NCBI GenBank assembly: GCA_024403855.1
Contig: JAKSRC010000008.1
Span: 4,584 to 68,583, forward strand
DNA length: 64,000 nucleotides
From: Saccharofermentans sp.
Lineage (GTDB): Bacteria; Bacillota; Clostridia; Saccharofermentanales; Saccharofermentanaceae
Direction of reading: 5' to 3'
In this document: positions 1-64,000 of the stretch, one piece after another
How positions within the stretch are numbered: the first letter of the stretch is position 1
Layout of the letters: each line of letters begins with the position of its first letter
The notes under the pieces: model-generated
Seen by the model: only the letters and a program-made list of their open reading frames with translations
Told to the model about the DNA's origin: nothing
Database searches by the model: none
Made by a program: the position numbers and the translations under genes

Positions 1-1722
1 TCCGCCGGAACCGATAACTTCTCTGATCTTGTCAACAGGAACCTGCATGGAGATGATGCGAGGAGCCCACTTGTTGAGGTCTGCACGAGGTGCAGGAATG
101 CAAGGAAGGATTACTTCGTTAATAATCTTAAGTCTTCCCTTATGTGTCATCTCGAAAGCAGCCTTGATGATGTCTAATGTAAGACCTTCAACCTTGATAT
201 CAACCTGGATGGATGTGATACCTTCTGTAGTACCTGCAACCTTAAAGTCCATATCACCGAAGAAGTCTTCGATGCCCTGGATGTCCATAAATACGAGGAA
301 GTTATCTTCGTTATCAGGATCTGTGATAAGACCGGAAGAAATACCAGCTACAGGTCTCTTGAGCGGAACACCTGCATCCATGAGTGACAATGTGGATGCA
401 CATACAGAACCCTGTGATGTAGAACCGTTACTCATTGTAATCTCAGATACTGTTCTGATTGAGTAAGGGAACTCTTCCTCAGAAGGAAGTACAGGAATCA
501 AAGATCTCTCAGCGAGAGCACCGTGACCGATTTCACGTCTTCCGGGTGATCTGGAAGGCTTTGCCTCACCTGTAGAATAACCAGGGAAATTATAGTGATG
601 GATATATCTCTTATATGTCTGTTCATCAAGACCTTCAAGCTTCTGAGCTTCATCAAGAGGAGCAAGAGTACAGATATTCATTACCTGTGTCTGACCTCTC
701 TGGAAGAAAGAAGAACCATGAACTCTGGGAAGTACGCCAACTTCAGCAGACAAAGGTCTGATCTCATCCAAAGCTCTGCCGTCAACTCTTCTGTGCTCAC
801 GGAAGAGATAATCTCTAACAACTTTCTTTTCGAGAGTGTAGATTGCATCAGGTGCCCACTTTGAAAGGCCCTCTTCCTTCTCTTCGAGGAGAGCTGCAAC
901 TTCTTCCTGGAGCTTAGCAACATTAGCATCTCTTACTTCCTTGTCAGTAGCAAGAACTGCTTCGCGCATCTTATCCCAGCCATATTCCTTAACAGCAGCG
1001 AAAACATCAGCCGGTACATCAGCTGACTCGTAAGAGAACTTCTCCTTACCGATCTCAGCAACGATGCCATTGATGAATTCACAAATCTGCTTAATTACTT
1101 CGTGACCTTCTGCAATTGCATTGAGCATTACATCATCAGGTACTTCGTTAGCGCCTGCTTCAACCATGCAAATCTTAGAAAGAGTACCAGCAAGTGTTAC
1201 ATACATCTGTGATACTTCACGCTGCTCAAGTGTAGGGTTGATTACTGTCTTGCCATCGATGAGGCCCAATACAACGCCACCGACAGGTCCCTTCCACGGG
1301 ATATCAGAAATAGCAATTGCGATAGATGTACCGATCATTGCTGTAATCTCAGGTGAGCAATCAAGGTCAACAGACATAACGAGGTTGTTGACGCAAACAT
1401 CATTTCTGAGATCCTTAGGGAACAAAGGTCTGATAGGACGGTCGATAACACGTGAAACAAGGATAGCCTTCTCGCCAGGTCTTCCCTCTCTCTTGAGGAA
1501 ACCACCAGGGATCTTGCCTACTGCATACATCTTTTCCTCGTAATCTACTGAAAGCGGGAAGAAATCAATTCCCTCACGAGGTGTAGCACTAGCTGTAACG
1601 GTTGAAAGAACAGATGTCTCACCATATCTGATGAGGACAGAACCGTTAGCGAACTGTGCGATCTTACCGGTCTCGACTACCAACGGTCTGCCGGCGATTT
1701 CAGTTCTGAAAATCTTTTCCAT
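1..1722 (-). CDS. pnp: polynucleotide phosphorylase (PNPase), N-terminal 574 codons; the 3' end lies beyond the window start
   Basis: Absent from the ORF track because the frame runs off the window edge. My minus-strand translation from ATG 1720-1722 reads MEKIFRTEIAGRPLVVETGKIAQFANGSVLIRYGETSVL...FFPLSVDYEEKMYAVGKIPGGFLKREGRP...DFKVAGT, typical of the PNPase RNase PH domains. An AAGGAG Shine-Dalgarno site sits about 7 nt upstream. Confidence 0.9.
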   Translation of the reverse strand, partial: MEKIFRTEIAGRPLVVETGKIAQFANGSVLIRYGETSVLSTVTASATPREGIDFFPLSVDYEEKMYAVGKIPGGFLKREGRPGEKAILVSRVIDRPIRPLFPKDLRNDVCVNNLVMSVDLDCSPEITAMIGTSIAIAISDIPWKGPVGGVVLGLIDGKTVINPTLEQREVSQMYVTLAGTLSKICMVEAGANEVPDDVMLNAIAEGHEVIKQICEFINGIVAEIGKEKFSYESADVPADVFAAVKEYGWDKMREAVLATDKEVRDANVAKLQEEVAALLEEKEEGLSKWAPDAIYTLEKKVVRDYLFREHRRVDGRALDEIRPLSAEVGVLPRVHGSSFFQRGQTQVMNICTLAPLDEAQKLEGLDEQTYKRYIHHYNFPGYSTGEAKPSRSPGRREIGHGALAERSLIPVLPSEEEFPYSIRTVSEITMSNGSTSQGSVCASTLSLMDAGVPLKRPVAGISSGLITDPDNEDNFLVFMDIQGIEDFFGDMDFKVAGTTEGITSIQVDIKVEGLTLDIIKAAFEMTHKGRLKIINEVILPCIPAPRADLNKWAPRIISMQVPVDKIREVIGSGG

Positions 1723-1767
1723 TTCATACTCCTTTATAACATCGAAATTTGGTAAAGGAGGTAGTTC

Positions 1768-1822
1768 GTAGATTCACTGTCCGAGCAAAAAAATAAGTCC
1801 GATGTTCGGGCAGCCAATCTAC
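1768..1822 (-). promoter_or_regulatory. long imperfect stem-loop in the pnp 5' leader
   Basis: GTAGATT (1768-1774) pairs with AATCTAC (1816-1822). An inner imperfect stem (CTGTCCGA/TCGGGCAG) lies between them. The structure sits between a candidate promoter and the pnp start. Confidence 0.35.
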
Positions 1823-1849
1823 ACACTACACTCCTTCTCGAACTTATTA

Positions 1850-1877
1850 ATTATATACTAAAAGCGCAATAAGACAA
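1850..1877 (-). promoter_or_regulatory. candidate sigma-A promoter for pnp
   Basis: On the minus strand: TTGTCT (1872-1877), a 16-nt spacer, then TATAAT (1850-1855). Confidence 0.4.
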
Positions 1878-1889
1878 ATAAATATAAGG

Positions 1890-2528
1890 TCAGATTTTCT
1901 TAATTGCCTCACAAACTGCTTCAGCCAATCCCTTATGTCCGTCAGGACCCAGATGAAGGCCATCTTCAACAGAAGGTTTGATATAAAGCTTGGCATCTAA
2001 AAAGTCACAACCGTGCTTATCTGCAACTCTTTTATAATACTCAGCAAGGTGCTTGGACTTTTCTATTGATACTTCATCGAAAGAGTCAGCAAAAGGACCA
2101 GTAAGTATCTCCTTGATTATTTCCGGAGGCGATACAATAAGGATCTTGGGAACGTATCCCTGCTTAAGATCCATTACCTTCTCTGCTCGTAAAACGATCT
2201 CATTAAGACCTGCTGCAATCTCATCCAAAGAAGCCTTATAAACAGTCTTCATGTCATTTGTTCCAAGCATGATTACCAGATAATCTACAGGTCTGTGAGT
2301 GCAGAGAATTCCCTTAATGTAGTCTACGCCGTTTTTCCAATCATCATTAGGATCGTCGAAAACAGTAGTTCTTCCGTTAAGACCCTCTTCAATGACCTTA
2401 TAGTCACTTCCAAGGAGTCGCTGAAGTAAGCATGGCCACCTGACTGTATCAGGGAGTCTTTCACCGTTTAACGGGTTATGTCCATAGGTATTTGAATCGC
2501 CAAAACAAACTACTGATTTCATACTCAT
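1890..2528 (-). CDS. SGNH/GDSL-family hydrolase (esterase/lipase-like)
   Basis: Block I is VCFGDSNTYG, block III is LGTNDMK and block V is DGLHLGPDGH. The start overlaps the nadE stop by 4 nt. Confidence 0.8.
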   Translation of the reverse strand: MSMKSVVCFGDSNTYGHNPLNGERLPDTVRWPCLLQRLLGSDYKVIEEGLNGRTTVFDDPNDDWKNGVDYIKGILCTHRPVDYLVIMLGTNDMKTVYKASLDEIAAGLNEIVLRAEKVMDLKQGYVPKILIVSPPEIIKEILTGPFADSFDEVSIEKSKHLAEYYKRVADKHGCDFLDAKLYIKPSVEDGLHLGPDGHKGLAEAVCEAIKKI

Positions 2529-4450
2529 TCCTTTACAGTTTTAAGATCTTCAAGCCAAACGTTACGTGAAGCGTCAGAAGGCATTCTCCAGTCGCCTCTG
2601 GGAGACAGAGATACTGTACCGACCTTAGGACCGTCAGGTACGCAGGATCTCTTGAACTGTTGTGCGAAGAATCTTCTGATAAAAGTCTCTTCCCACTTAT
2701 AAATGGTATCGTCATCGTATACACCGTCAAAAGCAATCTTTGCGAGACGGTATATTTTCGACGGGCGGAAACCAAATCTGATCATGTAGTAGAGGAAGAA
2801 ATCGTGAAGTTCATAAGGACCTACTGTCTCCTCTGTCTTCTGTGAAATCTTTCCGTCTGCAGAAGGCGGTAAAAGCTCAGGCGAAATCGGTGTATCAACA
2901 ATATCTGCCAAAGCCTTGGAGAGGCCTTCATTGACCGTGGAAGTACGCTTTGCCTCATAAGCAACGAGGTGTCTTACAAGAGTCTTAGGGATTGAGCAGT
3001 TAACGCTGTACATAGACATATGGTCGCCGTTATAAGTTGCCCAACCCAAAGCAAGTTCTGAAAGGTCGCCGGTACCGACTACAAGTCCACCCTCCTGATT
3101 AGCGATATCCATAAGGATCTGTGTTCTTTCTCTTGCCTGAGAGTTCTCGTATGTGATGTCATGAACATCCATATCATGACCAATATCCTTAAAGTGCTGA
3201 ACAACCGCATCAGAGATAGAAATCTCTCTTAATGTGCAGCCATACTCTTCAGCTATTCTTACTGAGTTATTCTTGGTTCTCGCTGTAGTACCGAAACCTG
3301 GCATCGTAATACCAATAATGCCCTTACGATCAAGGCCGAGCTTATCAAATGCATGAATCATTACAATCAATGCGAGTGTTGAATCAAGACCACCTGAAAG
3401 ACCGATAACAGCCGTCTTGCAATTAATAGCATTAAGTCTTGTATAAAGACCTGCAGCCTGCATATTGAGAATATCTTCACATCTGCTTTCAAGATCTACC
3501 GTGCTCTCCGGAACGAAAGGTGTCTTGCTGATCTTTCTGTTTGGTTTGATATCAGGGAATTCTGCATCAAAAGAAAGACTGTTGATGTAATCATCTCCCC
3601 CGATTTCACTCGCGAAAGTATTTGACTTGCGTCTGTCAGATTCAAGTTTTTCGATATCGATATCAGCGTATGTAATCGCATCAGCTTCATCGTTTGAGAA
3701 ACGCTTACTCTCAGCTAATATCGTGCCATTTTCTGCAATGATATTATGGCCGGCAAATACAAGATCCTGTGTGGACTCGCCAAAGCCTGCATCACTGTAA
3801 ATATAAGCAGCGACAAGCTTCGCACTCTGCATCTTTACGAGATCTCTTCTAAACTGTGCTTTTCCGATAATCTCGTCAGAGCAGGATAAATTGAAGATAA
3901 CCTGTGCTCCGTGCTTAACATAATCAACAGAGGGACTCTGAGTAACCCAGAGATCTTCACAAATCTCTACTGCAAAAGAAAATCCTGAGCAGTTAAAGAC
4001 AGCCTTTCCAAAGCAAATATTGTCTTCTGCCATAACGAGGCCTTCAATGTCATAAGGCTTAAAATGTCTTAACTCGTAAAACTCAGAATAATTAGGAACG
4101 TTCTGCTTTGGAACAAGTCCGATTATCTCGCCTTTATAAACGACTGCAGCAACGTTATACAACTTGCCGTTCAGTACATAAGGAAGACCTACGATAAGAA
4201 TCGTATTTAAGTCACTGCTCTCATTTGCAAGGTTATATAAACCCTGCTTAGCTTTGTCGAGTAACACCTTCTGCGCGAAAAGATCACCACAGGTATATCC
4301 GGTAAGTCCAAGTTCCGGGAAAACTATGACAGCGCAATCGTTAGAAGAAGCTCTTCTGGCGCATTTCAAAGTCTCCTGGACGTTAAAATCAACGTCACCG
4401 ACTTTCAACTTAGGGCTTGCTGCCGCTACTCTGATAAAACCGTCAAGCAT
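2525..4450 (-). CDS. nadE: glutamine-dependent NAD+ synthetase
   Basis: 641 aa. The N-terminal nitrilase/CN-hydrolase domain shows FPELGLTGY and CEDLW. The C-terminal PP-loop shows GLSGGLDS. Confidence 0.9.
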   Translation of the reverse strand: MLDGFIRVAAASPKLKVGDVDFNVQETLKCARRASSNDCAVIVFPELGLTGYTCGDLFAQKVLLDKAKQGLYNLANESSDLNTILIVGLPYVLNGKLYNVAAVVYKGEIIGLVPKQNVPNYSEFYELRHFKPYDIEGLVMAEDNICFGKAVFNCSGFSFAVEICEDLWVTQSPSVDYVKHGAQVIFNLSCSDEIIGKAQFRRDLVKMQSAKLVAAYIYSDAGFGESTQDLVFAGHNIIAENGTILAESKRFSNDEADAITYADIDIEKLESDRRKSNTFASEIGGDDYINSLSFDAEFPDIKPNRKISKTPFVPESTVDLESRCEDILNMQAAGLYTRLNAINCKTAVIGLSGGLDSTLALIVMIHAFDKLGLDRKGIIGITMPGFGTTARTKNNSVRIAEEYGCTLREISISDAVVQHFKDIGHDMDVHDITYENSQARERTQILMDIANQEGGLVVGTGDLSELALGWATYNGDHMSMYSVNCSIPKTLVRHLVAYEAKRTSTVNEGLSKALADIVDTPISPELLPPSADGKISQKTEETVGPYELHDFFLYYMIRFGFRPSKIYRLAKIAFDGVYDDDTIYKWEETFIRRFFAQQFKRSCVPDGPKVGTVSLSPRGDWRMPSDASRNVWLEDLKTVKE

Positions 4451-4504
4451 GGTTATACCTCCGGGAAATTCCTATTAAGGAATTATAACACCTTTGAAAC
4501 AAAT

Positions 4505-4538
4505 AGAAAAAAGGGTCGCCTCAAATGAGACAACCCTT
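4505..4538 (-). terminator. intrinsic terminator of rpsO
   Basis: The minus-strand RNA AAGGGUUGUCUCA-UU-UGAGGCGACCCUU forms a 13-bp stem including G-U pairs, followed by UUUUUCUAUUU. Confidence 0.8.
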
Positions 4539-4559
4539 CTTTGAAATAATCTTTTAAGA

Positions 4560-4826
4560 TTACTTTCTGATGCCGAGTCTTGCGATCAAAGATCTGTAAC
4601 GCTCGATATCAACAGCTGCAAGATAGTCAAGGATGTTTCTTCTCTTACCAACCATCATGAGAAGACCTCTTCTGCTGTGGTGGTCGCCCTTGTGAGACTT
4701 GAGGTGTTCTGTGAGGTGATTGATTCTGTAAGTAAGAAGTGCAACCTGAACCTCAGGAGAACCTGTATCGCCCTCAGTAAGAGCATATTCCTTGATGATA
4801 GCCTGCTTGTCGAAAGATGCTGACAT
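4560..4826 (-). CDS. rpsO: 30S ribosomal protein S15
   Basis: The sequence [14 protein letters not shown]...[18 protein letters not shown]...[21 protein letters not shown] is S15-like. I used the internal ATG at 4824-4826, which has an AGGAGGA Shine-Dalgarno site, rather than the track start at 4889. Confidence 0.95.
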
Positions 4827-4954
4827 AAATCTTTCCTCCTTTAAGATAAATACGCCAAAATCGAAGGTAAGGGTCGGAGTCTTCCACAAAACTGCGATTT
4901 AGGCAACTTGGTGATAATAACATCACCGGTTAATTTTGTAAAGTGAAAAAGTAA

Positions 4955-4981
4955 AAGAGCCACCCATAAAGAGTGGCTCTT
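4955..4981 (-). terminator. intrinsic terminator of hppA
   Basis: AAGAGCCAC / GTGGCTCTT form a 9-bp stem, followed on the minus strand by TTACTTTTTC. Confidence 0.7.
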
Positions 4982-5003
4982 ATTAATGGTTTATCTAATC
5001 AGA

Positions 5004-7148
5004 TTATCCACGGATATTTCTGATGATAGGAGCGATTGTGTTAGCAACTGTGGACATGAGCTTGATGAAGATGTCCAAAGCAACGCCTACAACGTCCTTA
5101 CGTGTGTCACCGATTGTATCACCAGTAACTGCTGCCTTGTGCGCAGGAGATCCCTTGCCGTGGCCCTCGAGCATACCCTGCTCGATGTACTTCTTAGCGT
5201 TATCGAAAGCACCACCGGAGTTACCCATGAAGATAGCTCTAGGGATAGCAACGATTGTAGCACCAACAAGGATACCACCAACGAACTCAACGCCGAGGAT
5301 GAAACCACCAACGATAGGAATCAAGAGAGCCAAAACTGAAGGAACAACCATTCTTCTGATAGCTTCTCTTGCAGCCATAGCGATCATCATGTTGTAGTCA
5401 GGCTTAGCCTTACCCTCAAGAACTTCCTGAGTCATCTGCTTGTCGCCAACGTCAGCCATGATCTTAGCAGCATCGATTGTGTTATCTGTGAGGATAGCGC
5501 TGAAGTATTCAACGAGCGCACCACCCAAGATACCGCCTGCAACTACGAAGAATGTAGCGAAGTTGAGTGTCAACTCTTCACCAGCTGTTGTGTAGTTACC
5601 AACGTAAGCCATGATGAGGGAAACTGTAGCGAATGCAGCAGAACCGATTGCGAAGCCCTTACCGATAGCAGCTGTAGTATTACCAACAGCGTCGAGCTTA
5701 TCTGTAATCTTACGTACATCAGGATCGAGGTGGCAAGCTTCAGCAAGACCGCCTGCGTTATCAGCGATAGGACCGAAAGCATCGATAGAAACTGTAGCAC
5801 CAACGAATGCGAGCATACCGAGAGCGGAGATTGCGATACCGTAAGAACCGCAGATGAGACCGGAGATGATAAGTGCAACGATGATTACGAGTACAGGAGC
5901 GAGTACTGATCTGGAACCAACAGCGTCACCCTTTGTAACAACGAAAGCTTCGCCTTCTGTGCACATCTCAGCAATCTTCTGAGTAGGCTTGTGATCTGTT
6001 GATGTGTAGTACTCTGTAATGATACCGATTGCGATACCGGCAACGATACCCATTACTGAAGAAACCCAAGGGGAAGCCCAACCGAGCTTGAAACCATATG
6101 TAGCAAGGTCAGAAGCAGAAATGCCTGTACCGTTGAAAATGAAGTATGCAGCAACACCACCGAAAATGATTGTGCAGCCAGCAGAAATCCATGTGGAGAG
6201 GTCGAGTTCCTTTGACGGATTGTCGCCCATCTTCTTGATGTTAGCGAGACCCAAACCGATAAGGCATCCAACGAGGCCGCAGCCAGCGAGGATTACAGGG
6301 AAAAGGATTGTAGCATTGAATGTAGCTTCAGAAACACTTGCGTTATGTGTCTGGAAGAGTGTAACAGCAATCATAAGAGAAGCTGACATTGTAGCAACGA
6401 AAGACTCCAAGAGGTCAGAGCAGTTACCAGCGATATCGTTTACGTTGTCGCCGATGAAGTCTGCGATTGTGTTAGGGATTCTTGAGTCATCCTCAGGAAG
6501 GTCATGTCTGAGCTTACCAAGGATATCAGAAGAAATGTCTGCTGCCTTTGTGTAGTTACCACCAGCAACACGGTTGAACATAGCAACGATGGAGCAGCCC
6601 AATGAATATGTGGAAATTCTCATAATGTAAGGGTTGCACATAAGTCCGAGCTGGATCAAGCCCTGGCTCTCAACGTCATGCTTAACACCGCCGAAGCAAA
6701 GGAGAACTGCGAGGAAGCCCAACATACCGAAGCCCTGAACAGCAAGGCCGCTGATGGAACCACCGCAGAGAGCAACCTTAACGGTCTCTCCAATTGAAAG
6801 GCTCTCTCTTGCTTTGTTCGATGTACGAACATTAGCATAAGTAGCGCTCTGCATACCGAGAACGCAAACGATAGAGCTCATCAACGCACCCATGAGGAAT
6901 GTGATACCACTTGTCTTCTCAACAAAGAGTGTGAAAACAATAGCAACAATTGCCACAACGATGGAGATGCTCTTGTACTCCGTCTTAAGGAAAGTCTGCG
7001 CACCAGAACGAATGATTCCTGACAATTCGATCATTTCAGGTGTTCCTTCAGGCATCTTCTTAATACGGAAGTAATTGAACGCAACATAGATAAGTGCAAG
7101 CACTACTACGCCGAGTACGATTAACCAGGAAGTCGTAAGTAAAGACAT
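5004..7148 (-). CDS. hppA: membrane-integral ion-translocating pyrophosphatase, K+-dependent subfamily signature
   Basis: 714 aa and highly hydrophobic. M-PPase motifs present are DNVGDNVNDIAG-like (GDNVNDIAGNCSDL) and GNTTAAIGKGFAIGSAA. The Ala in GNTTAA (rather than Lys) marks K+-dependent enzymes. Confidence 0.9.
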   Translation of the reverse strand: MSLLTTSWLIVLGVVVLALIYVAFNYFRIKKMPEGTPEMIELSGIIRSGAQTFLKTEYKSISIVVAIVAIVFTLFVEKTSGITFLMGALMSSIVCVLGMQSATYANVRTSNKARESLSIGETVKVALCGGSISGLAVQGFGMLGFLAVLLCFGGVKHDVESQGLIQLGLMCNPYIMRISTYSLGCSIVAMFNRVAGGNYTKAADISSDILGKLRHDLPEDDSRIPNTIADFIGDNVNDIAGNCSDLLESFVATMSASLMIAVTLFQTHNASVSEATFNATILFPVILAGCGLVGCLIGLGLANIKKMGDNPSKELDLSTWISAGCTIIFGGVAAYFIFNGTGISASDLATYGFKLGWASPWVSSVMGIVAGIAIGIITEYYTSTDHKPTQKIAEMCTEGEAFVVTKGDAVGSRSVLAPVLVIIVALIISGLICGSYGIAISALGMLAFVGATVSIDAFGPIADNAGGLAEACHLDPDVRKITDKLDAVGNTTAAIGKGFAIGSAAFATVSLIMAYVGNYTTAGEELTLNFATFFVVAGGILGGALVEYFSAILTDNTIDAAKIMADVGDKQMTQEVLEGKAKPDYNMMIAMAAREAIRRMVVPSVLALLIPIVGGFILGVEFVGGILVGATIVAIPRAIFMGNSGGAFDNAKKYIEQGMLEGHGKGSPAHKAAVTGDTIGDTRKDVVGVALDIFIKLMSTVANTIAPIIRNIRG

Positions 7149-7237
7149 ATACCGGTCCCCTCTCTTATAGAATATTAATTATATTTGTGAAGCATATGGG
7201 CATAGCAAAAACTATTGCTCTTCTGCAAAACGCCAAG

Positions 7238-7266
7238 ATTATACATATAAAAATATACTTTGGCAA
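7238..7266 (-). promoter_or_regulatory. candidate sigma-A promoter for hppA
   Basis: On the minus strand: TTGCCA (7261-7266), a 17-nt spacer, then TATAAT (7238-7243). Confidence 0.55.
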
Positions 7267-7313
7267 TCAAAATAATACTGATTTTTCCGTAAGAAATAAC
7301 GATTTTTTATGAA

Positions 7314-8228
7314 TTACTCATTTATAAGAGAGTCAGTAAACAGAACTGGGTCAAAATCTGCCAGATCCTCGACGCTCTCACCTAAGCCTGCAAGCACAAT
7401 TGGCTTCTTGGACTGGTAAGCAACTGCGACAGCAACACCACCCTTTGCACTACCGTCGAGCTTTGTAATTCCAACATAATCAAGGCCGGTTACTTCGCCG
7501 AAACCTTCAGCCTGTATTACAGCATTCTGACCTGTTGTAGCATCAATTATAAGAAGTGACTTTATAGCAGCATCAGGAGCTTCTCTTTCGATAATGCGTC
7601 TGATTTTTGCAAGTTCATCCATAAGATTCTTCTTATTATGGAGTCTGCCGGCAGTATCTACGAGAAGAACATCAGTACCTCTTGCCTGTGCAGCGTGAAT
7701 CGCATCGAAAACGACGGAAGCCGGGTCTGCACCCTCCTGCTCCTGGGCAATTACAGCAGTACCGGTTCTCTCACCCCAGGTCTTAAGCTGACCTACAGCA
7801 GCCGCACGGAATGTATCGCATGCTGCCATAAGAACCTTTTTGCCTTCCTTCTTGTATCTTGCGGCGAGCTTACCTGATGTTGTCGTCTTACCTGTTCCGT
7901 TGACACCAATCATAAGGATGATATTGAGTTTGCCGGGAACGATCTCGACCTTCTGGGGTTCACCCAAAATCTCAAGCATTCTCTCCTTAACTGACTTCAT
8001 AACAGCTTCTTTACTGTCATCGCCAGTCTTCTTAATATCAGCCTTTACCCTGTCCATTATGTCTACACTGGCCTGAACACCGCAATCAGCTCTTACGAGG
8101 AGCTCTTCCAGTTCATCGAGCATATCCTCATCAAAATGACCGGTAGAAGCAGCAAGCTTAGTAATACTTCCTGCAAAGAAGTTTCTTGTTTTCTCAAGTC
8201 CCTTTTTAAATAAATCAGCTAATCCCAT
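7314..8228 (-). CDS. ftsY: signal recognition particle receptor FtsY
   Basis: Motifs GVNGTGKTTT, DTAGR and TKLDGSAKGG are present. It follows smc with a 1-nt overlap, as in Firmicutes. Confidence 0.95.
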   Translation of the reverse strand: MGLADLFKKGLEKTRNFFAGSITKLAASTGHFDEDMLDELEELLVRADCGVQASVDIMDRVKADIKKTGDDSKEAVMKSVKERMLEILGEPQKVEIVPGKLNIILMIGVNGTGKTTTSGKLAARYKKEGKKVLMAACDTFRAAAVGQLKTWGERTGTAVIAQEQEGADPASVVFDAIHAAQARGTDVLLVDTAGRLHNKKNLMDELAKIRRIIEREAPDAAIKSLLIIDATTGQNAVIQAEGFGEVTGLDYVGITKLDGSAKGGVAVAVAYQSKKPIVLAGLGESVEDLADFDPVLFTDSLINE

Positions 8229-11200
8229 TATTTAAGCTCCATAGACAAGATTTTGGAAACACCACGTTCAGCCATTGTAACACCGTACATCTGGTCACAT
8301 GCTTCCATGGTACCCTTACGGTGTGTAACAAGGATAAACTGAGACTTTGTAGAATGTCTTCTAACGAAGTCTGTAAATCTTGTGATATTAACGTCGTCCA
8401 ATGCTGCCTCGACCTCGTCCAAAATGACAAACGGTGAAGGCTTCAATTCCTGAATAGCAAAAAGCAATCCGATTGCAGTAAGGCATCTCTCACCACCAGA
8501 AAGGAGTGAAAGATTCTGAAGATTCTTTCCCGGTGGCTGTGCCTTGATGTCGATTGCACGCTCAAGTACATCATCAGAATCGCCACTAAGAATAATCTCA
8601 GCAGTACCACCTCCGAAAAGATCCGCAAAGACTTTTCCGAAGTTCTCATTAATTGTATTGAAATGCTCGTTAAACTCAGCTCTCATCTTTGTCAGGAGTT
8701 CATCGATAACCAATTCAAGGTCTTTCTTAGCAGCTTCGATATCATCACGCTGCTTTGTCATGAACTCAAGTCTTTCAGAAAGCTCTGAGAATTCCTGTAA
8801 AGCACCAAGGTTAACCGGACCAAGTGCCTTAATCGCATTCTTCAAAGTCTGGATTCTCTTAGTCTGCTCGCCAATCTTCGTGACGGGCTCTACAGAATCC
8901 TTGATATTGTCATATGTTGTCTCGTAATCTTCCCAGAGTCTGTTCTTATTCTGGTCAATCTCGAAAATAATCTTGTCGTATTTAGCAACATGGTCATTAA
9001 GTCTTGCCTGAAGAGTGCTTACTTCATTACCACTTGCTGCAAGTCTGTCACCAAAGGATGAGAGGTCGCTGGAAATGCTCGTTCTCTTCTCAAAAAGCTT
9101 GGCAATCTCAACTTCCAAAACTTTCTGCTGCTTGGAATTCTCATCGAGCATCGCATCAAAGCTGTTTATCTCCTGTGTGATGCTGTTAACAGTATCCTTG
9201 CATTCCTTAATCTGAGAATCGAACTTGTCCCTGCCCTGCTTTGCTTCTTCAATCTGCTTCTTAATATGACCTGCCAGGTCAAGAATACCGCTTCTTTCAG
9301 TAAGCTTTCGTTCAGCAAGAGAAGCTGCTTCTCTTACCTTGGACACGATTTCATCAAGCTTTGCTGCCTGTTCTTCAGACAACTTCTGCTGTTCTTCAAT
9401 CTCTTCCTGGAAGTCGGACAACTCGCTGTTGATCTCTCTTTCGATACGTGCAAGTTCTTCCTGATCTTCCTCAAGTCTTATCTTAGACTTTGAAACTGAC
9501 TGCATATTCTCATCATAATTGGAAAGAGTAGCCTCAGTCTCTTCAAGTCTTGTCTTCGTATTATTGTATTCACCCTCAGCTTTTACTTCTTCGAGCTGAT
9601 AGAATTTTAACTGCTCACCAAGCTGTGCAAGTTCTCTTCTGAGTGTTCCAATCTCATCGTCTACTTCCTGACGCTGGTCTTCAGATTTTGAAAGCTTAGA
9701 TTCCAAATCAGCAACCGACTTGGTAAGAGCTTCGATCTCTGCTTTTCTGCCAAGGATACCGGTTCCGGCGCCTGTCTTTCTCATTGAACCACCCGTAAGT
9801 GAACCGCCGGGGTTAACAGAGTCGCCTTCCAATGTCATAACTTTATAAGCTCTTCCTGTCTTGGAAGCAATAATTCTTGCAGAATCAAGGTCATCTGCTA
9901 CAAGTATTCTGCCTAAAAGGTTAGCGATAATGTCTTCGAGATCACGACCGGACTTAACAAGATCTGCTGCAACGCCGATGTAGCCCTTTACGCCTTTTGC
10001 CTTGTAAAGGTCATCTTCATCAATATATCTGGCTCTGATATTCTCAATAGGAAGGAATGTAACTCTTCCAAGTCGCTTATCCTTAAGAATCCCGATAAGT
10101 TCAGCAGCATCAGCTTCGCTCTTGGTTACGACATTGTGGAGTGCATTTCCAAGTGCTGTTTCAATAGCTGTCTCATACTTGTTATCAGTTTCAATGAGGT
10201 CGCCTAACACACCGACCATAAGTCTCTTAACAGATCTGTCAGTATCAGAAAGTTCCATAAGTCTTTTAACTGACTCCTGGTATCCTTCCTTACGTCTGTC
10301 GATATCTTTCAAAGTTTTGAGCTTTGACTCTTCTGCTGAAAGCTTTCTGTTATTAACCTCAAAGAACTGGTTAAGTTCTGTCTGGCGAACTCTCAATTCT
10401 TCAAGCTTCTTATTTCTGACGTCGATGTCGTTAGTTACATCGCCCTTAATCTTCTTTATCTCATCCAAAGCCTTCTCGTGCTCTGTAAGCTTCGTGCTTA
10501 ACTCAGCCTTACCACTTTCAGAAGCCGTTCTTGCTTCCTGCATATCCTTGATCTTGTCAGCTAATGCAGAGATTCCGGCCTGGCATTCAGTAAGCTTCTT
10601 TCTTGTCTCGAAAAGTTCTTCCGTCTTAGCCTTGATCTTTGAATCTGCCTTGCCGGCTTCTTTTCTTCCGGCTTCGTACTCTTCATATTTGGAAAGACGC
10701 TCTTTATCGAGTTCCTCGCTTAAAAGCTTTGCCTCATTTGCAGCCTGAAGGAGACTGTCAGCCTTTTCCTTCTTCTCATTGAGCTCAACAGTGAGTTTTT
10801 CTACAGTCTCATCTGTAGATTCCATATCAGACTTCAGTTCTTCAATTCTCTGATTGGTCTGGTTAAGTCTTTCGATAGCAACTTTCTTATCGGTCTGTGT
10901 CTCATGCTCAAACTCGGTAAGGTCAGACAATTCCTGTCTCTTCTCTTCAATCTCTATCTCAAGAGCTTCGCTGCTTTCGATGATCTCCTGATGGCTCTTT
11001 CTAAGCTTTAAATACTCATCTTCACGCTCACGAATTTCCTTCTCGAGCTGTTCTTTAAGACCGGCAGAATCGCCCATCTCATTATTGGCTTCAGTAATCT
11101 TGTGAACAAGCAAAGATGTCTCAAGCTTCTTAAGTTCTTCGTAGTTCTCATTGAACTTACGAGCCTTGCCGGCCTGTTCTTCCAAAGGTCCTTTGCGCTG

Positions 11201-11797
11201 CTCAAGTTCACCGAGGATATCATTTATTCTTACAAGATTATCCTGAGTGCTGTTAAGCTTTCTCTGCGCTTCATCCTTACGGACTCTATACTTGACGATA
11301 CCGGAAGCTTCTTCAATGACTCTTCGTCTGTCTTCGGATTTGGTTGAAAGGATATCATCAACTCTTCCCTGTCCAACAAGAGAATAACCATCTCGGCCAA
11401 GACCAGTATCAAGGAAAAGAACAGTTATATCCTTAAGTCTGCAGTTAACCTTATTAATCTGGTATTCAGATTCACCGGAACGGTAAAGTCTTCTTGTAAC
11501 GCAGATCTCAGGGAAAGCATAATCAATATGTCCGTCGGAATTATCGAAAGTAATAGATACTTCAGCATAGTTCATGGAACGTCTTGCTGACGTACCATTA
11601 AAGATGACATCTTCCATCTTGCCGCCACGGAGCTGCTTAACACTCTGCTCGCCCAAAACCCAACGAACGGCATCGCTGATATTGGATTTACCACTGCCGT
11701 TAGGACCAACCACGGCCGTAAGACCGCGGTCAAAATCAATACAGGTATAATCGGGGAATGATTTGAACCCCTGAAGCTCTAATTTCTTTAGATACAT
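8228..11797 (-). CDS. smc: chromosome segregation protein SMC
   Basis: 1189 aa. Walker A is GPNGSGKSN, followed by long coiled-coil arms and a hinge. The signature motif is LSGGE and Walker B is FVILDEVEAALD. Confidence 0.95.
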   Translation of the reverse strand: MYLKKLELQGFKSFPDYTCIDFDRGLTAVVGPNGSGKSNISDAVRWVLGEQSVKQLRGGKMEDVIFNGTSARRSMNYAEVSITFDNSDGHIDYAFPEICVTRRLYRSGESEYQINKVNCRLKDITVLFLDTGLGRDGYSLVGQGRVDDILSTKSEDRRRVIEEASGIVKYRVRKDEAQRKLNSTQDNLVRINDILGELEQRKGPLEEQAGKARKFNENYEELKKLETSLLVHKITEANNEMGDSAGLKEQLEKEIREREDEYLKLRKSHQEIIESSEALEIEIEEKRQELSDLTEFEHETQTDKKVAIERLNQTNQRIEELKSDMESTDETVEKLTVELNEKKEKADSLLQAANEAKLLSEELDKERLSKYEEYEAGRKEAGKADSKIKAKTEELFETRKKLTECQAGISALADKIKDMQEARTASESGKAELSTKLTEHEKALDEIKKIKGDVTNDIDVRNKKLEELRVRQTELNQFFEVNNRKLSAEESKLKTLKDIDRRKEGYQESVKRLMELSDTDRSVKRLMVGVLGDLIETDNKYETAIETALGNALHNVVTKSEADAAELIGILKDKRLGRVTFLPIENIRARYIDEDDLYKAKGVKGYIGVAADLVKSGRDLEDIIANLLGRILVADDLDSARIIASKTGRAYKVMTLEGDSVNPGGSLTGGSMRKTGAGTGILGRKAEIEALTKSVADLESKLSKSEDQRQEVDDEIGTLRRELAQLGEQLKFYQLEEVKAEGEYNNTKTRLEETEATLSNYDENMQSVSKSKIRLEEDQEELARIEREINSELSDFQEEIEEQQKLSEEQAAKLDEIVSKVREAASLAERKLTERSGILDLAGHIKKQIEEAKQGRDKFDSQIKECKDTVNSITQEINSFDAMLDENSKQQKVLEVEIAKLFEKRTSISSDLSSFGDRLAASGNEVSTLQARLNDHVAKYDKIIFEIDQNKNRLWEDYETTYDNIKDSVEPVTKIGEQTKRIQTLKNAIKALGPVNLGALQEFSELSERLEFMTKQRDDIEAAKKDLELVIDELLTKMRAEFNEHFNTINENFGKVFADLFGGGTAEIILSGDSDDVLERAIDIKAQPPGKNLQNLSLLSGGERCLTAIGLLFAIQELKPSPFVILDEVEAALDDVNITRFTDFVRRHSTKSQFILVTHRKGTMEACDQMYGVTMAERGVSKILSMELK

Positions 11798-11877
11798 CCT
11801 ATAATCAGTTCCGTAGTAAATCCTTAAGTAACCTAAGCATTATAACTCAAACAGCGCCTTTTTGTAGGACAATCTGT

Positions 11878-12594
11878 TCAGCAGCCCTCCGGATAAAGGC
11901 GCATATACTCCTTTAAACCCTTCTCGGCACACTTCTGCTCAGCGTCCTTTTTGCTATGTCCCGTTGCACTTGCAAGAAGCATATCATCAGAATAAACATT
12001 GACGTCGAATTCTTTCATATGTGCAGGGCCTCTTTCGCCAGTCACTTCGAATCTTATCTTGTGCTGGAAGCCTCTCGTCTGAGCGAGTTCAAGAAGCCTG
12101 CTCTTGTAATCCAGGAAAATCTCGCCGTTAACAGCCTTATGCACTGTTTCGGTAAGATTTTTCAAAATGCATTTCCTGGCCTGTTCGAATCCACCGTCGA
12201 AATAAACTGCAGCAATGACCGACTCAAAACAGTCAGCCAATGTGGAATCCTTGTCATTACCACCGCTCTGTGATTCACCCTTACCAAGGAGAAGATACTT
12301 GCCAAGATTCAGCTTTCTGGCAACTTCAGCAAAAGATTTCTCACAAACGGAGACACTTCTCATTTTAGAAAGATAACCTTCATCAGCCTGAGGCTTCAAT
12401 TCGTAGATCATCTGACCTACAACAACGTCTAAAACGGCGTCGCCGATGAACTCAAGTCTCTGGTTAGACTCCCAGTGTCCTCTTCCCTGCTCGAAAACAT
12501 ATGTCGTGTGTGTAAAAGCAGTTTCAAGAAGAGACTTGTCTATAAAGGTATATCCTAAATCCTGTTCTAATTTTGAATAATCCATCATAGTCAT
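11878..12594 (-). CDS. rnc: ribonuclease III
   Basis: The signature ERLEFIGDAVLD is present, plus a C-terminal dsRBD. The exact start is ambiguous (MTMMDY...). Confidence 0.9.
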   Translation of the reverse strand: MTMMDYSKLEQDLGYTFIDKSLLETAFTHTTYVFEQGRGHWESNQRLEFIGDAVLDVVVGQMIYELKPQADEGYLSKMRSVSVCEKSFAEVARKLNLGKYLLLGKGESQSGGNDKDSTLADCFESVIAAVYFDGGFEQARKCILKNLTETVHKAVNGEIFLDYKSRLLELAQTRGFQHKIRFEVTGERGPAHMKEFDVNVYSDDMLLASATGHSKKDAEQKCAEKGLKEYMRLYPEGC

Positions 12595-12680
12595 TATTTA
12601 CAGAAAACGGCCGAATGCATTCTATTGCACCCAGCCGCTAAAACTCATAGGTAATTCAGAGATTAATTATCTCCGGTATA

Positions 12681-12926
12681 TTAGCCCTCTGTGAGGCTCT
12701 GAATATACTCGACTGCATCCTTAACAGTAACAACCTTCTCTGCTACATCATCAGGGATCTCAACGTCGAATTCCTGCTCCATAGCCATAACGAGCTCAAC
12801 CATATCAAGAGAATCTGCGTTGAGATCATCAATGAAAGAGGAATCCTCAGAGATTGTATCCTCATCTACGCCGAGCTGATCAACGATCATCTGCTTAATA
12901 GAGTTAAAAAGTTCTTCATTTGACAT
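12681..12926 (-). CDS. acpP: acyl carrier protein
   Basis: 81 aa and acidic, with the phosphopantetheine attachment motif [11 protein letters not shown]. Confidence 0.9.
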
Positions 12927-13024
12927 AATATAGTACCTCCGTACAATTCTTGTTAAAACTACAAGATGTTTTTAATGTAATACTCGAAATTTGTCAATAG
13001 GTTATTTTGACTATCGAAGTATTT

Positions 13025-13648
13025 TTATCCTTTAAGATAATGCTTTCCTTTAAGAAGATAGTCAATACCTGAAATAATCGTCATAATGACACATATTCCG
13101 AAAAGAATGTCTCCAATTATGGTTATAGCGTTGATTTCCAAAGGATAACCATTGAAGCCCAAACGGAAAATCTCAAGAAGCAAAGGCTCAAACATAAGAT
13201 AAATAAGAGCAATCATCTGAGTGACTGTCTTTACCTTGCCAATCATTTTTGCCGCAATTACTTCACCTTTGGAAGCAGCAATCATTCTCAGACCAGAAAC
13301 TGCGAACTCTCTTAAGATAATGATCATTACGGCCCATACAGATATTCTTCCAAGGCCAATAAAAGCTAACATTATGCTTATTACAAGGATCTTATCGGCA
13401 AGAGAATCAAGGAATTTACCTAAATCGGTAATGAGATTATATTTTCTGGCAATTTTGCCATCAGCCATATCAGTCAATGATGCAATAATGAAAACACCGG
13501 CTGCAACAATCATTCCATACGAATTTATAAACTCATTCCAACCCTGAGGCTCCCATCCGAACAAACTGATTGGCAACATGAAAAGGAGCGTCACCGGTAC
13601 AAGAACGATCCTCGCGATTGATAATTTATTCGGAAGATTCATTGACAC
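13025..13648 (-). CDS. pgsA: CDP-diacylglycerol--glycerol-3-phosphate 3-phosphatidyltransferase
   Basis: The CDP-alcohol phosphotransferase motif DGKIARKYNLITDLGKFLDSLADK is present in a polytopic membrane protein. Confidence 0.85.
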   Translation of the reverse strand: MSMNLPNKLSIARIVLVPVTLLFMLPISLFGWEPQGWNEFINSYGMIVAAGVFIIASLTDMADGKIARKYNLITDLGKFLDSLADKILVISIMLAFIGLGRISVWAVMIIILREFAVSGLRMIAASKGEVIAAKMIGKVKTVTQMIALIYLMFEPLLLEIFRLGFNGYPLEINAITIIGDILFGICVIMTIISGIDYLLKGKHYLKG

Positions 13649-13713
13649 ATTCTCCTTTTAAAAAGATATGCCTTTTGGGCAACACACTTATAATACACAG
13701 ATTTCACGACCCG

Positions 13714-15090
13714 TCAAATCGTAACAGCGGTCATATCGTAATCATCGGAGCAATCGACAATCTTAACATCATAGAATTCACCGATTTTAAGTTCCTCTTC
13801 CTGTGAAGCAATGTAAATGAGCGGATCTACCTCCGGTGATTCTCCATAACTTCTTCCGATATAGAAAATACCGTCATCTGATACTGAGCAGATATTAACT
13901 TTAGTAACAGTTCCCAAACGCTTTTCTGTCTGCTCTTTGGAAATCTCTCTCTGAAGCTCATAAATCTCATCATATCTTCTCTGCTTAGTCTCATCGTCAA
14001 CCTGATCAGGCAGATCATAAGCCGGAGTACCCTCTTCAGGAGAGAAAATAAAACATCCTAATCTATCGAACTTCCACTTCTTTAAGTTCTCTTTCATTAT
14101 CCTGAAGTCTTCTTCTGTCTCACCAGGGAAACCTACCATTACAGTAGTACGGATTATAGCGTCAGGCATAGCCTTCCTTATCATCTCAAGTCTCTGAGTA
14201 ATAAGTTCAGAATTATCCCTTCTGTACATAGCCTTCAAAATCTTGTCAGAGCCATGCTGAATCGGAATATCAAGGTAGTGAGCGATCTTAGGATTATTTG
14301 CCATCTCTTCGATAAGCTCAGGTGTTATACCATCCATATAACCATACATAACACGAATAAGCTCAATACCATCAATATCAGACAAACTCTTTAAGAGCTT
14401 GTGCAAACAACGCTCATTATAAAGTTCAATACCATAGTTGGTCGTATCCTGAGCAGCAAGGACAATTTCTTTCACACCTTTAGAAGCAATAACTTTTGCT
14501 TCTTCAATGATGCTTTCAATCGGTCTGGATACAAATGTGCCTCTGATAAGAGGAATAGCACAGAAACTACATCTGTGGCGGCATCCTTCACCAATCTTAA
14601 GCCATGCGTATGCCTCTGTTGAAAGATCTCTATCCTCAATAAGGTGATCAAAACCACCTACGCCACTTGTCAGGTTGATCTTATCAGTAGTATCGACATC
14701 CATCTCAGCTTGAAGCTTTGCGACAACATCAACAATATCGCCGTAATGAGCAGTACCCAATACGGCATCAACCTCTGGAAGCTCCTTGAGGATATCTTCC
14801 GGATATCGCTGAGACAAGCAGCCTGAAACGATAATCTTTTTAACATTACCATTAGGCACTTTATAATCAGCAACTTCCAAAATGGTATCAATTGCCTCTG
14901 TCTTTGCAGACTCGATAAAACCACATGTGTTGATAACAACGATGTCAGAATCAGAGACATCATTGATTACGTTATATCCTGCATTTTTAAGGAGCTTGGA
15001 CATCGTCTCGCAATCAACGAGATTCTTAGAGCAGCCTAAAGCAAGAAGCGTAATCTTAATATTTGAATTAATGTTTGTTTTGTTTCCCAT
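13714..15090 (-). CDS. rimO: ribosomal protein S12 methylthiotransferase RimO (MiaB-family radical SAM)
   Basis: The N-terminal MTTase domain shows LGCSKN. The radical-SAM motif is CRHRCSFC and a C-terminal TRAM-like domain follows. The rimO-pgsA adjacency is typical of Firmicutes. Confidence 0.8.
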   Translation of the reverse strand: MGNKTNINSNIKITLLALGCSKNLVDCETMSKLLKNAGYNVINDVSDSDIVVINTCGFIESAKTEAIDTILEVADYKVPNGNVKKIIVSGCLSQRYPEDILKELPEVDAVLGTAHYGDIVDVVAKLQAEMDVDTTDKINLTSGVGGFDHLIEDRDLSTEAYAWLKIGEGCRHRCSFCAIPLIRGTFVSRPIESIIEEAKVIASKGVKEIVLAAQDTTNYGIELYNERCLHKLLKSLSDIDGIELIRVMYGYMDGITPELIEEMANNPKIAHYLDIPIQHGSDKILKAMYRRDNSELITQRLEMIRKAMPDAIIRTTVMVGFPGETEEDFRIMKENLKKWKFDRLGCFIFSPEEGTPAYDLPDQVDDETKQRRYDEIYELQREISKEQTEKRLGTVTKVNICSVSDDGIFYIGRSYGESPEVDPLIYIASQEEELKIGEFYDVKIVDCSDDYDMTAVTI

Positions 15091-15126
15091 AGAAACGAAT
15101 TATAACAGATTACGATTAAATGTAAT

Positions 15127-15152
15127 ACGGCCACAATCTTAGTTGTGGCCGT
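15127..15152 (-). terminator. stem-loop between recX and rimO (weak terminator or RNA stability element)
   Basis: ACGGCCACAA / TTGTGGCCGT form a perfect 10-bp stem with a 6-nt loop. The downstream U-tract is poor (AUUACAUUU). Confidence 0.45.
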
Positions 15153-15162
15153 AAAATAAATA

Positions 15163-15633
15163 CTATTGATTTGATTCCAAATATAGTCTGAATGCTCTCC
15201 TGGCTACCTCAATTCCGTAACCTCTGAGTGCAGCAAGCTTTAGGAACTCATTCTCCCTGTCAAAGGTATCTTCTTCCGGATATTCACCGAAATTGGCCTT
15301 AAACAGACTTAAACAGGTATCCTTATCACTTTCAAGTTCATCATATACGACATCTGCATACTCAGGATCAATGCCCGCCTCTAAGAGACGCTGGTATATG
15401 AATTGTCTGCTTTCTTGCTTCCTTCCGGATCTGACCGCTAAAACCTTACGCGAAGCACGCAAGTCATCAATGTAACCGGACTCAATCAAAAGCTTAACAG
15501 CTCTATTGGCTACATCTTCAGGATAGCCCTTCTGCTTAAAATAGAGCTTAATCTTACCTGAAGAGTAGATTCCGGTTCCGATATGCCTGATCGCGCAGGT
15601 TACGGCTTCCTTGGTCATATTCGTATCAGACAT
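15163..15633 (-). CDS. recX: recombination regulator RecX
   Basis: 156 aa, helical-repeat protein. It overlaps the recA stop by 8 nt, the classic recA-recX arrangement. Confidence 0.75.
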
Positions 15634-16747
15634 CGATTCCTAAAATATCGTCGTCATCAGACTCATCCTGCTCAGCTTCAGCAATTGCAGAATCAGGTAT
15701 GTCATCATCTTCAGCCGGCATATAAGATTCTCTAATCTTCTGTTCAATCTCAGAACATACATCAGGATGGTCAATAAGATACTGCTTAGCTGCATCTCTA
15801 CCCTGAGCAATCTTTGCTCCGTTATAGGCAAACCAGGAACCACTCTTATCAATGATGTTATTCTCAACACCAAGGTCAATGATGCATCCTTCAGAAGAAA
15901 CACCCTTACCATACATAATATCGAACTCAGCTTCCTTGAACGGAGGAGCTACCTTATTCTTAACGATCTTTGCTCTGGTATGGCTTCCGACAACATCAGT
16001 ACCATTCCTTAATGTCTCAACCTTTCTTACATCAAGTCTTACAGATGCGTAGAACTTAAGAGCACGTCCACCAGGTGTTGTCTCAGGGTTACCGAACATA
16101 ACGCCAACCTTCTCACGCAACTGGTTAATGAAGATGCAGATTGTATTGGACTTAGATACGACAGGAGCAAGCTTTCTTAACGCCTGGCTCATGAGACGTG
16201 CCTGAAGACCTACATGAGAATCACCCATCTCACCTTCAATCTCTGCTCTGGGCACAAGAGCTGCTACGGAGTCGATAACTACTACATCAATGCAGCCACT
16301 GCGAACGAGTGTCTCGCAGATCTCCAATGCCTGCTCACCTGTATCAGGCTGAGACAAAAGGAGATTATCAACATCAACACCGATATTGCCTGCGTAAACC
16401 GGATCCAAAGCGTGCTCTGCATCGATGAATGCGCATGTACCACCCATCTTCTGTGCTTCAGCAACACAATGAAGTGCGACTGTTGTCTTACCTGAAGATT
16501 CAGGTCCATAAATCTCAATGATTCTTCCTCTGGGAAGTCCACCAATACCAAGTGCGATATCAAGTGTCAAAGCACCTGTAGGAATAGTATCAATTTCAAC
16601 CTGAGCCTTATCGCCCAAACGCATTACGGCACCCTGACCGAACTGCTTCTCAATCTGAGCCATAGCGGCATCAAGAGCTTTTCTTCTTTCATCCTTATCC
16701 TGTACCTGGGCAACTGAGCCCTTAGCTGCATTCTTACTCTTAGCCAT
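15626..16747 (-). CDS. recA: recombinase RecA
   Basis: Shows [22 protein letters not shown], Walker [10 protein letters not shown] and an acidic C-terminal tail. Confidence 0.97.
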
Positions 16748-16769
16748 ATACTCCTCCTAAACCAACGTT

Positions 16770-16781
16770 GAACATTTGTTC
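16770..16781 (-). promoter_or_regulatory. LexA (Cheo/SOS) box upstream of recA
   Basis: GAACATTTGTTC matches the Gram-positive SOS-box core GAAC-N4-GTTC. It lies between the candidate -10 and the recA Shine-Dalgarno site. Confidence 0.8.
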
Positions 16782-16795
16782 TTATTTATGAGTTA

Positions 16796-16824
16796 ATTCT
16801 ATTGTTATGATACACTTTTGTCAA
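16796..16824 (-). promoter_or_regulatory. candidate sigma-A promoter for recA
   Basis: On the minus strand: TTGACA (16819-16824), a 17-nt spacer, then TAGAAT (16796-16801). Confidence 0.65.
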
Positions 16825-16950
16825 CAAAAATAACCTCCGAATTAAGAACAAAGTAAAACATGCACCATTATTCGGACAACACTTTTTAAAGTTCCTTGTT
16901 TTTACTGCATTTCACGGTTTCAAAACTCTAGTTTCGAGTATTCATCTGAA

Positions 16951-17030
16951 CAAAAAACGACAAAAAACGACAAGGAATTACAAGAAACGACAAAACTATA
17001 GTTGAAATGCGACAAATAATACGACAAAGG
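16951..17030. repeat. array of 5 ACGACAA-type heptamers (one is GCGACAA)
   Basis: Motif starts are at 16957, 16967, 16987, 17009 (GCGACAA) and 17021. Spacings are 10, 20, 22 and 12 nt. The array is intergenic, between the ldt stop and the recA promoter. Confidence 0.7.
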
Positions 17031-17043
17031 TATTTTGCGTTCG

Positions 17044-17961
17044 TTATTTCTTTAGCTTATCTGCAGTATCAATAATTACTACACAATCAGGAGAAACTCG
17101 CTTCATAACTTTTACCATGGCATCCTTAGGGATTGCGACACAGCCGGCAGTGTATTTGTTATTACCATAACAATGAAGGAAAATGGCTGAACCTCTTCCT
17201 ATAGTGCATTCTTCGTTGAAGCTGATATTAAGACAATACTGATAGGACTTTGTATATTCAATCAGATGCTCACTGCTCTTCTTATCGAGGTTCGGAACAT
17301 CTTTAATACTGACCATTTCGTTATAATGCATTCCCTCACGCATATCACCTGACCAATATAGATTATTATTGACTTTAGTATAAGGAATTGCACATCCCGG
17401 ATCATTTGCGATTCCGAAGGCTGCATTGAAGCGATAAACGCCGATGGGCGTCTTACCACAACCTTCTTTTCGATCAGCATCAAGGACCATGCCCTTTTTA
17501 CCAACATATCCGTTAACTGAAAGTATCTGAATCCAATTGCCTTCACTATCTCGTTCATGCATAGACACTTTGCAGGTAGTCTTGCTCATTCCGGAAGCAG
17601 CAACTATCAGCATTTGTTTTGTTCCACTGTCTTTTGCCTGGGGAAGGTTCGTAACCCATTCAGGAGAAGGAGTCGATGCATCTCCTGCCGTCTCAGGTAC
17701 AGTCTCTGATTCAAAAACATTCTGTTCAAGGAAAGTTTCTTCTGTTGTAGTCTCCGATACTGATGAAGTTTCTGTTGTAGTTGTTGCTACAGACTCTGTT
17801 TCAGTCGCAGAACTCGCTATTGTGGTCTCTGAACTGGCAATAGAAACATCGATAATAGGCTCTGTGCTGGTATTGGAACCTGAAAGATTACAGGATGCGA
17901 TACCAACTATCACGTTAATAACGGCAAATATAGATAGCAGTCTAAACGTGACGTTCTTCAT
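17044..17961 (-). CDS. L,D-transpeptidase (YkuD-family) lipoprotein
   Basis: The signal peptide has the lipobox IASC. A Ser/Thr/Glu-rich linker follows. The C-terminal catalytic motif is HCYGNN..TAGCVAIP (His ... Gly-Cys). Confidence 0.8.
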   Translation of the reverse strand: MKNVTFRLLSIFAVINVIVGIASCNLSGSNTSTEPIIDVSIASSETTIASSATETESVATTTTETSSVSETTTEETFLEQNVFESETVPETAGDASTPSPEWVTNLPQAKDSGTKQMLIVAASGMSKTTCKVSMHERDSEGNWIQILSVNGYVGKKGMVLDADRKEGCGKTPIGVYRFNAAFGIANDPGCAIPYTKVNNNLYWSGDMREGMHYNEMVSIKDVPNLDKKSSEHLIEYTKSYQYCLNISFNEECTIGRGSAIFLHCYGNNKYTAGCVAIPKDAMVKVMKRVSPDCVVIIDTADKLKK

Positions 17962-17963
17962 AA

Positions 17964-19598
17964 TTACTTCGCTTTAGCAGCACTCTTCTTGAAAAGCTTG
18001 GCCTTAAACTTATTGATCCACTCAGTTGCTTCTTCCATACGGAGCAATACTGCACAAGTGAAATAGACAACTACAGCAACAACGCCCTTTAAAGCAACTA
18101 TTCCGAGCTGAACAACTTTGCGACCCTGTCCCGGTAAGAATCTATCGAGAACAAATACAGCAACGGCCATGATAGCTACACACAAAGCTGATTTCAAAAG
18201 GAACTTGATAATACCATGAGGTGCCAGTTCTTTTCTTCTGCAATACATAATCGAGAGCAAAATCATCTGGCAAATATTAGTAAATGAATATGCAAGAGAA
18301 AGGGATAACGGACCTACACCAAGTGCTACCATTACATAGCAAGCAACAGGATTGATTACCAGGCCTACAACACCGGCTACCAGCGGAAGCTTTGTCTGTC
18401 CAATAGCATAGAAAGCCTGATTAAATACGTGAACAACCGTTGCTGTTATTACAGAACTACAGAATCCCAAAAGGAATACAGCAGCCAAAGAAGCATGTTC
18501 ATTCGTATAGTTCGAATGCCACTGATAAATCGCTTTTACTACATCGACATTAAGCACTGCCATAAAGACAGCGGAAGGAATTGTCATGAACAAAGCACTC
18601 TTCATCGACTGAGATACAAGATCAGATGCTTTCTTATAATTCTCAGACTTGTAATCGCCGGAAAGTTCAGGTGTCATAACAGTCGTAATAGCAACAACGA
18701 ATACAGAATAAGGAATCTGCCAGATTGTAGAAGCATTTCTGAATGCGAAAACACTTCCTTCATCAAACTGCAATGCAAAGCTGTTAAGTACAATGTTATT
18801 AATCTGAATTACAGATGCAGAAATAAGAATCGGAATCGCACGCTTGAAAAGCTGGAATAATTCCTTGTCTACAAGATGGAAATCAAAGCGGAAATGCTTC
18901 ATCTGCTTGAATCCAAGTGAATACTGGAAAAGGAAATAGAACATTGAAGCAACCAGGATACCGCCGGTTGTCATCATAAGGTTACGCTGTGAGTTACCAC
19001 CGAAGAAAAAGATTGCAGCGATTACGAAGATGTTATAAAAAACAGGAGCAAAAGATGTAATCGTAAACTTTCTGTATGAGATGAGAATACCATTACAAAG
19101 AGCAGCAAGCATAATAAAGAAAATCTGTGGGAACAGAAGCTTTGAAGCCTGTGCAGCAAGCGGAATTATCTCAGGCTTTTTAATCTCATGAGACAAGCTG
19201 TAAAGGACATACAGGGGCTCAGAAAAAACACAACCTAAAGTACAGCAGATGACCATGACAATACTTACTGCCGTGATGAACTTACTTACAATCTTAATTG
19301 CTTCCTTCTCCTTGCCTACTGCAAGATTGGCACTGAGATAAGGAGCTATTGTTGAATAGATTGCTCCTCCAACCAAAAGGTTATAAAAGAGGTCAGGAAT
19401 ATTAAATGCAAGTGTGTACGCATCGCGATAAATTCCATCGCTGAATTTCAAAGAAACGATAACGTCGCGAATAAGGCCTGCGCCCTTAGTAATAATAAGA
19501 CCAATACCTACGATAATCGCAGATAATGCAAAACTCATACCCTTCTTTTTGGAAGGAGATGAAGCAGGTTTATTCTCTACTTTTGTATTCTCAGCCAC
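17964..19598 (-). CDS. murJ: lipid II flippase MurJ/MviN family
   Basis: 544 aa with about 14 TM segments. The N-terminal GAGLIRDVIVSLKF resembles the MurJ signature. Confidence 0.75.
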   Translation of the reverse strand: MAENTKVENKPASSPSKKKGMSFALSAIIVGIGLIITKGAGLIRDVIVSLKFSDGIYRDAYTLAFNIPDLFYNLLVGGAIYSTIAPYLSANLAVGKEKEAIKIVSKFITAVSIVMVICCTLGCVFSEPLYVLYSLSHEIKKPEIIPLAAQASKLLFPQIFFIMLAALCNGILISYRKFTITSFAPVFYNIFVIAAIFFFGGNSQRNLMMTTGGILVASMFYFLFQYSLGFKQMKHFRFDFHLVDKELFQLFKRAIPILISASVIQINNIVLNSFALQFDEGSVFAFRNASTIWQIPYSVFVVAITTVMTPELSGDYKSENYKKASDLVSQSMKSALFMTIPSAVFMAVLNVDVVKAIYQWHSNYTNEHASLAAVFLLGFCSSVITATVVHVFNQAFYAIGQTKLPLVAGVVGLVINPVACYVMVALGVGPLSLSLAYSFTNICQMILLSIMYCRRKELAPHGIIKFLLKSALCVAIMAVAVFVLDRFLPGQGRKVVQLGIVALKGVVAVVVYFTCAVLLRMEEATEWINKFKAKLFKKSAAKAK

Positions 19599-20111
19599 TT
19601 AAGCTTTACCATCCTTAATAAGCTTTTTCGCAAGATCAATAGCTGCCAGCGTTGTGCAGGTACGTATACTATCCCTGTCACCTGAAAAGTGCAACTCCAA
19701 CGCACCATTAGCACCAGTCTTTGAAAAGAAATATCCCATAAATACTGTGCCTACCGGTTTACCAGGCATATCCCCTGACGGGCCTGCAATTCCTGTAACT
19801 GATATTGCAAGATCCACTCCAATTACTCTGGCGACGCCCGCGGCCATTGCTGAAGCACATTCAATCGATACTTCTGTATGAGTGTCGATTATCTCAGAAG
19901 GTACTCCCAACACATTTTCTTTTACTTCGTTGGTATAAGAAACAACAGAACCTTTGAACGCTCTTGAAGCTCCCGGCACATCAACAACTGATTTTGAAAT
20001 CATGCCACCAGTAAGACTTTCAGCAAATCCGAAAGTAATGCCTTCAGCAGATGCTGCCTCTACAAGTTCAGTCGCACTTTCATAAATGTCAGCGATAATA
20101 TCAGCCATCAC
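19599..20111 (-). CDS. CinA C-terminal domain protein (nicotinamide-nucleotide amidohydrolase PncC-like)
   Basis: 170 aa. It shows FAESLTGGMIS and IAGPSG motifs of the CinA_C/PncC domain. There is no MoCF N-domain. Confidence 0.8.
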   Translation of the reverse strand: MMADIIADIYESATELVEAASAEGITFGFAESLTGGMISKSVVDVPGASRAFKGSVVSYTNEVKENVLGVPSEIIDTHTEVSIECASAMAAGVARVIGVDLAISVTGIAGPSGDMPGKPVGTVFMGYFFSKTGANGALELHFSGDRDSIRTCTTLAAIDLAKKLIKDGKA

Positions 20112-23109
20112 TGTTCCTTGCCTGCATTTCGAGCCACTCTGTTTCAGTGATTAAGATCTTTCTGGGCTTACTTCCTTCGAAAGGTCCGATGATCTTCTTC
20201 TTTTCGAGCTCGTCAACAAGTCTTGCAGCTCTCGGATAACCAACTCCAAGTCTTCTCTGAAGGACAGATACGCTGGCACTTCCGTATTCAAGTACTGTCT
20301 GAACAGCCTGATTGAAAAGATCGTCTGTAGCTGAACCACCTGATGAAGAAGCACCGGATGATCCACCGGAAGGCTGATCCTCACCTGAAGTTACCCTGTC
20401 GATATCCTTGATAATACCTTCGTCATACATAGCACCATAAGTATCCTTAAGGTACTTAACAACACTTTCAACTTCGTTATCAGAAAGGAAAGCACCCTGG
20501 CCTCTTACCGGCTGTGGAGCACTCATAGGAGCATAGAGCATATCGCCCTTACCAAGGAGTTTTTCAGCACCATATGAATCAAGGATAGTTCTTGAATCGA
20601 CACCAGAAGTAACTGCAAATGCGATTCTTGAACCGATATTAGCCTTAATTACACCTGTAATGACGTCAACAGAAGGTCTCTGTGTTGCGATAAGAAGGTG
20701 AATACCGGCTGCACGCGCAAGAGCGGCAAGTCTTGAAATATAAGTCTCAACTTCTTTTGCTGCGACCATCATAAGTTCTGCAAGCTCATCGATTACGATA
20801 AGGATCAAAGGCAAATGTTCAACCTCAGGAACATTCTTGTACTTCTCATTGAATCCCTTAATATCTCTTACCTGACCATCTTCGAAAAGCTTATATCTTC
20901 TCTGCATCTCAGTAACTGCCCAGTTAAGTGCACCTGCTGCCTTCTTAGGGTCAGTGATGACAGGCATAATAAGATGAGGAACTCCGTTATAGATAGAAAG
21001 CTCAACGACCTTAGGGTCAACAAGAATCATTCGAACTTCTTCAGGTGATGAATGAACGAGGATACTTGTAAGAATTGAGTTGATACATACTGACTTACCT
21101 GAACCGGTAGAACCTGCAATCATAAGGTGAGGCATCTTCGCCAGGTCGCAATAGATAGGTCTGCCCGGAATGTCTCTTCCTAAAGCTACAGTAAGAGGTG
21201 TTGCAGCCTTGAAATCCTTTGTCTCGACTAAGCCTCTTAACTGAACCGGTGTCGGAACATCATTAGGGATCTCGATACCGATAGCACTCTTACCCGGAAT
21301 AGGAGCTTCAATTCTGATAGATATTGCTGCCATAGCAAGCATGATATCATCCTGAAGATTGGTTACTCTTGATACCTTAGTACCTGTCTCAAGAGTAAGC
21401 TCAAATCTCGTAATTGATGGTCCGTGAGTAATATTTACTACAGTTGCGCTAATACCAAAACTCTTAAGAGCATCTTCAAGCTTATGAGCTTTCTCATGAA
21501 GTTTTCTTTCAAGATCAGCATCAGTACGCTGCTTAACTTCCTGAGCCAGGCAACTTGTCGGAGCAGGCTTATAGTTTCTGAGCATTCTTCTCTGAGCCTT
21601 AAGACGAGCTTCCTGCTTCTTTGTATCTTCAGCAAATTCTATGCTGGGATTTGAAGGCTGGGGCTTATCAACTGTAGAAGTCTTGAATTTTCTTCCCTCT
21701 GTTCTGCTAAAGCCTTCAGTATCCTCACTTTCAGCATTAATAGTGATTCTGCCGGCATCCTCAGCTGATTCCTGAACAGGATCTTCAACCTCTTCAATCT
21801 CTTCGATTCCTTCTACTTCTTCAATTTCCTCAATATCCTGAGTATTTGTAAAAGCTGAAAGATTGATATTAGGTTCTCTTACAGAACGCTCATTTTCAGA
21901 ATAATCATATCCTGTACCTTCACTGTCTTCGCTGATCTCATAGGGATCTTCGATACCACTGTATGGATCTTCAGGAATCTGTTCTTTCTTTTTTGAATCT
22001 GAAAGGTCGTAGAAATCTTCCTTCTTGTCCTTGCTAAGGAAAGATAATCCCTTCTTCTCTTTCTTGGTCTTTGCCGCACCGGGAATATTAAGCGGATCAG
22101 TTATATAACCGAAATCAGCCTCGTTGCCCTGAGGCGCAGAAACATCGTATTCCTTCTCGTTATATGCAAGCTTTCCGGGATCCTGCTGAACTGCATGAAT
22201 CTGACCTCCGGTAAGCTTATCTACATCTGTGAAACCAGTCTGACCATCAATAGGAACATTGGTCATAAAAGGACCCTGCTTATCAGAATGAACACCACGT
22301 ACAGGTTTCTTACCGCTCTGAACAAACCTTGAGCTATAGTCAACATTGCCATTGGAAGATACCATACCGCCATTACCGTATGTGATAACAGTTGAACCAG
22401 AAGCGCGCTGCTTGGGGCTGGGCTCGTAACCATTGCCTGAATAAATCTGATAATTAGGATTATTCTGTCGCTGGTTCTTATGACCTACAACGCTGTTATA
22501 TACCTTGCCTGAAGCAGTGCTTATTGCCTGAGCTGTCTTCTTGGCTGTTGCTTTAAGAGATACTCTGAAGACAAGAAGAATCTGTGTGAGCAGGAAAACA
22601 ATTATTGCCATTACACCGATTACATTGCCGGTAACTTCGAAAAGAGCAACAGCAATAGAACCACCAACAATTCCGCCCGGAAGGACGAAGGAAGAATCAG
22701 AAATATCTGTGATTATCTTGCCGTCTACACCTGACTCCCACAAGAGAGAAAGAGCTTTAAGTGCGGAAGTCTTGCCGTCCTGATTGACGCACATACTCTC
22801 GAAATAATCCATATTCATAGTAATGAGTGCAAGAAGTGCTGATACAGAGACAAGGAGAAGAATTATACTTCTGACTCTGATTCCGGATACACCCTGTCTC
22901 TTCTCAAAAAAGACATCTAAAGCGACATAAAGAATATAAATCGGGATTGCATAAGCAGCTACGCCGATAAGTCCTAAGAAGAAACTCTTTACGGCGCTAC
23001 CGATAATGCCTGTCAAAGCTACAGGTAGATAGAAGATAAGTATTATGGCAATTGCTACGAAGAACAGTACTATTCCCGCAGCTTCTTTGCGTGAAGTATC
23101 TCTGCTCAA
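20101..23109 (-). CDS. ftsK: DNA translocase FtsK/SpoIIIE
   Basis: 1002 aa. N-terminal TM segments are followed by a long low-complexity linker. Walker A is AGSTGSGKSV and Walker B is VIDELAEL. The C-terminal gamma wHTH shows VSVLQRRLGVGYPRAARLVDELE. Confidence 0.95.
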   Translation of the reverse strand: MSRDTSRKEAAGIVLFFVAIAIILIFYLPVALTGIIGSAVKSFFLGLIGVAAYAIPIYILYVALDVFFEKRQGVSGIRVRSIILLLVSVSALLALITMNMDYFESMCVNQDGKTSALKALSLLWESGVDGKIITDISDSSFVLPGGIVGGSIAVALFEVTGNVIGVMAIIVFLLTQILLVFRVSLKATAKKTAQAISTASGKVYNSVVGHKNQRQNNPNYQIYSGNGYEPSPKQRASGSTVITYGNGGMVSSNGNVDYSSRFVQSGKKPVRGVHSDKQGPFMTNVPIDGQTGFTDVDKLTGGQIHAVQQDPGKLAYNEKEYDVSAPQGNEADFGYITDPLNIPGAAKTKKEKKGLSFLSKDKKEDFYDLSDSKKKEQIPEDPYSGIEDPYEISEDSEGTGYDYSENERSVREPNINLSAFTNTQDIEEIEEVEGIEEIEEVEDPVQESAEDAGRITINAESEDTEGFSRTEGRKFKTSTVDKPQPSNPSIEFAEDTKKQEARLKAQRRMLRNYKPAPTSCLAQEVKQRTDADLERKLHEKAHKLEDALKSFGISATVVNITHGPSITRFELTLETGTKVSRVTNLQDDIMLAMAAISIRIEAPIPGKSAIGIEIPNDVPTPVQLRGLVETKDFKAATPLTVALGRDIPGRPIYCDLAKMPHLMIAGSTGSGKSVCINSILTSILVHSSPEEVRMILVDPKVVELSIYNGVPHLIMPVITDPKKAAGALNWAVTEMQRRYKLFEDGQVRDIKGFNEKYKNVPEVEHLPLILIVIDELAELMMVAAKEVETYISRLAALARAAGIHLLIATQRPSVDVITGVIKANIGSRIAFAVTSGVDSRTILDSYGAEKLLGKGDMLYAPMSAPQPVRGQGAFLSDNEVESVVKYLKDTYGAMYDEGIIKDIDRVTSGEDQPSGGSSGASSSGGSATDDLFNQAVQTVLEYGSASVSVLQRRLGVGYPRAARLVDELEKKKIIGPFEGSKPRKILITETEWLEMQARNSDG

Positions 23110-23666
23110 ATTCCCATCCTCCTGGAAGCCTTATAAAGTAAAACTAAAGTCTTGGCATCTCTAATCTTTCCACTGTCAGCTAACTCAAGAGCTTCTTTTA
23201 AAGGCATCTTTACCGTTGCGACATATTCATTCAAATCAGGCGCTCCGCCTTCATACTTGAGTTCTGTTCCGATATACAGATGAATAACTTCACTGCAGTA
23301 ACCGGGTGTTGCAACCATAGAACCAACAGATTCAATCTTGCCTGCAACAAAGCCTGTCTCTTCAGTAATCTCTCTGGATGCGCAGTTATAGGGATCCTCG
23401 CCCTTTTCGATCTTGCCGGCAGGAGCCTCCATCATGACCTCTTCAAAAGGACTTCTGAACTGCTTAACAAGGTAACAGTTGCCTTCGTCATCAATCGGAA
23501 GGACTGATGCTCCACCGTTGTGTTTTACGATTTCTCTGTGGCTTTCTCTGCCCTCAGGTGTGGTAATTGTCTTTACCTCTACCTCGAAAACCTTTCCTTC
23601 GAACTTCTTCTCAGAAGATATAGTCTTCTCGAAAAGCATATCGTCAGTGCAGTTTATTCTACCCAT
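23106..23666 (-). CDS. Nudix hydrolase (ADP-ribose pyrophosphatase-like)
   Basis: The Nudix box GKIEKGEDPYNCASREITEETGF fits GX5EX7REUXEEXGU. Confidence 0.85.
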   Translation of the reverse strand: MGRINCTDDMLFEKTISSEKKFEGKVFEVEVKTITTPEGRESHREIVKHNGGASVLPIDDEGNCYLVKQFRSPFEEVMMEAPAGKIEKGEDPYNCASREITEETGFVAGKIESVGSMVATPGYCSEVIHLYIGTELKYEGGAPDLNEYVATVKMPLKEALELADSGKIRDAKTLVLLYKASRRMGI

Positions 23667-24130
23667 TAAATGTTACCCTTACCTTCGCTGATTTTCTTCC
23701 ATTCCTTTACCGCAAGTTCATCACAACGGTTATTAAACTCATTGTCGGAATGTCCTTTGACCTTGTGGAAAACTACCTTGTGCGTGGAAGTAAGATTAAT
23801 AAGTTCTTTCCAAAGATCCGAATTGGCTACCTCAGCCTTCGCGCTGTTCTTCCATCCGTTCTTGACCCATTTACCTATCCAGTTCTGCTCAAAAGCATTT
23901 ACAACATAGGCACTGTCGCTATAGATATCTACGTTGCAAGGTCTCTTCAAGGCACGGAGACCTTCAATTACAGCCATCAGCTCCATACGGTTATTTGTCG
24001 TATCGCTCTCACCACCTGAAAGCTCTTTCTTGGCACCGCCTGCCATAAGAATGCAAGCCCAGCCACCCGGACCGGGATTACCTGAGCATGCGCCGTCTGT
24101 ATAGATTGTTACTTCACTGATAACTGCCAT
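23666..24130 (-). CDS. rnhA: ribonuclease HI
   Basis: Shows DGACSGNPGPGGWA, TNNRMEL, DSAYV and GHSDNEFNNRCDELA motifs. Confidence 0.9.
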   Translation of the reverse strand: MAVISEVTIYTDGACSGNPGPGGWACILMAGGAKKELSGGESDTTNNRMELMAVIEGLRALKRPCNVDIYSDSAYVVNAFEQNWIGKWVKNGWKNSAKAEVANSDLWKELINLTSTHKVVFHKVKGHSDNEFNNRCDELAVKEWKKISEGKGNI

Positions 24131-24142
24131 ATCTGTCAGGGA

Positions 24143-24946
24143 TTACTTATTGCCCTTCATTAACTGAGTTTTGTCATATGCGGCAGTAACTGACTTAATA
24201 ACCGCATTTCTTAATCCGTTCTCTTCAAGAGCCATAACACCTGCGATAGTTGTTCCTCCGGGAGAACATACCATATCCTTCAAAACTGCAGGATGTGTAC
24301 CTGTCTCAAGAGCGAGCTTACCGGAACCTGCAACTGTTGCAGCGGCAATCTTAAGTGCATCTGCTCTCTTGATACCAAGGCTTACTGCAGCATCAGCCAT
24401 AGCCTCAATAAAGAGCATGACGTAAGCAGGGCCTGTACCGGAAACGCAGCCTATTGCGTCCAATGTATTCTCATCGCAGAGAATCGTCTCTCCACATGTA
24501 TTAAGGAGTTTAAGCACGAAAGAAGTCTCTTCGTCATTAAGTCCGACAGGACAAACTGCAGAAACTCCAAGTCCTACCTGTGCAGGAGTATTAGGCATGA
24601 TTCTGACGAACTTCATTCCTTCGCCAAGGATATTGCCAATTCTCTCACAAGTAACGGCAGCAGCAATTGAAAGAACGATAGATCCAGCCTTAAGGCTTGG
24701 CTTAACATCCATCAATGCCTTATCGAAATGAATAGGCTTTACAGCCATAAGGACATAATCAGCGCCATCTACGGCTTCACTTATTGAAGAAGCAGCATTG
24801 ACCTTAAGATCGGCAGCACATTTTGCACATGCTTCCTCGAAAACATCAAAACACCAAGCGTCTGAGGGATTAATAACTCCGCCATTAACGAAACCGCTCA
24901 AAAGAGCCTTTCCCATATTGCCTGTTCCGATAACTGCCAATTTCAT
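24143..24946 (-). CDS. proC: pyrroline-5-carboxylate reductase
   Basis: The Rossmann motif IGTGNMGKAL is present, and the C-terminal SPGGTT motif is typical of P5CR. Confidence 0.9.
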   Translation of the reverse strand: MKLAVIGTGNMGKALLSGFVNGGVINPSDAWCFDVFEEACAKCAADLKVNAASSISEAVDGADYVLMAVKPIHFDKALMDVKPSLKAGSIVLSIAAAVTCERIGNILGEGMKFVRIMPNTPAQVGLGVSAVCPVGLNDEETSFVLKLLNTCGETILCDENTLDAIGCVSGTGPAYVMLFIEAMADAAVSLGIKRADALKIAAATVAGSGKLALETGTHPAVLKDMVCSPGGTTIAGVMALEENGLRNAVIKSVTAAYDKTQLMKGNK

Positions 24947-25001
24947 CGAGTTTCTCTCCTTATTAATATAAAACTAAGACGAAACAATCTTAACATTACC
25001 C

Positions 25002-25028
25002 TTGACATAGTGCAAACCAATGTATAAA
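25002..25028 (+). promoter_or_regulatory. candidate promoter for tRNA-Trp
   Basis: TTGACA (25002-25007) and TATAAA (25023-25028). The 15-nt spacer is short, or 16 nt if the -10 is read as ATAAAC after a TG. Confidence 0.45.
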
Positions 25029-25045
25029 CTATCTGTTGCAAACTT

Positions 25046-25120
25046 AGGGGAGTGGCTCAACGGTAGAGCAGCGGTCTCCAAAACCGCCGGTTGCGCGTTC
25101 AAATCGTGTCTCCCCTGCCA
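25046..25120 (+). tRNA. trnW: tRNA-Trp (anticodon CCA), CCA end encoded
   Basis: The hand-folded cloverleaf has acceptor AGGGGAG/CTCCCCT, D stem GCTC/GAGC and anticodon stem GCGGT/ACCGC. The anticodon loop is CTCCAAA and the T loop is TTCAAAT. Confidence 0.9.
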
Positions 25121-25126
25121 ATTTAC

Positions 25127-25161
25127 GAGGTTGCCTTCACTTGAAGGCAACCTCTTTTTTT
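25127..25161 (+). terminator. intrinsic terminator of tRNA-Trp
   Basis: GAGGTTGCCTTCA / TGAAGGCAACCTC form the stem, followed by a run of 7 T. Confidence 0.9.
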
Positions 25162-25255
25162 CGAGATTTTCCGTTTTTCAAAGAAAACAAAAAAGGGACA
25201 ATGCTTTTAACATTGTCCCAAAAACTGAATTTACAAATAATATATCGTGGATAAA

Positions 25256-26221
25256 TCAGGTCGTAGCTGTAGTTTCTGCGACTGAAACTGTCGGTTCAGT
25301 TGCTGCGATATCAAGATCTTCCCTGATCTGTGATGCACTCAGTGCATTTTTGGGAACGATATCGATTACGATATAAGGATAAACAATTCCGCCATCGCCG
25401 GTCTTCTTTACTGCTACCAGTCTGAAACCATAATTACCCTTGACGTAGTATCTGACATCACCATTATACTCATTCATCGCTTTCATGCCGATATCCATTG
25501 CCTGATACATAGTAAGCTCCGGATAGAGTGCACTTATTGCATTTGAGGCGTAGAGCCAGACCGTATTAAATTGATTCTCGTTATAAAGGACATATACTCT
25601 GACATAAGAAAGCGTATCATCACTCTTTCTGGTTGCACCTTCAACACCACCATCATAGTTATACTTGAAGGGACCTGAGAAATAATCAACAAACATACCA
25701 TTACCGCTGATTACTTCCTTTTCGCCCAAAATGCTGGGCTTCTTATTGATATCAACAAACGCAGGTGTTCTGAATCCGATATCAACACCACTATTGATGA
25801 GAGATTTATTTACTTCGCCATTATTGAATCTTGTCTGAAATTCCTGAAGAGTCATACCCATTGTAGGTGTAACCGCATTGGGAAGCACAAAATAAATTCC
25901 TGCAACAATAATTGCAAGGAAAGCAAGTATCAGGCATACGGGAATGATAGGATCTTTCTTGCACTTATCGATAAAAGAACCATCGTTATCAGAAGACTTT
26001 TCAGCCTTATCAGCCTTTTCTTCTTTAACTTCTTCAGCCTCTTCAACAGTTTCGGAAGTCTCTTCGCTTACTTCTTCTGCTACTTCTTCATCAGAAGCGA
26101 CAATTTCCTCGGCTTCTTCAGAAGTTTCTTCGATGAGTTCAACTTCCTTTTCTTTGGTCTCTTTGTCGCTCTTTATATCATTCTGCTGAGGCTTTTTGCC
26201 CTTATTTTTTGACTTAGACAT
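25256..26221 (-). CDS. hypothetical single-pass membrane protein with a highly acidic N-terminal tail
   Basis: 321 aa. The N-terminal ~95 aa are rich in K/E/S/V (EEAEEIVASDEEVAEEVSEETSE...). One TM segment (IIPVCLILAFLAIIVAGIYFVL) precedes a ~200-aa extracytoplasmic domain. I recognise no motif. Confidence 0.6.
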   Translation of the reverse strand: MSKSKNKGKKPQQNDIKSDKETKEKEVELIEETSEEAEEIVASDEEVAEEVSEETSETVEEAEEVKEEKADKAEKSSDNDGSFIDKCKKDPIIPVCLILAFLAIIVAGIYFVLPNAVTPTMGMTLQEFQTRFNNGEVNKSLINSGVDIGFRTPAFVDINKKPSILGEKEVISGNGMFVDYFSGPFKYNYDGGVEGATRKSDDTLSYVRVYVLYNENQFNTVWLYASNAISALYPELTMYQAMDIGMKAMNEYNGDVRYYVKGNYGFRLVAVKKTGDGGIVYPYIVIDIVPKNALSASQIREDLDIAATEPTVSVAETTATT

Positions 26222-26351
26222 AGTTAGGAATCCTCCTGTTTAACCCCGATATTATAAATATAAATCACAGTCTTGTAAAACCAAAGTCTGCAAGCCTTAA
26301 AAGAATCGTGTACAATATCTCCATAGGATTTGATTTAAGGGGGATAAAATC

Positions 26352-27056
26352 ATGCCGCATTTATTGATTTCGGGAGGCACCAGAGGCATTGGAAAAGCTT
26401 GCATCGAGCTGTTCCTGAAACATGGATATAAAGTCTCTTCAGTAAGCCGCACAGGCAAGCCCGAAAACGCGTTAAGCGGCGTAGATTACTACGTTTGCGA
26501 CGTTTCTGACCCTGCTCAGGTATCTGATGTAGTAAATGAAATTACAAATGCCAATGGCACCATTGATGTACTTATCTCCAACGCCGGAATCTCTCATTCC
26601 GGACTTATCCAGGATATGACTTACACCGATTACAGGGACATTATGGACACCAATTTCGGTGGACTTTTCAACCTGACAAAAGCCGTAATTCCTCAGATGG
26701 TAAGCCATAAAAACGGCGTTATTCTCGCTGTATCTTCCATGTGGGGGCAGACAGGCGCATCCTGTGAAGCTTTATATTCAGCAAGCAAGGGAGCTGTCGA
26801 CTCTTACATAAAGGCATTAGCAAAAGAGCTTGGTCCTTCAGGTATTAGAGTAAATGCCGTCTCACCCGGATGTATCGATACAGACATGATGAGCTGTTAT
26901 TCTGCGGAAGATAAGGCCGCACTATGCGAAGAAACTCCTTTAGGAAAGCTCGGCACCCCTTCTGAGGTTGCTGAAGTTCTGTACTTCCTCCAATCAGACA
27001 AGGCCTCTTTCATCACCGGACAGATAGTCGGTGTAAATGGCGGTTTCCTGATTTAA
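26352..27056 (+). CDS. short-chain dehydrogenase/reductase (FabG-like)
   Basis: Shows GGTRGIGKA, NAG and the catalytic YSASKGAV (YxxxK). Confidence 0.85.
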   Translation: MPHLLISGGTRGIGKACIELFLKHGYKVSSVSRTGKPENALSGVDYYVCDVSDPAQVSDVVNEITNANGTIDVLISNAGISHSGLIQDMTYTDYRDIMDTNFGGLFNLTKAVIPQMVSHKNGVILAVSSMWGQTGASCEALYSASKGAVDSYIKALAKELGPSGIRVNAVSPGCIDTDMMSCYSAEDKAALCEETPLGKLGTPSEVAEVLYFLQSDKASFITGQIVGVNGGFLI

Positions 27057-27134
27057 TTGAATTAGTCAGTTTAATCATTTAAACTAATAAAATGTTTTTT
27101 ACAAAACTACTATGCCTCAGAAAGGAGTGGACTT

Positions 27135-28502
27135 ATGGCTACTAATAACTATTCGAAAATCACACCTGAGATTACGCGCCTTGCGCAAATCTGCCAGAAT
27201 AACGTCATAAATCCAGAGCTCTACACCACCTATGATGTCAAGCGCGGCCTAAGAGACATTAATGGTAAAGGAGTTCTGACAGGACTTACCCGGATTTCTG
27301 AAGTCAACGCCACTAAAATGGTTGACGGTAAGAGCGTTCCTGCACCGGGCGAATTATTCTATCGTGGAATCAACGTAAAAGACTTGATCAATGGACAAGG
27401 AGAAGACATGCATTGTGGTTTTGAAGAGACCACTTACCTTCTTCTTTTCGGAAAGCTCCCAACAAAAGAGGAGTTAACTTCTTTCCGCGAATTACTTGCT
27501 GATTCAAGGTCAAAAACACCTAAGAACTTTTTCAGAGATGTAATCATGCAGAAGCCGTCTTCTGACCTCATGAACAACATTCAAAGAGGTGTTCTTAATC
27601 TTTATGCATATGACACACAGGCTTCTGATATTTCTATTCCGAATGTTTTAAGACAATCTTTGGAACTTATATCACTCTTCCCCAGCCTTGCAGTTCACAG
27701 CTACAACGCTATGAGATACTATCTGGATCGCGATTCACTCGTAGTCCACAGACCAAGGCCGGATCTATCTACAGCAGAGAATTTCCTCTATATGCTCAGA
27801 CCGGACAACAAATTCACTCCGCTCGAAGCAAAGATTCTGGATGTATCTCTCATGCTCCACGCTGAGCATGGTGGCGGTAATAACTCAACATTCACTACGC
27901 ATGTAGTAACAAGCTCCGGCACAGATACATATGCTGCAGTCGTAGCTGCCCTTAGTTCTCTTAAGGGACCCAAGCACGGCGGTGCGAACATCATGGTCGT
28001 TAAGATGTTCAAGGAACTCGAAAAGAATATTTCCGACTGGGAAGACGAAGAAGAAATCTCAGCATATCTTGGAAAGCTCCTTCATAAGGAAGCATTTGAC
28101 CGTACCGGTGTAATTTACGGTATGGGACATGCTATTTATTCGGTATCCGATCCCAGAGCCCAGATTTTCAAGGGTTATGTCAAAGATCTCTCAGCAGAAA
28201 AGGGACGAACAAAGGAATTCGAATTCTACGAAAGAGTCGAAAAGCTTTCAGCAGAGCTTATTGCAGCAGAGCGCCGTATTTATAAGGGCGTTTCAGCAAA
28301 CATTGATTTTTATAGCGGTTTTGTATATTCAATGTTGGGAATTCCGCTTGAGCTCTACACTCCCCTCTTTGCTATCGCAAGAATTTCAGGCTGGTCAGCA
28401 CACAGAATCGAAGAGCTGAACGGAAAAGGAAAGATTATCCGTCCTGCTTATAAGAGTGTCCAGCCCAGAATGGAGTACCATTCAATAGATGAACGTGAAT
28501 AA
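27135..28502 (+). CDS. citrate synthase (citrate/2-methylcitrate synthase family)
   Basis: 455 aa. Shows LHAEHGGGNNSTF and the signature GMGHAIYSVSDPR. Confidence 0.85.
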   Translation: MATNNYSKITPEITRLAQICQNNVINPELYTTYDVKRGLRDINGKGVLTGLTRISEVNATKMVDGKSVPAPGELFYRGINVKDLINGQGEDMHCGFEETTYLLLFGKLPTKEELTSFRELLADSRSKTPKNFFRDVIMQKPSSDLMNNIQRGVLNLYAYDTQASDISIPNVLRQSLELISLFPSLAVHSYNAMRYYLDRDSLVVHRPRPDLSTAENFLYMLRPDNKFTPLEAKILDVSLMLHAEHGGGNNSTFTTHVVTSSGTDTYAAVVAALSSLKGPKHGGANIMVVKMFKELEKNISDWEDEEEISAYLGKLLHKEAFDRTGVIYGMGHAIYSVSDPRAQIFKGYVKDLSAEKGRTKEFEFYERVEKLSAELIAAERRIYKGVSANIDFYSGFVYSMLGIPLELYTPLFAIARISGWSAHRIEELNGKGKIIRPAYKSVQPRMEYHSIDERE

Positions 28503-29220
28503 AAGCATTTCTGTTACATTGTCTGTTGCCCTGATTGGAAGCATCCTTCTCACAGGATGTGACAAGGAGACACTTTTCGGCAAAGATCCGGTGTTAGCTA
28601 CCGCTTCTGTCGAAAGCGAAATGACGACAATGCAAGAAAGCGAGACTAGACCTACCTACAAGAAAACCATAGTCAATCACGGTCACTCCATATCTGAAAC
28701 GGAAAGAAAGCGTCCTCTTGAGATAAGACGCTCAAATACCGTATTAACCAATGAGGAACAGGCCAGAGATTACCTCGATAACAGCATCAAGCTGAAGAAC
28801 AAGGAATTATCCTTCGTTCTGACAGATACATCTGATGACGATCCCGGTGCTTTCATGTGGTATCAGTACACTGTTTTCCGCAATGAAATCGAGATTACAA
28901 ATGCCAAATTCTTCGTAATCGCTTTCTATGACGGAACGATTTGCGAAGGAAAATCAGACATCAAGTCATGCACATTTGCAGATCCTAAGGATGTTTTGTC
29001 ACCCGAAGATGCTCTTGCGAAATATATCGAGACAAATAACGATGACACATCTTATAAATTCACGAAGATCTTCTATAACTTTACCGGTAAGAGCAAAGAA
29101 AAATGCACTCTCCAGTACAGCTACAGGCACGAAGCAAAATCTCCGACCGATAGTTTTACCCTGTATCTCAATGCAAATACCGGAGAATTTATCGGAATCA
29201 CACCTGACGCGATTAACTAA
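28489..29220 (+). CDS. hypothetical lipoprotein
   Basis: The signal peptide has the lipobox LLTGC. It overlaps the citrate synthase stop by 14 nt. No other motif recognised. Confidence 0.6.
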   Translation: MNVNKSISVTLSVALIGSILLTGCDKETLFGKDPVLATASVESEMTTMQESETRPTYKKTIVNHGHSISETERKRPLEIRRSNTVLTNEEQARDYLDNSIKLKNKELSFVLTDTSDDDPGAFMWYQYTVFRNEIEITNAKFFVIAFYDGTICEGKSDIKSCTFADPKDVLSPEDALAKYIETNNDDTSYKFTKIFYNFTGKSKEKCTLQYSYRHEAKSPTDSFTLYLNANTGEFIGITPDAIN

Positions 29221-29223
29221 AAA

Positions 29224-29248
29224 AGGCGACCATTTAGGTCGCCTTCTT
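29224..29248. terminator. bidirectional intrinsic terminator between convergent genes
   Basis: AGGCGACC / GGTCGCCT form an 8-bp stem. A T-run follows on the minus strand (TTTTT) and a weaker TCTTC on the plus strand. Confidence 0.75.
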
Positions 29249-29286
29249 CATAACATAAAAGGTTGTTTTCTTAGTTGCCTGAGCGA

Positions 29287-29550
29287 TTAAGCCTTAGCGT
29301 CATCGTCAACCTTTCCGAAAAGGTTAAGTCTGAAAAGCATTGCTTCATCATCAGGATCAGAGCAGGAAATCTTTGCGTTGCAAACGATACCACCCTCAAT
29401 AAGCTTCATGATGCCTGTAATCTGGCTGAGCTTGCTCTTAAGGTTAAAACGGTCGCCTTCATCAGTAAGAAGGATTACGTTTCCCTTGCACTCGTCGAGT
29501 GCCTTCATAAGTGTAGCGACATCAATGTTATCTAAGTAAAATGCTTTCAT
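29287..29550 (-). CDS. hypothetical small protein (87 aa)
   Basis: I used the internal ATG at 29548-29550, which has an AGGAGGT Shine-Dalgarno site. The longer track ORF has no SD. No motif recognised. Confidence 0.6.
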   Translation of the reverse strand: MKAFYLDNIDVATLMKALDECKGNVILLTDEGDRFNLKSKLSQITGIMKLIEGGIVCNAKISCSDPDDEAMLFRLNLFGKVDDDAKA

Positions 29551-29781
29551 TATGTAATACCTCCTGAGTATTATTTGTTTATTTATTGTCCTTTTACTAT
29601 CCCCAAAGGCTTTCCCTTTGGACAGCCTAATGTTACACATCCTCTCAATTTCAAGCAATGGACTTCTCATACATATTGCATAACACAAAGACTCTGTTTT
29701 TGTGTATATTGCACAATAACAGAGTCTTATAATTGGTTATTAAGTTTTTGCCTATGGCTGCGACTGCAGCACTTTTAGCAA

Positions 29782-31050
29782 TTACTCACTAATAAGCTTG
29801 CTTGCAAACTTAGTATTATTGAGAGTAATAAAGTAGTCATTAAGAGTCTGTGCTCTTCTGATCTCCTCTACAGATCCGTCTTCCTTCAGCAAAAGTTCTG
29901 CTGACCAGAGTCTTCCGTTGTAGTTGTAACCCATAGCAAATCCATGAGCACCTGTATCGTGGATAGCAAGGTAATCACCCATATCGATCTTAGGGAGCAT
30001 TCTGTCTATTGCAAACTTATCGTTGTTCTCGCAAAGGCTTCCTGTGACATCGTACTTGTGATCACAAGGCTCATTCTCCTTACCCAATACTGTGATGTGG
30101 TGATAAGCACCATACATAGCAGGTCTCATAAGGTTAGAAGCACAAGCATCAACGCCGATATATTCCTTGTAGATATGCTTCTCATGGATAGCCTGAGTAA
30201 CAAGCATTCCGTAAGGAGCGAGCATGAATCTGCCCATCTCAGTATAAATAGCAACATCATTCATACCTGCAGGAACAAGGATCTTCTCGTACTGCTGTCT
30301 TACACCTTCACCGATTGCCATGATATCGTTCTGTACATCGTCAGGTCTGTAACCTACACCTACACCACCGGAAAGGTTGATGAATGCGAACTCGATTCCG
30401 ACCTTTTCAGCGATCTCTACTACAAGCTCGAAAAGCTGGCCTGCGAGAGTCGGATAGTACTCATTAGTAACAGTATTGCTTGCAAGGAATGCGTGAATAC
30501 CGAACTTCTTAACGCCATGAGCTTTCATCTGTGTATAAGCTTCGATGAGCTGCTCTTTTGTCATACCATACTTGGAATCACCGGGATTATCCATGATTCC
30601 GTTGCTCAATGTGAATACTCCGCCCGGATTATAACGGCATGACATAACTTCAGGGAACTCAGGTCCTAAGATCTGCTCCAAGAAAGGAATGTGTGTAATA
30701 TCATCAAGGTTAATGATTCCACCGAGATTAGCACAAAGTGCGTATTCTCTTGCAGGTGTATCGTTGGAGGAGAACATGATAGGACCTCCAACTGCATCAG
30801 CGAGAACAAGCTCTGCCTCAGAAGAACAGTCAAAACCGAAACCATAATCCTTCAAAATCTCCATAAGATACGGATTAGGTGTTGCCTTTACAGCAAAGAA
30901 CTCGTTAAAGCCCTTATTCCATGCAAATGCTTCCTTGATACGCTTACAATTCTCACGGATACCCTTCTCATCGTAAATATGAAAAGGTGTCGGATGTGTT
31001 TTTACAATTTCTTCAATCTGGCTCTTGGTTACAAAAGGAGTCTTTCCCAT
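29782..31050 (-). CDS. lysA: type III PLP-dependent decarboxylase, most likely diaminopimelate decarboxylase
   Basis: The PLP-lysine motif FAVKATPN and glycine-rich LSGGVGVGY are present. The C-terminal beta-domain shows CENNDKF. Confidence 0.7.
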   Translation of the reverse strand: MGKTPFVTKSQIEEIVKTHPTPFHIYDEKGIRENCKRIKEAFAWNKGFNEFFAVKATPNPYLMEILKDYGFGFDCSSEAELVLADAVGGPIMFSSNDTPAREYALCANLGGIINLDDITHIPFLEQILGPEFPEVMSCRYNPGGVFTLSNGIMDNPGDSKYGMTKEQLIEAYTQMKAHGVKKFGIHAFLASNTVTNEYYPTLAGQLFELVVEIAEKVGIEFAFINLSGGVGVGYRPDDVQNDIMAIGEGVRQQYEKILVPAGMNDVAIYTEMGRFMLAPYGMLVTQAIHEKHIYKEYIGVDACASNLMRPAMYGAYHHITVLGKENEPCDHKYDVTGSLCENNDKFAIDRMLPKIDMGDYLAIHDTGAHGFAMGYNYNGRLWSAELLLKEDGSVEEIRRAQTLNDYFITLNNTKFASKLISE

Positions 31051-31188
31051 AACAATATCCTCGCAAAAAACATTATGAGGTAAATTAACATTTTATTAGA
31101 CAAATTACAAGCAATTTGTGCTATATTTACTTCCTAATAAGTGACTGTTTTGTCCTTATTTATATTGAGTCATAAGGGAGGATTTAAT

Positions 31189-31443
31189 ATGGACATCAAT
31201 AATATTCCGGAAGAATATCGTCCGATTTCAATGTGGGGTTACTTCGGTTATGAGATCTTATTCTCTATCCCTGTAATCGGCTTTATCTGTCTCATTGTCT
31301 TTTCGCTCGGCGCAAAGAACGTCAACAAGAAGAATTTTGCAAGATCGCACTTCTGTTACACGATCATTGTATGCCTCATCTCATTGATTATCTTTGCAGT
31401 AGCAATGCTTACCGGAGCAATTTCTTCACTGACAGGTAATTAA
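31189..31443 (+). CDS. hypothetical small membrane protein (84 aa, 2 TM)
   Basis: The ATG at 31189 follows a GGGAGG Shine-Dalgarno site. The track start at 31141 is GTG with no SD. Confidence 0.6.
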   Translation: MDINNIPEEYRPISMWGYFGYEILFSIPVIGFICLIVFSLGAKNVNKKNFARSHFCYTIIVCLISLIIFAVAMLTGAISSLTGN

Positions 31444-33296
31444 TCTTCTTCAAGAACAGTTTCGACACTGACATCGTCATCAAAGCTATCGGTTATTCCA
31501 TAACCGGTATTTGGTACGAAGGCAGAGTAAATGAAATCAGTAAACATTATCAACAGGATGGTCACTGCCATTGGCAAAAGGACCTTCCTGTTTATTTTTC
31601 TGATGACATTATCAAGAAGCGGCGCGAGCACGTAGATGAAAGCAAGGCCACAAACGCCGAATACAAATAATCCTTCTGCGCAAACTCTTCCGTGGATATT
31701 CAGGAAATAACCGCTGTAATCCCAGTACTTCATATGGAAGAATGTCTCAAGCATCCAGGCAGCAAAGTATTCAAGAATTCCGCAGGAGATGATAGTCGTG
31801 AAGAAAAACAGTACCGGCTTATGGCGCACACGCTTAAGCAGCAAAAGGATAATGAGTCCGCCGCAACCATAGATCGGAAGCCATGGTCCATGCGCAAAAC
31901 CTCTGTTAATAAGCTGTCCCTTCATAAGGAAATAATAGAAAACTTCCCAAAGCCAGCCAAAAGCCGAAAAGATGAAGAACAGCATCGCAAGCGAAGACAA
32001 AGAGTAGTTTCTCAAATAATGGATATCTTCCAAAGCCTTGATCTTGCGCTTTTCGGGTATCGGAGACAGTCTTGAAGGATATACAAGTCCGGATGCTTCC
32101 TTCTTATGAGCCAGAAGCTTAACCCTCTGTGCCTGTCTGTCCTCATATTCAATTTCTTCTTTGCTGTTCCAAAGGATAATGCCGAAGTTCTTAGCAAAGA
32201 ACTTCTCTTTTCTTCCCTCGATATGGTCAAGCGCATGCTTTGGCTTTTCGAGCTCTTCAAGAACATCGGAATATACCTCGCTCAGCTGATTTGAATCGGC
32301 TCTTACGAAAAGATATGTATCGTTAAGGAGTTCTTCGCCGGGAAGTTTTCTTTCCTTATAATGATTTCTGATTTTTGCGTAAAACTCCGAATAGCAGCAG
32401 ATCATATAAGGGTTCGCGAAAAAGATATTCGTCAGACCTGCAGTAAAAGATCCGAGAAAATACCATCCCATAAAGCTGAGACTTAAGAGGAAAAGTCTCC
32501 ATTTGTTGCCCCTCATCATTCTCCAGGAAAGCTTGGCAGCCTCTAAAGGCTTGATATCAGGGTTCTCAGCAATGATGTAAGGCATCAGGAAGAATCCGTA
32601 ATGCAAAATCGGATAACCGATTACAGTTATGCCGCCTAAGATATCTATTACCGTCCTTAAAGCCATAGTAAAGCCGGCATTAAACCACTTTCTTACTCTT
32701 ATGAAGTGAAGATATCTTGAGAAAGGCACTCTCTGATAAGTTCTGCCTTCAAGGAAGATTCGGCGATTTACAGCTATATAAACGTTACGGACAAAGAGCC
32801 AGAGGAATCCTGCAATCAAAGTAAGGAGAATTATCAGAATCAACTCTCCTATGCTTCCGTATTCCATAAACTGGATTATGATCGAGTAAAAATTCGATAC
32901 CAAGCTGTCTTCCGCAAAGTAATTGATAATTACATTAAGCGTTCCCTTGGTTCTTCCGAAAAACTTATCAGCCTTCTGATTCTCGAATGTTCTGCTATAC
33001 AAAAATTTCTCGACGCCTATATAAAGAGAATCGGCATCCTGGTCGATGGTCTTGTATATGTCTTCGATCTTCCTTACATCTTCAGCACCTGTAAGTTCAG
33101 AAACAGCATTTATCGTGTCCTGAACAGCCTGACGTCTCACTGAAATCAGGTTATCTGTTGTTATAAACTCAGCCTGGATAATGAGGGCGAAAAGACACGC
33201 TACTACATACATCATGTAATGATGCTTAAGATTACGCTTCGCTGCGTGCTTCAGTTCTCTAAATGAGAAAGAAAATTTATCTTTAGTCTTTTCCAT
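31440..33296 (-). CDS. polytopic membrane protein, fusion of a DUF975-like N-terminal half and a PF06541-like (putative ABC-transporter type IV) C-terminal half
   Basis: The start is taken at MEKTKDKF (ATG 33294-33296). The C-terminal half contains GPWLPIYGCGGLII, which I recall as the hallmark of PF06541. The N-terminal assignment rests on overall architecture only. Confidence 0.55.
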   Translation of the reverse strand: MEKTKDKFSFSFRELKHAAKRNLKHHYMMYVVACLFALIIQAEFITTDNLISVRRQAVQDTINAVSELTGAEDVRKIEDIYKTIDQDADSLYIGVEKFLYSRTFENQKADKFFGRTKGTLNVIINYFAEDSLVSNFYSIIIQFMEYGSIGELILIILLTLIAGFLWLFVRNVYIAVNRRIFLEGRTYQRVPFSRYLHFIRVRKWFNAGFTMALRTVIDILGGITVIGYPILHYGFFLMPYIIAENPDIKPLEAAKLSWRMMRGNKWRLFLLSLSFMGWYFLGSFTAGLTNIFFANPYMICCYSEFYAKIRNHYKERKLPGEELLNDTYLFVRADSNQLSEVYSDVLEELEKPKHALDHIEGRKEKFFAKNFGIILWNSKEEIEYEDRQAQRVKLLAHKKEASGLVYPSRLSPIPEKRKIKALEDIHYLRNYSLSSLAMLFFIFSAFGWLWEVFYYFLMKGQLINRGFAHGPWLPIYGCGGLIILLLLKRVRHKPVLFFFTTIISCGILEYFAAWMLETFFHMKYWDYSGYFLNIHGRVCAEGLFVFGVCGLAFIYVLAPLLDNVIRKINRKVLLPMAVTILLIMFTDFIYSAFVPNTGYGITDSFDDDVSVETVLEED

Positions 33297-33444
33297 GGTT
33301 TCACCCCCACGGGAAATTTTAGCAAAGTAAAAGCCTGTTCGAAATATGCGAAAACAAAAAAGTTTTACATTTCCATATGGCAAAACAACCAAAATCTATG
33401 GACAGGCTTGCAATAACGCAAAAGAAGTCCGACGTCCATCATGG

Positions 33445-33450
33445 TATAAT
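33445..33450 (+). promoter_or_regulatory. extended -10 element (TGgTATAAT) upstream of the 33508 gene
   Basis: TG at 33442-33443 precedes TATAAT at 33445-33450. There is no good -35. Confidence 0.4.
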
Positions 33451-33507
33451 GGTTATCATTTATAAGGAGACCGGTAAGCTTTAGCATATCTTAAGCTTTA
33501 TCTATTC

Positions 33508-35058
33508 ATGAAGACTTCGGAACTTACAGTTAAAGATACAAAGAACAAACTCGAATATGCCCTTCTGATCTTGGCGGCAGTAATTACAATAACTTCTGTT
33601 TCAACTTCTTCTCCCCTTTATCCTTTTAATCCCTGGGACGATGCCAACTGCTTTTTCACATTAGGTCGTGGCATCACTCACGGTCTTGTTCCTTACAAGG
33701 ATCTCTACGAACAAAAAGGTCCTCTTCTTTATTTCCTTTATGCACTTGCTGCGCTGATTTCTGATAAATCCTTTATCGGTGGCTGGATATTAGAGTGCAT
33801 TATGGCATCTTTGTTTGCAGTATTCTCATGGAAGATCACGAAGCTTTTCGTCAATACTGAGAAGTATCAGATAGCCGTTATGCCCCTCATAATCGCTTTA
33901 ACTTATACATCCAGATTATTCAACTTCGGTGGCAATGCCGAAGAGCTCTGTTTCCCACTTCTTACTATCGCTTTGTACTTCGGATTAAAAGCAATCAAAG
34001 AAGGCAACGGACTTCCCAAAAAGTCAGAGGCTTTCATCTGCGGCATTATCCTCGGATGCCTTTTCTGGATCAAGTACACCTTCATAGGATTTATGTTAGG
34101 CTTTTGCATCTATATTCTTATTCTTGCGATTAAGCAGAAGAATTTCGCCTACCTCTGGGCACTCATCTGGAGATTCATCCTCGGTTTCGTGGTTCTTTCA
34201 GCTCCAATCCTGGTATATTTCCTTGCCAACAACGCTTTATCAAGCTTATGGGAAGCATATTTCTACAACAATATGTTCCTTTATCATGCAAACGCTAATG
34301 TACCCGGACTTGCTTCAGTCCCTGTAATTAACAGAATTTATATACCTGTCAGTTCAATCGTCAGAATGGGCATCAAATATCCTAAGTTTGGTGTAATGCT
34401 TTTGCTGTCCATAGTTTCTGTTTTCTTCGTCGAAAAGAAGTACCGCAAGAAGACATTGCTTTTATTCTTTGCGACCTTCGCTTTAACGCTCGCAACGACC
34501 TTTACCAAAACATCTTTCATTTACTATTACGCATATATCTGTGCCTGCTATTTTGGCTTAGTAGCACTTCTCATAATCAATGGCATTAACAGATTATCTA
34601 AGTTCTTCGAGCAGAATCCTGGATTCATCAAAGGTCTTATCTCAGTTGTTTTCCTTATCTTCTACGCAGCTACTATATTCTTAAGCAAAAATACATATCT
34701 GATCTTCCAGAAAAAGGATTTCCTGGTTCAGTACAGATATGCAGAAATAATCAATCAGACTCCTGATCCTAAAATCCTTACCTTCGACGTAATGGATGCC
34801 GGTTTCTACACTGCTTCAGGCATCATGCCAACTAACAGATTCTTCTGTTTCCTTAACATCGAATCAAATTATCCGGCTATTCTTGAAGAACAGAACAGAC
34901 TCATCGATGAAGGTTATTACGATTACATCATCACTTCCTATTTCTGCGAAAGTGAATGGGATAATTACACTCTCATCAAAGAAGATACTCACCTCTATAT
35001 CGACTTCACAGGCGAGAAGGGTCTCGACGGATTCAGACTCTACAAAAGAGTAAATTAA
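33508..35058 (+). CDS. GT-C-fold membrane glycosyltransferase-like protein (ArnT/PMT family 39-like)
   Basis: 516 aa with about 11-12 TM segments. The first external loop has an acidic motif (NPWDDAN) and a soluble domain lies at the C-terminus. The family call is by architecture only. Confidence 0.45.
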   Translation: MKTSELTVKDTKNKLEYALLILAAVITITSVSTSSPLYPFNPWDDANCFFTLGRGITHGLVPYKDLYEQKGPLLYFLYALAALISDKSFIGGWILECIMASLFAVFSWKITKLFVNTEKYQIAVMPLIIALTYTSRLFNFGGNAEELCFPLLTIALYFGLKAIKEGNGLPKKSEAFICGIILGCLFWIKYTFIGFMLGFCIYILILAIKQKNFAYLWALIWRFILGFVVLSAPILVYFLANNALSSLWEAYFYNNMFLYHANANVPGLASVPVINRIYIPVSSIVRMGIKYPKFGVMLLLSIVSVFFVEKKYRKKTLLLFFATFALTLATTFTKTSFIYYYAYICACYFGLVALLIINGINRLSKFFEQNPGFIKGLISVVFLIFYAATIFLSKNTYLIFQKKDFLVQYRYAEIINQTPDPKILTFDVMDAGFYTASGIMPTNRFFCFLNIESNYPAILEEQNRLIDEGYYDYIITSYFCESEWDNYTLIKEDTHLYIDFTGEKGLDGFRLYKRVN

Positions 35059-35061
35059 TAA

Positions 35062-35092
35062 TGCCGCAAGCTTAAATTAAGCACTTGCGGCA
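35062..35092. terminator. stem-loop between convergent genes
   Basis: TGCCGCAAG / CTTGCGGCA form a 9-bp stem with a 13-nt loop. Confidence 0.6.
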
Positions 35093-35118
35093 CTAAGTAT
35101 TCCAAATTCAATTAAATC

Positions 35119-36333
35119 TCAGACTACCTGGAAAATATAGAACTTCAGATAATCTGTCTCCGGAACATTCCAAAGAATCGGGTGATCAGGAGCCTGTGTT
35201 CTTGCTTCAATCTGCCTTAAACTTACGCTGGCATCCCTCGCTGCAGCATTAAGCATCTTTCTGAATAATTCATCAGTCATAAAGTGCGAGCAGGAACATG
35301 TCGCAAGATAGCCACCTCTGGGGAGGAGCTTCATTGCCTTAAGATTGATCTCCTTATATCCCCTTCCGGCAGACTCGACAGTCTCTCTTGATTTTGTAAA
35401 TGCCGGCGGATCAAGAATGATGTAATCATATGAATGATCTTTCTTCTCAGAAAGTGATGTCAGGAGCTCGAAAACATCCTCACAGACATAATCAATCTTA
35501 TCCTGGAGATTATTCCTTATAGCATTCGCCTTTGCCATCTCTATCGCCTGAGCTGAGATATCAACGCTTGTTACATGCTTTGCACCGTTATATGCGCAAT
35601 TAAGACCGAAAGAACCTGTGTGAGTGAAACAATCAAGAATATTCTTATCTTTTGCAATACGGGCAGCGGCAAGTCTGTTGTACTTCTGATCAAGGAAGAA
35701 ACCGGTTTTCTGTCCATTCTCAACATCAACGGAGTACTTTACGCCATTTTCTGTTATCTCTGTTATGCAGGAGAAATCCTTGCCACCGTACCATCCCTTG
35801 TAAAGATCAAGACCTTCTTTGGTTCTTAAAGCAAGTTCATTCCTCTCATATATACCCTTAACAGGCTCACCAATCTCAGCAAAAACTGCAAAAAGAGCTT
35901 CATAAATGACGTCTTTATTGAGTTCAACACCAAGACAGGCAATCTCTGTTACAAGAATGTCGCCATATCTGTCGCAGGTAAAACCGGGAATCTGATCTGC
36001 TTCGCCGTGAATAATTCTGCAACACTTGAAGTCATCTCCTGGCATGACAGTCTTTCTATAAGAAACTGCATAAAGGATACGCCTATACCAGAACTTATAA
36101 TCAAATGCATCATTGCTGTTACGGGAAATAATTCTTACTGCAATCTTAGAATTGGAATTATAAAAACCTGCACCCTGCCAGCTTGAACCTTCAAAACAGT
36201 CAACGATTGAACCGTCAGCAATATCACCCTGGAAAGAAATCTCATCCAGGTAAACCCAGGGATGACCATTCTTCAAAGATCTTGCAGCCTTCTGCGAGAT
36301 ACTTACCTTTGGAAATAATCTTTCTTGCTTCAT
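35119..36333 (-). CDS. rlmI: class I SAM-dependent 23S rRNA (cytosine-C5) methyltransferase RlmI-like
   Basis: An N-terminal PUA-like region (NGHPWVY) is followed by SAM motif I DCFTHTGSFG and motif IV ILDPPAF. Confidence 0.8.
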   Translation of the reverse strand: MKQERLFPKVSISQKAARSLKNGHPWVYLDEISFQGDIADGSIVDCFEGSSWQGAGFYNSNSKIAVRIISRNSNDAFDYKFWYRRILYAVSYRKTVMPGDDFKCCRIIHGEADQIPGFTCDRYGDILVTEIACLGVELNKDVIYEALFAVFAEIGEPVKGIYERNELALRTKEGLDLYKGWYGGKDFSCITEITENGVKYSVDVENGQKTGFFLDQKYNRLAAARIAKDKNILDCFTHTGSFGLNCAYNGAKHVTSVDISAQAIEMAKANAIRNNLQDKIDYVCEDVFELLTSLSEKKDHSYDYIILDPPAFTKSRETVESAGRGYKEINLKAMKLLPRGGYLATCSCSHFMTDELFRKMLNAAARDASVSLRQIEARTQAPDHPILWNVPETDYLKFYIFQVV

Positions 36334-36351
36334 TATGAAAGGCTCCTGAAA

Positions 36352-36837
36352 TTAAGCCCAAGCATCCTGAGACTTAGGAGTTCTGATCATTGCAAGAAGG
36401 AGCTGATCTTCAATAAACCACTGATTTGTTGAAGGCTTAAGACGCATTGTAACAAAGCGCTTTGTATCAGCACCGGAAGAAGTAAGTAATACCTTCATTC
36501 TTCCGTCTACCGGTTGGTCATAACCTTTCTCTGCTTCAATCGTATATGGCATAGAAGGTGTGTAATCATTATCCGGGGATGTGCCATTAAAGAAAGAACG
36601 AACGACATAGTCGCCATCGGCCATTCTGTCAGCTAAAAACTGCTTCTGATATGTAGTTACTTCATAAGGACCATTAAGATATTCAAGCATCTCATATGTC
36701 TCTTCTTTATTAACTGTATAGTGCATCATTGCTGCAACAAAAAGTGCTGCTCCGTATTCGGGTTCACTTAAAGATGCGATAGGAAGCGCCTTGAGCTCAT
36801 TGATGTTCTCAGGAAGCTTATCAAATGTAATAGTCAT
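36352..36837 (-). CDS. hypothetical protein (161 aa)
   Basis: An ORF with an AGGAGGATG-type Shine-Dalgarno site. No motif recognised. Confidence 0.55.
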   Translation of the reverse strand: MTITFDKLPENINELKALPIASLSEPEYGAALFVAAMMHYTVNKEETYEMLEYLNGPYEVTTYQKQFLADRMADGDYVVRSFFNGTSPDNDYTPSMPYTIEAEKGYDQPVDGRMKVLLTSSGADTKRFVTMRLKPSTNQWFIEDQLLLAMIRTPKSQDAWA

Positions 36838-36956
36838 ATAAACATCCTCCTTATGTAATAGCCGGAATGCGACTTTTAAGATTATAACATTAAGGCAAGA
36901 GTATTCGCCTATAAGTTAGCGAAAACCCTGCCTTAATGAATACGGAGATTAAATAA

Positions 36957-37538
36957 TCAAACTGCGCTTCTGTCTTCAGAAGGGATATCGTATACAGTAA
37001 GCACAGAATCAAAGGCTTTCACTATCTTCTTAACCTTATCGCTACCCATGCTGTAAGTACTGCATACATAATTAACTGACTTCTTCTCATAGCAGCAAAG
37101 GATTACGACACAGGCATTCTCTATGCTCGCATTCATGAGGTAATCCACCTTCTGCCAGAATGATCCAGGTAATATCTTCGTCTCTACAGATCTGGTATCA
37201 ACAGGTAAAAGCTTAATGCCCAAAAATTCTGCGTAAAATTCGCTTATGAGATTACAAGCCTTGCTGATATAGCGCCTGATAGTCCTGTGAGTATAGAAAG
37301 TCATATCGGCAATCGCCTGCTCAGAACATCTCGACTGGAGATATCTCGCTGCCACCATATACTCATATTCCTTCATATGTGCAGAAGCATATTCCAGTGC
37401 ACTGAAAATATTCTCTCTGATTCTAGTGTATATTACGGCATGGTCAGCAAAGCCCTTATCAGCAAGCTCCCTTACCGCCTTATCAATCATATTAGCTCTT
37501 CTAAAAATGTCCTTTACCGTACAATTAAACTCAACCAT
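36957..37538 (-). CDS. hypothetical protein with a possible HTH (sigma region-4-like) segment
   Basis: The start is taken at MVEFNC (ATG 37536-37538), 8 nt downstream of an AGGAG site. The segment QAIADMTFYTHRTIRRYISKACNLI looks like a helix-turn-helix. Confidence 0.45.
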   Translation of the reverse strand: MVEFNCTVKDIFRRANMIDKAVRELADKGFADHAVIYTRIRENIFSALEYASAHMKEYEYMVAARYLQSRCSEQAIADMTFYTHRTIRRYISKACNLISEFYAEFLGIKLLPVDTRSVETKILPGSFWQKVDYLMNASIENACVVILCCYEKKSVNYVCSTYSMGSDKVKKIVKAFDSVLTVYDIPSEDRSAV

Positions 37539-37741
37539 AACTCTTACTCCTAAAATACAAAAAAACACTAAATAAACAGAACATATGTATGTTATTTTTA
37601 TGGAGTAATCTTATCACTCGCATTTCTGAATGTAAACACTTTTTATGTTACATTTTACTAGATATTGAGGTTTGTAATATAAAGCTGTCCCAAAAACATC
37701 AATATATTATCTACACTATACTATTACTATATATACAATAA

Positions 37742-37771
37742 GGGCTGTCTGTTACAGATTTCAGACAGCCC
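37742..37771 (-). terminator. intrinsic terminator downstream of the 37798-39828 operon
   Basis: GGGCTGTCTG / CAGACAGCCC form a perfect 10-bp stem, followed on the minus strand by TTATTGTAT. Confidence 0.7.
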
Positions 37772-37797
37772 TTAGTTACCTTATTCCTTAAGCTTTA

Positions 37798-39150
37798 TTA
37801 TGCGCCTATAGCAACAAGCACTATTGATAAGAAGCAGATTGCGATATAGGAGATTGTTGTGAAAATGACTCCTGCTCTGAAGTGCGGCTTGCCCTTGTTA
37901 ACAGTGAGAATCGTCATGATCGCTGCAAAGCCAAGTGAGAGTGTTGCCCACATTGCAAGGATTCTCTTAGGTGTGTAACCATAGATACTGTAGTAAAGGC
38001 AGATCTTGCTCATGGACATTGCCGCAAAGATAATGCTCTCTATCATAAGAAGTGTAACAAGTATCTTTGAAGGCAGTGAGAACTTGCCGTCAGAATCAGT
38101 CTTTCCAAGAAGGATAATTGCGATATATACACAAAGGTTTACAGCCATAATGCCAACGAGTTCCCAGAAACCGTTGATGGCATATTTTGATACCAGCATT
38201 CCTTCCGGTACATCACCTGCAAATCCGCCAAGCATATATGTGAATCTCTTAACAAAGAAGAGAACATATCCTACAACGAAGATTCCTGATGCTATATAAA
38301 CCAAAGTAGATGAGACAGTCTTACCTTTGCCCTTTACTCTCAAAAGCCACTGGGCAAAATTCTTTTCGCGACTACCATCTGACTTGGCACTTCTGGACAT
38401 AAGTCCGTAAAGATAAAAGCAGACAGGCACAGCAAAGACAAGTCTTGCAATAATATCAGCTGCATCGATTCTTCCAAGGTAATCGAAAAGGTTTCCGAAT
38501 ATATTATTTATGAATCTCTTGATATCAGGATCAATAGAAGACATAAGGTTCACGGAAATGATCATAAGGAGGATCATTACACCAACAAAAACAACGGCGC
38601 TTATACGATTTTTTCTTGTATCCCCTTCAGTTGTCTCACCGGTTATTACCTGAGGCTTTCTAAATGAACCCCAGTCAATGACAAAGTTCGGGAAACCCGC
38701 AAAAGACTTTACATAGAAACCATGAACGAGGTCGGCAATTATGAAGCCTGAAGTCTTTCCGCCCAAGAGAAGCTCATTTGATGCCAATACTGAATAAACA
38801 GCACAAAGATGCATTGCAAAAACAGATACTTCCGGAAGAGATGAATACTCACCTTGAGGATTAATATCCGCAGTAACAGATGAAAGTATCATCATCAAAT
38901 ACCAGAAAATCGCACCCTTGGGAGGCATTCCTGTTGCTTCCCTTCTTCCTCTTCTGACAAATTCATTTACTAAAATGAAAAAGATCGTAAAGATCGGATA
39001 AGCAAGATTAAATTCAAATTCACCCTGTCCAATCATTCCATATAACTTGATTTCATGACCGAATGTAAAGAATATCAACCTTATATATGTGTAAGCTAAA
39101 GGATAAGCCAGGAGAACTCCAAGCCTTTGGAAAGTGATATTTTTGTTCAT
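37798..39150 (-). CDS. polytopic membrane protein of unknown function (450 aa, at least 10 TM)
   Basis: Hydrophobic throughout. It starts 6 nt downstream of the XRE gene, so it is probably co-transcribed. Confidence 0.6.
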   Translation of the reverse strand: MNKNITFQRLGVLLAYPLAYTYIRLIFFTFGHEIKLYGMIGQGEFEFNLAYPIFTIFFILVNEFVRRGRREATGMPPKGAIFWYLMMILSSVTADINPQGEYSSLPEVSVFAMHLCAVYSVLASNELLLGGKTSGFIIADLVHGFYVKSFAGFPNFVIDWGSFRKPQVITGETTEGDTRKNRISAVVFVGVMILLMIISVNLMSSIDPDIKRFINNIFGNLFDYLGRIDAADIIARLVFAVPVCFYLYGLMSRSAKSDGSREKNFAQWLLRVKGKGKTVSSTLVYIASGIFVVGYVLFFVKRFTYMLGGFAGDVPEGMLVSKYAINGFWELVGIMAVNLCVYIAIILLGKTDSDGKFSLPSKILVTLLMIESIIFAAMSMSKICLYYSIYGYTPKRILAMWATLSLGFAAIMTILTVNKGKPHFRAGVIFTTISYIAICFLSIVLVAIGA

Positions 39151-39156
39151 TTGAGA

Positions 39157-39360
39157 TTAGTCCTCCCTGTACTCGAGAATATCCCCGGGTTGGCAATCTA
39201 ATGCCTTACAGATATCGTTTAATGTTGAGAATCTGACAGCCTTAGCCTTCTGATTCTTAAGTATTGAAAGATTTGCCTGAGTGATTCCTACCTTTGCAGC
39301 AAGTTCACCGGAGGAGATCTTACGTTTTGCCATCATTACATCAAGATTTACTATAATCAT
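39157..39360 (-). CDS. XRE-family (YozG-like) small HTH transcriptional regulator
   Basis: 67 aa. The sequence MAKRKISSGELAAKVGITQANLSILKNQKAKAVRFSTLNDICKALDCQPGDILEY matches this family. Confidence 0.85.
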   Translation of the reverse strand: MIIVNLDVMMAKRKISSGELAAKVGITQANLSILKNQKAKAVRFSTLNDICKALDCQPGDILEYRED

Positions 39361-39375
39361 GTTTCTCCCCCTTTC

Positions 39376-39828
39376 TCAGATCGTAAGATCCATTTCTTCT
39401 TTCATTGTTATTGCCTTGCCGAAAACAACTCTTATGCTCAAAACTACAAGTGCCATGAAAAGAGCTACAATTGCAAGTATCCAGCAACCATTCCAAATGA
39501 ATCCACCGACAGTGCAGTCAACAGCGATTCCAAGTAAAGCGCATGTGATAACCATCATTATTTTGGTATTTGCTCTGTCGAAAACCTTATCTTTGCTCAT
39601 GTTATGCATCATCATGAAGAGCGGAACAAGCACAAGATAACCTCCGACTGTTCCCAGATAGAAAACAACTGTAAGTCCGATAACTCTGGGAAGATCAAAT
39701 ACTTCGGCCCAGCAATAAGCAATATATCTCGAAATTACTACACCAAATATATCGGCAACAACAGCCATAGCCGTGAACAGAACAGTAGCTATCTTTGCCC
39801 ATCTGAGAATTACATCATCATATCGCAT
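39376..39828 (-). CDS. DUF2975-like small membrane protein (150 aa, 4 TM)
   Basis: A four-TM protein immediately upstream of a YozG-like HTH gene, a recurrent pairing in Firmicutes. The family name is recalled, not searched. Confidence 0.55.
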   Translation of the reverse strand: MRYDDVILRWAKIATVLFTAMAVVADIFGVVISRYIAYCWAEVFDLPRVIGLTVVFYLGTVGGYLVLVPLFMMMHNMSKDKVFDRANTKIMMVITCALLGIAVDCTVGGFIWNGCWILAIVALFMALVVLSIRVVFGKAITMKEEMDLTI

Positions 39829-39995
39829 CTGCTTCTTTCCTCCTAGTTAATGATTAAGCATGCTTCATGTTCAGTATGCTAACACAGCAATTTTTGAATT
39901 TCAAGAGTTTTTTATCGTTTTTCAATATATTTTTCTCGATTTCAAGTAACAGTCCATAAACCGTACTTCTCGCTTGTGCCTTCTTTTCGAGTATT

Positions 39996-40037
39996 AACAA
40001 AACAAAAACAGGGCTTTGAGATAACCTCAAAACCCTG
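39996..40037 (-). terminator. intrinsic terminator of the GGDEF gene
   Basis: The minus-strand stem is CAGGGTTTTGAG / CTCAAAGCCCTG (12 bp, one G-U pair) with a 5-nt loop, followed by TTTTTGTTTTGTT. Confidence 0.85.
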
Positions 40038-40061
40038 CACAATCTTCATTTACTTTTTCTA

Positions 40062-41204
40062 TTATCTCTTCGCCAGACTCTGCTTCTGCTCATACATAAG
40101 CTCATCTGCCTTATTCAAAAGATAATCGAACTCTTTCTTGTTGGTACAATCACCTGTTGCAATACCAATACTAAGATCAAGCACATACTGCTGGCCATCT
40201 TCTTTGTTCTTGGCATTTCTTTCAGTGATCTTTCTTCCGATAGTATTTACCAGCAAAGTAACATCGTCGTCTGATGCACCATTTGCAACAATTACAAATT
40301 CATCTCCGCCAAAACGGAAAACAACGATACCGCTTCTGGGAATATCATCAACAGCTTCCTGCAAAGCATTGGCAATATCGATCAAAGCCTTATCACCTAT
40401 AAGATGGCCATAAGTATCATTAATTGCTTTGAACTTGTTTGCATCAATTACGAAAATCGAGATGTTGCGGAACACATCTTTCTCGAAAAGCGAGTCCTTA
40501 TAAATATAGAACGAATTCTTGTTTTTAAGTCCTGTAAGGCCGTCCTGCTGCTCGTGATATGCAATGTTATTAAGGAACAGGAGCAAAATCGAGAAAAGAT
40601 AACCTATCTGAGCTACCGTAATTCCATAGAAAATCATCTGACATATAGCTGCGACTGCCATCGGAATCGGAAACAAAAGATAGCCTTTGTACATCTGTCT
40701 CTTCTGACGGCTCTTCTCTTTCCTGACAGCAATCATGTTAATAACAAACGCTGCAATCAGATAACCCCATTCAACGATCCAAGTTACGATAACGCCATTA
40801 CCTCTGTGATAAATAGCATCAGCATCTACTGAGAAGTAGAAACTCGTAAGTGGATTAAGCAGTATGCTTAAGCACAAAGCTATTGCCGGCAATCCTGTTC
40901 GAAGCACGATCAACTTAAGATTTGTAATGTATCTGAATCGAACGAGGATGTATACAAACCATGCATAAGTTCCCAAAACGAATGAAATGAAATACAGAAT
41001 ATTAAAAAACTGGACTGCAATATCCGTCGTACCTCTGAATACATATGCCATAATATCCGCCAGGCTGGCAACTATCAGAGCTGTAATCATCACAAGCATG
41101 ATCATCTGCGAAGTTTCATTACGTGATGATGTTCTTCGGCACTGTATCAGGAGTATCAAACCAAAAACTATGGCAATCAAATTAGTCTGAACGTAGTAGA
41201 GCAT
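40062..41204 (-). CDS. membrane-anchored diguanylate cyclase (GGDEF domain)
   Basis: About 7 N-terminal TM segments. The C-terminal GGDEF domain has an intact RFGGDEF active site. The start is taken at ATG 41202-41204 after GAGGGGTGGA; the track start at 41219 is TTG. Confidence 0.85.
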   Translation of the reverse strand: MLYYVQTNLIAIVFGLILLIQCRRTSSRNETSQMIMLVMITALIVASLADIMAYVFRGTTDIAVQFFNILYFISFVLGTYAWFVYILVRFRYITNLKLIVLRTGLPAIALCLSILLNPLTSFYFSVDADAIYHRGNGVIVTWIVEWGYLIAAFVINMIAVRKEKSRQKRQMYKGYLLFPIPMAVAAICQMIFYGITVAQIGYLFSILLLFLNNIAYHEQQDGLTGLKNKNSFYIYKDSLFEKDVFRNISIFVIDANKFKAINDTYGHLIGDKALIDIANALQEAVDDIPRSGIVVFRFGGDEFVIVANGASDDDVTLLVNTIGRKITERNAKNKEDGQQYVLDLSIGIATGDCTNKKEFDYLLNKADELMYEQKQSLAKR

Positions 41205-41337
41205 AGTTCCACCCCTCAAAGCTTAATACTCGAATCTTATCATTTTTAGGGTTGGTTATAAATACATCAGGCAATATGTATAGCTTTAACAAGCAAAAGT
41301 ACTAGAGATAAATGTACATTACTTTGATATATTTTCG

Positions 41338-41366
41338 TTGCACAACGTATCTTCTCGTGATATCAT
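41338..41366 (+). promoter_or_regulatory. candidate sigma-A promoter of the nine-gene operon
   Basis: TTGCAC (41338-41343), a 17-nt spacer ending in TGa, then TATCAT (41361-41366). It lies 34 nt upstream of the first ATG. Confidence 0.55.
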
Positions 41367-41399
41367 CCGGTTAATAGATTTGATTGGAGGATTTTTTAT

Positions 41400-41852
41400 A
41401 TGGAAACTAATAAGGATACTAAGAATACAAATGAATCCGCTTGGCATCTTACTGCCTACGATTATCTCTTAACTACTGCAATAGAAAAGAGAAAGGAAAA
41501 CATTTCCGTCATTGAGCTAAGCAAGAAACTTGATTACAAGAGATCGAACATATACAGAATGGAAAGCGGTTCAATTGACTTAAAGGTATCTACCTTCCTC
41601 AATTATCTGCACGGATTCGGATATCATTTAGAGATTATGAAAGACAAATCATCTTCTCTCAATGTCACAGAAGACAACGCAACTAATGTCGATATAACTG
41701 TCGAATCTGGCGATTTATCCTATATCATCGAGACTTTTGATGTTAATAAGCAAAAGTTCGAAAAAAGGCTCAGCAAGAAAACCAGATTAATGCTTTTAAG
41801 ATTTCTTCTTAAGGAATTCGAAGACGAGCTTCAACTAGAAGAAGACAAATAA
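41400..41852 (+). CDS. XRE-type HTH protein with an acidic C-terminal extension (operon gene 1)
   Basis: A GGAGG site lies 9 nt upstream. ISVIELSKKLDYKRSNIYRMESGSIDLKVSTFLNYLHGFGYHLEI fits a Cro/C1-type HTH. The C-terminal 70 aa are unassigned. Confidence 0.7.
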   Translation: METNKDTKNTNESAWHLTAYDYLLTTAIEKRKENISVIELSKKLDYKRSNIYRMESGSIDLKVSTFLNYLHGFGYHLEIMKDKSSSLNVTEDNATNVDITVESGDLSYIIETFDVNKQKFEKRLSKKTRLMLLRFLLKEFEDELQLEEDK

Positions 41853-41867
41853 TGGAGAAAAACTAAT

Positions 41868-42578
41868 ATGACACGTTTATTTGTAACCGGTGATCTTCAC
41901 GGAGATCACGACTGGGCTAAATTAAATACAAAAAACTTCCCAGTTCAGAAGGAACTAACAAAAGATGACTATTTAGTCGTGCTTGGAGATTTAGGAGCAG
42001 TTTGGGACGGCGCAAGAGGCGACAAATACTTGCAGAACTGGCACAGTTCAAAGAATTACACTACACTCTTTGTAGGTGGCAATCACGAGAACTATGACAT
42101 TTTGGATGCAATGCCTGTAACAGAATGGCAAGGCGGAAAGGTGCACATGGTGACAGATTCACTCATCCATCTTATGAACGGACAGGTTTATAATCTGTGC
42201 GGAAAGAAAGTTTTCGTCATGGGCGGAGCGGAAACATCTGATAAGGAACGTCGCAAGGAAGGCGTCTCCTGGTGGTCACACGAACTCCCAACTTCAGAGG
42301 AGTACGACGAGGCACTCGAGAATCTCAGCCTGCACGGCAACAAGGTAGATCTCATCTTCACTCATTGTGCGCCGGAGACGACTGTAACGAATATGTTCAT
42401 GCCAAAGATGTCCGTACGCAAGCTAAATGACCTGACATCCTTCCTTGATATGATCGCGCAGACCATAAGCTTCAATGACTGGTATTTCGGTCACTACCAC
42501 GAGGAGTCTGACAAGGGCAAGTTTCACCTGCTCTATAACAGCGTAATCGAATTACCGGAGGATAACGATAATGCATAA
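41868..42578 (+). CDS. calcineurin-like metallophosphoesterase, type 1 (operon gene 2)
   Basis: All metal-ligand blocks are present: GDLHGD, VVLGDLGAVWDG, GGNHENY, IFTHCAP and GHYHEE. Confidence 0.8.
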   Translation: MTRLFVTGDLHGDHDWAKLNTKNFPVQKELTKDDYLVVLGDLGAVWDGARGDKYLQNWHSSKNYTTLFVGGNHENYDILDAMPVTEWQGGKVHMVTDSLIHLMNGQVYNLCGKKVFVMGGAETSDKERRKEGVSWWSHELPTSEEYDEALENLSLHGNKVDLIFTHCAPETTVTNMFMPKMSVRKLNDLTSFLDMIAQTISFNDWYFGHYHEESDKGKFHLLYNSVIELPEDNDNA

Positions 42579-42999
42579 TCCTATACTCAGCATTTTTGAA
42601 GCTTTGGCAGTATCAGGCTTTCCAAATAAGGAAGATCTGAGGATCGAAGTCCTCGGTTGTATCAAAAGCTTTATCTCGTATTTTGACGATGTAGTAAATG
42701 AACAGATCTATTACTCCGCTACGTCAAAGGATAAGCAGGACATCTGCATTATGAAAGCACATGATGAAAGAAGGAGAAAAGCCCACGATCTTTGCATTGC
42801 TTCATGTATCCGACTTAACAGTATCTGCGATGAGATGAACATCGATCAGATATGTGATTTCGATGTCGAGGACAGAAAACAGGTTGCTGAATTTGCCGGA
42901 CTTATCGCCTGCGACCTGTATTTTACCAATATAAAGTGCGGAGAATCTCTAACGAACTGGTTAAACAATTCTCCGTTGAAGAAAGAAGGACAACCATGA
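42571..42999 (+). CDS. hypothetical protein (142 aa, operon gene 3)
   Basis: Has a GGAGGA Shine-Dalgarno site. It overlaps gene 2 by 8 nt and gene 4 by 4 nt (ATGA). No motif recognised. Confidence 0.65.
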   Translation: MHNPILSIFEALAVSGFPNKEDLRIEVLGCIKSFISYFDDVVNEQIYYSATSKDKQDICIMKAHDERRRKAHDLCIASCIRLNSICDEMNIDQICDFDVEDRKQVAEFAGLIACDLYFTNIKCGESLTNWLNNSPLKKEGQP

Positions 43000-43583
43000 A
43001 CTACTACATTTCAGATATGCACTTCGGCCATCAGAATATCCTTAAATACGATGCTCGACCATGGAAAGACGTACATTCCATGGAATATGACATGATCGAC
43101 TGGTGGAACTTGAAAATAACCGCCAAGGATGATGTATACATTCTCGGTGATTTCTGTTTCGGCGGTTATGATGATTGGAAAAGGATTCTTTCGCAGCTTA
43201 ACGGAAGAAAGCATCTTATCATTGGCAATCACGACTTAAAACAGTTCCCGTCGGATATAATCTCGCTCCTTGCTGAGCCTCCCGTTCCATACAAGGAGAT
43301 TACGGACGGCAGTTACAGAGTACTCATGTGCCACTATCCTTTGATTTCATATAACCATGACACCAATCCAAATACATTGATGTTTTACGGGCACGTCCAC
43401 AACACCAATGAATTCGTTGCGGTAATGGAATCTGTAAAGACAATGAAAGAATGCTGCCAAGCCGTAGGCTTTGATTACCGGGGGCGTTTATATAACTGCT
43501 GGGGCGGATTCTTCGGTTGGAAGCCTGCTTCTCTTATGGAAGTCCTGACAAATAAGTATTCAAATATCAGATTAAGAAAATAA
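42996..43583 (+). CDS. calcineurin-like metallophosphoesterase, type 2 (operon gene 4)
   Basis: The start is taken at MNYYISDMHFGH. Blocks present are SDMHFGH, YILGDFCFGG, IIGNHD, LMCHYP and YGHVHN. The sequence is clearly different from gene 2. Confidence 0.8.
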   Translation: MNYYISDMHFGHQNILKYDARPWKDVHSMEYDMIDWWNLKITAKDDVYILGDFCFGGYDDWKRILSQLNGRKHLIIGNHDLKQFPSDIISLLAEPPVPYKEITDGSYRVLMCHYPLISYNHDTNPNTLMFYGHVHNTNEFVAVMESVKTMKECCQAVGFDYRGRLYNCWGGFFGWKPASLMEVLTNKYSNIRLRK

Positions 43584-43595
43584 AGGGGGCATGAT

Positions 43596-44522
43596 ATGTC
43601 TGACTCTATGCTCGAGAAAGAATACAATGTATATTCAGAAAAATACGATATTCACGGCGTCGTAAAAGACTACGGCGTGGCAATTAAGCTTATCTTCACT
43701 TATGAAGGCAAAGAAGTTGAGATGGGGCTTTCGAGAGGTATCGATACCGATTACAAAAAACTCGGGAAAGACCTTATCGAATCTTATATTGAAAAGCTCG
43801 CTTCACCAAACGGAGAACGGAAACTCCAGCTCCACTATTGGTATATCAGCCCTCACGAGATCCATGGTACAACTTATGTTATAGGACACGGCATTGTTAC
43901 AGGGCACAAAAAACTCGCAAATTCCAACTTTATCTATACTTCCGCTGTCGAAGCTGTCTTTATCGATGAAATCAACGAAGAAGCTGTACTTACTACCAGG
44001 AACAGCATTTATCACTGTCCTCTCGCATACTTAAGATTCGATAAACAGGATGAACAGCCTGAACTGTTACCTGATTATGAGAGATTAAAAGAAAAGTATA
44101 AGGATACTATCTTATACCCTTCCATTGAACCTGGTAATGTTCTTTTGGCACTTGCGGATTTCTGTAAATACTACTTTCACTCCCTGTATTATGTGCCTGC
44201 GGATGCAAAAGAAATCAAGCCTGTCAAGTTCAGCGGATATGCACATATCGGAACATTTCAAGACAGCTATCTGATTCAGGCAGAAAACGGCATTGATCTC
44301 AGATATTTCCCGCACTATCAGAATATCGAATTCTACTCGGGAGAAACCAATGGTTGTCCGTTCTATATCGAGAACATCGGAAGCTCGGTCATTTATGCGC
44401 GCACTTGGGTAGGAACGATCAAGCTTGAGCCCGGCGACCGCAAAGAAGTAAATAAAGAAAATGCCGAAGATGAACCTCCGTCTCTCGCAAACGGAGATCT
44501 TTATCCGGCAGGTATTTTTTAA
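43596..44522 (+). CDS. hypothetical protein (308 aa, operon gene 5)
   Basis: Has an AAGGGGG Shine-Dalgarno site. No catalytic or binding motif recognised. Confidence 0.65.
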   Translation: MSDSMLEKEYNVYSEKYDIHGVVKDYGVAIKLIFTYEGKEVEMGLSRGIDTDYKKLGKDLIESYIEKLASPNGERKLQLHYWYISPHEIHGTTYVIGHGIVTGHKKLANSNFIYTSAVEAVFIDEINEEAVLTTRNSIYHCPLAYLRFDKQDEQPELLPDYERLKEKYKDTILYPSIEPGNVLLALADFCKYYFHSLYYVPADAKEIKPVKFSGYAHIGTFQDSYLIQAENGIDLRYFPHYQNIEFYSGETNGCPFYIENIGSSVIYARTWVGTIKLEPGDRKEVNKENAEDEPPSLANGDLYPAGIF

Positions 44523-44782
44523 TGGAAAGATCTTATATCAACAGACGTATTTCACAGAACAAAAAGTGGACGGGCAAAGACTGCAAAAGGCACAAGCACA
44601 GCTTTACCGACCCTTGCATTGTCCGCCTGACCGGTAACGAGAACAAACACATTGGAACCTCAAGCTACACTGCGCTGAAATGTGAGAAATGTAATTCTTT
44701 TACGAATCTTAAATTTGTATCCGAACAACCGAAAGGACTGCCTGTTCTCGTTTTCGAAAGACGCATTTTGCAATCACGTTAA
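44522..44782 (+). CDS. small basic Cys/His-rich protein, putative zinc ribbon (86 aa, operon gene 6)
   Basis: Junction with gene 5 is a TAATG overlap. CKRH...C and CEKC pairs suggest a C/H4 metal site. The N-terminus is very basic. Confidence 0.55.
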   Translation: MERSYINRRISQNKKWTGKDCKRHKHSFTDPCIVRLTGNENKHIGTSSYTALKCEKCNSFTNLKFVSEQPKGLPVLVFERRILQSR

Positions 44783-44810
44783 AGGATATTAAGTTCAAGG
44801 AATATATCGA

Positions 44811-45005
44811 ATGCGAAAAATAATAGTCCGAAATAAGATAAGATGTCTTGAATGTGGTGACGTAATAGAAAGCATATCTGTTCACGATTACAGAAAATGC
44901 TCCTGTGGAAAATGTGCCGTAGATGGTGGGAATGAATATCTAAGACGCACCTTCGCTTATGAAGGCGTTTACGAGGAATTAAGTGAGTTCGATACAGGAG
45001 AATAA
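44811..45005 (+). CDS. small zinc-ribbon protein (64 aa, operon gene 7)
   Basis: The motif CLECGDVI...CSCGKCAVDGG (CxxC ... CxCGxxxxDGG) is present. An AAGGAA site lies upstream. Confidence 0.6.
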   Translation: MRKIIVRNKIRCLECGDVIESISVHDYRKCSCGKCAVDGGNEYLRRTFAYEGVYEELSEFDTGE

Positions 45006-45010
45006 ATATC

Positions 45011-46513
45011 ATGGAAGATTTCGTAAAAACAGATAACATCGAATATAAGATCTATAAAGAAGCAAAAATCGTATTGAAGAAATCAGTCTGCGAGGCTTAT
45101 CCTCTGGGACGCATACTGATCTGCCAAGATTCAGGCGAAAATCTCAATGTTATCTGCGAGGTCAAAACAGATTTTACAAGTCCGAAAGCAGAAATCGAAG
45201 ATATCAAAAAGATCCCACTCCCCTCTTCAGATGAACGTTATATCTATATTGGTGTCTTTCCAAAGGAAACCAACGAAAGTCTTGTTGATGTAGAACGTCG
45301 AGTAATCGACAGCTTGGAAACTAGAGACCTGTTAGAATACAAAAACAGAATCTTCCAAAAGGATGAACCAACAGTAAAAAAAACGTTCTATATTATTGCT
45401 AATCTCGAAAAAGACACAGAGGATATATTCTTTCGGGATTATGGAATCACAAGCTTTAGAGAAAAGCTCAGACAGGCTTGCGAAATATCCTTTGCACAAA
45501 TTACAGCCGAGCCTAGCAACACACTGAAAGAGCAGATTCGTTCTTGGGCCAACAAAGTGTCTTTCAACGAGTTTGAAAAGGAGATAGAAAAGACGATTCA
45601 GGGACAACCAGAATTAAAATCAGTTGTCTTCCATGTTTATCACTACCTTTCAAACATTGCAAAGGAACTGCCCATTGATAAGCAGAGCATAATTCTCACG
45701 GGGCCTTCCGGATGTGGCAAAACCGAAACCTACAGAGCCTTAAAAAAGTATTTTGAAAAGGAGATTCCGCCACTTGTCGTAGATCTCATCGACACGAACC
45801 AGATAACCGGCGAGGGCTACAAGGGCAAGGATACCAATCACATAGTATCGGCTCTAAAGAAAGCCAAATCAGATGGCATAGGAATCGTGTTCCTAGACGA
45901 GTTCGATAAAAGGCTCATCCCAAGCCACTCGAGCCACGGAGACGATGTAAACAGAGAGATCCAAGGCCAGCTTCTTCTTGCAATAGAGGGCTGTGATCTT
46001 GATGGCATTGACACGAGTAACACACTCTTCATCGGCATGGGCTCCTTTAACGAGGCCAGAGAAAAAAGAAGACAGGAAAAGCACATCGGCTTTGGTGTTG
46101 AAAGAACGGATGCTGCTTGTGAACACTACTCTCCAATCACCAGAGAGGAGATGATAAAGCTTGGTGCATCCTACGAGCTCATAGGACGCTTTAGTCACGT
46201 AATAAACTACGGTCCCCTCTCTCCCGAGGCACTCGACAGGATAATCGACATGAGGGCTTCCGAGGTATCCGAGTCCTATGGAGTAAGGCTTTCCATAAGC
46301 GACAGCATGAGAGCCTTCCTCCATCAGAATTCCAATACGGAATTCGGAAACAGGCTCATTGAATCTCTGATCAGAGAGGCTGCGACCAGGGCCATGATAG
46401 AGATCCTTTCCGAAGAGATCAGCGCAAAGGAAATCGTGATAACGGGCAAGGATTCATATATCATAAAGAAGGCAGTTACAGAGGAACAACAACAGCAGAG
46501 GGAGGCATTATAA
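45011..46513 (+). CDS. ClpX-like AAA+ unfoldase with a novel ~200-aa N-terminal domain and no ClpX zinc-binding domain (operon gene 8)
   Basis: Walker A is GPSGCGKTE. A pore-1-like loop GEGYKGKD matches ClpX GYVG. Walker B is IVFLDEFDK. LFIGMGSF matches ClpX ILFICGGAF. An IGF-loop-like KHIGFGVE is present. ASYELIGRFSHV matches ClpX LIPEFIGRLPV. Confidence 0.8.
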   Translation: MEDFVKTDNIEYKIYKEAKIVLKKSVCEAYPLGRILICQDSGENLNVICEVKTDFTSPKAEIEDIKKIPLPSSDERYIYIGVFPKETNESLVDVERRVIDSLETRDLLEYKNRIFQKDEPTVKKTFYIIANLEKDTEDIFFRDYGITSFREKLRQACEISFAQITAEPSNTLKEQIRSWANKVSFNEFEKEIEKTIQGQPELKSVVFHVYHYLSNIAKELPIDKQSIILTGPSGCGKTETYRALKKYFEKEIPPLVVDLIDTNQITGEGYKGKDTNHIVSALKKAKSDGIGIVFLDEFDKRLIPSHSSHGDDVNREIQGQLLLAIEGCDLDGIDTSNTLFIGMGSFNEAREKRRQEKHIGFGVERTDAACEHYSPITREEMIKLGASYELIGRFSHVINYGPLSPEALDRIIDMRASEVSESYGVRLSISDSMRAFLHQNSNTEFGNRLIESLIREAATRAMIEILSEEISAKEIVITGKDSYIIKKAVTEEQQQQREAL

Positions 46514-47032
46514 ATGTTAGGACATCCAAAATATAAAAAGGGCGATATCGTTCGCTTCAATACCATGTCATACGACGACGCGCATCACGAAATAGAGCCA
46601 CATCCCGTTAAGTCGATCGGCGAGATATACATCGTGGATGCTTATGGTACCTTCGAGCAGGATGACGAGGTTTCTTATGACATCCTGATACCCGGAGTTG
46701 TCTTGGTAAAGCACTGCGTCGAAAGCACCATAACCGAGCTGATAAGAAGCGCTGACGATCCACATGAAGATGATTACGTTAAGTTTGACAAGGATACCAA
46801 CATAATGCTCGTTGCTGCCGTCTGTCTTCTGCTCGCCTTTGATGCCAAGGAGGGTCAGCGCGATTTGAATATGGTTAGGAAAATGCTCAATCTGAACTCG
46901 ACCATGATCTCAAGGGATGGCATAAAAAGACCTGGTCTGGAATGGCTCTTCTATGACTTCAAGGATAGAAATGGAAGCATTAATCTGGTTATAGATGCTT
47001 TTAAGGCATATAAGAAAACCAAGGATTTATGA
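46514..47032 (+). CDS. hypothetical protein (172 aa, operon gene 9)
   Basis: The ATG directly abuts the gene 8 stop, and a GGAGG site lies upstream. No motif recognised. Confidence 0.6.
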   Translation: MLGHPKYKKGDIVRFNTMSYDDAHHEIEPHPVKSIGEIYIVDAYGTFEQDDEVSYDILIPGVVLVKHCVESTITELIRSADDPHEDDYVKFDKDTNIMLVAAVCLLLAFDAKEGQRDLNMVRKMLNLNSTMISRDGIKRPGLEWLFYDFKDRNGSINLVIDAFKAYKKTKDL

Positions 47033-47287
47033 GACATGTTTTCTTCCGTAAATAAAAGAAAGGAGTCTGAGACTTGTTTGCTGCAGAATCATTTCCTTGA
47101 CAACACCTTCACAAGGAACCTCATAAGAATCCTTTTATGAGAGCAGCCCGGGCACTCGAGTTTTTGTTTTGCACAAACAAAAAAGATCGGTAACCAAAAA
47201 CGAACAGTTTTTGAGTGTATACCGTCGATTAAAAAATGAAATAACCGTAGCATTCCTATAGACTTATGAGTCTAGACACCACAATAC

Positions 47288-47617
47288 TCATTCAGTGACG
47301 TTTTTCTTAAAAAGAGAAGGATAATTTGTACGCCCGTCGAAAATGTGGTACACGATTACTTTGTCTTCGGACACTTTGTATATAGAGATATATGTTCCTG
47401 CAACGACAAACCTAAACCCATCTTCCGACAGGTCGGGATCGTTTATTAGCGGGCCGGAAAACGGGTGTTTTTCTAATCGTTCCAAGGAATTCAGTATCTT
47501 GTCAGTTATCCTACGAGCAGATTTCGGGCCAACAAGTGTCAAGTGAAGCAGTGCAATGTTTTCCAAGTCTTCTTGCGCAGACTCAAGAATTTCTATACAA
47601 ACCGGGTTACTGCTCAT
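47288..47617 (-). CDS. type II toxin, RelE/ParE family
   Basis: 109 aa. It overlaps the upstream antitoxin gene by 11 nt. The C-terminal ...VIVYHIFDGRTNY is typical of ParE-like toxins. Confidence 0.75.
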   Translation of the reverse strand: MSSNPVCIEILESAQEDLENIALLHLTLVGPKSARRITDKILNSLERLEKHPFSGPLINDPDLSEDGFRFVVAGTYISIYKVSEDKVIVYHIFDGRTNYPSLFKKNVTE

Positions 47618-47870
47618 AGATATTGTTCAACCTATTCCTGGATTCGGAAAGACTAAATGTCTTACATCCGTTAATTCTACTTTGCTCAGTTGCAGCCAGT
47701 TTAGCCTTAAGTTTGTATGTCTCTTCGAGTCGCTCGAAAGCCTCTATGCTCATGACAACGAGATCGCCTTCGCCATTTTTTGTTATGTAAATTGGTTCAT
47801 CATTTGTGTGAGCCAAATTAGATATTTCTGTGTAATCATTTCTCAATGTCGTAGAAGATTTAATCAGCAT
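47607..47870 (-). CDS. type II antitoxin, Phd/YefM family
   Basis: 87 aa. The sequence TTLRNDYTEISNLAHTNDEPIYITKNGEGDLVVMSIEAFERLEE is the Phd/YefM N-terminal fold signature. Confidence 0.8.
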   Translation of the reverse strand: MLIKSSTTLRNDYTEISNLAHTNDEPIYITKNGEGDLVVMSIEAFERLEETYKLKAKLAATEQSRINGCKTFSLSESRNRLNNIYEQ

Positions 47871-47944
47871 AATTATACCGCCTTGCAGAATTATACGATA
47901 ATTATATCATTATTCTACAATATTTCACCACTTTTTCGCCAATC

Positions 47945-47974
47945 AAAAAAGGGTTCAGAAAAACTCTGAACCCC
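47945..47974 (-). terminator. native tRNA-Arg intrinsic terminator, now separated from the tRNA by insertions
   Basis: The minus-strand stem GGGTTCAG / CTGAACCC is 8 bp and perfect, followed by TTTTTT. It lies directly 3' of the 45-nt tRNA fragment DR1. Confidence 0.75.
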
Positions 47975-47984
47975 TTATAAATAC

Positions 47985-48029
47985 TGGTGATCGTGAGCGG
48001 ATTCGAACCGCTGGCCTACCGCTTAGGAG
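47985..48029 (-). repeat. DR1: 45-nt copy of the tRNA-Arg(CCT) 3' part (anticodon loop to CCA), distal att site
   Basis: TGGTGATCGTGAGCGGATTCGAACCGCTGGCCTACCGCTTAGGAG is identical to 49233-49277 and to 53455-53499. Confidence 0.9.
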
Positions 48030-48112
48030 CGTCAAAAGAACAACTAAAAACATAGAAAGGACGGGGATTTCCGGGCTTTACATTCCGTTCTTAAGCCACT
48101 CTTCAGCCACTT
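48030..48112. repeat. conserved 83-bp arm, copy 1 (adjacent to DR1)
   Basis: By eye it is about 85 percent identical to 49278-49360. It contains GGACGGGGATTTCCGGGCTT and a tandem AGCCACT motif (AAGCCACTCTTCAGCCACTT). Confidence 0.8.
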
Positions 48113-48125
48113 AATTTCTATTTCC

Positions 48126-48713
48126 TCATCCTATATATCTTTGTGAATAAGTTCCCGTAATCAATGCGATAATGTCTTCTTCATCCCAATACTCATTAGG
48201 AAAAATCGTAATGCTGTCCTTGTGTTTACGAATAATTCGGTATGGGGTATCCGTATTATCATACACATGAAGAATATCACATAAAGACATTAACTCTTTT
48301 ATGTTGGCAAGCGACTTGTAAAAACGTGTTTTGACTTTTTCTCTATCAACATCATGACCACCTTGCATGACACGTGACTCGACTCTTGCAACATTCAATT
48401 CAGGATCGGCAGTCAATACAAATACGCACTTAATAAAATACCCTTCAGCCTTTGATTTCCGAAGAATATCCATCTTGTATTTCGAAGATAAGACAGTCTC
48501 AAATGTAAGATCAGACTTTGCCTCTATAGAATCATATCGCTTTTTGTCAACAAACTTGGCAGCTTCCTCATTTTCCATTCCTGTTGAAGACACGACATCA
48601 TCCGCATTAGTGTATTCGCCAGCAATTTCGAAAAACTTGGTTATCGTACTCTTACCAGATCCATTAGGCCCGGCAAAACACAAGAGCATAGGTTTTCTTA
48701 AAGCGTTATCCAA
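48126..48713 (-). CDS. zeta-toxin/COG4185-like P-loop kinase/ATPase
   Basis: Walker A FAGPNGSGKST lies near the N-terminus. The size is about 195 aa. The start overlaps the upstream small gene (TTG at 48713; an alternative ATG lies 8 codons in). Confidence 0.65.
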   Translation of the reverse strand: MDNALRKPMLLCFAGPNGSGKSTITKFFEIAGEYTNADDVVSSTGMENEEAAKFVDKKRYDSIEAKSDLTFETVLSSKYKMDILRKSKAEGYFIKCVFVLTADPELNVARVESRVMQGGHDVDREKVKTRFYKSLANIKELMSLCDILHVYDNTDTPYRIIRKHKDSITIFPNEYWDEEDIIALITGTYSQRYIG

Positions 48714-48978
48714 TATTTACCTGCTTTCCATCCGAATCAACCAATACAGGTGCCTTTTTGCTCTTGTCATATACGGCCAGCGGCTTTTTACAAACTTTAG
48801 CTTTTCTCTTTGCGTTGCTGACAGCCTGCCTAGCTCTTTTATCCATATCTGCATCATCGGGAGAAAGAATTCCTGACTCAATCAACTTAGCGCTAGTAAC
48901 ACGCTTCTTGGCAACTTTGACTTCCATATTATCTATCTTCACAACATGCTTAATTACTTTTTTCTCTTCATCACTCAT
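48706..48978 (-). CDS. small basic protein, putative cognate antitoxin/partner (90 aa)
   Basis: Has an ATG start with a GAAAGGAAG site upstream. It overlaps the P-loop gene. No motif recognised. Confidence 0.5.
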   Translation of the reverse strand: MSDEEKKVIKHVVKIDNMEVKVAKKRVTSAKLIESGILSPDDADMDKRARQAVSNAKRKAKVCKKPLAVYDKSKKAPVLVDSDGKQVNIG

Positions 48979-49150
48979 GAGTCAGTACTTCCTTTCGTAT
49001 TTTTGTATTATTTTAACTCAAAATGCGTAAAAATGTCCTGAAAGAAGTTTTTGGGTTTATCCTCCTATGAAAAGAAAGAATACCACTTGATCTTGCAAGT
49101 TCCGCAGGCATTTTCCTCAATCAGCTGCGGTCTGCTTTTAGAAAAATAGA

Positions 49151-49223
49151 AAAACCACCTGTGATACGAGTTCCGCAGGCGCTTTAGCGCCGAGGACCTG
49201 TTTGAAGTAGCACAGGTGGTTTT
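49151..49223. terminator. long nested stem-loop flanking DR2
   Basis: AAAACCACCTGTG (49151-49163) pairs with CACAGGTGGTTTT (49211-49223). The inner hairpin is GGCGCT-TT-AGCGCC. T-runs lie on both sides. It occupies the same position relative to DR2 as the tRNA terminators do relative to DR1 and DR3. Confidence 0.55.
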
Positions 49224-49232
49224 CTATGACCT

Positions 49233-49277
49233 TGGTGATCGTGAGCGGATTCGAACCGCTGGCCTACCGCTTAGGAG
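49233..49277 (-). repeat. DR2: 45-nt copy of the tRNA-Arg(CCT) 3' part
   Basis: Identical to DR1 and to the 3' 45 nt of the intact tRNA. Confidence 0.9.
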
Positions 49278-49360
49278 CGTCCAAAGAACAGCTAAACACA
49301 TTGAAAGGACGGGGATTTCCGGGCTTCACGCTCCTTTCTTAAGCCACTCTTAAGCCACTT
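49278..49360. repeat. conserved 83-bp arm, copy 2 (adjacent to DR2)
   Basis: Homologous to 48030-48112. It contains AAGCCACTCTTAAGCCACTT. Confidence 0.8.
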
Positions 49361-49621
49361 GATAATTAGTGAACCAAAACATTATGGTATTACTACATTT
49401 CAGCAAAACAGAGGGATTTTGTAATGTAAAATAGAGGTTCGTTATCGTCTTGTTTTCGAAGCCAACCGATTGAAGAATAATAAAAAACTCATTCAATCCT
49501 TTTATAGTCTGATTCTGGCATCCGTTCTATACAACTCGCGCTTCAAAAACTACCCTCGTTCATCCAAAACTTTCTGTATTCTATCCTGTATTATTTCAAC
49601 TACAGATGCCAAAGCTTTCTG

Positions 49622-52600
49622 TCATGTTCTTTCGGCAATAATCGTCGATACTCTATCATTAATTATCGGCAAAACAGCATCAAGACTCTTTTGATCCACA
49701 AAATATGGCGGAACTTCCTCTCTTATTACGATCAATACCGCAGGATCGTTATTATCAATTACAGATGCGGATAGAAGAACGTTCTTATAAGAAGTTATGA
49801 CAGTATCATCCAAAGGCTGAATAAAAGTATTATTCTTGTTAAACTTCTCAAGTGCTATTATAGCAGAAGATTCGAATGCAGATATGCTCATTGGATTGCT
49901 ATCTTGTGTTGCAACCACATTCTGAATCTCATCACTCATACAAATCCTGATGAATTCCCAAGCGCCATCGGCAACTACTGAAGGTGCACTAGCTGAAATA
50001 CCGATAGAAGTTTGTACTGAAATTACCGGTCCGCGACCATCAGTTGAAGGATATCCCAAAAGTGTCATGTTTTTTGCGTTAGACCCATTTTTATTTAAGA
50101 AATAGCGAAAATCTGGATACCAGGTATCCTCTGCATTGGTGCACATACTAAAAGATTTATCATTGACATTATTCTTTACATAGTCACATAGAGCACGAAA
50201 AGATTCGTTATCAAAATTGACTTTCTTTCCGTCAATACACGTGTCACTCATATATGAATACAGAGTGCAGATGGCTTCGAGTTGAGACTGATTCATCGGA
50301 TCAGCACCATTGCATATCTCATTAACAAATTTTGTATATTCATCAAAGGTAAAACCTAATTGGCCGTTACTGACATTAGATTTGTCTGTTTCTATACCTG
50401 ATACCGTAAAACTCACCGGCATATAGAGAAGTTTGTCATCAATCTTAGATGCACTTATTACATTAGAGAAATAGTCTGCTTCATTGATTCCATTTTTGCC
50501 TTTGATATATCTACTCAGATCCAGAAGATATTCTTCTGACTGGATCAGTCTGAAATCATCTGCATACAAGATTATGTCCGGGCCATTACCGGACAATATA
50601 TCGGTAACAAGTTGATTGCCGAGTGCTGATACCCCATTATAATATATGTCCATGATCTCATCATGATTTTTAGCATCACTGTAATCAATGTAATCAGCAA
50701 TACTGAGCTTATTTTCTAACAAGACAAAATAATCCCCGTTTGTCTCATTGAACACTCTGATTGCTTCACAGATCGAATACTCTAAATCAGTCCTTCCGAC
50801 TGTAGCTGCCGAAAGCATTGTCTTGCCGGCATTAGGATTCTTTTCAGTTTTCTCAAGAACGATAATCGTTGGAACGTATATTAGTTCTCTATCAAACTCA
50901 GTAAGCAAATCACTATCTTTTATCATTCCTGCAAAAACATACTTGTTGTCTTTAACGGAAAGAAGATCCATTCCGATCAGGGTTTTCCTGTTAACATTAC
51001 AGCTGTTATAAGAGAAAACTTCTTCCAATTCCTTTGATGCAAAATTTATGACTTTTACGCCGTATTGATCTTTAAAATATGTCTTTCCATCTAATGATGA
51101 CAGACTAGTTCCATACTTGATATTCTTGAGCCAAGAGTATTCTTCATCTTTGTTTTTTATTTCTCCGGTCTCAAGATTCAAGGAGATCAGACTCACATTA
51201 TTTGAAGAACAAACAAGAAGGATTTCTGTTTCTGAAACAGGTATATAATTTTTGAAATAGTTGATAGATGAAAAATGAGGATCGCCTATTAGATCAACAA
51301 ATTTGCTATTGCCCTCTTTACTGATCGCAAAAGATAAAGTGCCCGTCTTACGGTACCAGGATACTGTATAATCTCCAATAGTCCAGGAATCCTCATAATT
51401 AATAGGGTTTTCTTCTTGAGAATCATATGGAATGTTTTCCAACTCTTCTAATTCACCGACGGTTCCCGTTTCCGGATCTATCTTAACCAAATAACAATTA
51501 GTCTCATTACTGTTAACAGGACGCACAGTATCGTGCAGCCTGAGATCAATACCATCATCATTAATTGTAATGTTGTCAATTTCTCTATTGAAACGAACTT
51601 TGCTAATATCGATAGATTTTATTAACTCTCCGGTAAAAACATAATAATCAAGATTAATAAAATGCGAATCCGTTTTTGATTGTAAAGATCCTTCCGTTTC
51701 TATAAGGACACCATCTTTATAAGCTCCAAGAATATTTCTTGTGAAATAGTCCAACTTCAAATCTTTGTATTTATCGTCAATTTTAGTTATTTGAGAACTA
51801 AACCAAGTATCACTCGATTTGATCTTTCTAGTATCGGATGTATTTGCAAAAGAACAGCTTGTAAGTAACAATATAGTAGCCAGGCTAAATGCGAGAGCCT
51901 TTCGGCTGTTATCCGCCGGTTTCTTAATACTGATGATTCTCTTCTTCATCAATTGATAACCGCTTTTCATTCCGGTTGATAATGCAAAGAAACCTGTTAT
52001 ATTCGACTGCTGTTGTAGCATTTCTAATAGCGTTCTTGCATATTCTTTAGAAGAATCCGTTCCATAAGCTTTCATGACTGCTTCATCACACGCTAATTCA
52101 CAATCTCTGCCGGAAAGAATAAATGCTACCCAAATGACCGGATTGTACCAATTAAGGAAAAGAACCAAATATCTGATAAGCACCCACAAATGATCACCGT
52201 GTTTATAGTGACATGCTTCGTGACAAATTATGTATTCGCTTATATTTTCAGTACCATCATCAATATAGATTTTGTTAAACATAAGGAACGGTGTTTCCTT
52301 ATGTTTAATACCGTAGATTTTTAGTCCACTCAAAGGATCCTTGCCAAGATATTTTCTTTTTCGTTTGCAATACAATATAAAACCGATATTGTACGCTATC
52401 AGAACAACTACAAGAATAGCAGAAACGAAGTAACAGCAGTTCTGTAGTATAGATTCTATCTTTTTTGATTCATTTGCTTTTACCTTTGATACCGCCACAT
52501 AATTAACCGGTATCTGCGCTTGTTCACGGATTGTCTCATTTACAGGTATATTATTTCCAGGTATATTTGTCTGATTAACAGAAGCGTCGTTCTCTATTTG

Positions 52601-52858
52601 TAAATCTTCAACTATGACCGCCGGAGAATCATTATCTGTTACATCATATGTTGTAGTTTCCGTTTTTGAAGTAAAAATATTGTTCCAAATATCTGCTACC
52701 GGAACATCTATCTTTACAAATGGCATTAAAATCATATAAAGCGGAATGACAATCCAGAAAGCATATTGATGCTTATGGAGAATCTTTCCGTCAGATAAAG
52801 CCCTAATAACGATTATTACGAGTGTTAATATAGAAATTCCAATAAGATAGCGAAACAT
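49622..52858 (-). CDS. BlaR1/MecR1-family (peptidase M56) signal transducer with a very large non-PBP extracellular region
   Basis: 1078 aa. N-terminal TM segments and the zinc motif CHEACHYKHGDH (HExxH) are present. After a further TM segment comes about 740 aa of extracellular sequence. The last ~350 aa look like an ABC solute-binding protein (SGNGPDIILYADDF, GAWEFIRICMSDEIQ). Confidence 0.75.
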   Translation of the reverse strand: MFRYLIGISILTLVIIVIRALSDGKILHKHQYAFWIVIPLYMILMPFVKIDVPVADIWNNIFTSKTETTTYDVTDNDSPAVIVEDLQIENDASVNQTNIPGNNIPVNETIREQAQIPVNYVAVSKVKANESKKIESILQNCCYFVSAILVVVLIAYNIGFILYCKRKRKYLGKDPLSGLKIYGIKHKETPFLMFNKIYIDDGTENISEYIICHEACHYKHGDHLWVLIRYLVLFLNWYNPVIWVAFILSGRDCELACDEAVMKAYGTDSSKEYARTLLEMLQQQSNITGFFALSTGMKSGYQLMKKRIISIKKPADNSRKALAFSLATILLLTSCSFANTSDTRKIKSSDTWFSSQITKIDDKYKDLKLDYFTRNILGAYKDGVLIETEGSLQSKTDSHFINLDYYVFTGELIKSIDISKVRFNREIDNITINDDGIDLRLHDTVRPVNSNETNCYLVKIDPETGTVGELEELENIPYDSQEENPINYEDSWTIGDYTVSWYRKTGTLSFAISKEGNSKFVDLIGDPHFSSINYFKNYIPVSETEILLVCSSNNVSLISLNLETGEIKNKDEEYSWLKNIKYGTSLSSLDGKTYFKDQYGVKVINFASKELEEVFSYNSCNVNRKTLIGMDLLSVKDNKYVFAGMIKDSDLLTEFDRELIYVPTIIVLEKTEKNPNAGKTMLSAATVGRTDLEYSICEAIRVFNETNGDYFVLLENKLSIADYIDYSDAKNHDEIMDIYYNGVSALGNQLVTDILSGNGPDIILYADDFRLIQSEEYLLDLSRYIKGKNGINEADYFSNVISASKIDDKLLYMPVSFTVSGIETDKSNVSNGQLGFTFDEYTKFVNEICNGADPMNQSQLEAICTLYSYMSDTCIDGKKVNFDNESFRALCDYVKNNVNDKSFSMCTNAEDTWYPDFRYFLNKNGSNAKNMTLLGYPSTDGRGPVISVQTSIGISASAPSVVADGAWEFIRICMSDEIQNVVATQDSNPMSISAFESSAIIALEKFNKNNTFIQPLDDTVITSYKNVLLSASVIDNNDPAVLIVIREEVPPYFVDQKSLDAVLPIINDRVSTIIAERT

Positions 52859-52859
52859 A

Positions 52860-53216
52860 TCAATCCTCTTCGATTATTCTACGAAGTTCCTCTAACTGCT
52901 CTTTAGAAAGTTTGTCTGAACACTTTAGATTGGAGATCAGCAATCCAACATTACCGCCATATACTTTGTCCAGAAATGATGTTGTCTCCTCTAGTTCAGC
53001 TTCCGTTCTATCTACTGCAGCACGGAACCATTTGGTTCTCCCCTCCTGATCATAGGAAACCAGTCCTTTTTCAACCATACGATTAAGCAAAGTTATAATT
53101 GTCTGCTTAGACCATCCGGTCTTTGCATCTAAGGCTCTTGTAAGTTCCATTAAAGTCATGGATTTATTATCCCAAAGACAATTGATGATCTTCCATTCTG
53201 AATCAGTTAAACGCAT
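52860..53216 (-). CDS. blaI: BlaI/MecI/CopY-family transcriptional repressor
   Basis: 118 aa. LTDSEWKIINCLWDN..MTLMELTRAL....GWSKQTIITLLNRMVEKGLV is the winged helix of the penicillinase-repressor family. Only 1 nt separates it from the blaR1-like start. Confidence 0.85.
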   Translation of the reverse strand: MRLTDSEWKIINCLWDNKSMTLMELTRALDAKTGWSKQTIITLLNRMVEKGLVSYDQEGRTKWFRAAVDRTEAELEETTSFLDKVYGGNVGLLISNLKCSDKLSKEQLEELRRIIEED

Positions 53217-53237
53217 TAATAATCATTCCTCCGCACT

Positions 53238-53286
53238 GGTCTACTGTTGCTTACCAATATACCGCATTGGTCGACAGCAGTCAACC
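53238..53286 (-). promoter_or_regulatory. candidate blaI promoter with an overlapping imperfect inverted repeat (putative operator)
   Basis: On the minus strand: TTGACT (53279-53284), a 17-nt spacer, then TATATT (53256-53261). GGTCTACTGTTG (53238-53249) and CAGCAGTCAACC (53275-53286) match at 9 of 12 positions as an inverted repeat. They bracket the core promoter. Confidence 0.5.
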
Positions 53287-53420
53287 AGACTGAACAGTTC
53301 ACGTGTGATGATGTTCTCCTGCAAATGTTAACGAACTGGAAATGGCTTGAAATAAAACGCAAGAAGTTCAGATGTTTGGCTTGTTCCGCCACCTTCCGCC
53401 ACTTTCAAGGCAATAACAAA

Positions 53421-53454
53421 GGGGCCAGAAAAACCCTGAACCCCTTGCAAATAC
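53421..53454 (-). terminator. terminator-like hairpin 3' of the intact tRNA-Arg (diverged copy of 47945-47984)
   Basis: The minus-strand sequence GGGGTTCAGGGTTTTTCTGGCCCC is followed by TTTGTTATT. Its stem is weaker than that of the native copy. Confidence 0.5.
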
Positions 53455-53531
53455 TGGTGATCGTGAGCGGATTCGAACCGCTGGCCTACCGCTTAGGAGG
53501 CGGTCGCTCTATCCAGCTGAGCTACACAATC
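53455..53531 (-). tRNA. trnR: tRNA-Arg (anticodon CCT), CCA encoded
   Basis: The reverse complement is GATTGTGTAGCTCAGCTGGATAGAGCGACCGCCTCCTAAGCGGTAGGCCAGCGGTTCGAATCCGCTCACGATCACCA. The acceptor stem is GATTGTG/CACGATC and the anticodon stem is ACCGC/GCGGT, with loop CTCCTAA. Confidence 0.9.
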
Positions 53532-53548
53532 AAGCGTACGAGATTATA

Positions 53549-54697
53549 TCATAATCCAGGTATACTATAAAGGCAGGTTTCCGCGAGCATAACTACCAGT
53601 GAGATGAGGATAAGGTAGAACGGAAGGCCATCGATATACTTGGATTTGGACACGAAAATCAGTCTTCTTCTGATAACCGAAAGAAGTCCCGTGATGATGA
53701 TATCTGTGGAGATAACAAGCACCAATGCAAACGCAAGGTGTCTTATCTTAGGCAAATCAGAACTAACCAGGAAAACAGTCGAAATGAAGGCCGAAGCAAT
53801 AGACACTTCAGAGATAAGATATCTGAGTCCAAAGATGGAACTTCTGAAATTGTGCTTTGCTGTATATACGAAAATAGAACCGGTCAGAAGAGATACAAAT
53901 ACGCAAGCCGGGATTGCTACGATCTTGAAAAGTTCAGCATCGATGAACAGCCTCAAAATATATAAAGCTGCTGTACAAAGCAGGATTACTATAGCGAACG
54001 CTCCTCTTGCACTAAGGAATCTTCTTAATGCTGATACAGTGGCAACCGGAATATCCCAGAATTCTGTGAGCGTTTTAGAGGTAGCACATCTGGTTCCACC
54101 GCTAATCTTTGAGACAGCCCAGCTAAGTACTATCAGGAACATTACAGCTGCAAGAAGCGATACGAACAGGTATCTCTTTTCGAAAACATAAGTAATCAAA
54201 GAACCTACAACTGAACTTATCAGCGCAAGGCTATACGGGAACATAACCTCACCGCCGAATCTTGGTCTTAAGAATATCTCTTCGTCATCAGGTTTGAATC
54301 TTGCGACAGACATTATTCCTAACGCCATAGGAATAAATCCTGCGGCTGCATACGGAGCACAAAAGCCAAATCTGGACGAGTATTCGGACAAAGCAATGAA
54401 GCCAGCCATAACAAGTGCAAATGTTACGACTGAAAGGTTCCTTGGCATAAAGAATCTGAATGTTATTGCCCACACAAAGAGACATACAAAAGAACATGCT
54501 ATAGGCCACCAGATAACATTTCCGGGTATCAGGAATTCGATGCAAAGAGATACAAGTGTATAACCCAAAAGCAACGATGCTCTGGTAGAAAGATATTTTG
54601 TGGGCCTGACATGCAAAGCAGTGATCTTCTCGTCGACCGGTTTTCTCATCTGCTCGTTATCGAAAGGCGTATTGTATTTCTCAGTAAACAGACCCAT
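53549..54697 (-). CDS. polytopic membrane protein of unknown function (382 aa)
   Basis: About 10 TM segments. The start overlaps the upstream gene's stop (TAATG). The tRNA-Arg gene begins 17 nt downstream. Confidence 0.6.
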   Translation of the reverse strand: MGLFTEKYNTPFDNEQMRKPVDEKITALHVRPTKYLSTRASLLLGYTLVSLCIEFLIPGNVIWWPIACSFVCLFVWAITFRFFMPRNLSVVTFALVMAGFIALSEYSSRFGFCAPYAAAGFIPMALGIMSVARFKPDDEEIFLRPRFGGEVMFPYSLALISSVVGSLITYVFEKRYLFVSLLAAVMFLIVLSWAVSKISGGTRCATSKTLTEFWDIPVATVSALRRFLSARGAFAIVILLCTAALYILRLFIDAELFKIVAIPACVFVSLLTGSIFVYTAKHNFRSSIFGLRYLISEVSIASAFISTVFLVSSDLPKIRHLAFALVLVISTDIIITGLLSVIRRRLIFVSKSKYIDGLPFYLILISLVVMLAETCLYSIPGL

Positions 54698-56046
54698 TAT
54701 GTTACCTTCCAGTTCAAGTATTCTTTCAGGAATTTGTAACAGGTGTTACAAGCCTTTACGACAGTTCTTGTCTGATCGTATTTGTAAGGAACAGGTTCAA
54801 TTAACGAAGCCATTTCGGACAGCGGAAGATCATCCAAGCTGTCTGTTATTACCTGGTCGTCAGCAGTACCACCGTGAGTGATACCATCCTCTGTTGAATC
54901 GTAGTCAACAGATATCGGTCTGTTACTGTTCGAATCATCATAGAGATCTCCATCGACATCGGGCAGCTTTAATCCTCTGATCTTAGCTTCAGCTTCCATT
55001 ACGCCCATATAACCAATTGCGACTTCGTCTTCGTTATAAATGGTATAGACTTCCGGTGTCTTTTCGAAAGAGAATACGACGTGATTATCATCATTTGCAT
55101 ACTCAAGATCCACAGCATCCTTCTGGTAAAGATGGAGGAGAATCATGTCCAGGCCTCTTCTATACTGATCTTTGTCGTAACCAGCACGGGAGTTATAAAT
55201 GCACTCTTTGGAAAGCTCGACAAAAGGTCTGATATCACAGGTAACGCCCTTAACGATATCAGTTGTTCCGTCTGACTTCATAGCAAGTCTGTCAGGATCC
55301 TGGCATTCGAGAAGTGCGTGGCAGATGTTGTAGGACTGAGTTGCCCAGTCGAGACCTGAAATAACATAAGCGCCCTTAAGAGCAGCCTCACTTCTGTCAT
55401 CGTTAGTCTTATCTGTACTGAATGCGTCCCAGTTGACCCTGGTTATAATGCCGCCCTTAACTTCCATTTCGACATAATCGATATAGCGGTTTCTGTCGTC
55501 ATAAAGGCGCTGGGCGTAGTAGACGCCATCCTTCAGGCCTGATACCAGTACTCTGTCGTTATTCTCGTTATCAGATGTTTTATCTTCAGTAATGAACGCT
55601 ACAGGAATCTGCTTTCCGATAAGTTTCTCCTTAATGAGCTTAAGATCGTTCTCACTTATCGAAAAAGCGTTCTCATCGTTATTCTCATTCAATGCAAAAT
55701 CCTTGATTCTTGTGCTCTCGTAATCAAGAGAAACAAGCATACTCAGGTCTTGTCCATATAATGATTTAACCGTGAGATCGATAACATATCCTTCCGGATT
55801 GCCTGAAGAATTGTAGCCGATATAAACGCCTTTTATCTCCGGATATGCATTTAATGCCTTACTTTTCACCTTCTCATAGGAGTCGGAATCAAGTACCGCA
55901 TCGAATCTTGAATGATAGAGGCTCTGCATACGTTTATTCGCATTGTCAGACGATATGAAATAGCCTCCGATTACAAGTCCCAAACCAAGTATCAGGAGAA
56001 TGATCGCTTCAGCTATAAGCTGTCTTAACTGTGTATGAGTCATCAT
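54697..56046 (-). CDS. membrane-anchored extracytoplasmic protein of unknown function (449 aa), in the position of RnfG
   Basis: One N-terminal TM segment. It is overlap-coupled to the rnfD-like gene. I found no SGAT-type flavinylation motif. Confidence 0.55.
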   Translation of the reverse strand: MMTHTQLRQLIAEAIILLILGLGLVIGGYFISSDNANKRMQSLYHSRFDAVLDSDSYEKVKSKALNAYPEIKGVYIGYNSSGNPEGYVIDLTVKSLYGQDLSMLVSLDYESTRIKDFALNENNDENAFSISENDLKLIKEKLIGKQIPVAFITEDKTSDNENNDRVLVSGLKDGVYYAQRLYDDRNRYIDYVEMEVKGGIITRVNWDAFSTDKTNDDRSEAALKGAYVISGLDWATQSYNICHALLECQDPDRLAMKSDGTTDIVKGVTCDIRPFVELSKECIYNSRAGYDKDQYRRGLDMILLHLYQKDAVDLEYANDDNHVVFSFEKTPEVYTIYNEDEVAIGYMGVMEAEAKIRGLKLPDVDGDLYDDSNSNRPISVDYDSTEDGITHGGTADDQVITDSLDDLPLSEMASLIEPVPYKYDQTRTVVKACNTCYKFLKEYLNWKVT

Positions 56047-57026
56047 AAAGCATCCACCTCCCTTGAACGGATTTGCCTTCTCGAAAGTGTCTTGAGGAAG
56101 AAATCCAATACAAATGAAAGGAAGTTAACGGCAATAACAGGTGCCAGCAAAGAAACCATCGGAGAAAGGAAAGACTTGGTAACAAGTGTAAGCAAGCCAC
56201 AGACAATTCCTGCAAATACACCGGCAGCAAACCTTGAAGGCATCGTCGTCAGATCTCCCAAAATAAATACAGCAATGAACACAGCACCTGATGACATAAG
56301 ATAAACGATCAGGCCATCATATGTGAAGGTACCGTTATCCATAAGTGTTGATACAGGATAGAACACTAATAATGTAACAAGGTACGATACAGGAGAATAA
56401 AGTCTCATAGTACCTTTAAAAACTAAGAATATACATCCTAATAATATACACACGAAGCATGCCGTACCTATCATTCCCGGATAGTTACCACTTAAAAGTT
56501 CTGTAAACGAAAGGCTGGACAAATCCGGAAGATCGTCAGGTTCTTTCTGGAAAATCAGGCTCATCAGCTGAAGTCTTGAGTTATCCTCACCATATGACAA
56601 TCCTTGCGTTCTTGAAGGCCACGCAAGTTCAATGAACAAGCGTCCTGCAACAGCCGGATTGACGATATTGCTTCCTGCACCGCCAAATACCTGCTTAGTA
56701 ATGATAGACGCGAAAAGCACCGCTGCAAAAGCAGTTACAAGCGTCGTATCCGGAGGCAAAAGCAATGCTATAAGAAGGCCTTCTACGAGTGAACTCAAAT
56801 CGAAATACTCATCCGCAGACCTTCTGCCTGTAAGCCACATGAAGAAATAGTCGATAACTACGAAAGACAACATGCAGAACAAAATCAGGATTAAAGCTCT
56901 TAATCCATAGTAGAAAACACCGCACACGATGCAAGGCACCAGCGATACCAGAAGCGTGATATAGATATACGGAGCATTTTTCACCGTATGGATAAAAGGC
57001 GCCAGTTGTCTGTTATCCGAACTCAT
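56043..57026 (-). CDS. RnfD/NqrB-family membrane protein
   Basis: 327 aa and polytopic. FGGAGSNIVNPAVAGRLF matches the RnfD/NqrB conserved block. Confidence 0.7.
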   Translation of the reverse strand: MSSDNRQLAPFIHTVKNAPYIYITLLVSLVPCIVCGVFYYGLRALILILFCMLSFVVIDYFFMWLTGRRSADEYFDLSSLVEGLLIALLLPPDTTLVTAFAAVLFASIITKQVFGGAGSNIVNPAVAGRLFIELAWPSRTQGLSYGEDNSRLQLMSLIFQKEPDDLPDLSSLSFTELLSGNYPGMIGTACFVCILLGCIFLVFKGTMRLYSPVSYLVTLLVFYPVSTLMDNGTFTYDGLIVYLMSSGAVFIAVFILGDLTTMPSRFAAGVFAGIVCGLLTLVTKSFLSPMVSLLAPVIAVNFLSFVLDFFLKTLSRRQIRSREVDAL

Positions 57027-58543
57027 ACTTCTTTATCCCTCTCGAAAGGAAGTGTAATTGAATCAGGTGCCTTCTTATCGCTGTTCTCATTCTCATCAGA
57101 ATAATCTTCAAGAAGTGAAGTCTCACCGACATAAGATGCCCTGTAATCTTCAAATGATTTATCTTCAGCGCTGCTGTTGTCCAGGAGCGAATTAACTTCA
57201 ATGATTCTTCCTTCAGCAGCAAACATTGCAATCGATGTTGTGAGATTAATGCCAGCAGGACATACATAAGAGCAGGAACCGCAAGCGATACAATCTCTTG
57301 CGCCTTCTTCTGAAGCTTTCTGTCTCAAGCCCTGGTTCAGCATCTCGTAAATCGTATTAGGTGAAAGATTCATCGGACAGCATTCAGAACAAAGACCACA
57401 GTGTATACAAGGTGTCTTTGGAACCTCTGCCCTTCTGATAACTGATATTACAGAAGTTGTTTTAACAATAGGTGTATGCTCAGGATCTTTAATCTCAATT
57501 CCCGTAAGGCAATTGCCCCAGACAATTCTGTCGCTTCCGTTCTTTATATCTCTCGCACTTGCCAAAAGCTCTGACACAGGCGTTCCGATCGGAACAAGCA
57601 TATTGTGACCGCCTGAAGCATCACCAGTTACAGATACGATTCTGCTCATCAAAGGGATGTTATCGGATAAAGCTTCCCAGCAGGCAAGCATCGTAGAGCA
57701 GTTAAAAAGAACTGCTTTGCATGACTTTTCGAGAGTCTCACCAAGTGCAAGATTCTTTCCGTAAATTGCTCTTGCTACAAGTCTGTAATAACCCTGTGGG
57801 AATCTTTCTCTGAAAAGCTTGATGTCAAATTCGAGATCCTTAAAGTCTGCCTTTACTCTTTCAATGGCGCTCTCAAGAGCTTTTCTCTGCTCTTTTCTGT
57901 TCACTGAAATAAGAAATACGACTTTAGATGCGCCAACTGTTCTGGCACATGCGCAGGAACCTAAAACAACATAGTCTGTATATTCAGTAACGGCAACGAG
58001 ATCGCTGGTAGAATAAGGTTCACTCTGAAGACAGTTTACAAGGAAATCCGTAACTGCTTCTGTTCTGGCTCTGCTAAGCTTGGCTGCGGTAGGAATACCT
58101 TCACCACCCATTCCGCAGATACCGGCATTTCTGATAATGCCTATAGTCTCTGTTGCTGAAATCTTGAAACCTGACCTAGGCTTTACTGAATCAAGCCTGG
58201 TTCGCTTCATATCATTCATAATCGTGATTGCCGGAGTTAAGATACCATTCGGGAGTCTGATCTCGGAAATATCTGTTACCTTTCCGGAAATACCGCTGTG
58301 AACAGGAAGAGAGAATGTTCCCTTCTCAGGAACACCGACACACTGTCCTATTCTTACATAGTCACCGACCTCAACTGTCGGAATAGCAGGAACACCATAA
58401 TGCATTTTCATAGGGAGGATTATCTTGGAAGGATAGATTCTCTCGAACATAACCTCCTTGACAAAAGGGGAACGCTTTGAAAAATTCAAAACGTCCCCTG
58501 TAAACATTCCTCTATAAAATGAATATCGTCTTCTATCTGCCAC
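57023..58543 (-). CDS. RnfC-like protein (SLBB/NADH-binding-like domain plus 2x[4Fe-4S] ferredoxin domain)
   Basis: GICGMGGEGIPT corresponds to RnfC G(L/M)GGAGFPT. Two cluster motifs are present, CIHCGLCSECCP and CIACGSCSYVCP. The annotated start is GTG with a weak Shine-Dalgarno site, so the N-terminus is uncertain. Confidence 0.7.
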   Translation of the reverse strand: MADRRRYSFYRGMFTGDVLNFSKRSPFVKEVMFERIYPSKIILPMKMHYGVPAIPTVEVGDYVRIGQCVGVPEKGTFSLPVHSGISGKVTDISEIRLPNGILTPAITIMNDMKRTRLDSVKPRSGFKISATETIGIIRNAGICGMGGEGIPTAAKLSRARTEAVTDFLVNCLQSEPYSTSDLVAVTEYTDYVVLGSCACARTVGASKVVFLISVNRKEQRKALESAIERVKADFKDLEFDIKLFRERFPQGYYRLVARAIYGKNLALGETLEKSCKAVLFNCSTMLACWEALSDNIPLMSRIVSVTGDASGGHNMLVPIGTPVSELLASARDIKNGSDRIVWGNCLTGIEIKDPEHTPIVKTTSVISVIRRAEVPKTPCIHCGLCSECCPMNLSPNTIYEMLNQGLRQKASEEGARDCIACGSCSYVCPAGINLTTSIAMFAAEGRIIEVNSLLDNSSAEDKSFEDYRASYVGETSLLEDYSDENENSDKKAPDSITLPFERDKEV

Positions 58544-58569
58544 TTTTAATTTCCCTAAAAGTAAGGCTA

Positions 58570-59622
58570 TTAGTCGGAATAACCTTCAAGCTTCTTAGAC
58601 TTAGGCGATCTGTTGAGCTTTCTGATTGCTTTTGCTTCGATCTGTCTGATACGCTCTCTTGTAACGCCGAGCTTCTTACCGACCTGCTCCAATGTCATCG
58701 GAACGCCGTCCTTAAGACCGAATCTCAATTCGATAACTCTTCTTTCTCTATCTGTAAGGCCGTTAAGAGCCTGGATGAGGTCTTCCTTAAGAAGGATTCT
58801 AGCTACTTCTTCTTCAGGTGCAGCGAGCTCATCATTGGAGATGAAGTCAACGAGGTGGCTATCCTCTTCCTCACCTACCGGCTTATCAATGGAGATAGGA
58901 TCCTGTGAAATCTTCTGGATCTCTCTGATTTTTGCTTCATCCATATCCATAGCCTTAGCAAGCTCAGTTGTTGTAGGCTCTCTGCCGAGATCCTGTACGA
59001 GCTGTCTCTGTACTCTTGTGAGCTTGTTGATTGTCTCAACCATGTGAACAGGGATTCTGATTGTTCTTGCCTGATCGGCAATAGCTCTTGTGATTGCCTG
59101 ACGAATCCACCATGTTGCATATGTGGAGAACTTAAATCCCTTTGTGTAGTCGAACTTATCAACTGCCTTGATAAGACCGATATTACCTTCCTGAATAAGG
59201 TCGAGGAGAGAAAGACCTCTGTTCATATACTTCTTTGCGATAGAAACAACGAGTCTTAAGTTGGAATTGATAAGAAGGACCTTTGCTTCCTCATCACCCT
59301 TTGCCATTCTCTGGGCAATTTCCTTCTCCTGCTCAGCATCGAGAAGCTCGATCTTACCAATCTCCTTGAGATACATCTTGACTGAGTCGTCAACAACATT
59401 TACGTCTTCACTGTCGTTATCAACATCAGCATCGTCGTTATCCAAATCAGGATCGCTGATCTTTACGCCGCCGTTCTCAAGTTCAGCTCTGAGGTTAATA
59501 ATCTCATCTGCCTCAATCTTATATGAATCTGTAATTGCTTCGAATTCTGTCTCAGTAATCTGACTCTCGTTCTTCTCTGCGAATTTCTTAGCCTGTGCCA
59601 GTGCTTTTTCAAAATCTGTCAT
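58570..59622 (-). CDS. sigA: primary RNA polymerase sigma factor (RpoD/SigA)
   Basis: Region 2 shows [17 protein letters not shown]. Region 4.2 shows [27 protein letters not shown]. The start is taken at the ATG after GAGGTGAT; the track start at 59649 is TTG. Confidence 0.95.
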
Positions 59623-59693
59623 CTGATAGATCACCTCATAGATTGTCAAATGTTTCTTTTACAACTTCAGCCACACAAATATGGCAATCGATA

Positions 59694-60455
59694 TTACTTA
59701 CTCTTCTCAGTAGGCTCCTGGATGGTTACAGGTGTCTGAACTTCCTTTGTAACGCCATCCTTTGTTGCATAGAAAATTGTTGAAGGAGAGTAGATATACA
59801 TCTCAACATCGCCCTTGTCGTCGCCGCGCTTTTCAGCACGAAGAGCAACATAATTCTCATAAAGGCCCTTTGCCTGATCGTCAGTAATCTCATCGGAAAG
59901 ACCAAGCTTTACATACTGGCAAGAAAGTCCGTAAATGTTGAACTGCTTATAAGAGAAGTCATTGTAGCTAACTTCATCAGCTTCTGTATTCACGAAAATC
60001 TTATCTACGTCTGAACTGATAGATTCAGTAAGAGCTTTACGCTGCAAGAAAAGAGGCAATGCGATAGCGACAACGATACCGATCAGAGCAACGATGCTGA
60101 CGAGCATGCCGATAACGAACTTCTTAGGTGCCTTTACGTCATTAGGAGAAATCTCGAATTCGTTAGGCTTAAGTTTGTAACTCTTATCCTGTGTCTGAGT
60201 CTTGGATGTCTTATCTCTTAATACAGCCTTCTCAACAACGTCAGGCATTACAGGGCTAGCATAATAATGCTTTGAACCTTCCTGCTTCTCAAACTTCTCA
60301 TTCTTGAATTCATATCCGTTAGGATTCTCATAAATCTTGGAAGCTTCTTCTGTAGAAAAAACGCAGTTGCAGAATACGCACTCGCAAAGTTCATCTCTGT
60401 CATCATACATAACAAGTGAACCGCAGTTCTTGCACATACCTTGTTTAATTGCCAT
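59694..60455 (-). CDS. zinc-ribbon membrane protein of unknown function
   Basis: The start is taken at MAIKQGMCKNCG. CKNCG...CECVFCNC forms a zinc ribbon. One TM segment (FVIGMLVSIVALIGIVVAIALPLF) and an extracellular C-domain follow. Confidence 0.6.
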   Translation of the reverse strand: MAIKQGMCKNCGSLVMYDDRDELCECVFCNCVFSTEEASKIYENPNGYEFKNEKFEKQEGSKHYYASPVMPDVVEKAVLRDKTSKTQTQDKSYKLKPNEFEISPNDVKAPKKFVIGMLVSIVALIGIVVAIALPLFLQRKALTESISSDVDKIFVNTEADEVSYNDFSYKQFNIYGLSCQYVKLGLSDEITDDQAKGLYENYVALRAEKRGDDKGDVEMYIYSPSTIFYATKDGVTKEVQTPVTIQEPTEKSK

Positions 60456-60637
60456 TAATATTATCGTCCTTTTATCTGAAGTATGCGCTTTAAGTAAAAA
60501 CGAGCCGTCAAAATACCAGGGATAATGTTTGAAACCGGCCGTAAATACGGCATTCCCTTTTGTAGGCATAGTTATACTTATAGCAATCGTAAATTATAAT
60601 ATGCTGATTAAGAATCGTCAAGCAAAAATCCATATCC

Positions 60638-60667
60638 TTGACACCTAATCATCCCCATCTGTATTAT
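60638..60667 (+). promoter_or_regulatory. candidate promoter for tadA
   Basis: TTGACA (60638-60643), an 18-nt spacer, then TATTAT (60662-60667). Confidence 0.4.
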
Positions 60668-60763
60668 CTGTCCAAAGAAGCAAAAAAGCGAGGAAAAATC
60701 GTGCCCGCATCCAAATCCAAATTATATCCTGACTTCAAGCCCTCCTGCGAAAAGGAGCGCTTC

Positions 60764-61228
60764 ATGTTAGAAGCAATCAAGGAAGCTGAGAAAGCTATAG
60801 CTCTCGGCGAATGCCCTATTGGATGTGTTCTGGTCAAAGACGGCAAGATCTATGTAAGAGCCCACAACCTCCGCCTAACAAGAGGCAATGCGATAGCTCA
60901 CGCAGAAGTCATCGCAATAGACAAAGCCTGCAAAAAGCTTGGTGACTGGAGGCTTGAAGACTTCGATATGTATGTCACATTAGAGCCCTGCACGATGTGT
61001 TCCGGCGCCATAATCCAGTCAAGAATACGAAAAGTATATTTCGGTGCATATGAGCCAAAAAGCGGCGCAGTTGTATCCTGCAATGACATCTTCAATGTAG
61101 AACACGGCCACAACCACAAAGTTGACTTCGAAGGCGGCCTCATGGAAAAGGAATGCTCCCAGATGATGCTCGACTTCTTCCGCGCAATAAGGAAAAGAGA
61201 CGCCGGCAAAAAGCGTTCTAAGCCTTAA
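60764..61228 (+). CDS. tadA: tRNA adenosine(34) deaminase
   Basis: Zinc-binding motifs HAEVIAI and PCTMCSGA are present. The start is at ATG 60764 after AAAGGAG; the longer track ORF lacks an SD. Confidence 0.9.
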   Translation: MLEAIKEAEKAIALGECPIGCVLVKDGKIYVRAHNLRLTRGNAIAHAEVIAIDKACKKLGDWRLEDFDMYVTLEPCTMCSGAIIQSRIRKVYFGAYEPKSGAVVSCNDIFNVEHGHNHKVDFEGGLMEKECSQMMLDFFRAIRKRDAGKKRSKP

Positions 61229-64000
61229 ACTTCAACAAACTCTCCGTAACGGACAAGATATAAGAGCTTGTGAGCAATTTTCATGCCATCTTCTTCGCAT
61301 GCTGCGGCATAACTTTCAAGTTGGAAAGCATGTCTCTTCTTGGCTTCGTCAGCTCTTTCTTCGGCACTTACGGCATCAATCCTGTCAGTCTTGTAGTCCA
61401 AAATCGTATAACCATCTTCAGTCTTGTAAATCAGGTCAATGATTCCCTGAACAAGAGCAGAATCACCGCCTTCACCGTCAATAAAAACAGAGAAAACGAT
61501 TGGCTTTTCTGATCTTGCAGTGCCCTCATTAAAGCTACTGATTACAGCTTCACATTTAGGATCTTTGCAGAACTTCTCAATACCATCTCTGAATTCGAAA
61601 GCTACTTCCCTGGCCTTATCAGCTGAGCAGATATTGAGATATCCGTCATTTATCAGGGCTTCTATCTCAAGTTCAAAAGAAACACTTCCGCTACGAATAC
61701 CTTCAAGATCGATAAATCTCATTATCCTGTGAAGAATCGTTCCTTTCGCAGCAGCAGTCAGCATCGAAACATTATCACTTGCAAAATCATCAACGCTTCT
61801 GATTTCCATATCAACATGTGTAGTATCCGAAGGCTTACCGTTACCGGCAATCCCTGTTACTGACACCTTGAAAGGAATATCGATGCATTCCTGGTATTTG
61901 TACTCCGGCAATATGAGCTTTCCGTCAGGATCGAACTGAGGCGTTTCCTTTGCTTCAGGCTCAGCCTTATCTTCAGCCGGCTCATCCTTAGTCTTGTGTG
62001 CTTCATAAAGTTTTGAAAGCACGTCTTTTGTAAGCTTTACAACTTCAAATCCTTTGACTTCATTGCCATCAAGATCTTTGAAAGGAATTGCATTAGACGC
62101 CTTAAGATCTGCAACACCTGCCGCATCTCTTAATTCAGCACCGTCCTTACTTCTTGCAAGTGCGCTGAAAAGACAATAAGGAAGCTTTTTATCTCCTATG
62201 AGCCAGTGCTTCTTATCAAATGACTTCTTCTCATATTCAATAGAACTCATGAAAGGATTCTTAATCGGATTGGCTTTAGTTGTATCAGCGAAATTAGAAC
62301 ATGTAATTATCGACAGATTCTCTTCCGCACGTGTAAGAGCAACATAAAGAAGTCTGCACTTTTCCGCATTCGTCTTAAGATCCATCAGCATCTTGTAAAC
62401 ATACTGCTCGAAAGAGTGCTCTCTGGTTATTTTATCCGGATCGTAGTCTTCAGTCATGAAGCCGACTTCCCTGTCAAACATAATGCTTCCAAGATTATCA
62501 TTCTGTTCGCTGTTACCACCTACAGTTACAAGAATAACGAACGGGAATTCAAGTCCCTTACTCTTGTGGACAGTCATGGTCGTTATTTTGTTCTTGCTGG
62601 CATCAGTTACTTCGATATCAGCTTTCTTAATCTGGATCTTCATTTGCTCAAGGCTGTCAGCGATACCGGTTACATCAGAACCTCTTCTCTTGAAGCTTTG
62701 CGATAACCAATCCTTAAAGACATCGAACTTCGAGCTGTCGCCATCTCTTTTCTCAATAGTAGCTTTAATACCTGTCTCTCTGTAGATGAGTTCAATAATG
62801 TCATCGATATCAGATACGAGAGCACTCATTCTTATCCTGTCGAAAACATCAATAAAAGACTTAATGCGCAAAGCAAGTTCGCTTTCTGATTTTTCAGCAA
62901 AAACGCGAAGCCTGAGCATCAATGGCTGCCTCTCAATTGAAGGACCGCTCATCTCATGGATAAATGCCTGAACTTCTGCAAGCTCAGCGACAGTGAAATT
63001 TGAGAACTTATAATTTGAAAGCATTACAGAAGCAACATATTCATCCCTGTACTCATTTCCAATGCAGATAAGGAAATTGATAAGCCTATGAATGTCCATA
63101 TCTTCGAATACATCGGTTGTAAATCTGCCGGATGCTTCAATCTTTCTTCCATCAGACAAAGTGCAGCCGTTCAAATATCTGGCAATTCTTTCCGACTGGT
63201 TATTGGTAGCTGTAATGATGCAGATATCCTTACATTCAGGCCTTGTTCCATCAAGTTTTTTGCCTGTCTCAAGATATCTTCTGACTTCACTTTCAACAGC
63301 CGCAAAGATGGCTCTGTTTTCTTCATTGGTCTTATCGCCGTCATCAGACATCTCAATAGAAGTATCCGCAACGATAATTCTCGGAATATCACCATGCTTT
63401 GTCTCAGTTGCCTTACTGAGTTTCTGACTCTCGTTATATTCGATTTCAGAAGTTTCTTCGCTCATTATCTGCTCGAAAATATAATTCGAGAAAGCCAGCA
63501 CCTCACATGTACTTCTGTGATTTTCCTTAAGATAATGTGTCTGACCATTCTTCTCCTTGGATTCATAAGCCTTCATTCTCTTCAGGAAATTATCAGGAGC
63601 AGCAAAGCGGAATTTATAAATACTCTGCTTAATATCACCTACACGGAATACATTACCCTCAGGCTTTTCGAAGCACTCGATAATCTTATCCTGAAGCATT
63701 GTATTATCCTGATACTCATCAACGAATATCTCAACAAATTTCTCTTTATAGAAAGCTTTTGCTTCATCTTCTTTGAGTATTGCAAGTGCAGTGTGTTCAA
63801 GGTCGGAATAATCCATGCAATGCATGCGATTCTTAATATCAAGATATTCGTCATCTGTCATCTTCAAAAGTTCAACAAATGAACGGCAGGCTTCTGTTCC
63901 TATCTTCTGATTTGTAAGAACCTGTTCCTTTTCAAATGAGAGGAGCTTCGCATACTCTTTGGGCAGGTCGTAACGGTTATTGTATTTCGAATCCTTCATA
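61225..64000 (-). CDS. addA: ATP-dependent helicase/nuclease subunit A (AddA/RexA-like), C-terminal ~925 codons; the 5' end lies beyond the window
   Basis: UvrD-type helicase motifs are present: FVDEYQDN, TVHKSKGLEFPFV and LLYVALTRAEENL. The C-terminal PD-(D/E)xK nuclease motif is GIIDLIYKTEDGYTILDYKTD. The reading frame is open to the window edge. Confidence 0.85.
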   Translation of the reverse strand, partial: MKDSKYNNRYDLPKEYAKLLSFEKEQVLTNQKIGTEACRSFVELLKMTDDEYLDIKNRMHCMDYSDLEHTALAILKEDEAKAFYKEKFVEIFVDEYQDNTMLQDKIIECFEKPEGNVFRVGDIKQSIYKFRFAAPDNFLKRMKAYESKEKNGQTHYLKENHRSTCEVLAFSNYIFEQIMSEETSEIEYNESQKLSKATETKHGDIPRIIVADTSIEMSDDGDKTNEENRAIFAAVESEVRRYLETGKKLDGTRPECKDICIITATNNQSERIARYLNGCTLSDGRKIEASGRFTTDVFEDMDIHRLINFLICIGNEYRDEYVASVMLSNYKFSNFTVAELAEVQAFIHEMSGPSIERQPLMLRLRVFAEKSESELALRIKSFIDVFDRIRMSALVSDIDDIIELIYRETGIKATIEKRDGDSSKFDVFKDWLSQSFKRRGSDVTGIADSLEQMKIQIKKADIEVTDASKNKITTMTVHKSKGLEFPFVILVTVGGNSEQNDNLGSIMFDREVGFMTEDYDPDKITREHSFEQYVYKMLMDLKTNAEKCRLLYVALTRAEENLSIITCSNFADTTKANPIKNPFMSSIEYEKKSFDKKHWLIGDKKLPYCLFSALARSKDGAELRDAAGVADLKASNAIPFKDLDGNEVKGFEVVKLTKDVLSKLYEAHKTKDEPAEDKAEPEAKETPQFDPDGKLILPEYKYQECIDIPFKVSVTGIAGNGKPSDTTHVDMEIRSVDDFASDNVSMLTAAAKGTILHRIMRFIDLEGIRSGSVSFELEIEALINDGYLNICSADKAREVAFEFRDGIEKFCKDPKCEAVISSFNEGTARSEKPIVFSVFIDGEGGDSALVQGIIDLIYKTEDGYTILDYKTDRIDAVSAEERADEAKKRHAFQLESYAAACEEDGMKIAHKLLYLVRYGEFVEV

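Follow-up and report, generated by a model that had tools for sequence, protein, structure and literature searches.

Conflict systems typically have a core that is conserved and accessory genes that vary (PMC9503650, section 3.8). RNA end-healing in Pnkp is carried out by binuclear metallophosphoesterases (PMC3675462, PMC2190708). The locus described here can be compared with both, and with ClpX, which its largest protein (g8) resembles in fold, in a conserved pore-1 loop and in an IGF-like, putatively ClpP-docking loop, but from which it differs in having neither the zinc domain nor the RKH loop. The locus lies in a window of 64,000 nucleotides (the whole stretch of Saccharofermentans sp. DNA that was analyzed), and a sequence-only reading had proposed it as a candidate conflict or defence system. 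Part of that proposal holds: the genes form a tight block, belong to no named system, sit in a conflict-rich setting and have a core that co-occurs elsewhere. However, the nine genes have not been conserved as a unit; they are a patchwork of shuffled cassettes, not one fixed nine-gene defence system. The best explanation is an array of at least two separable cassettes, HTH-MPE1-g3-MPE2-g5 and DUF7695-AAA+-g9. We tentatively regard the block, with a likelihood a little short of even, as a recombinant XRE-headed accessory array like those in integrative and conjugative elements and variable islands of gut and rumen Clostridia, with “eraser” enzymes and a ClpP-dependent unfoldase acting in inter-genomic conflict.

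All nine plus-strand ORFs (g1 to g9) were found as first read, with junctions of +15, -8, -4, +12, -1, +28, +5, and 0 nt in exact agreement. They form one tight same-strand block, and no terminator-like sites were found on the plus strand inside the cluster. Each ORF had been credited with its own Shine-Dalgarno (SD) site; this is clear for g1, g2, g3, g5, g8, and g9, and weaker (AAGGA) for g4 and g7, but no site is evident at g6 (GGCAGG). Sequence inspection and the promoter scan both place a promoter-like site (TTGCAC-17 nt-TATCAT, with TG just upstream of the -10) ahead of g1 at 41338-41366 on the plus strand. The scan of the region gave 13 promoter-like sites versus 17 expected in shuffles, a total not above chance, so the site is consistent with a promoter yet is no evidence for one. 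Compared with their nearest relatives, dN/dS values of 0.10-0.30 indicate purifying selection on g2, g4, g5, g8, and g9, which we count as evidence that these are real genes.

The array is headed by g1 (41400-41852; 150 aa), a probable XRE-type HTH regulator whose HTH_3 match (E 3e-4, 21.2 bits) is under the Pfam cut-off of 23 and which also matches phrog_1373 at 1.4e-7. Genes homologous to g1 head related arrays at four loci (L002, L005, L006, and L198). The next gene, g2 (MPE1; 41868-42578; 236 aa), encodes a binuclear metallophosphoesterase (PF00149 at 6e-8; phrog_1649 at 4.8e-35) with the metal-ligand motifs GDLHG, GD, GNHE, and GHYH and a dN/dS of 0.10-0.12. A second phosphoesterase of the aq_1665 type is encoded by g4 (MPE2; 42996-43583; 195 aa, ATG start), which matches phrog_547 at 1e-35 and PDB entry 1xm7 at 1.5e-9; its family has relatives in 1394 phage records, apparently many lytic phages among them, and its relatives adjoin g5 or the AAA+ gene in many lineages. 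Between the two lies g3 (42571-42999; 142 aa), for which family and PDB searches gave no match; its only relatives are in cluster B of the related contig SIG422 (98% aa identity) and a 44-aa fragment in L113. The beta-rich protein g5 (43596-44522; 308 aa) has 375 homologues, all without a Pfam domain. Those with a source name come from Lachnospiraceae or Butyrivibrio, and as seen so far the family is confined to gut and rumen Clostridia. An AF2 model of g5 (pLDDT 82.5) has no fold match in the PDB.

Downstream of g5, g6 (44522-44782; 86 aa) is a Cys/His-rich basic ORF with no homologue among about 200 related loci, and its status as a gene is therefore uncertain. The segment 44573-44759 within it is missing from SIG422 cluster B, which is otherwise 89-92% identical here, and g6 is probably a local insertion. 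A DUF7695 zinc ribbon (PF24749 at 3e-27) is encoded by g7 (44811-45005; 64 aa); this domain is a stand-alone protein in a human-gut module and forms the N-terminus of a 261-aa protein in SIG422. By sequence and fold, g8 (45011-46513; 500 aa) is a ClpX-like AAA+ unfoldase: a profile search of the PDB matches it to ClpX at 7e-25, the IGF-like loop is identified by its alignment with the IGF of ClpX, and all of the top 50 Foldseek matches are ClpX. Its 175-aa N-terminal domain is private, with 8 matches among 1.8 billion representatives. The start codon of g9 (46514-47032; 172 aa; dN/dS 0.30) abuts the g8 stop, and g9 has no match in family and PDB searches. A g9 homologue (88% aa identity) comes after the AAA+ gene in SIG422 cluster A, and the first 76 residues of g9 recur after an AAA+ gene in L023. 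Among the related loci, g3 and g9 are rare and g6 is unique.

Several of these genes are linked repeatedly in relatives. A phosphoesterase gene lies within 8 kb of g5 in 16 of 23 independent lineages, in which other neighbours of g5 are AAA+ (6), PARG (5), ClpP (4), and TraG (3). Among the 12 lineages of the AAA+ subfamily with the shared N-terminal domain, a phosphoesterase lies within 8 kb of the AAA+ gene in eight, and a g1-like HTH gene is close to it in five. One human-gut lineage carries HTH_3, DUF7695, MPE2, PARG, Metallophos, AAA+, a 79-aa ORF, and g5 together. Cassettes recur in genomic islands and conjugative elements of gut Clostridia, where neighbours include TraG-like coupling-protein genes, YodL/DUF3846, integrases (some of Tn916 type), restriction-modification, and toxin-antitoxin genes. 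Examples are L113 (ClpP, TraG/VirD4, C39 peptidase, MPE2, g5, ImmA-like, YodL/DUF3846, and adhesin), L123 (ClpP, TraG-like, Metallophos, and g5), L134 (ClpP, g5, MPE1, and MPE2), and L002, where type I RM, HTH, phosphoesterase, and AAA+ genes are accompanied by an integrase abutting the same tRNA-Arg as in this window.

The local setting is also variable and rich in conflict genes, as had been claimed; the ParE/Phd pair, zeta-like module, and tRNA-Arg named as neighbours were all found, and relatives' loci agree. The ParE/Phd toxin-antitoxin pair (47288-47870, minus strand; PF05016 and PF02604 on the identical contig L001) lies outside the array. Att-like repeats copying the 3' end of tRNA-Arg, the leftmost at 47985-48029 (plus strand) and a second at 49233-49277, accompany the intact tRNA-Arg(CCT) at 53455-53531, and such copies flank two small islets with a Zeta_toxin module and a BlaR1/BlaI-like pair. 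The array is outside these att-bounded islets, and no integrase, relaxase, T4SS gene, or ClpP was found within the window, so its mobility is inferred from relatives only.

Such neighbours could also indicate an undescribed anti-phage or anti-plasmid defence, in which the XRE protein represses the array and, on infection, a target (foreign or self) is destroyed by the phosphoesterases together with the ClpX-like unfoldase and ClpP. PADLOC models assign no known system, giving only weak P-loop-level matches (DolB at 6.7e-11 and PtuA), and profile searches placed the genes in no described system. Besides ParE/Phd and Zeta here and the type I RM of L002, relatives are accompanied by ParE and dynamin-like GTPases (L003), OLD/UvrD and helicase/MZB variants beside g5 (L115-L118), and HNH, SLFN-like helicase, and MazG-like genes (L202); several lineages have a regulator as the first gene of the array, and the core-plus-variable-accessory pattern matches conflict systems (PMC9503650). 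Homologues found chiefly within intact prophages would have contradicted the proposal, but g5 has no match in IMG/VR. That g5 matches nothing in IMG/VR or in PLSDB plasmids also counts against the mobile-element reading. However, domain and profile searches of the nine genes revealed no recognizable sensor or toxic effector, and the set is not kept as a unit across related loci. Relatives lie within conjugative-element gene sets adjoining TraG and YodL/DUF3846, and MPE2-family members and ClpX/ClpP-like pairs are frequent in phage records, some of them apparently from lytic and jumbo phages. An undescribed defence system is unlikely. Defence-gene neighbours of relatives fit host defence just as well as mobile-element benefit, and we weakly favour benefit to the mobile element (counter-defence or establishment).

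Co-occurrence outside this genome holds for subsets of the genes, but the full nine-gene set occurs elsewhere only on the identical contig. Mosaicism was assessed by comparing the DNA with that of a single related MAG contig, SIG422, and its clusters A and B. Identity to cluster B is 92% over 41864-44572 and 89% over 44760-44965 (89-99% for g3-g5 and g7), and rises from 77% at g2 to 99% at g3 and 97% at g4 and g5. A recombination joint lies directly 3' of g7, and 45014-47098, spanning g8-g9, is 86% identical to cluster A; neither cluster contains g6. At least four segments that differ in ancestry make up this recombinant array. Phosphoesterase-g5 blocks occur without AAA+ in L198, L113, L119, and L134, and AAA+ is also found without g5. 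This mixed ancestry would suit a leftover of mobile-element cargo that has recombined and is decaying, with independent genes packed and co-transcribed by historical accident, as would the unique g6 without an SD, the DUF7695 of g7 being part of a longer protein in a relative, the A-type array of L198 with its AAA+ gene reduced to 65 codons, and the absence of mobility genes from the window. We find this quite doubtful: the five genes named above are under purifying selection, start and stop codons still overlap or abut, and pairings persist across lineages at just 37-55% protein identity.

Genes swapped into sister loci are those for PARG, Fic, ADP-ribosylglycohydrolase, Macro, HAD, cREC, or ClpP. 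Domains in 119 distinct neighbours include Metallophos (6), ADP_ribosyl_GH (2), Fic (2), and CLP_protease (2), plus Macro and HAD. The apparent “eraser” theme across sister arrays is a pattern read from domain names and not a quantified enrichment over a genomic background. Another candidate is a cellular repair module for RNA or macromolecule damage, in which the phosphoesterases would heal RNA ends that ribotoxin cleavage leaves with a 2',3'-cyclic phosphate or a 3'-phosphate and the unfoldase would clear damaged or toxin proteins. Neighbours in keeping with repair are RlaP, HAD_SAK_2, PARG, and PHP (L074), cREC (L205), a PHA02142 OB-fold domain and Macro, and DUF2828 with WYL (L203); PF21189 presumably comes from a phage RNA-ligase-like protein, and we take DUF2828 to be TROVE-like. 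The g5 N-domain weakly resembles a small protein encoded near the RNA ligase 2 gene of phage PVP-SE1. End-healing by MPE1 and MPE2 might be likened to the phosphatase module of bacterial Pnkp, a binuclear metallophosphoesterase precedent (PMC3675462, PMC2190708), and to lambda phosphatase. Repair is nevertheless improbable, as neither MPE1 nor MPE2 has a significant sequence match to the PDB structures of Pnkp or lambda phosphatase, RNA ligase, polynucleotide kinase, and methyltransferase are all missing from the array and leave the defining “heal and seal” syntax incomplete, and RNA-repair genes occur in few relatives only.

For the mobile-element accessory array, cassette 1 would pair active-looking binuclear metallophosphoesterases with the beta-rich g5, and cassette 2 would supply the unfoldase. 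The phosphoesterases may hydrolyse something phospho-linked that an attack by an opponent produces; candidate substrates are an RNA end with a 2',3'-cyclic phosphate, a nucleotide second messenger, or an adduct on protein or nucleic acid. The PARG, ADP-ribosylglycohydrolase, Macro, Fic, HAD, or cREC proteins of sister arrays could deal with other adducts. A ClpX-like hexamer would dock on ClpP via the IGF-like loop, unfold chosen proteins and feed them to degradation, with specificity possibly set by the private N-terminal domain, g9, and DUF7695. The putative docking element, I359-G360-F361, falls in a low-confidence loop (358-365) of the AF2 model. The partner would be the host's own ClpP in this genome and an element-encoded one in some relatives; ClpP genes recurrently adjoin relatives of the array, and large phage contigs carry ClpP-like genes immediately upstream of AAA+ relatives.

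Nine plus-strand ORFs (g1 to g9) were located between positions 41400 and 47032 of the window (ORF list), and the junctions between them are those of the sequence-only reading (+15, -8, -4, +12, -1, +28, +5, and 0 nt). They include the metallophosphoesterases MPE1 (g2) and MPE2 (g4), a DUF7695 protein (g7), a ClpX-like AAA+ protein (g8), and four ORFs without a family assignment: g3 (142 aa), g5 (308 aa), g6 (86 aa), and g9 (172 aa). The promoter-like site placed ahead of g1 is also present (TTGCAC-17-TATCAT, 41338-41366, 33 nt 5' of g1), and a TG precedes its -10 element. A promoter scan of the region gave 13 promoter-like sites against 17 in shuffled sequences, which is no excess. The proposal that every ORF has its own Shine-Dalgarno site held in part: sites are clear for six genes and weaker for g4 and g7, but g6 has none. 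No plus-strand terminator inside the block was found by the terminator scan, no operator-like repeats were found around the promoter-like site, and Rfam returned two tRNAs and nothing else in the window. The features looked for in an operon are present (one strand, short or overlapping junctions, one upstream promoter-like site, and no internal terminator), and the array, headed by an XRE-type gene, is tight and probably co-transcribed. Values of dN/dS against the nearest relatives are 0.10 to 0.30 for g2, g4, g5, g8, and g9; this purifying selection indicates that they are real genes.

The sequence-only reading proposed a candidate undescribed nine-gene conflict or defense system, but comparison with relatives does not support a single conserved system. 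The full set is found only on an identical 18-kb contig (L001), and subsets recur without the rest; exact g8 is on record only on that contig and in one NCBI assembly. In the related metagenome-assembled genome SIG422, a single contig (SVIZ01000001.1) has two related arrays 13 kb apart. Cluster A contains HTH, MPE1, a second MPE1, MPE2, g5, AAA+, and g9, and cluster B contains HTH, a 71-aa ORF, Fic, MPE1, g3, MPE2, g5, and a 261-aa DUF7695 protein. Window positions 41864-44572 and 44760-44965 have 92 and 89% DNA identity to cluster B, 44573-44759 (most of g6) is absent from cluster B, and 45014-47098 has 86% DNA identity to cluster A. Nucleotide identity to cluster B is 77% in g2, then jumps to 99% in g3 and 97% in g4 and g5. 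This pattern indicates that at least four segments of different ancestry have been joined; judged from these identities, the array is a recombinant mosaic, and one of its joints falls between g7 and g8. In a close SIG422 relative, an A-type array ends in a 65-codon AAA+ remnant with unrelated sequence beyond (L198 10941-11135 and L197 3719-3913), and we read this remnant as direct evidence of cassette loss. The mosaic joints and the loss of the AAA+ gene in L198 show that the AAA+ part can be separated from the part with the phosphoesterases and g5.

Recurrence of gene subsets was assessed in 80 genome and 28 viral loci fetched around AAA+ relatives and in 80 metagenome loci fetched around g5 relatives, with anchors collapsed at 90% identity into lineages. 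Genes in these loci, many of which are short metagenome contigs, were called with a crude longest-ORF picker. Within 8 kb of g5 (23 lineages with at least 5 kb of flank), raw counts without a formal genomic background were phosphoesterase 16, AAA+ 6, PARG 5, ClpP 4, TraG-like 3, and DUF7695 2, with g3 and g9 in one lineage each and g6 in none. Around AAA+ proteins with the g8-type N-terminal domain (12 lineages), the corresponding raw counts were phosphoesterase 8, g1-like HTH 5, g5 3, and Fic 3. One human-gut lineage (about 20 contigs) has HTH_3, DUF7695, MPE2, PARG, a second Metallophos, AAA+, a 79-aa ORF, and g5 in one same-strand array; its MPE2, 415-aa AAA+, and g5 are 37, 38, and 53% identical to those of the window. 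Gene order varies between versions of the array. The g6 gene recurs nowhere, and recurrence of g3 and g9 is limited to the SIG422 group or to partial copies. The array belongs to an uncharacterized, fluid but recurrent gene neighborhood consisting of an XRE regulator, metallophosphoesterases, g5, DUF7695, and a ClpX-like AAA+ protein or ClpP.

The IGF loop is the site by which ClpX docks on ClpP. The g8 family profile matches ClpX chains in the PDB (E 7e-25), and the best 50 Foldseek matches of the g8 AF2 model (pLDDT 84) are all ClpX, with a TM of about 0.7 on the target. Like ClpX, g8 has a single AAA+ ring module, but identity is only 24-27%. In a 23-member family alignment, Walker A GPSGxGKTE (GPSGCGKTE), Walker B FLDEFDK, the pore-1 motif G-[YF]-x-G, and GRF, which aligns to ClpX FIGR and contains the sensor-II arginine, are invariant or nearly so. 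The g8 segment HIGFGVER aligns with GIGFGATV in the ClpX IGF loop. At this tripeptide, position 359 is I or F in 21 of the 23 members, G360 is found in all 23, and F361 in 21; these counts are from the family alignment, and a regex count over the wider AAA+ family, which also caught FIGMGSF, was discarded. Residues 358-365, where the IGF-like loop lies, are the only low-confidence stretch within the AAA+ module of the AF2 model, as expected for a flexible docking loop.

Other features separate g8 from ClpX. The RKH-loop segment is a gap in the alignment, and in place of the N-terminal C4 zinc-binding domain g8 has an unrelated, private alpha/beta domain of 175 aa (residues 1-175). Scores against the NCBIfam ClpX models are below both equivalog cut-offs (80.3 bits against 359 for NF003745; 59.4 against 370.75 for TIGR00382). 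The gene also lies in variable arrays, whereas the ClpX gene is beside clpP and tig. On zinc domain, RKH loop, and family score, we place g8 outside ClpX. An exhaustive search with the N-terminal domain gave eight matches in 1.8 billion representative proteins, mostly from its own subfamily or short ORFs; a word-indexed search gave none and did not recover the parent protein either, and neither search offered a functional hint. The IGF-like loop, the separate N-terminal domain, and the recurrent ClpP genes in relatives together support, but do not prove, that g8 is part of a ClpP-dependent protease choosing its own substrates. Our literature search found no relevant work on ClpX-like proteins on conjugative elements or in defense, or on DUF7695.

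Among the remaining proteins, g1 is a probable XRE-type regulator, with HTH_3 just under the Pfam cut-off and a phrog_1373 match at 1.4e-7. MPE1 matches PF00149 (6e-8) and phrog_1649 (5e-35), and every metal-ligand motif is visible in it; we identify it as a binuclear metallophosphoesterase. MPE2 is a second such enzyme, likewise with a full set of metal-ligand motifs in its sequence, but belongs to a distinct family and matches phrog_547 (1e-35) and PDB entry 1xm7 (Aquifex aq_1665, 1.5e-9). The MPE2 family is contained in 1394 phage records, and the phosphoesterase families are the sole families of the array that are widespread in phages. The g7 protein is a DUF7695 zinc ribbon (3e-27). Searches of family, defense-model, and solved-structure collections gave no match for g3, g5, g6, or g9, and PDB sequence searches with MPE1, g3, g5, and g9 gave none.

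The g5 family has 375 proteins of about 312 aa without a Pfam domain, and members with a source name are from Lachnospiraceae or Butyrivibrio. Its AF2 model (pLDDT 82.5) has two mostly beta domains. In a fold search, neither the PDB nor the viral models yielded a significant full-length match. Residues ~75-145 of the N-terminal domain (window 43818-44030; also L204, a relative locus, 14909-15226) have weak partial matches to phage proteins of about 100 aa (probability 0.99, TM ~0.5 on target, E ~1e-2), and phrog_9449 matches this domain at 3e-4. One of the structural matches is gp237 of Salmonella phage PVP-SE1, whose gene lies two genes 5' of one for RNA ligase 2, with a Tk.4-like phosphatase close by; this lead was set aside, sequence-level similarity being absent. 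Proteins of ~310 aa upstream of AAA+ genes in three relative loci (L003, L004, and L006) were considered as distant g5 homologs and rejected: by BLAST those of L003 and L004 are unrelated to g5, and that of L006 clusters apart from it. In L003 (8752-11461) and L006 (8570-11497), a small membrane protein and a ~310-aa lipoprotein (TACDT lipobox) precede an AAA+ protein with the same N-terminal domain, which suggests a different, envelope-linked partner set.

The neighbors named in the sequence-only reading were recovered (ParE/Phd, a Zeta_toxin-domain protein, and tRNA-Arg(CCT)). The 3' end of tRNA-Arg(CCT) occurs three times (47945-48029, 49193-49277, and 53415-53531), exact over at least 25 nt; the two exact fragment copies (47985-48029 and 49233-49277) delimit, with the tRNA, two small inserted islets: a Zeta_toxin module (48126-48978) and a BlaR1 (Peptidase_M56)/BlaI-like pair (49622-53216). 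The nine-gene array and ParE/Phd are just outside the last tRNA-fragment copy, and no additional (att) copy was found left of the cluster. Searches of the window by tblastn with integrase (including that of L002), TraG, and ClpP proteins of sister loci gave no match. These element-cargo features are found in relatives, which have an integrase at the same tRNA-Arg (L002), TraG (L113 and L123), YodL/DUF3846 (L113), and Tn916-type integrases. In L002, a type I RM system, HTH_3, a phosphoesterase, a 52%-identical AAA+ protein, and the integrase abut the same tRNA-Arg, and its right flank has 74% DNA identity to that of the window. Exact look-up of the GGDEF protein left of the array (40062-41204, minus strand) returned no record; L001 lists a 380-aa product there.

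A prophage early or replication module is not supported, as homologs were not found mainly in phage genomes: g5 has no IMG/VR relatives. In IMG/VR, the nearest AAA+ relatives share 42% identity and come from two contigs, and blastn of the whole cluster gave no match in phage and plasmid collections. Against plasmids, tblastn gave no match for g5 and, for the AAA+ protein, only ordinary ClpX at ~27% identity.

Relatives are found in settings of mobile elements and of defense. The most frequent Pfam families among 119 distinct array neighbors are Metallophos (six more), HTH_3 (five), and CLP_protease, T4SS-DNA_transf/TraG, ADP_ribosyl_GH, Tn916-type integrase, and Fic (two each); Macro, HAD, HipA_C, and Resolvase are found as well. 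Locus L113 has the gene set of a conjugative element, with ClpP, TraG/VirD4, C39 peptidase, MPE2, g5, an ImmA-like protein, YodL/DUF3846, and an adhesin. ClpP also occurs with TraG-like, Metallophos, and g5 genes in L123, with g5, MPE1, and MPE2 in L134, and, as a ClpP-like gene, directly 5' of the AAA+ relative on large IMG/VR phage contigs. L074 has RlaP, HAD_SAK_2, PARG, PHP, MPE2, and AAA+, with the C-terminal half of g5 as its own ORF, and L205 has a long series of small genes on one strand, in which HTH_3, Metallophos, cREC, and Metallophos come after AAA+. In other relatives, g5 has an OLD/UvrD pair or helicase/MZB variants beside it; ParE and dynamin-like GTPases adjoin another relative, and HNH, an SLFN-like helicase, and a MazG-like protein are beside another.

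Known systems share parts of this organization. The sequence-only reading recognized no named system in the array, and PADLOC-DB v2, which covers systems described up to 2023, assigns none; seven of the nine proteins have no match. Matches of g8 cover part of the AAA+ region only (DolB 6.7e-11, PDC-M37B 4.9e-9, PtuA 5.7e-6, and IetA), and g2 has a weak PDC-S10 match. Unlike Dodola (DolA/DolB), no DolA-type partner was detected among the nine proteins. NCBIfam has no equivalog for the array proteins, and our literature searches turned up no account of this gene combination.

ARG-centered conflict systems reversing ADP-ribosylation have been predicted in Actinobacteria, Planctomycetes, and Proteobacteria (Iyer, Burroughs, Anantharaman, Aravind 2022; PMC9503650, section 3.8). 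Like the array, they combine a repressor-type transcription factor, an adduct-removing enzyme, phosphatase(s) including calcineurin-like ones, and a chaperone, and they vary in accessory genes around a conserved core; sister arrays also have PARG, ADP_ribosyl_GH, and Macro. However, genes for ARG, PARG, and Macro are all absent from the window array. Its regulator is XRE-type rather than Nudix-HTH or WYL-HTH, and the chaperone position is occupied by a ClpX-like AAA+ protein rather than vWA, SseB, or TY-chaperone (PMC9503650).

RNA end-healing by a binuclear metallophosphoesterase is established for Pnkp (PMC3675462, PMC2190708). The array resembles Pnkp-Hen1 sets in its binuclear metallophosphoesterases, and sister loci with RlaP, HAD_SAK_2 (the "Swiss Army Knife" HAD of Pfam), PARG, and cREC resemble other RNA-repair sets. 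Unlike heal-and-seal repair, no ligase, kinase, or Hen1 was found in the window, and the nine proteins themselves include neither a ligase nor a kinase. In PDB sequence searches, neither MPE1 nor MPE2 was detectably related to the Pnkp phosphatase; the families they do match (phrog_1649, phrog_547, and Aquifex aq_1665) are without established function.

Anti-defense clusters of plasmids and conjugative elements (leading-region arrays, 10.1101/2023.02.15.528439; polyvalent-protein domains, PMC5512222) likewise consist of small, same-strand, rapidly shuffled genes on mobile elements, and a relative of g5 is flanked by TraG/VirD4 on one side and YodL/DUF3846 on the other. In contrast to these clusters, the array has no ArdA, SSB, PsiB, methyltransferase, or known anti-defense protein, and the window lacks an oriT, a relaxase, and T4SS genes. 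The array appears akin to known kinds of mobile-element conflict cargo, with a putatively ClpP-docking unfoldase as a potentially notable element.

The array may work by clearing whatever the opposing side puts in place. With g5 assisting or directing them, the phosphoesterases would hydrolyze a phospho-linked signal, RNA end, or adduct. The AAA+ protein, acting together with ClpP, would unfold chosen proteins and degrade them, and g9 and DUF7695 may contribute specificity. In sister arrays, other adduct-removing enzymes are swapped in or added. We lean weakly toward the array serving a mobile element, in counter-defense or establishment, rather than the host. This lean comes from phage records, apparently of lytic and jumbo phages among others, that contain the phosphoesterase families and pairs of ClpX- and ClpP-like genes, from g5 arrays within conjugative gene sets, and from one phage metallophosphoesterase that acts in counter-defense, mycobacteriophage Gp48, set beside MPE1 and MPE2 by description only (PMC12287305). 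The same facts suit a module protecting the host equally well.

Within the mobile-element reading, a bolder proposal, which we consider improbable, is that ClpX paralogs encoded by mobile elements of gut Clostridia dock ClpP and degrade host immune effectors or toxins, alongside a previously unrecognized g5-phosphoesterase pair that breaks down a phospho-linked immune signal or adduct. ClpP would be host- or element-encoded and docked via the conserved IGF-like loop, and the private N-terminal domains, together with partners such as DUF7695 and g9-type proteins, would direct targeting. If true, this would be a new, proteolysis-based counter-defense strategy. If the mode of action proposed above for the array holds, the array would be a first example of a ClpX paralog on a mobile element redirecting cellular ClpP in inter-genomic conflict, and functions would follow for g5 and DUF7695, both orphan families, and for the very common but uncharacterized phage families phrog_547 and phrog_1649. 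If it is wrong, the comparison of relatives still shows that a nine-gene "operon" can dissolve into recombining cassettes, and that tight translational coupling and a conflict-rich neighborhood are insufficient to make a "system."

Some AAA+ relatives (P0057, P0074, and L205 5344-7599) include a T4SS-DNA_transf (TraG/VirD4-like) region within the AAA+ polypeptide itself, with a weak Pfam match in L205, and in L113 and L123 a TraG-like gene is next to ClpP. These arrangements hint that Clp components are linked to coupling-protein-like ATPases. A gene pair encoding proteins of ~310 and ~445 aa without Pfam domains adjoins AAA+ arrays in L005 (15134-17390) and L003 (6285-8586), at 30-34% identity. 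In human-gut loci L115-L118 (g5 55% identical), g5 lies by a core beta-mannosidase gene, and an opposite-strand array 3 kb from it contains a CI-like HTH, two Metallophos genes, DUF4253, and another Metallophos. The stretch beyond varies between strains (OLD/UvrD pair or helicase/MZB), and the region resembles a hot spot of strain variation in a common gut species. Lachnospiraceae MAG contigs L072-L084 have two or three tandem AAA+ paralogs, 27-31% identical to g8, with conserved flanking partner genes (~500, 480, 675, 485, and 1050 aa), and this looks like a separate multi-AAA+ locus.

Follow-up and report, generated by a model that had tools for sequence, protein, structure and literature searches.

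An accessory ClpX-clade AAA+ protein with an unrelated N-terminal domain beside a tRNA integration hotspot

What does a ClpX-like ATPase do when it lacks the zinc-binding domain of ClpX and is encoded in a mosaic operon of a variable chromosomal region? The question is raised by the eighth gene of a nine-gene operon (gene 8; 45011..46513, plus strand, as are all operon genes and protein features below) in a 64,000-nt stretch of DNA from Saccharofermentans sp., hereafter the window. The gene is preceded by AGGAG 9 nt 5′ of its start codon, and the ORF call, NCBIfam, PDB and Foldseek searches and an AF2 model together describe its 500-aa product as an accessory ClpX-clade AAA+ unfoldase. Among the NCBIfam models, ClpX ranks first (PRK05342, 1.3e-22, 80.3 bits against a cutoff of 359), followed by HslU (41 bits) and ClpA (37 bits); the second ClpX model, TIGR00382, gives 59.4 bits against a cutoff of 370.75. 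The best PDB sequence matches are all ClpX (phmmer, 2.4e-15), as are the top 50 Foldseek matches of the AF2 model (pLDDT 91; 2e-17, TM ~0.75 on the target). Both phmmer and Foldseek place this likeness far above chance, at a sequence identity to ClpX of ~25%. Linkage of clpX and clpP is common in genomes but not universal. Searched by tblastn with ClpP, neither the regions within 8 kb of 44 family loci nor the entire 64-kb window contain clpP, and the sole match lies beside a canonical Prevotella clpX (L045). Gene 8 does not stand beside clpP, tig or lon, the family is patchily distributed, and one metagenome-assembled genome (MAG) carries two family paralogues 13 kb apart. By these comparisons, gene 8 is a ClpX-clade paralogue and no ClpX orthologue.

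We scored the conservation of the motor motifs over 83 homologues. Walker A (GPSGCGKT, residues 231-238, 45701..45724) has P232, S233, G234, G236 and K237 invariant in all 83 sequences, and Walker B (VFLDEFDK, residues 293-300, 45887..45910) has D296, E297, D299 and K300 invariant. The pore-1 loop EGYKG (residues 268-272, 45812..45826) aligns to AGYVG of ClpX as the equivalent of GYVG; its glycines G269 and G272 never vary, residue 270 is F or Y in 82/83 sequences, and G-[FY]-x-G is found in 82-83 of the 83. The third position of the family loop is mostly Lys, where ClpX has Val. Further downstream follow the Arg-finger box ELIGRF (46175..46192; E389, G392, R393 and F394 invariant), aligned to PEFIGRL of ClpX with R393 as the finger, and the sensor-2 motif GNR (46346..46354; G446 and R448 invariant, R448 being the sensor arginine), aligned to GARGLR. 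Ahead of the P-loop, linker helices and a ClpX-like box (residues 171-225, 45521..45685) align to the 'VIGQ...AVYNHY' helix of ClpX and retain W179, G198 and Q199. Judged from these alignments, gene 8 has every catalytic element of the ClpX motor together with an aromatic pore-1 loop. One ClpX element is missing. At the site of the RKH loop (GCDLDGID, 45989..46012) gene 8 is ~15 residues shorter than ClpX, with gaps opposite 'vppqGgrkhphqef' and 'MVNVPPKGGRKHPDQ'; a gap of ~15 residues opposite GGRKHP appears in every ClpX alignment, and the region is short family-wide. With this deletion, contacts at the top of the pore would be lost. The loss of the loop does not figure in an earlier note on this DNA.

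The IGF loop of ClpX plugs into hydrophobic sites of ClpP. The corresponding loop of gene 8, KRRQEKHIGFGVERTD (46064..46111), contains I359-G360-F361 at 46085-46093 and is the presumed ClpP-docking loop. HMMER and BLAST place its HIGFG on LGFG of M. tuberculosis ClpX, on IGFG of Listeria ClpX and on VGY of the Prevotella ClpX that adjoins clpP; three independent alignments to ClpX, and a further one to the clpP-linked ClpX, agree on this placement. In the family, the three positions are [IFLVM] in 82/83, G in 83/83 and [FLIY] in 83/83 sequences, a conservation found across 31-91% identity, with variable loop flanks; two members have the deviant tripeptides RGI and FGL. In the AF2 model, the segment lies between two helices at pLDDT 57-75, as expected of a flexible docking loop. 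The aligned ClpX proteins have an IGF loop longer by 4-7 residues. By alignment and by model secondary structure, the tripeptide is inside the true ClpP-docking loop position and not outside it. Since ClpP is the only known partner of the IGF loop (PMC9035409), we infer from the conserved sequence of the loop that gene 8 may dock on ClpP.

The remainder of the protein departs from ClpX. Residues 1-170 (45011..45520) form an alpha/beta domain without detectable relative that replaces the ClpX zinc-binding domain. AF2 predicts its fold with confidence (pLDDT 90, pTM 0.81), and the fold has no match in PDB or BFVD (best Foldseek E 0.015 and 0.03, respectively). Searches of Pfam, PDB, BFVD and the whole protein library do not place it, and only 8 relatives at E<=1e-3 were retrieved among 1.84e9 (1.84 billion) representative proteins. 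Pfam detects no zf-C4_ClpX in gene 8 at E<=0.1; the Prevotella ClpX, serving as control, carries the zinc-binding pattern CSFCG...CEEC. The earlier note had claimed a match of residues ~205-500 to the ClpX ATPase module, retention of the pore-1 and IGF loops, absence of the zinc-binding domain and an unrecognisable N-terminal region, and on all of these points our analysis bears it out: the module is complete with ClpX the best match by NCBIfam, PDB and Foldseek, the pore-1 glycines are invariant, HIGFG aligns residue for residue, and the N-terminal region, negative in every search, nevertheless folds into a confidently predicted domain.

The N-terminus is the variable part of the family. Among 120 family representatives, we distinguished 16 N-terminal sequence clusters and 22 motor-only forms, and Pfam recognises none of these N-termini except 3 that are TraG-like. 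Family member P0002 is 98% identical in the N-domain and 84% in the motor, while P0003 has the reverse pattern (62% and 97%). Between gene 8 and its closest homologue (L004, 82% identity), dS is 1.13 in the N-domain and 0.20 in the motor, and dN/dS is 0.24 and 0.06, respectively. These comparisons indicate that a constant motor carries one of at least 16 unrelated N-termini, or none at all, and that recombination takes place at the boundary between N-domain and motor. A role of the N-domain as specificity module fits this family pattern and is supported by the constant motor, the swapped N-termini, the recombination at the boundary and the N-domain dN/dS of 0.24.

In ClpX, the zinc-binding domain and the RKH loops are the elements that choose housekeeping substrates. 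Gene 8 has neither and carries a 170-residue domain of unrelated fold instead. A docking loop that is kept and a zinc-finger head that is swapped make a retargeted protein-degradation device probable. We therefore favour the reading that gene 8 is an accessory, horizontally moving ClpX-clade AAA+ unfoldase, most likely dependent on host ClpP, and assign it a probability of roughly 55%. The protein would assemble as a hexamer, its N-domain would pick one or a few specific targets, and the motor would unfold these and feed them to the ClpP of the host itself, given that the family has no linked clpP. Found only in Clostridia, the wider family numbers hundreds of members that public annotation lists only as 'AAA family ATPase'; a close member occurs on only two IMG/VR contigs, at 42% identity. 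It is conceivable, if on balance doubtful, that the family is a so far unrecognised, modular system by which mobile elements of gut and rumen Clostridia target proteins for proteolysis: the motor would hijack host ClpP, heads swapped by recombination would be directed against phage, rival-element or host-defence proteins, and a linked metallophosphoesterase would add control in the clade of gene 8.

Of the competing explanations, the one that survives best dispenses with ClpP: gene 8 could be a remodelling or disassembly ATPase whose N-domain grabs a complex and whose motor pulls it apart, the IGF tripeptide being kept by descent or for another partner. There is precedent in ClpX, which has established chaperone activity without ClpP and alone disassembles MuA transpososomes. 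The lack of clpP linkage at any of the 44 family loci, the deleted RKH loop, an IGF loop shorter than that of ClpX and the deviant tripeptides of some members all point in this direction. We nevertheless consider this explanation rather unlikely, because a hydrophobic-Gly-aromatic tripeptide preserved in 82-83 of 83 sequences at 31-91% identity, within an otherwise variable and flexible loop, is difficult to account for unless the loop docks on a partner, and the sole known partner of this loop is ClpP (PMC9035409).

The operon belongs to a variable region of a gut or rumen Clostridia chromosome, next to a tRNA integration hotspot, and is a DNA mosaic of two operons found in the SIG422 MAG; its genes are spaced between an 8-nt overlap and a 28-nt gap. 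It opens with g1 (41400..41852), an Xre-type HTH protein (HTH_3 3e-4, 21.2 bits against a Pfam cutoff of 23; phrog_1373 1.4e-7) whose homologues head the operons of loci L001, L004, L005 and L053. Two metallophosphoesterases follow, g2 (41868..42578; phage-type, PF00149 6e-8, phrog_1649 4.8e-35) and the small calcineurin-like g4 (42996..43583; phrog_547 1e-35, PDB 1xm7 (aq_1665) 1.5e-9). Between them, g3 (42571..42999) encodes a 142-aa protein that is possibly DUF3232-like (Pfam support E=0.021; NCBI lists a homologue from its cluster as a DUF3232 protein) and 98% identical in L005. The 308-aa product of g5 (43596..44522), 95% identical in L005 and 54% in L004, has no Pfam or PDB match. The 172-aa g9 (46514..47032) follows the stop codon of gene 8 with no intervening base and matches no family or PDB entry; it is 88% identical at the same position in L004, and L023 and L084 have a g9-like N-terminus 0.4-2 kb downstream of their family members. 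The hotspot is formed by tRNA-Arg(CCT) (53455-53531) and the 44 nt of its 3′ half, which occur in three exact copies at 47986, 49234 and 53456, where 0 are expected by chance. The leftmost, att-like copy (47986..48029) bounds the hotspot; the operon lies immediately to its left and hence outside the att-bounded segments, and the 64-kb window contains no integrase. In the syntenic locus L001, an integrase adjoins the same tRNA at a distance of 0.8 kb from a homologue, together with a type I R-M system. Eleos LeoBC/LeoA adjoins the homologue in L002, and the toxin-antitoxin pairs ParE/Phd and zeta toxin stand beside the operon of the window. On the favoured reading, this setting, with its mosaic and phage-flavoured operon, suggests a role in conflict between mobile elements, phages and the host or in island maintenance.

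Within this setting, a g4-like gene is the only recurrent neighbour of the gene 8 AAA clade, and a second explanation would have gene 8 and the small metallophosphoesterase form a two-gene functional unit, possibly anti-phage or anti-defence. The phosphoesterase could then be an effector or a regulator, for example of phospho-dependent recognition in analogy to the logic of McsB/YwlE/ClpC. Of 12 independent loci in the N-domain clade, 8 (the window, L001, L002, L004, L007, L051, L052 and L054) have the pairing at <=1.5 kb and in the same orientation. It holds despite 42-52% AAA identity and a gene order that changes (the g4-like gene immediately upstream in L001 and immediately downstream in L002 and L052), never occurs in ~100 loci of family members with other N-termini, and includes several loci among defence genes. 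Four clade loci (L003, L006, L053 and L055), however, have no g4-like gene, the number of loci is small and their islands may have a common ancestry, both metallophosphoesterases match common phage phosphoesterase PHROGs and may thus be independent cargo, and the pair has no PADLOC model match. We regard a dedicated unit as distinctly improbable; it would be compatible with docking of gene 8 on ClpP.

The PADLOC search returned no defence model for gene 8 beyond a weak and partial match to DolB, the ATPase of Dodola (best matches DolB 6.7e-11 and PDC-M37B 4.9e-9; PDC-M37 overlaps Dodola, PMC11811056), so that a defence role would be a matter of genomic context. Motor-only relatives match DolB at 2e-15; gene 8 scores 40 bits and these relatives 31-55 bits. 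An assignment of gene 8 as the DolB-type ATPase of a Dodola-like defence system is very unlikely all the same: the match covers only the P-loop half (profile ~105-244 of 375, 30-55 bits), neither DolA nor any other PADLOC match was found among the operon genes or neighbours, and ClpX models score higher and across the full module.

A similarly small chance is left to the idea, which takes up the suggestion of the earlier note that the zinc ribbons might be specificity factors, that two small Cys-rich proteins encoded directly upstream in the same operon act as adaptors and replace the missing zinc-binding domain in trans. Both ORFs exist as described there, and g7 (44811..45005) is a real 64-aa DUF7695 Cys-rich protein (PF24749 3e-27); g6 (44522..44782), an 86-aa orphan ORF with a CxxH...CxxC pattern, is doubtful as a gene. 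It has no family match, is the single member of its 90% cluster, and is for the most part a 187-nt insertion (44573-44759) relative to L005, the closest relative, which lacks it. Most members of the 90% cluster of g7, as well as L005, have a 261-aa form, which the SIG422 MAG encodes in another operon, and homology to L005 ends at ~44965, with a recombination junction at ~44965-45014. By this comparison, g7 is a short form of the 261-aa protein that abuts gene 8 only through the junction. Neither ORF matches the ClpX zinc-finger family (E<=0.1) or is present beside the gene 8 homologues in L001-L007 and L051-L055, and in L004 a g5-like gene stands directly upstream of the AAA gene without a zinc-ribbon gene. 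The proposal that the zinc ribbons are specificity factors is not supported, while the new N-terminal domain in that role agrees with the family pattern.

That gene 8 is simply the housekeeping ClpX of the organism, although ClpX is its best-matching family, is already near-refuted by a score of 80 bits against a cutoff of 359, the missing zinc-binding domain and RKH loop, a location away from clpP, tig and lon, the patchy distribution with two copies in one MAG, an N-domain found in only 8 representative clusters, and the mosaic operon in a variable region.

ClpXP specificity is normally ascribed to the zinc-binding domain, the RKH loops and adaptors. In gene 8, evolution removed both built-in specificity elements, kept the docking loop and added unrelated heads, one of them with a fold that is predicted with confidence and has no relative among PDB or BFVD entries. 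If docking on ClpP holds true, this would be a natural case of retargeted degradation on mobile DNA, showing how an element can reprogram host proteolysis and providing a scaffold for engineered degraders. Among known systems, DolB (Dodola; equal to PADLOC PDC-M37B) resembles the family as a stand-alone Clp-type AAA_2 ATPase close in size to the motor-only members, but its match is weak and limited to the P-loop half, and its partner DolA (DUF6414) is missing from the examined loci. Phage ClpX-like ATPases (e.g. of Pseudomonas phage PA5oct-type jumbo phages) are likewise ClpX-like motors on mobile genomes, and phrog_4339, a PHROG without assigned function, matches gene 8 over its C-terminal half (1.7e-29); the genes of isolate phages are ~27% identical to gene 8, the same distance as cellular ClpX, and the N-domain has no match in BFVD. 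ClpC/ClpE-type ATPases (adaptors McsB, MecA) share only the principle of a ClpP-docking motor with specificity from an N-domain or adaptor; they are Hsp100 proteins with two rings and an N-domain of known fold, whereas gene 8 is a ClpX-like, single-ring protein whose N-domain is unrelated. HslU belongs to the same AAA+ clade and is the second-best NCBIfam match (41 bits in two partial stretches; PDB ~1e-10 to 1e-8), but it has an inserted I-domain, lacks the IGF loop and docks HslV by its C-terminus, whereas gene 8 has the IGF loop, no I-domain and no insertion after pore-1. ClpX is closest: each protein has one AAA+ module, of the ClpX/HslU clade, in which Walker A, pore-1 G[YF]xG, Walker B, the pore-2 region, the IGF loop, the Arg finger and sensor-2 follow in the same order, and the two share a fold match of TM ~0.75 and the IGF tripeptide at the homologous loop position. 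ClpX differs in the C4 zinc-binding domain and RKH loop that gene 8 has lost, in a pore-1 Val in place of Lys and in an IGF loop longer by 4-7 residues, and gene 8, at about a quarter of the ClpX equivalog cutoff and with no link to clpP, differs in turn by its mosaic operon in a variable region and its swappable N-terminus.

Gene 8 (g8, 45011-46513 on the + strand, 500 aa) was ranked closest to ClpX by profile, PDB sequence and structure comparison, in agreement with its assignment in the earlier note to a ClpX-clade paralogue. Among NCBIfam models, ClpX scored highest (PRK05342, 1.3e-22, 80 bits; TIGR00382, 59 bits), followed by HslU (41 bits) and ClpA (37 bits), and the best matches of a PDB sequence search were all ClpX (top 2.4e-15). 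We modelled gene 8 with AlphaFold2 using 83 homologues as input (mean pLDDT 91), and all 50 of the 50 best Foldseek matches of this model in the PDB were ClpX chains (E to 2e-17, target TM 0.7-0.76). HMMER alignments to ClpX cover the Walker A (GPSGCGKT) and Walker B (VFLDEFDK) motifs, the pore-1 loop (TGEGYKGKD, ClpX TEAGYVGED), the IGF loop (HIGFG, ClpX LGFG or IGFG), the arginine finger (ELIGRF, ClpX PEFIGRL) and sensor-2 (GNR, ClpX GARGLR). BLAST against a canonical Prevotella ClpX, which is encoded directly downstream of clpP and carries both a CxxC...CxxC zinc domain and a GGRKHP loop, gave an identical register. Since the two registers agree, the IGF tripeptide lies inside the ClpP-docking loop, and the objection that it might fall outside this loop fails.

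As judged from sequence, gene 8 is nevertheless not a ClpX orthologue. Its scores reach only about one quarter of the curated ClpX cutoffs in NCBIfam, the zinc-binding domain is absent, and in all ClpX alignments ~15 residues are missing between EG and IDT, where ClpX carries the RKH loop. Both built-in specificity elements of ClpX have therefore been lost, while the docking element is kept. The deletion of the RKH loop had been overlooked in the earlier note.

A homologue search yielded 753 proteins at E<=1e-3 among 8000 candidates scored, 83 of which (31-91% identity) were aligned for analysis of conservation. Of these 83 sequences, 82 have I, F, L, V or M at position 359 and every one has F, L, I or Y at position 361; G360 is invariant (83/83), and the flanking residues are freely variable. 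In the gene 8 model, the IGF segment lies between two helices and has the lowest pLDDT of the motor (57-75). A hydrophobic-Gly-aromatic motif conserved within a flexible, otherwise variable loop has the look of a docking peptide, and this conservation is the main argument that gene 8 would be coupled to ClpP. The 44 family loci searched have no clpP gene within 8 kb, and the 64-kb window has none either. Our reading of gene 8 is that of a probable private unfoldase of ClpX type, fitted with a new specificity head and working through the ClpP of the host.

The N-terminal domain (residues 1-170), modelled alone with pLDDT 90 and pTM 0.81, adopts an alpha/beta topology rich in strands. Foldseek returned nothing significant for it in the PDB (best E 0.015, TM 0.18) or in BFVD (best E 0.03), and phmmer found just eight matches at E<=1e-3 among 1.84 billion representative proteins, three with the same ~500-aa architecture and three of 152-195 aa, either short proteins or fragments. 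Within the reach of these searches, its description as novel is justified.

N-termini are diverse across the family. Among the best 120 cluster representatives, 42 carry the gene 8 N-domain, 36 share one other N-terminus and 22 have essentially no extension; the remainder fall into 14 further N-terminal sequence clusters. Genome matches of the family are confined to Clostridia, the gene 8 type occurring in Oscillospiraceae and Ruminococcaceae and most other types in Lachnospiraceae. The close relatives of gene 8 are intragenic mosaics: in P0002, identity is 98% for the N-domain and 84% for the motor, and in P0003 62% and 97%, respectively. Between gene 8 and its 82% identical homologue at locus L004, dS is 1.13 in residues 1-170 and 0.20 in the motor. 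These mosaic identities and the dS contrast show that heads are exchanged by recombination near residue 225. The corresponding dN/dS values, 0.24 and 0.06, indicate purifying selection on both N-domain and motor. We reject positive selection as an explanation for the divergent N-domain, because dS is also ~6 times higher there than in the motor, a difference that recombination explains.

Pfam recognised none of the family N-termini save a TraG/VirD4-like segment (PF02534) in three members (P0057, P0074 and P0082). At L013 (7062-9194) and L014, the neighbour of such a member is a protein of 1492 aa (L013) or 875 aa (L014) with a faint, sub-threshold NPHP3_N P-loop match, in a setting that is no conjugation locus. 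These segments, together with a faint VirD4-like match of g9, raised the possibility of a link to conjugation, which we dismissed since the neighbours at L013 and L019 are ordinary chromosomal genes (UvrD, DegV, a WYL regulator, GGDEF-EAL, GlgB). In four syntenic Lachnospiraceae/Eubacterium loci (L019, L021, L025 and L035, ~6100-10800), a WYL-WCX regulator is encoded close to the family member, which immediately follows the regulator gene in L019 and L035. After the family member come an unrelated 497-aa AAA ATPase and then GGDEF-EAL and NYN proteins.

The operon comprises nine closely packed ORFs on the + strand (41400-47032), which overlap by up to 8 nt or lie up to 28 nt apart: an Xre-type HTH protein (g1), a calcineurin-like metallophosphoesterase with a strong match to phage family phrog_1649 (g2, 41868-42578), a 142-aa protein (g3), a small calcineurin-like metallophosphoesterase with a strong match to phrog_547 (g4, 42996-43583), and proteins of 308 (g5), 86 (g6), 64 (g7), 500 (g8) and 172 aa (g9). 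PDB sequence searches with g2, g5 and g9 gave no matches, and a scan for promoters and terminators found no more sites than in shuffled sequence. Within the window, GC skew is positive only at the operon, which corresponds to an opposite orientation. In size and N-terminus, ORFs outside the operon fit SMC, FtsY, RNase III, ACP, RecA, FtsK and Rnf genes, names assigned from the ORF list, and we take this surrounding DNA to be ordinary chromosome.

At the DNA level the operon is mosaic, combining two operons that SIG422, an Oscillospiraceae MAG (SVIZ01000001.1) with two gene 8 paralogues (82% and 45% identity), carries 13 kb apart. Nucleotides 41864-44572 and 44760-44965 match one SIG422 operon (L005) at 92% and 89%, separated by a 187-nt insertion relative to SIG422 (44573-44759), which may be a small mobile element or reflect a deletion in SIG422, and 45014-47098 match the other (L004) at 86%. 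The recombination junction (~44965-45014) falls exactly between g7 and gene 8. This bears on the proposal that g6 and g7, described as zinc ribbons, act as specificity factors of gene 8. g6 is a singleton ORF mostly within the insertion. g7 is a bona fide DUF7695 domain (3e-27); its long form, a 261-aa protein with DUF7695 at the N-terminus, is encoded in the L005 operon (10272-11057, - strand), and g7 adjoins gene 8 solely through the junction. Neither matches the ClpX zinc finger. A single 90% cluster contains the 64-aa form alongside the 261-aa form, and several assemblies thus have the short one. DUF7695 was seen together with an AAA relative in just one other case, on a short metagenome contig (L123), where a gene 43% identical to g7 (1256-1432) lies 1.6 kb upstream of the relative (3062-3874, 28%). 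g6 and g7 are not partners and have no demonstrated part in gene 8 function. The earlier observation on gene 8 is confirmed and its interpretation partly supported: the ClpX-like motor, the IGF motif in the docking loop and the new head stand, and a role of the ribbons is not supported.

When 640 ORFs from the neighbourhoods of 48 loci were clustered, no partner proved to be conserved across the family. The only recurrent neighbour in the gene 8 clade is the g4-type small metallophosphoesterase, which at 8 of 12 independent loci is encoded no more than 1.5 kb from the homologue, in the same orientation and in varying order. Two different calcineurin-like phosphoesterases occur in the window operon and three in the L004 operon of SIG422. 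At L002, L003 and L005 a ~310-aa protein is encoded upstream of the AAA gene, and these three proteins proved unrelated beyond their lipoprotein signal peptides. An unannotated pair of genes (~310 and ~450 aa) lies near gene 8 homologues at L002 (4285-6586) and L004 (13134-15390), with just the larger gene, cut at the locus edge, at L005 (16629-17489); PADLOC gave no match for this pair.

The operon is followed on its right by ParE/Phd, a zeta-toxin pair and BlaI/BlaR1. A 44-nt sequence, the 3' half of tRNA-Arg(CCT) (53455-53531), occurs in exact copies at 47986, 49234 and 53456, where chance would give none. Together with the tRNA, the two extra copies (47986-48029 and 49234-49277) bound two small inserted segments, one with a zeta-toxin-like gene and its small partner (48126-48978), the other with BlaI/BlaR1 (49622-53216). 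No integrase is left in the window. In a rumen metagenome contig (L001) that is syntenic beyond the tRNA-Arg (Rnf genes 68-97% identical), a tyrosine integrase adjoins the tRNA and the gene 8 homologue lies 0.8 kb from it, preceded by a metallophosphoesterase and an HTH gene, with a type I restriction-modification system beyond. Phage or plasmid origin of gene 8 is rejected, isolate phages and plasmids having only matches at ClpX distance (~27%). IMG/VR contains two loci with a close family member, and PHROG 4339 (function unknown) matches the C-terminal half of gene 8 at 1.7e-29.

At L002, the homologue and its phosphoesterase lie between an upstream ParE pair and a complete Eleos system directly downstream (LeoBC and LeoA, 10293-14144; E 1e-102 and 8e-120). 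Literature searches on ClpX-like defence proteins and on DUF7695 gave nothing relevant, and we found no description of the gene 8 family. No DolA accompanies the DolB-like matches. The defence model nearest to gene 8 is DolB of Dodola, known as PDC-M37B (PMC11811056), with matches that are weak and limited to the P-loop half.

Follow-up and report, generated by a model that had tools for sequence, protein, structure and literature searches.

The locus considered here raises the question of how perfect copies of the 3' part of a tRNA gene came to delimit two small gene pairs that lack any integrase. It lies in a 64-kb window, the whole stretch of Saccharofermentans DNA that was analysed, with an intact tRNA-Arg(CCT) gene at positions 53455-53531 on the minus strand (ARAGORN; Rfam tRNA, 69 bits). 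This tRNA is the sole RNA match of Rfam over the window, with none besides it at the junctions. The 45-mer TGGTGATCGTGAGCGGATTCGAACCGCTGGCCTACCGCTTAGGAG, which in the tRNA begins with the first base of the anticodon loop and finishes with CCA, occurs exactly three times, namely as core copy 3, an attL-type junction inside the intact gene (53455-53499), as core copy 2 at the junction between the two units (49233-49277), and as core copy 1, the outermost (47985-48029). The latter two are partial tRNA 3' halves beginning at the same base, and the 45-mer was recovered in none of 100 shuffled sequences with three mismatches tolerated. The three perfect 45-nt direct repeats claimed in the earlier note are thus upheld by ARAGORN, Rfam and exact matching. 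As in tRNA islands in which the 3' part of the gene is rebuilt, the intact tRNA is proximal and a partial copy lies distal to each element.

The cores delimit unit A (49278-53454), adjacent to the tRNA, and unit B (48030-49232). Pfam recovered only cargo domains from the two (Zeta_toxin, Penicillinase_R, and Peptidase_M56 with SBP_bac_8), and tblastn with the family integrases described below gave nothing at E < 0.2 across all 64 kb. This agrees with the earlier observation that both intervals carry a two-gene cargo without an integrase, excisionase, relaxase or replication gene, and extends to integrase remnants in either unit. Neither unit can be classified as an integrative mobilizable element (IME), as both lack an integrase and a relaxase or mobilization function of their own in these searches.

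Each partial core is followed on the element side by a further shared 86 nt (48030-48115 and 49278-49363), and the full 131 nt of core and arm are 92% identical between the two copies (repeat family D2). This additional shared stretch escaped the earlier note, which speaks of an 83-bp arm; the arm common to the units measures about 86-103 nt and is on the distal side of each. A metagenome scan uncovered 44 loci with the same partial tRNA (individual related loci are cited by L numbers), and this P arm follows it in 37 of the 40 unique right flanks. The P arm of the family contains an invariant GAAAGG motif and terminates in a tandem 10-nt repeat, the sequence of which shifts jointly in both copies between subfamilies (AGCCAC, AACCAC, ACAACCAC, CCGCCAC and others); these ~10-nt repeats are the presumed arm-type integrase-binding sites. 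In unit A the P arm (49278-49363; nhmmer E = 3e-42) comprises a spacer, the GAAAGG motif together with an inverted repeat that is imperfect, and two tandem copies of TTAAGCCACT (49339-49348, 49350-49359). That of unit B (48030-48132) bears TTAAGCCACT (48091-48100) and TTCAGCCACT (48102-48111), and a common tail, AATTTCTATTTCCTCA, carries it to ~48132.

The proximal, or P', arms of the two units are of different types. In unit A (53330-53454) the tandem repeat TTCCGCCAC (53384-53392, 53394-53402) is followed by a terminator-like hairpin (53415-53454) that a terminator scan rates as weak. This layout is equivalent to that of P' arms beside intact integrases, such as CTTCAACCACCTTCAACCAC in L006, an element in which one repeat is common to the P and P' arms. 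In autonomous relatives the integrase gene would finish just ahead of the position matching this arm; the similarity of unit A to L038 and L066 stops at 53329. The arms of unit A differ in repeat variant, with AAGCCAC on the P side versus CCGCCAC on the P' side, and the unit may be a deletion hybrid poorly recognized by an integrase. Its homologues share ~80% DNA identity, a divergence about equal to that of the host, suggesting that it may be an old, immobile resident. Unit B instead ends in a class-2 P' arm (49066-49232), a conserved block of ~170 nt with a long terminal hairpin, AAAACCACCTGTG...CACAGGTGGTTTT (49151-49223). This block is 94-96% identical in L008, L039, L016, L018, L021 and L025, where the cargo is unrelated, and stands directly ahead of the intact tRNA in L053, L055 and L057.

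The cargo of unit A comprises a BlaI/MecI/CopY-type winged-helix repressor of 118 aa (52860-53216, minus strand; Pfam Penicillinase_R, 6.4e-28), which is 98% identical at the amino-acid level to its homologue in L038 and matches NCBIfam models only under their cut-offs, and a 1078-aa membrane protein (49622-52858, minus strand; Pfam Peptidase_M56, 1e-26, and SBP_bac_8, 1.6e-5). The latter combines an N-terminal BlaR1-type M56 peptidase domain with a large SBP_bac_8-like extracytoplasmic domain, and belongs to the most frequent cargo cluster among related loci (C0). The pairing of repressor and adjoining M56 membrane protease recalls BlaI-BlaR1 modules; however, the outer domain is SBP_bac_8-like rather than a penicillin-binding sensor, and the protein scores 76 bits against the 400-bit cut-off of the blaR1_generic model, so that neither BlaR1 nor a BlaR1/BlaI signal system was assigned. 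Unit B encodes a 195-aa P-loop protein of the zeta-toxin type (48126-48713, minus strand; Pfam Zeta_toxin, 2.6e-10, 40.5 bits against a 22.3-bit cut-off), the exact sequence of which recurs in 44 blocks of a public collection. The gene upstream of it, taken from the open reading frame list and overlapping it by 8 nt (48706-48978, minus strand), specifies a 90-aa putative antitoxin or partner that is 98.9% identical in L011 and L047. This arrangement resembles zeta-type toxin modules in the Zeta_toxin match and the small overlapping upstream gene, but the 90-aa protein fits no antitoxin family and has no match in Pfam, NCBIfam or PADLOC.

A probable source for such units is seen in relatives in which a tyrosine integrase of 406-434 aa adjoins the tRNA, accompanied by NikA-like, Mob_Pre, RepB or FtsK genes; this integrase family comprises 188 clusters at E of 1e-20 or better. 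An intact version (Pfam Phage_integrase, 2e-15) adjoins the core in L006, L022, L028 and L033. Complete elements are represented by L006 (3.0 kb), which encodes DnaB_2-like and NikA-like proteins beside the integrase, and by L033 (7 kb), where the integrase gene is accompanied by RepB and FtsK genes. L049 and L051, the latter a Saccharofermentans metagenome-assembled genome with Mob_Pre and integrase, lie at the chromosomal site of the window itself, beside the genes for the 382-aa protein, RnfD and RnfC. In L052 a Mob_Pre- and integrase-bearing IME with the P' repeat TTTAGCCAGGTTTAGCCAC shares its array with integrase-less units, including the B module. Integrase elements with the same arm at this tRNA-Arg site are thus present in all seven of these loci, an outcome in favour of the earlier note, and an integrase together with a relaxase or other mobilization function, as in IMEs, is encoded in L006, L033, L049, L051 and L052. 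A further 15 P' flanks retain only the 3' end of the integrase gene, 28-215 codons long, and these graded remnants read as a decay series.

The distal end of the array preserves indications of still older events. The 40 nt past the distal core (47945-47984) include a 13-pair hairpin followed by a T-run in the terminator scan, and together with the core are 93% identical over 85 nt to 53415-53499 (repeat family D1). The earlier note had taken this for the native terminator with a diverged copy on the tRNA side; the hairpin and its copy stand, whereas its native status is doubtful, as the end (47923-47984) has one arm-type repeat (TTTCACCAC then TTTTTCGCC, 47923-47940) ahead of the strong hairpin (47948-47976) and is similar to P' arms such as that of L011_4016. 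Given this repeat and the 6.5 kb of variable island DNA to its left, a third unit of greater age probably ends here, in place of native flank. Chromosomal synteny with L016, L018 and L036 stops at the DUF2975 gene (39376-39828), and the remaining variable DNA (39829-47922) encodes, by Pfam, GGDEF and HTH proteins, two metallophosphatases, a 308-aa protein, a 500-aa AAA ATPase, a 172-aa protein and ParE/Phd. Homologues of its genes at 41.4-44.5 kb adjoin a partial core in L005 and L048. This segment is probably older accreted material, although nhmmer found in it no additional core or arm and no recognizable distal att site.

Site occupancy varies between strains, as the earlier note had proposed checking: L063 and L064, two strains with 99.5% identity as far as 6 nt short of the tRNA end, are unrelated past the tRNA. 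That the repeats arose through mis-joining of contigs at the repeated tRNA fragment is extremely improbable, even though the short-read Logan contigs of the source sample (SRR17543907) end exactly at the cores (L003, L004 and L062) and, because of these breaks, the unit order lacks independent confirmation in that sample. Junctions of these kinds are also present on independent contigs (L011, L038 and L052-L061): the join of B, core and an A-like unit recurs at 97% identity in L038, and L011 and L052 span joins of B and core to other DNA. Furthermore, an A-like unit adjoins the tRNA on 317-kb and 586-kb contigs, and the isolate genome GCA_900107185.1 shows the same architecture, with an equivalent integrase-less unit between the tRNA and a partial copy. 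More generally, metagenome contigs extending over shared junctions of 130-300 nt could be chimeric, yet the joins repeat in independent assemblies and in the isolate.

It is probable that the window covers the tRNA-proximal part of a hotspot for small IMEs of rumen-type Clostridia, with A and B as decayed derivatives of the CIME (cis-mobilizable element) type stacked by accretion. A three-step model of integration, decay to CIMEs and accretion has been published for such arrays (PMC5704250, section 2.3), and the earlier proposal of "tandem accretion of cis-mobilisable or decayed elements" corresponds to it. The array matches this model in view of the integrase-bearing relatives, the decay series, the variable occupancy and the spread of the B module. 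Exact 45-nt cores, with family arms, at both ends of A and B represent the attL/attR repeats left by site-specific integration, mobility genes are absent from both (Pfam, tblastn), and the att sites are common to elements of the same specificity (L006, L022, L033, L049, L051 and L052) and to the graded integrase remnants. The integrase of an autonomous IME, encoded at its tRNA-proximal end, would recombine via the core identical to the tRNA 3' part, so that each integration would remake the tRNA from element DNA and leave the distal end of the element marked by a partial copy. Units A and B retain perfect cores and family arms, with the P arm distal and the P' arm proximal, the latter formed by repeats and terminator in A and by the long hairpin in B. 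Immobile alone, they would depend for any movement on the integrase of a related IME in trans, or on co-excision with a neighbouring IME via the outer att sites, and their transfer would then rely on the Mob or NikA functions of the helper. Indirect evidence of such movement comes from the near-identical B module of four divergent hosts, described below, and from the IME that shares its array in L052. Sequence comparison establishes the anatomy, the family relationship and the horizontal spread; we infer, as the earlier note did, the trans mobilization of the units, and likewise their present-day excision, and no circular or empty-site junction was seen.

Two further accounts give the integrase a smaller or a larger role. 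Decayed IMEs that no longer serve as site-specific substrates could change solely through deletion and, once DNA has been taken up or transferred, through homologous recombination between the conserved junction modules of ~130-300 nt, which are long and alike enough for such recombination. The integrase decay series fits this account, as do arms now without a core (L021, 498-590; L025, 1151-1242; L066, 5540-5630), the mismatched arms of unit A, and the left edge of the 99%-identical B block (48124), a non-att position in most loci. Nevertheless, each of the three cores in the window is perfect and each unit has two intact arms, with no other known function for a partial tRNA; P arms are 90-100% identical across units of unrelated cargo; and such units occur in one array with an intact IME (L052), all of which makes this account somewhat unlikely. 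Alternatively, the units without an integrase, and in particular the ones that end in a class-2 P' arm, might constitute a maintained non-autonomous family on which IME integrases act in trans, as a dedicated cassette system. Both unit ends are indeed strongly conserved, the 19 class-2 P' flanks border at least 10 unrelated cargos without integrase homology in any, and integrase-less units are far commoner in an unbiased scan, where about 50 P' flanks could be assessed and 4 had an intact integrase; the very recent spread of the B module between species would also fit. We regard it as quite improbable, given the plain decay of class-1 units, the lack of an evident arm-type direct repeat in class-2 P' arms, and the possible origin of the class-2 block as a captured ex-chromosomal flank.

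Accretion of decayed IMEs, the reading favoured here, has its closest parallel in the CIMEs of the ICESt1/ICESt3 family of Streptococcus thermophilus and the streptococcal tRNA-Lys composite islands (PMC5704250, refs 79-80). These likewise comprise tandem units at one target, flanked by tyrosine-integrase att sites and devoid of integration and transfer genes, with integrase-bearing relatives of the same specificity, gene capture and toxin-antitoxin-like cargo. In contrast, the present hosts are uncultured rumen-type Clostridia, with flank homologues named as Clostridiales, Ruminococcaceae YAD3003 and Saccharofermentans, and integration is into tRNA-Arg(CCT). Small IMEs (NikA, Mob_Pre, RepB, FtsK) take the place of ICEs as the partners observed, the units are very small (0.66-4.2 kb), and their mobilization is putative. 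The Tycheposon-built islands of Prochlorococcus (bioRxiv 10.1101/2020.12.28.424599) are also tRNA-anchored, with adjacent elements divided solely by partial tRNA copies, fragmented integrases and extra partial tRNAs recording older events, and heterogeneity peaking beside the tRNA. They differ in phylum, and the likeness is one of island architecture only; the elements here have plasmid-type Mob and Rep genes, and the two conserved arms of their integrase-less units are far better preserved. Integron cassette arrays similarly place short recombinase-less units of one to few genes between conserved sites with the tyrosine recombinase encoded elsewhere; however, the sites here consist of lambda-like arms around tRNA-derived cores, an origin from integrase-bearing elements is visible in many units, and the cargo genes are under their own promoters. 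An integron array was rejected, there being no IntI, attI or attC, no integrase in the window, and tRNA-derived junctions.

Across four host backgrounds, identity is just 67-76% in the flanking DNA, against 99.1-99.5% in the B module. Elsewhere it begins at 48124, right behind the P arm of unit B, and mostly lacks its own P arm and core as part of a larger unit, so that it maybe did not spread as the 1.25-kb unit of the window. A 1.1-kb toxin-like module 99% identical between hosts that differ by ~30% in neighbouring genes shows that genes have passed through the hotspot very recently. The conjecture that P arm and class-2 P' arm define a maintained cassette family, inserted, excised and shuffled in trans by IME integrases at tRNA-Arg, is unlikely; if true, it would amount to an integron-like, tRNA-anchored platform on which rumen Clostridia exchange toxin-antitoxin, sensor and defence-type genes. 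On the preferred reading of accreted, decayed IMEs, concepts are unchanged, and a known kind of genomic-island build-up is extended to a new bacterial group. The small tRNA-Arg(CCT)-specific IMEs and their integrase-less derivatives form a previously undescribed family in uncultured rumen-type Clostridia, and their defined arms, with core, GAAAGG motif and co-varying tandem repeats, offer a simple test system for trans-mobilization and the arm-site specificity of a tyrosine integrase.

The tRNA-Arg(CCT) gene occupies 53455-53531 on the minus strand, as called by both ARAGORN and Rfam, and "downstream" of it thus denotes lower coordinates. Its 3' 45 nt, a core that starts with the anticodon loop's first base and ends in the CCA, are present in three exact copies in the window, as recognized in the earlier note: one within the intact gene (53455-53499) and two partial copies at 49233-49277 and 47985-48029. 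Shuffled sequences gave zero 45-mer matches with up to three mismatches tolerated. On the element side the partial copies share a further 86 nt that had been missed (48030-48115 and 49278-49363), and the resulting 131 nt of partial core and arm are 92% identical between the two copies (family D2). Unit A (49278-53454) encodes a BlaI-type repressor (52860-53216) and a protein of 1078 aa (49622-52858) that combines an M56 peptidase domain with an outer domain resembling SBP_bac_8 and scores far under the BlaR1 cut-off. Unit B (48030-49232) encodes a 195-aa Zeta_toxin-type P-loop protein (48126-48713) and a 90-aa ORF (48706-48978) lying upstream of, and overlapping, its gene. PADLOC returned only weak P-loop-level matches for this cargo. 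The earlier claim that both units are integrase-less holds, with integrase, excisionase, relaxase and replication domains all missing from A and B. Further, tblastn with the family integrases detected nothing at E below 0.2 in the whole 64-kb window, remnants included, and the tRNA was the sole Rfam match over 47-54 kb. The remainder of the window is ordinary chromosome, encoding for example FtsY, RecA, sigma-70 and RnfC/D. It includes a second tRNA gene, tRNA-Trp(CCA), at 25046-25120, the 3' half of which is unrepeated elsewhere in the window.

A metagenome scan for the tRNA 3' half followed by a non-tRNA base recovered 44 loci, and 37 of their 40 unique right flanks display the same architecture after the partial tRNA, namely a P arm comprising, outward from the core, a spacer of ~25-35 nt, the hexamer GAAAGG and a tandem direct repeat of ~9-11 nt (e.g. 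TTAAGCCACTCTTCAGCCACTT). The hexamer is invariant among P arms and opens an imperfect inverted repeat, for which neither a structured RNA nor a terminator is claimed, since RNAalifold predicted no consensus structure for 25 P arms, and the single-sequence folds, in which GAAAGGA pairs with a downstream TCCTTT stretch, have a median z-score of only -0.4. The tandem repeat varies by subfamily (AGCCAC, AACCAC, ACAACCAC, CCGCCAC, CACCC and others), with both copies changing together, a pattern that would be expected of protein-binding, arm-type sites. Both window P arms (48071-48073 and 49319-49321) and the arm of a unit B copy on a related contig, L011 (~213), share a 1-nt insertion (GGGGATTTCC versus GGGGTTTCC in other arms) that is missing in the other 38 unique arms, which may reflect common ancestry or conversion among adjacent arms. 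On account of this private insertion the arm 20-mer GGACGGGGATTTCCGGGCTT was an over-strict pattern, and the two matches listed when a genome collection was scanned with it, in Variovorax and Neorhizobium, were due to chance. Neither the arm nor the tRNA half had a match in scans of viral contigs, and there is no sign of a phage att site. Two unusual arrangements were also seen. In L049 an arm-like remnant (GAAAGGATGG, then GTTCAACCACCGGTTCAACCACC; 6047-6160) lies 5' of the intact tRNA, on the "wrong" side of the integration site. In L031 (3853-5105) a partial core with P arm and the homologue of the 382-aa gene are convergent, opposite to the usual layout, which suggests that DNA between att sites has been inverted or that this genome is organised differently.

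The protein cluster encoded just left of the cores is a tyrosine recombinase (Pfam Phage_integrase, 2e-15, plus Phage_int_M) with the conserved R, HxxR, H and Y motifs seen in the alignment. Its family includes 188 clusters at E 1e-20 or better, and a PDB sequence search with it gave no match. The integrase-bearing relatives are small integrative mobilizable elements (IMEs). One is a complete 3.0-kb element, L006, encoding DnaB_2-like and NikA-like proteins and Int, with the repeat TTCAACCAC in both arms and the same neighbours as in the window (the 382-aa, 450-aa, RnfD and RnfC genes). Another, L033, is a complete 7-kb element with GmrSD/HNH, an EcoRI-type methylase, HTH, RepB, FtsK/SpoIIIE and Int. 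L049, with AAA_25, NikA-like and Int genes, adjoins the tRNA. L051, from the NCBI MAG GCA_024693185.1, contains Mob_Pre, Int and the tRNA in the same gene neighbourhood as the window, and its integrase is assigned by NCBI to Saccharofermentans sp. Elements that join this arm to an integrase, whose absence everywhere, together with an invariant site, the earlier note had named as telling against its reading, are therefore found. A 408-aa integrase in L038 was ruled out as the parent of unit A, being only 23% identical to the family; it belongs to a different element inserted beside an A-like BlaI gene. That element contains an Rfam pemK RNA motif (RF02913, 56 bits; 4848-4965, minus strand, stored orientation) within ~350 nt of conserved non-coding DNA that lies upstream of a 337-aa gene, and a similar stretch at ~2300-2700 of L049 falls under the gathering score.

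The flanks left of the cores, or P' arms, fall into two classes. Class 1 consists, in order, of the integrase gene end, a tandem repeat (e.g. CTTCAGCCACCTTCAGCCACTTTTTGCC), a terminator hairpin and the core. Class 2 is a ~170-nt conserved block closing in a long hairpin, AAAACCACCTGTG...CACAGGTGGTTTT. The arm of unit A is class 1, with TTCCGCCAC present twice at 53384-53402 and no integrase, and that of unit B is class 2 (49066-49232). Among the ~50 P' flanks assessed, the integrase is intact or contig-truncated in four, in 15 no more than its final 28-215 codons remain, in every case attached to the P' arm, and the rest have no integrase, including all three window flanks and 19/19 class 2 flanks. 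It is unlikely that the class 2 units represent a maintained integron-like cassette family. The integrase stubs, together with arms that have no core (L021, L025, L032 and L066), are the leftovers to be expected from internal deletion in integrase-bearing elements. Unit A itself may have arisen as a deletion hybrid between two neighbours, given that its arm repeats differ, the P arm having AAGCCAC and the P' arm CCGCCAC.

Gene order shared with L016, L018 and L036 stops at a DUF2975 gene (39376-39828), and homologues of the 41.4-44.5 kb genes adjoin a partial core in L005 and L048. The variable region spans ~39.8-53.45 kb. The 40 nt beyond the distal core contain a 13-pair hairpin with a T-run, and together with the distal core they match the sequence following the intact tRNA at 93% identity over 85 nt (family D1). 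This hairpin had been taken for the native terminator of the tRNA gene. However, to the left of the distal core lie one arm-type repeat (47923-47931) and then TTTTTCGCC, as in P' arms, so that it is probably not native and would mark the end of a third, older unit. Searched with an nhmmer profile of core plus arm, the window yielded no additional copy of either, and hence no third distal att site. The variable island at 41400-47870 encodes an HTH protein, two metallophosphatases, a 308-aa protein, a 500-aa AAA ATPase with weak PADLOC matches to DolB and PDC-M37B, a 172-aa protein and Phd/ParE, and may be defence-type cargo of an older unit.

The site is polymorphic, as the earlier note anticipated: L064 and L063 match at 99.5% identity to within 6 nt of the tRNA end, and past this point are unrelated. 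L063, which has a 3.2-kb integrase-less unit between the tRNA and a partial copy with P arm, comes from an isolate assembly (GCA_900107185.1; NCBI assigns the 382-aa protein of its flank to Ruminococcaceae bacterium YAD3003), and the architecture is accordingly not a metagenome artefact. The interior of unit B is 99.1% identical in L011, next to a different tRNA-side neighbour. There, at 1-176 in window orientation, unrelated DNA of structured appearance, which may be an insertion-element end or an intron, has truncated the distal core so that only its final ~21 nt remain. The exact 195-aa protein occurs in 44 blocks of the public collection. The segment 48124-49232 is 99.3-99.5% identical in L052-L061 and directly adjoins the intact tRNA in L053, L055 and L057. 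Metagenome contigs such as these can be chimeric where junctions are shared. Compared with the window and with one another, the host chromosomes flanking the block reach only 67-76% identity. Such near-identity in four host backgrounds with divergent flanks implies very recent transfer. In most of these loci the block lies inside a larger unit and has neither a P arm nor a core to itself (e.g. L047 and L053). In the L052 array it accompanies an intact Mob_Pre and Int IME whose P' repeat, TTTAGCCAGGTTTAGCCAC, is close to the window P-arm repeats.

Unit A may be the older resident. Its exact form occurs in the source sample only, as a 4227-nt core-to-core Logan contig, and searching for the exact proteins of unit A and of the flanks returned only Logan contigs of that sample, SRR17543907, broken at the cores. 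Versions ~80% identical lie beside the tRNA in contigs of 317 kb and 586 kb from another species, and beside B in L038. The commonest unit cargo (cluster C0, 12 members; window 49622-52858, also L008, L011, L021, L025, L038, L039 and L047) consists of large proteins, secreted or in the membrane, that contain an SBP_bac_8-like domain. Their outer domain falls to 23-38% amino-acid identity, beside a BlaI and M56 part at ~80% DNA and 90-98% amino-acid identity.

Lambda-type tyrosine integrases that target tRNA genes possess an arm-binding domain and exchange strands in the core. By analogy, the integrase of this family would bind the tandem repeats through its arm-binding domain, with strand exchange inside the 45-nt core. 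Units A and B would then be excised only by an integrase supplied in trans from a related IME or, alternatively, would be co-excised with a neighbouring IME through the outer att sites; subsequent transfer would depend on IME Mob/NikA functions and a conjugative system from elsewhere. Cores, arms, recombinase absence, cognate-type integrases, the decay series, polymorphism and horizontal spread are all observed; an excision product was not. The window array fits the three steps of a published model, namely integration, decay to a cis-mobilizable derivative (CIME) and accretion (PMC5704250, section 2.3), and resembles the tRNA-anchored island growth of tycheposons (bioRxiv 10.1101/2020.12.28.424599). 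The earlier reading of tandem accretion of decayed elements was essentially right. The window units are CIME-type members of a tRNA-Arg IME family of uncultured Clostridia; CIMEs as a kind are already known, and what is new here is the delineation of this family.
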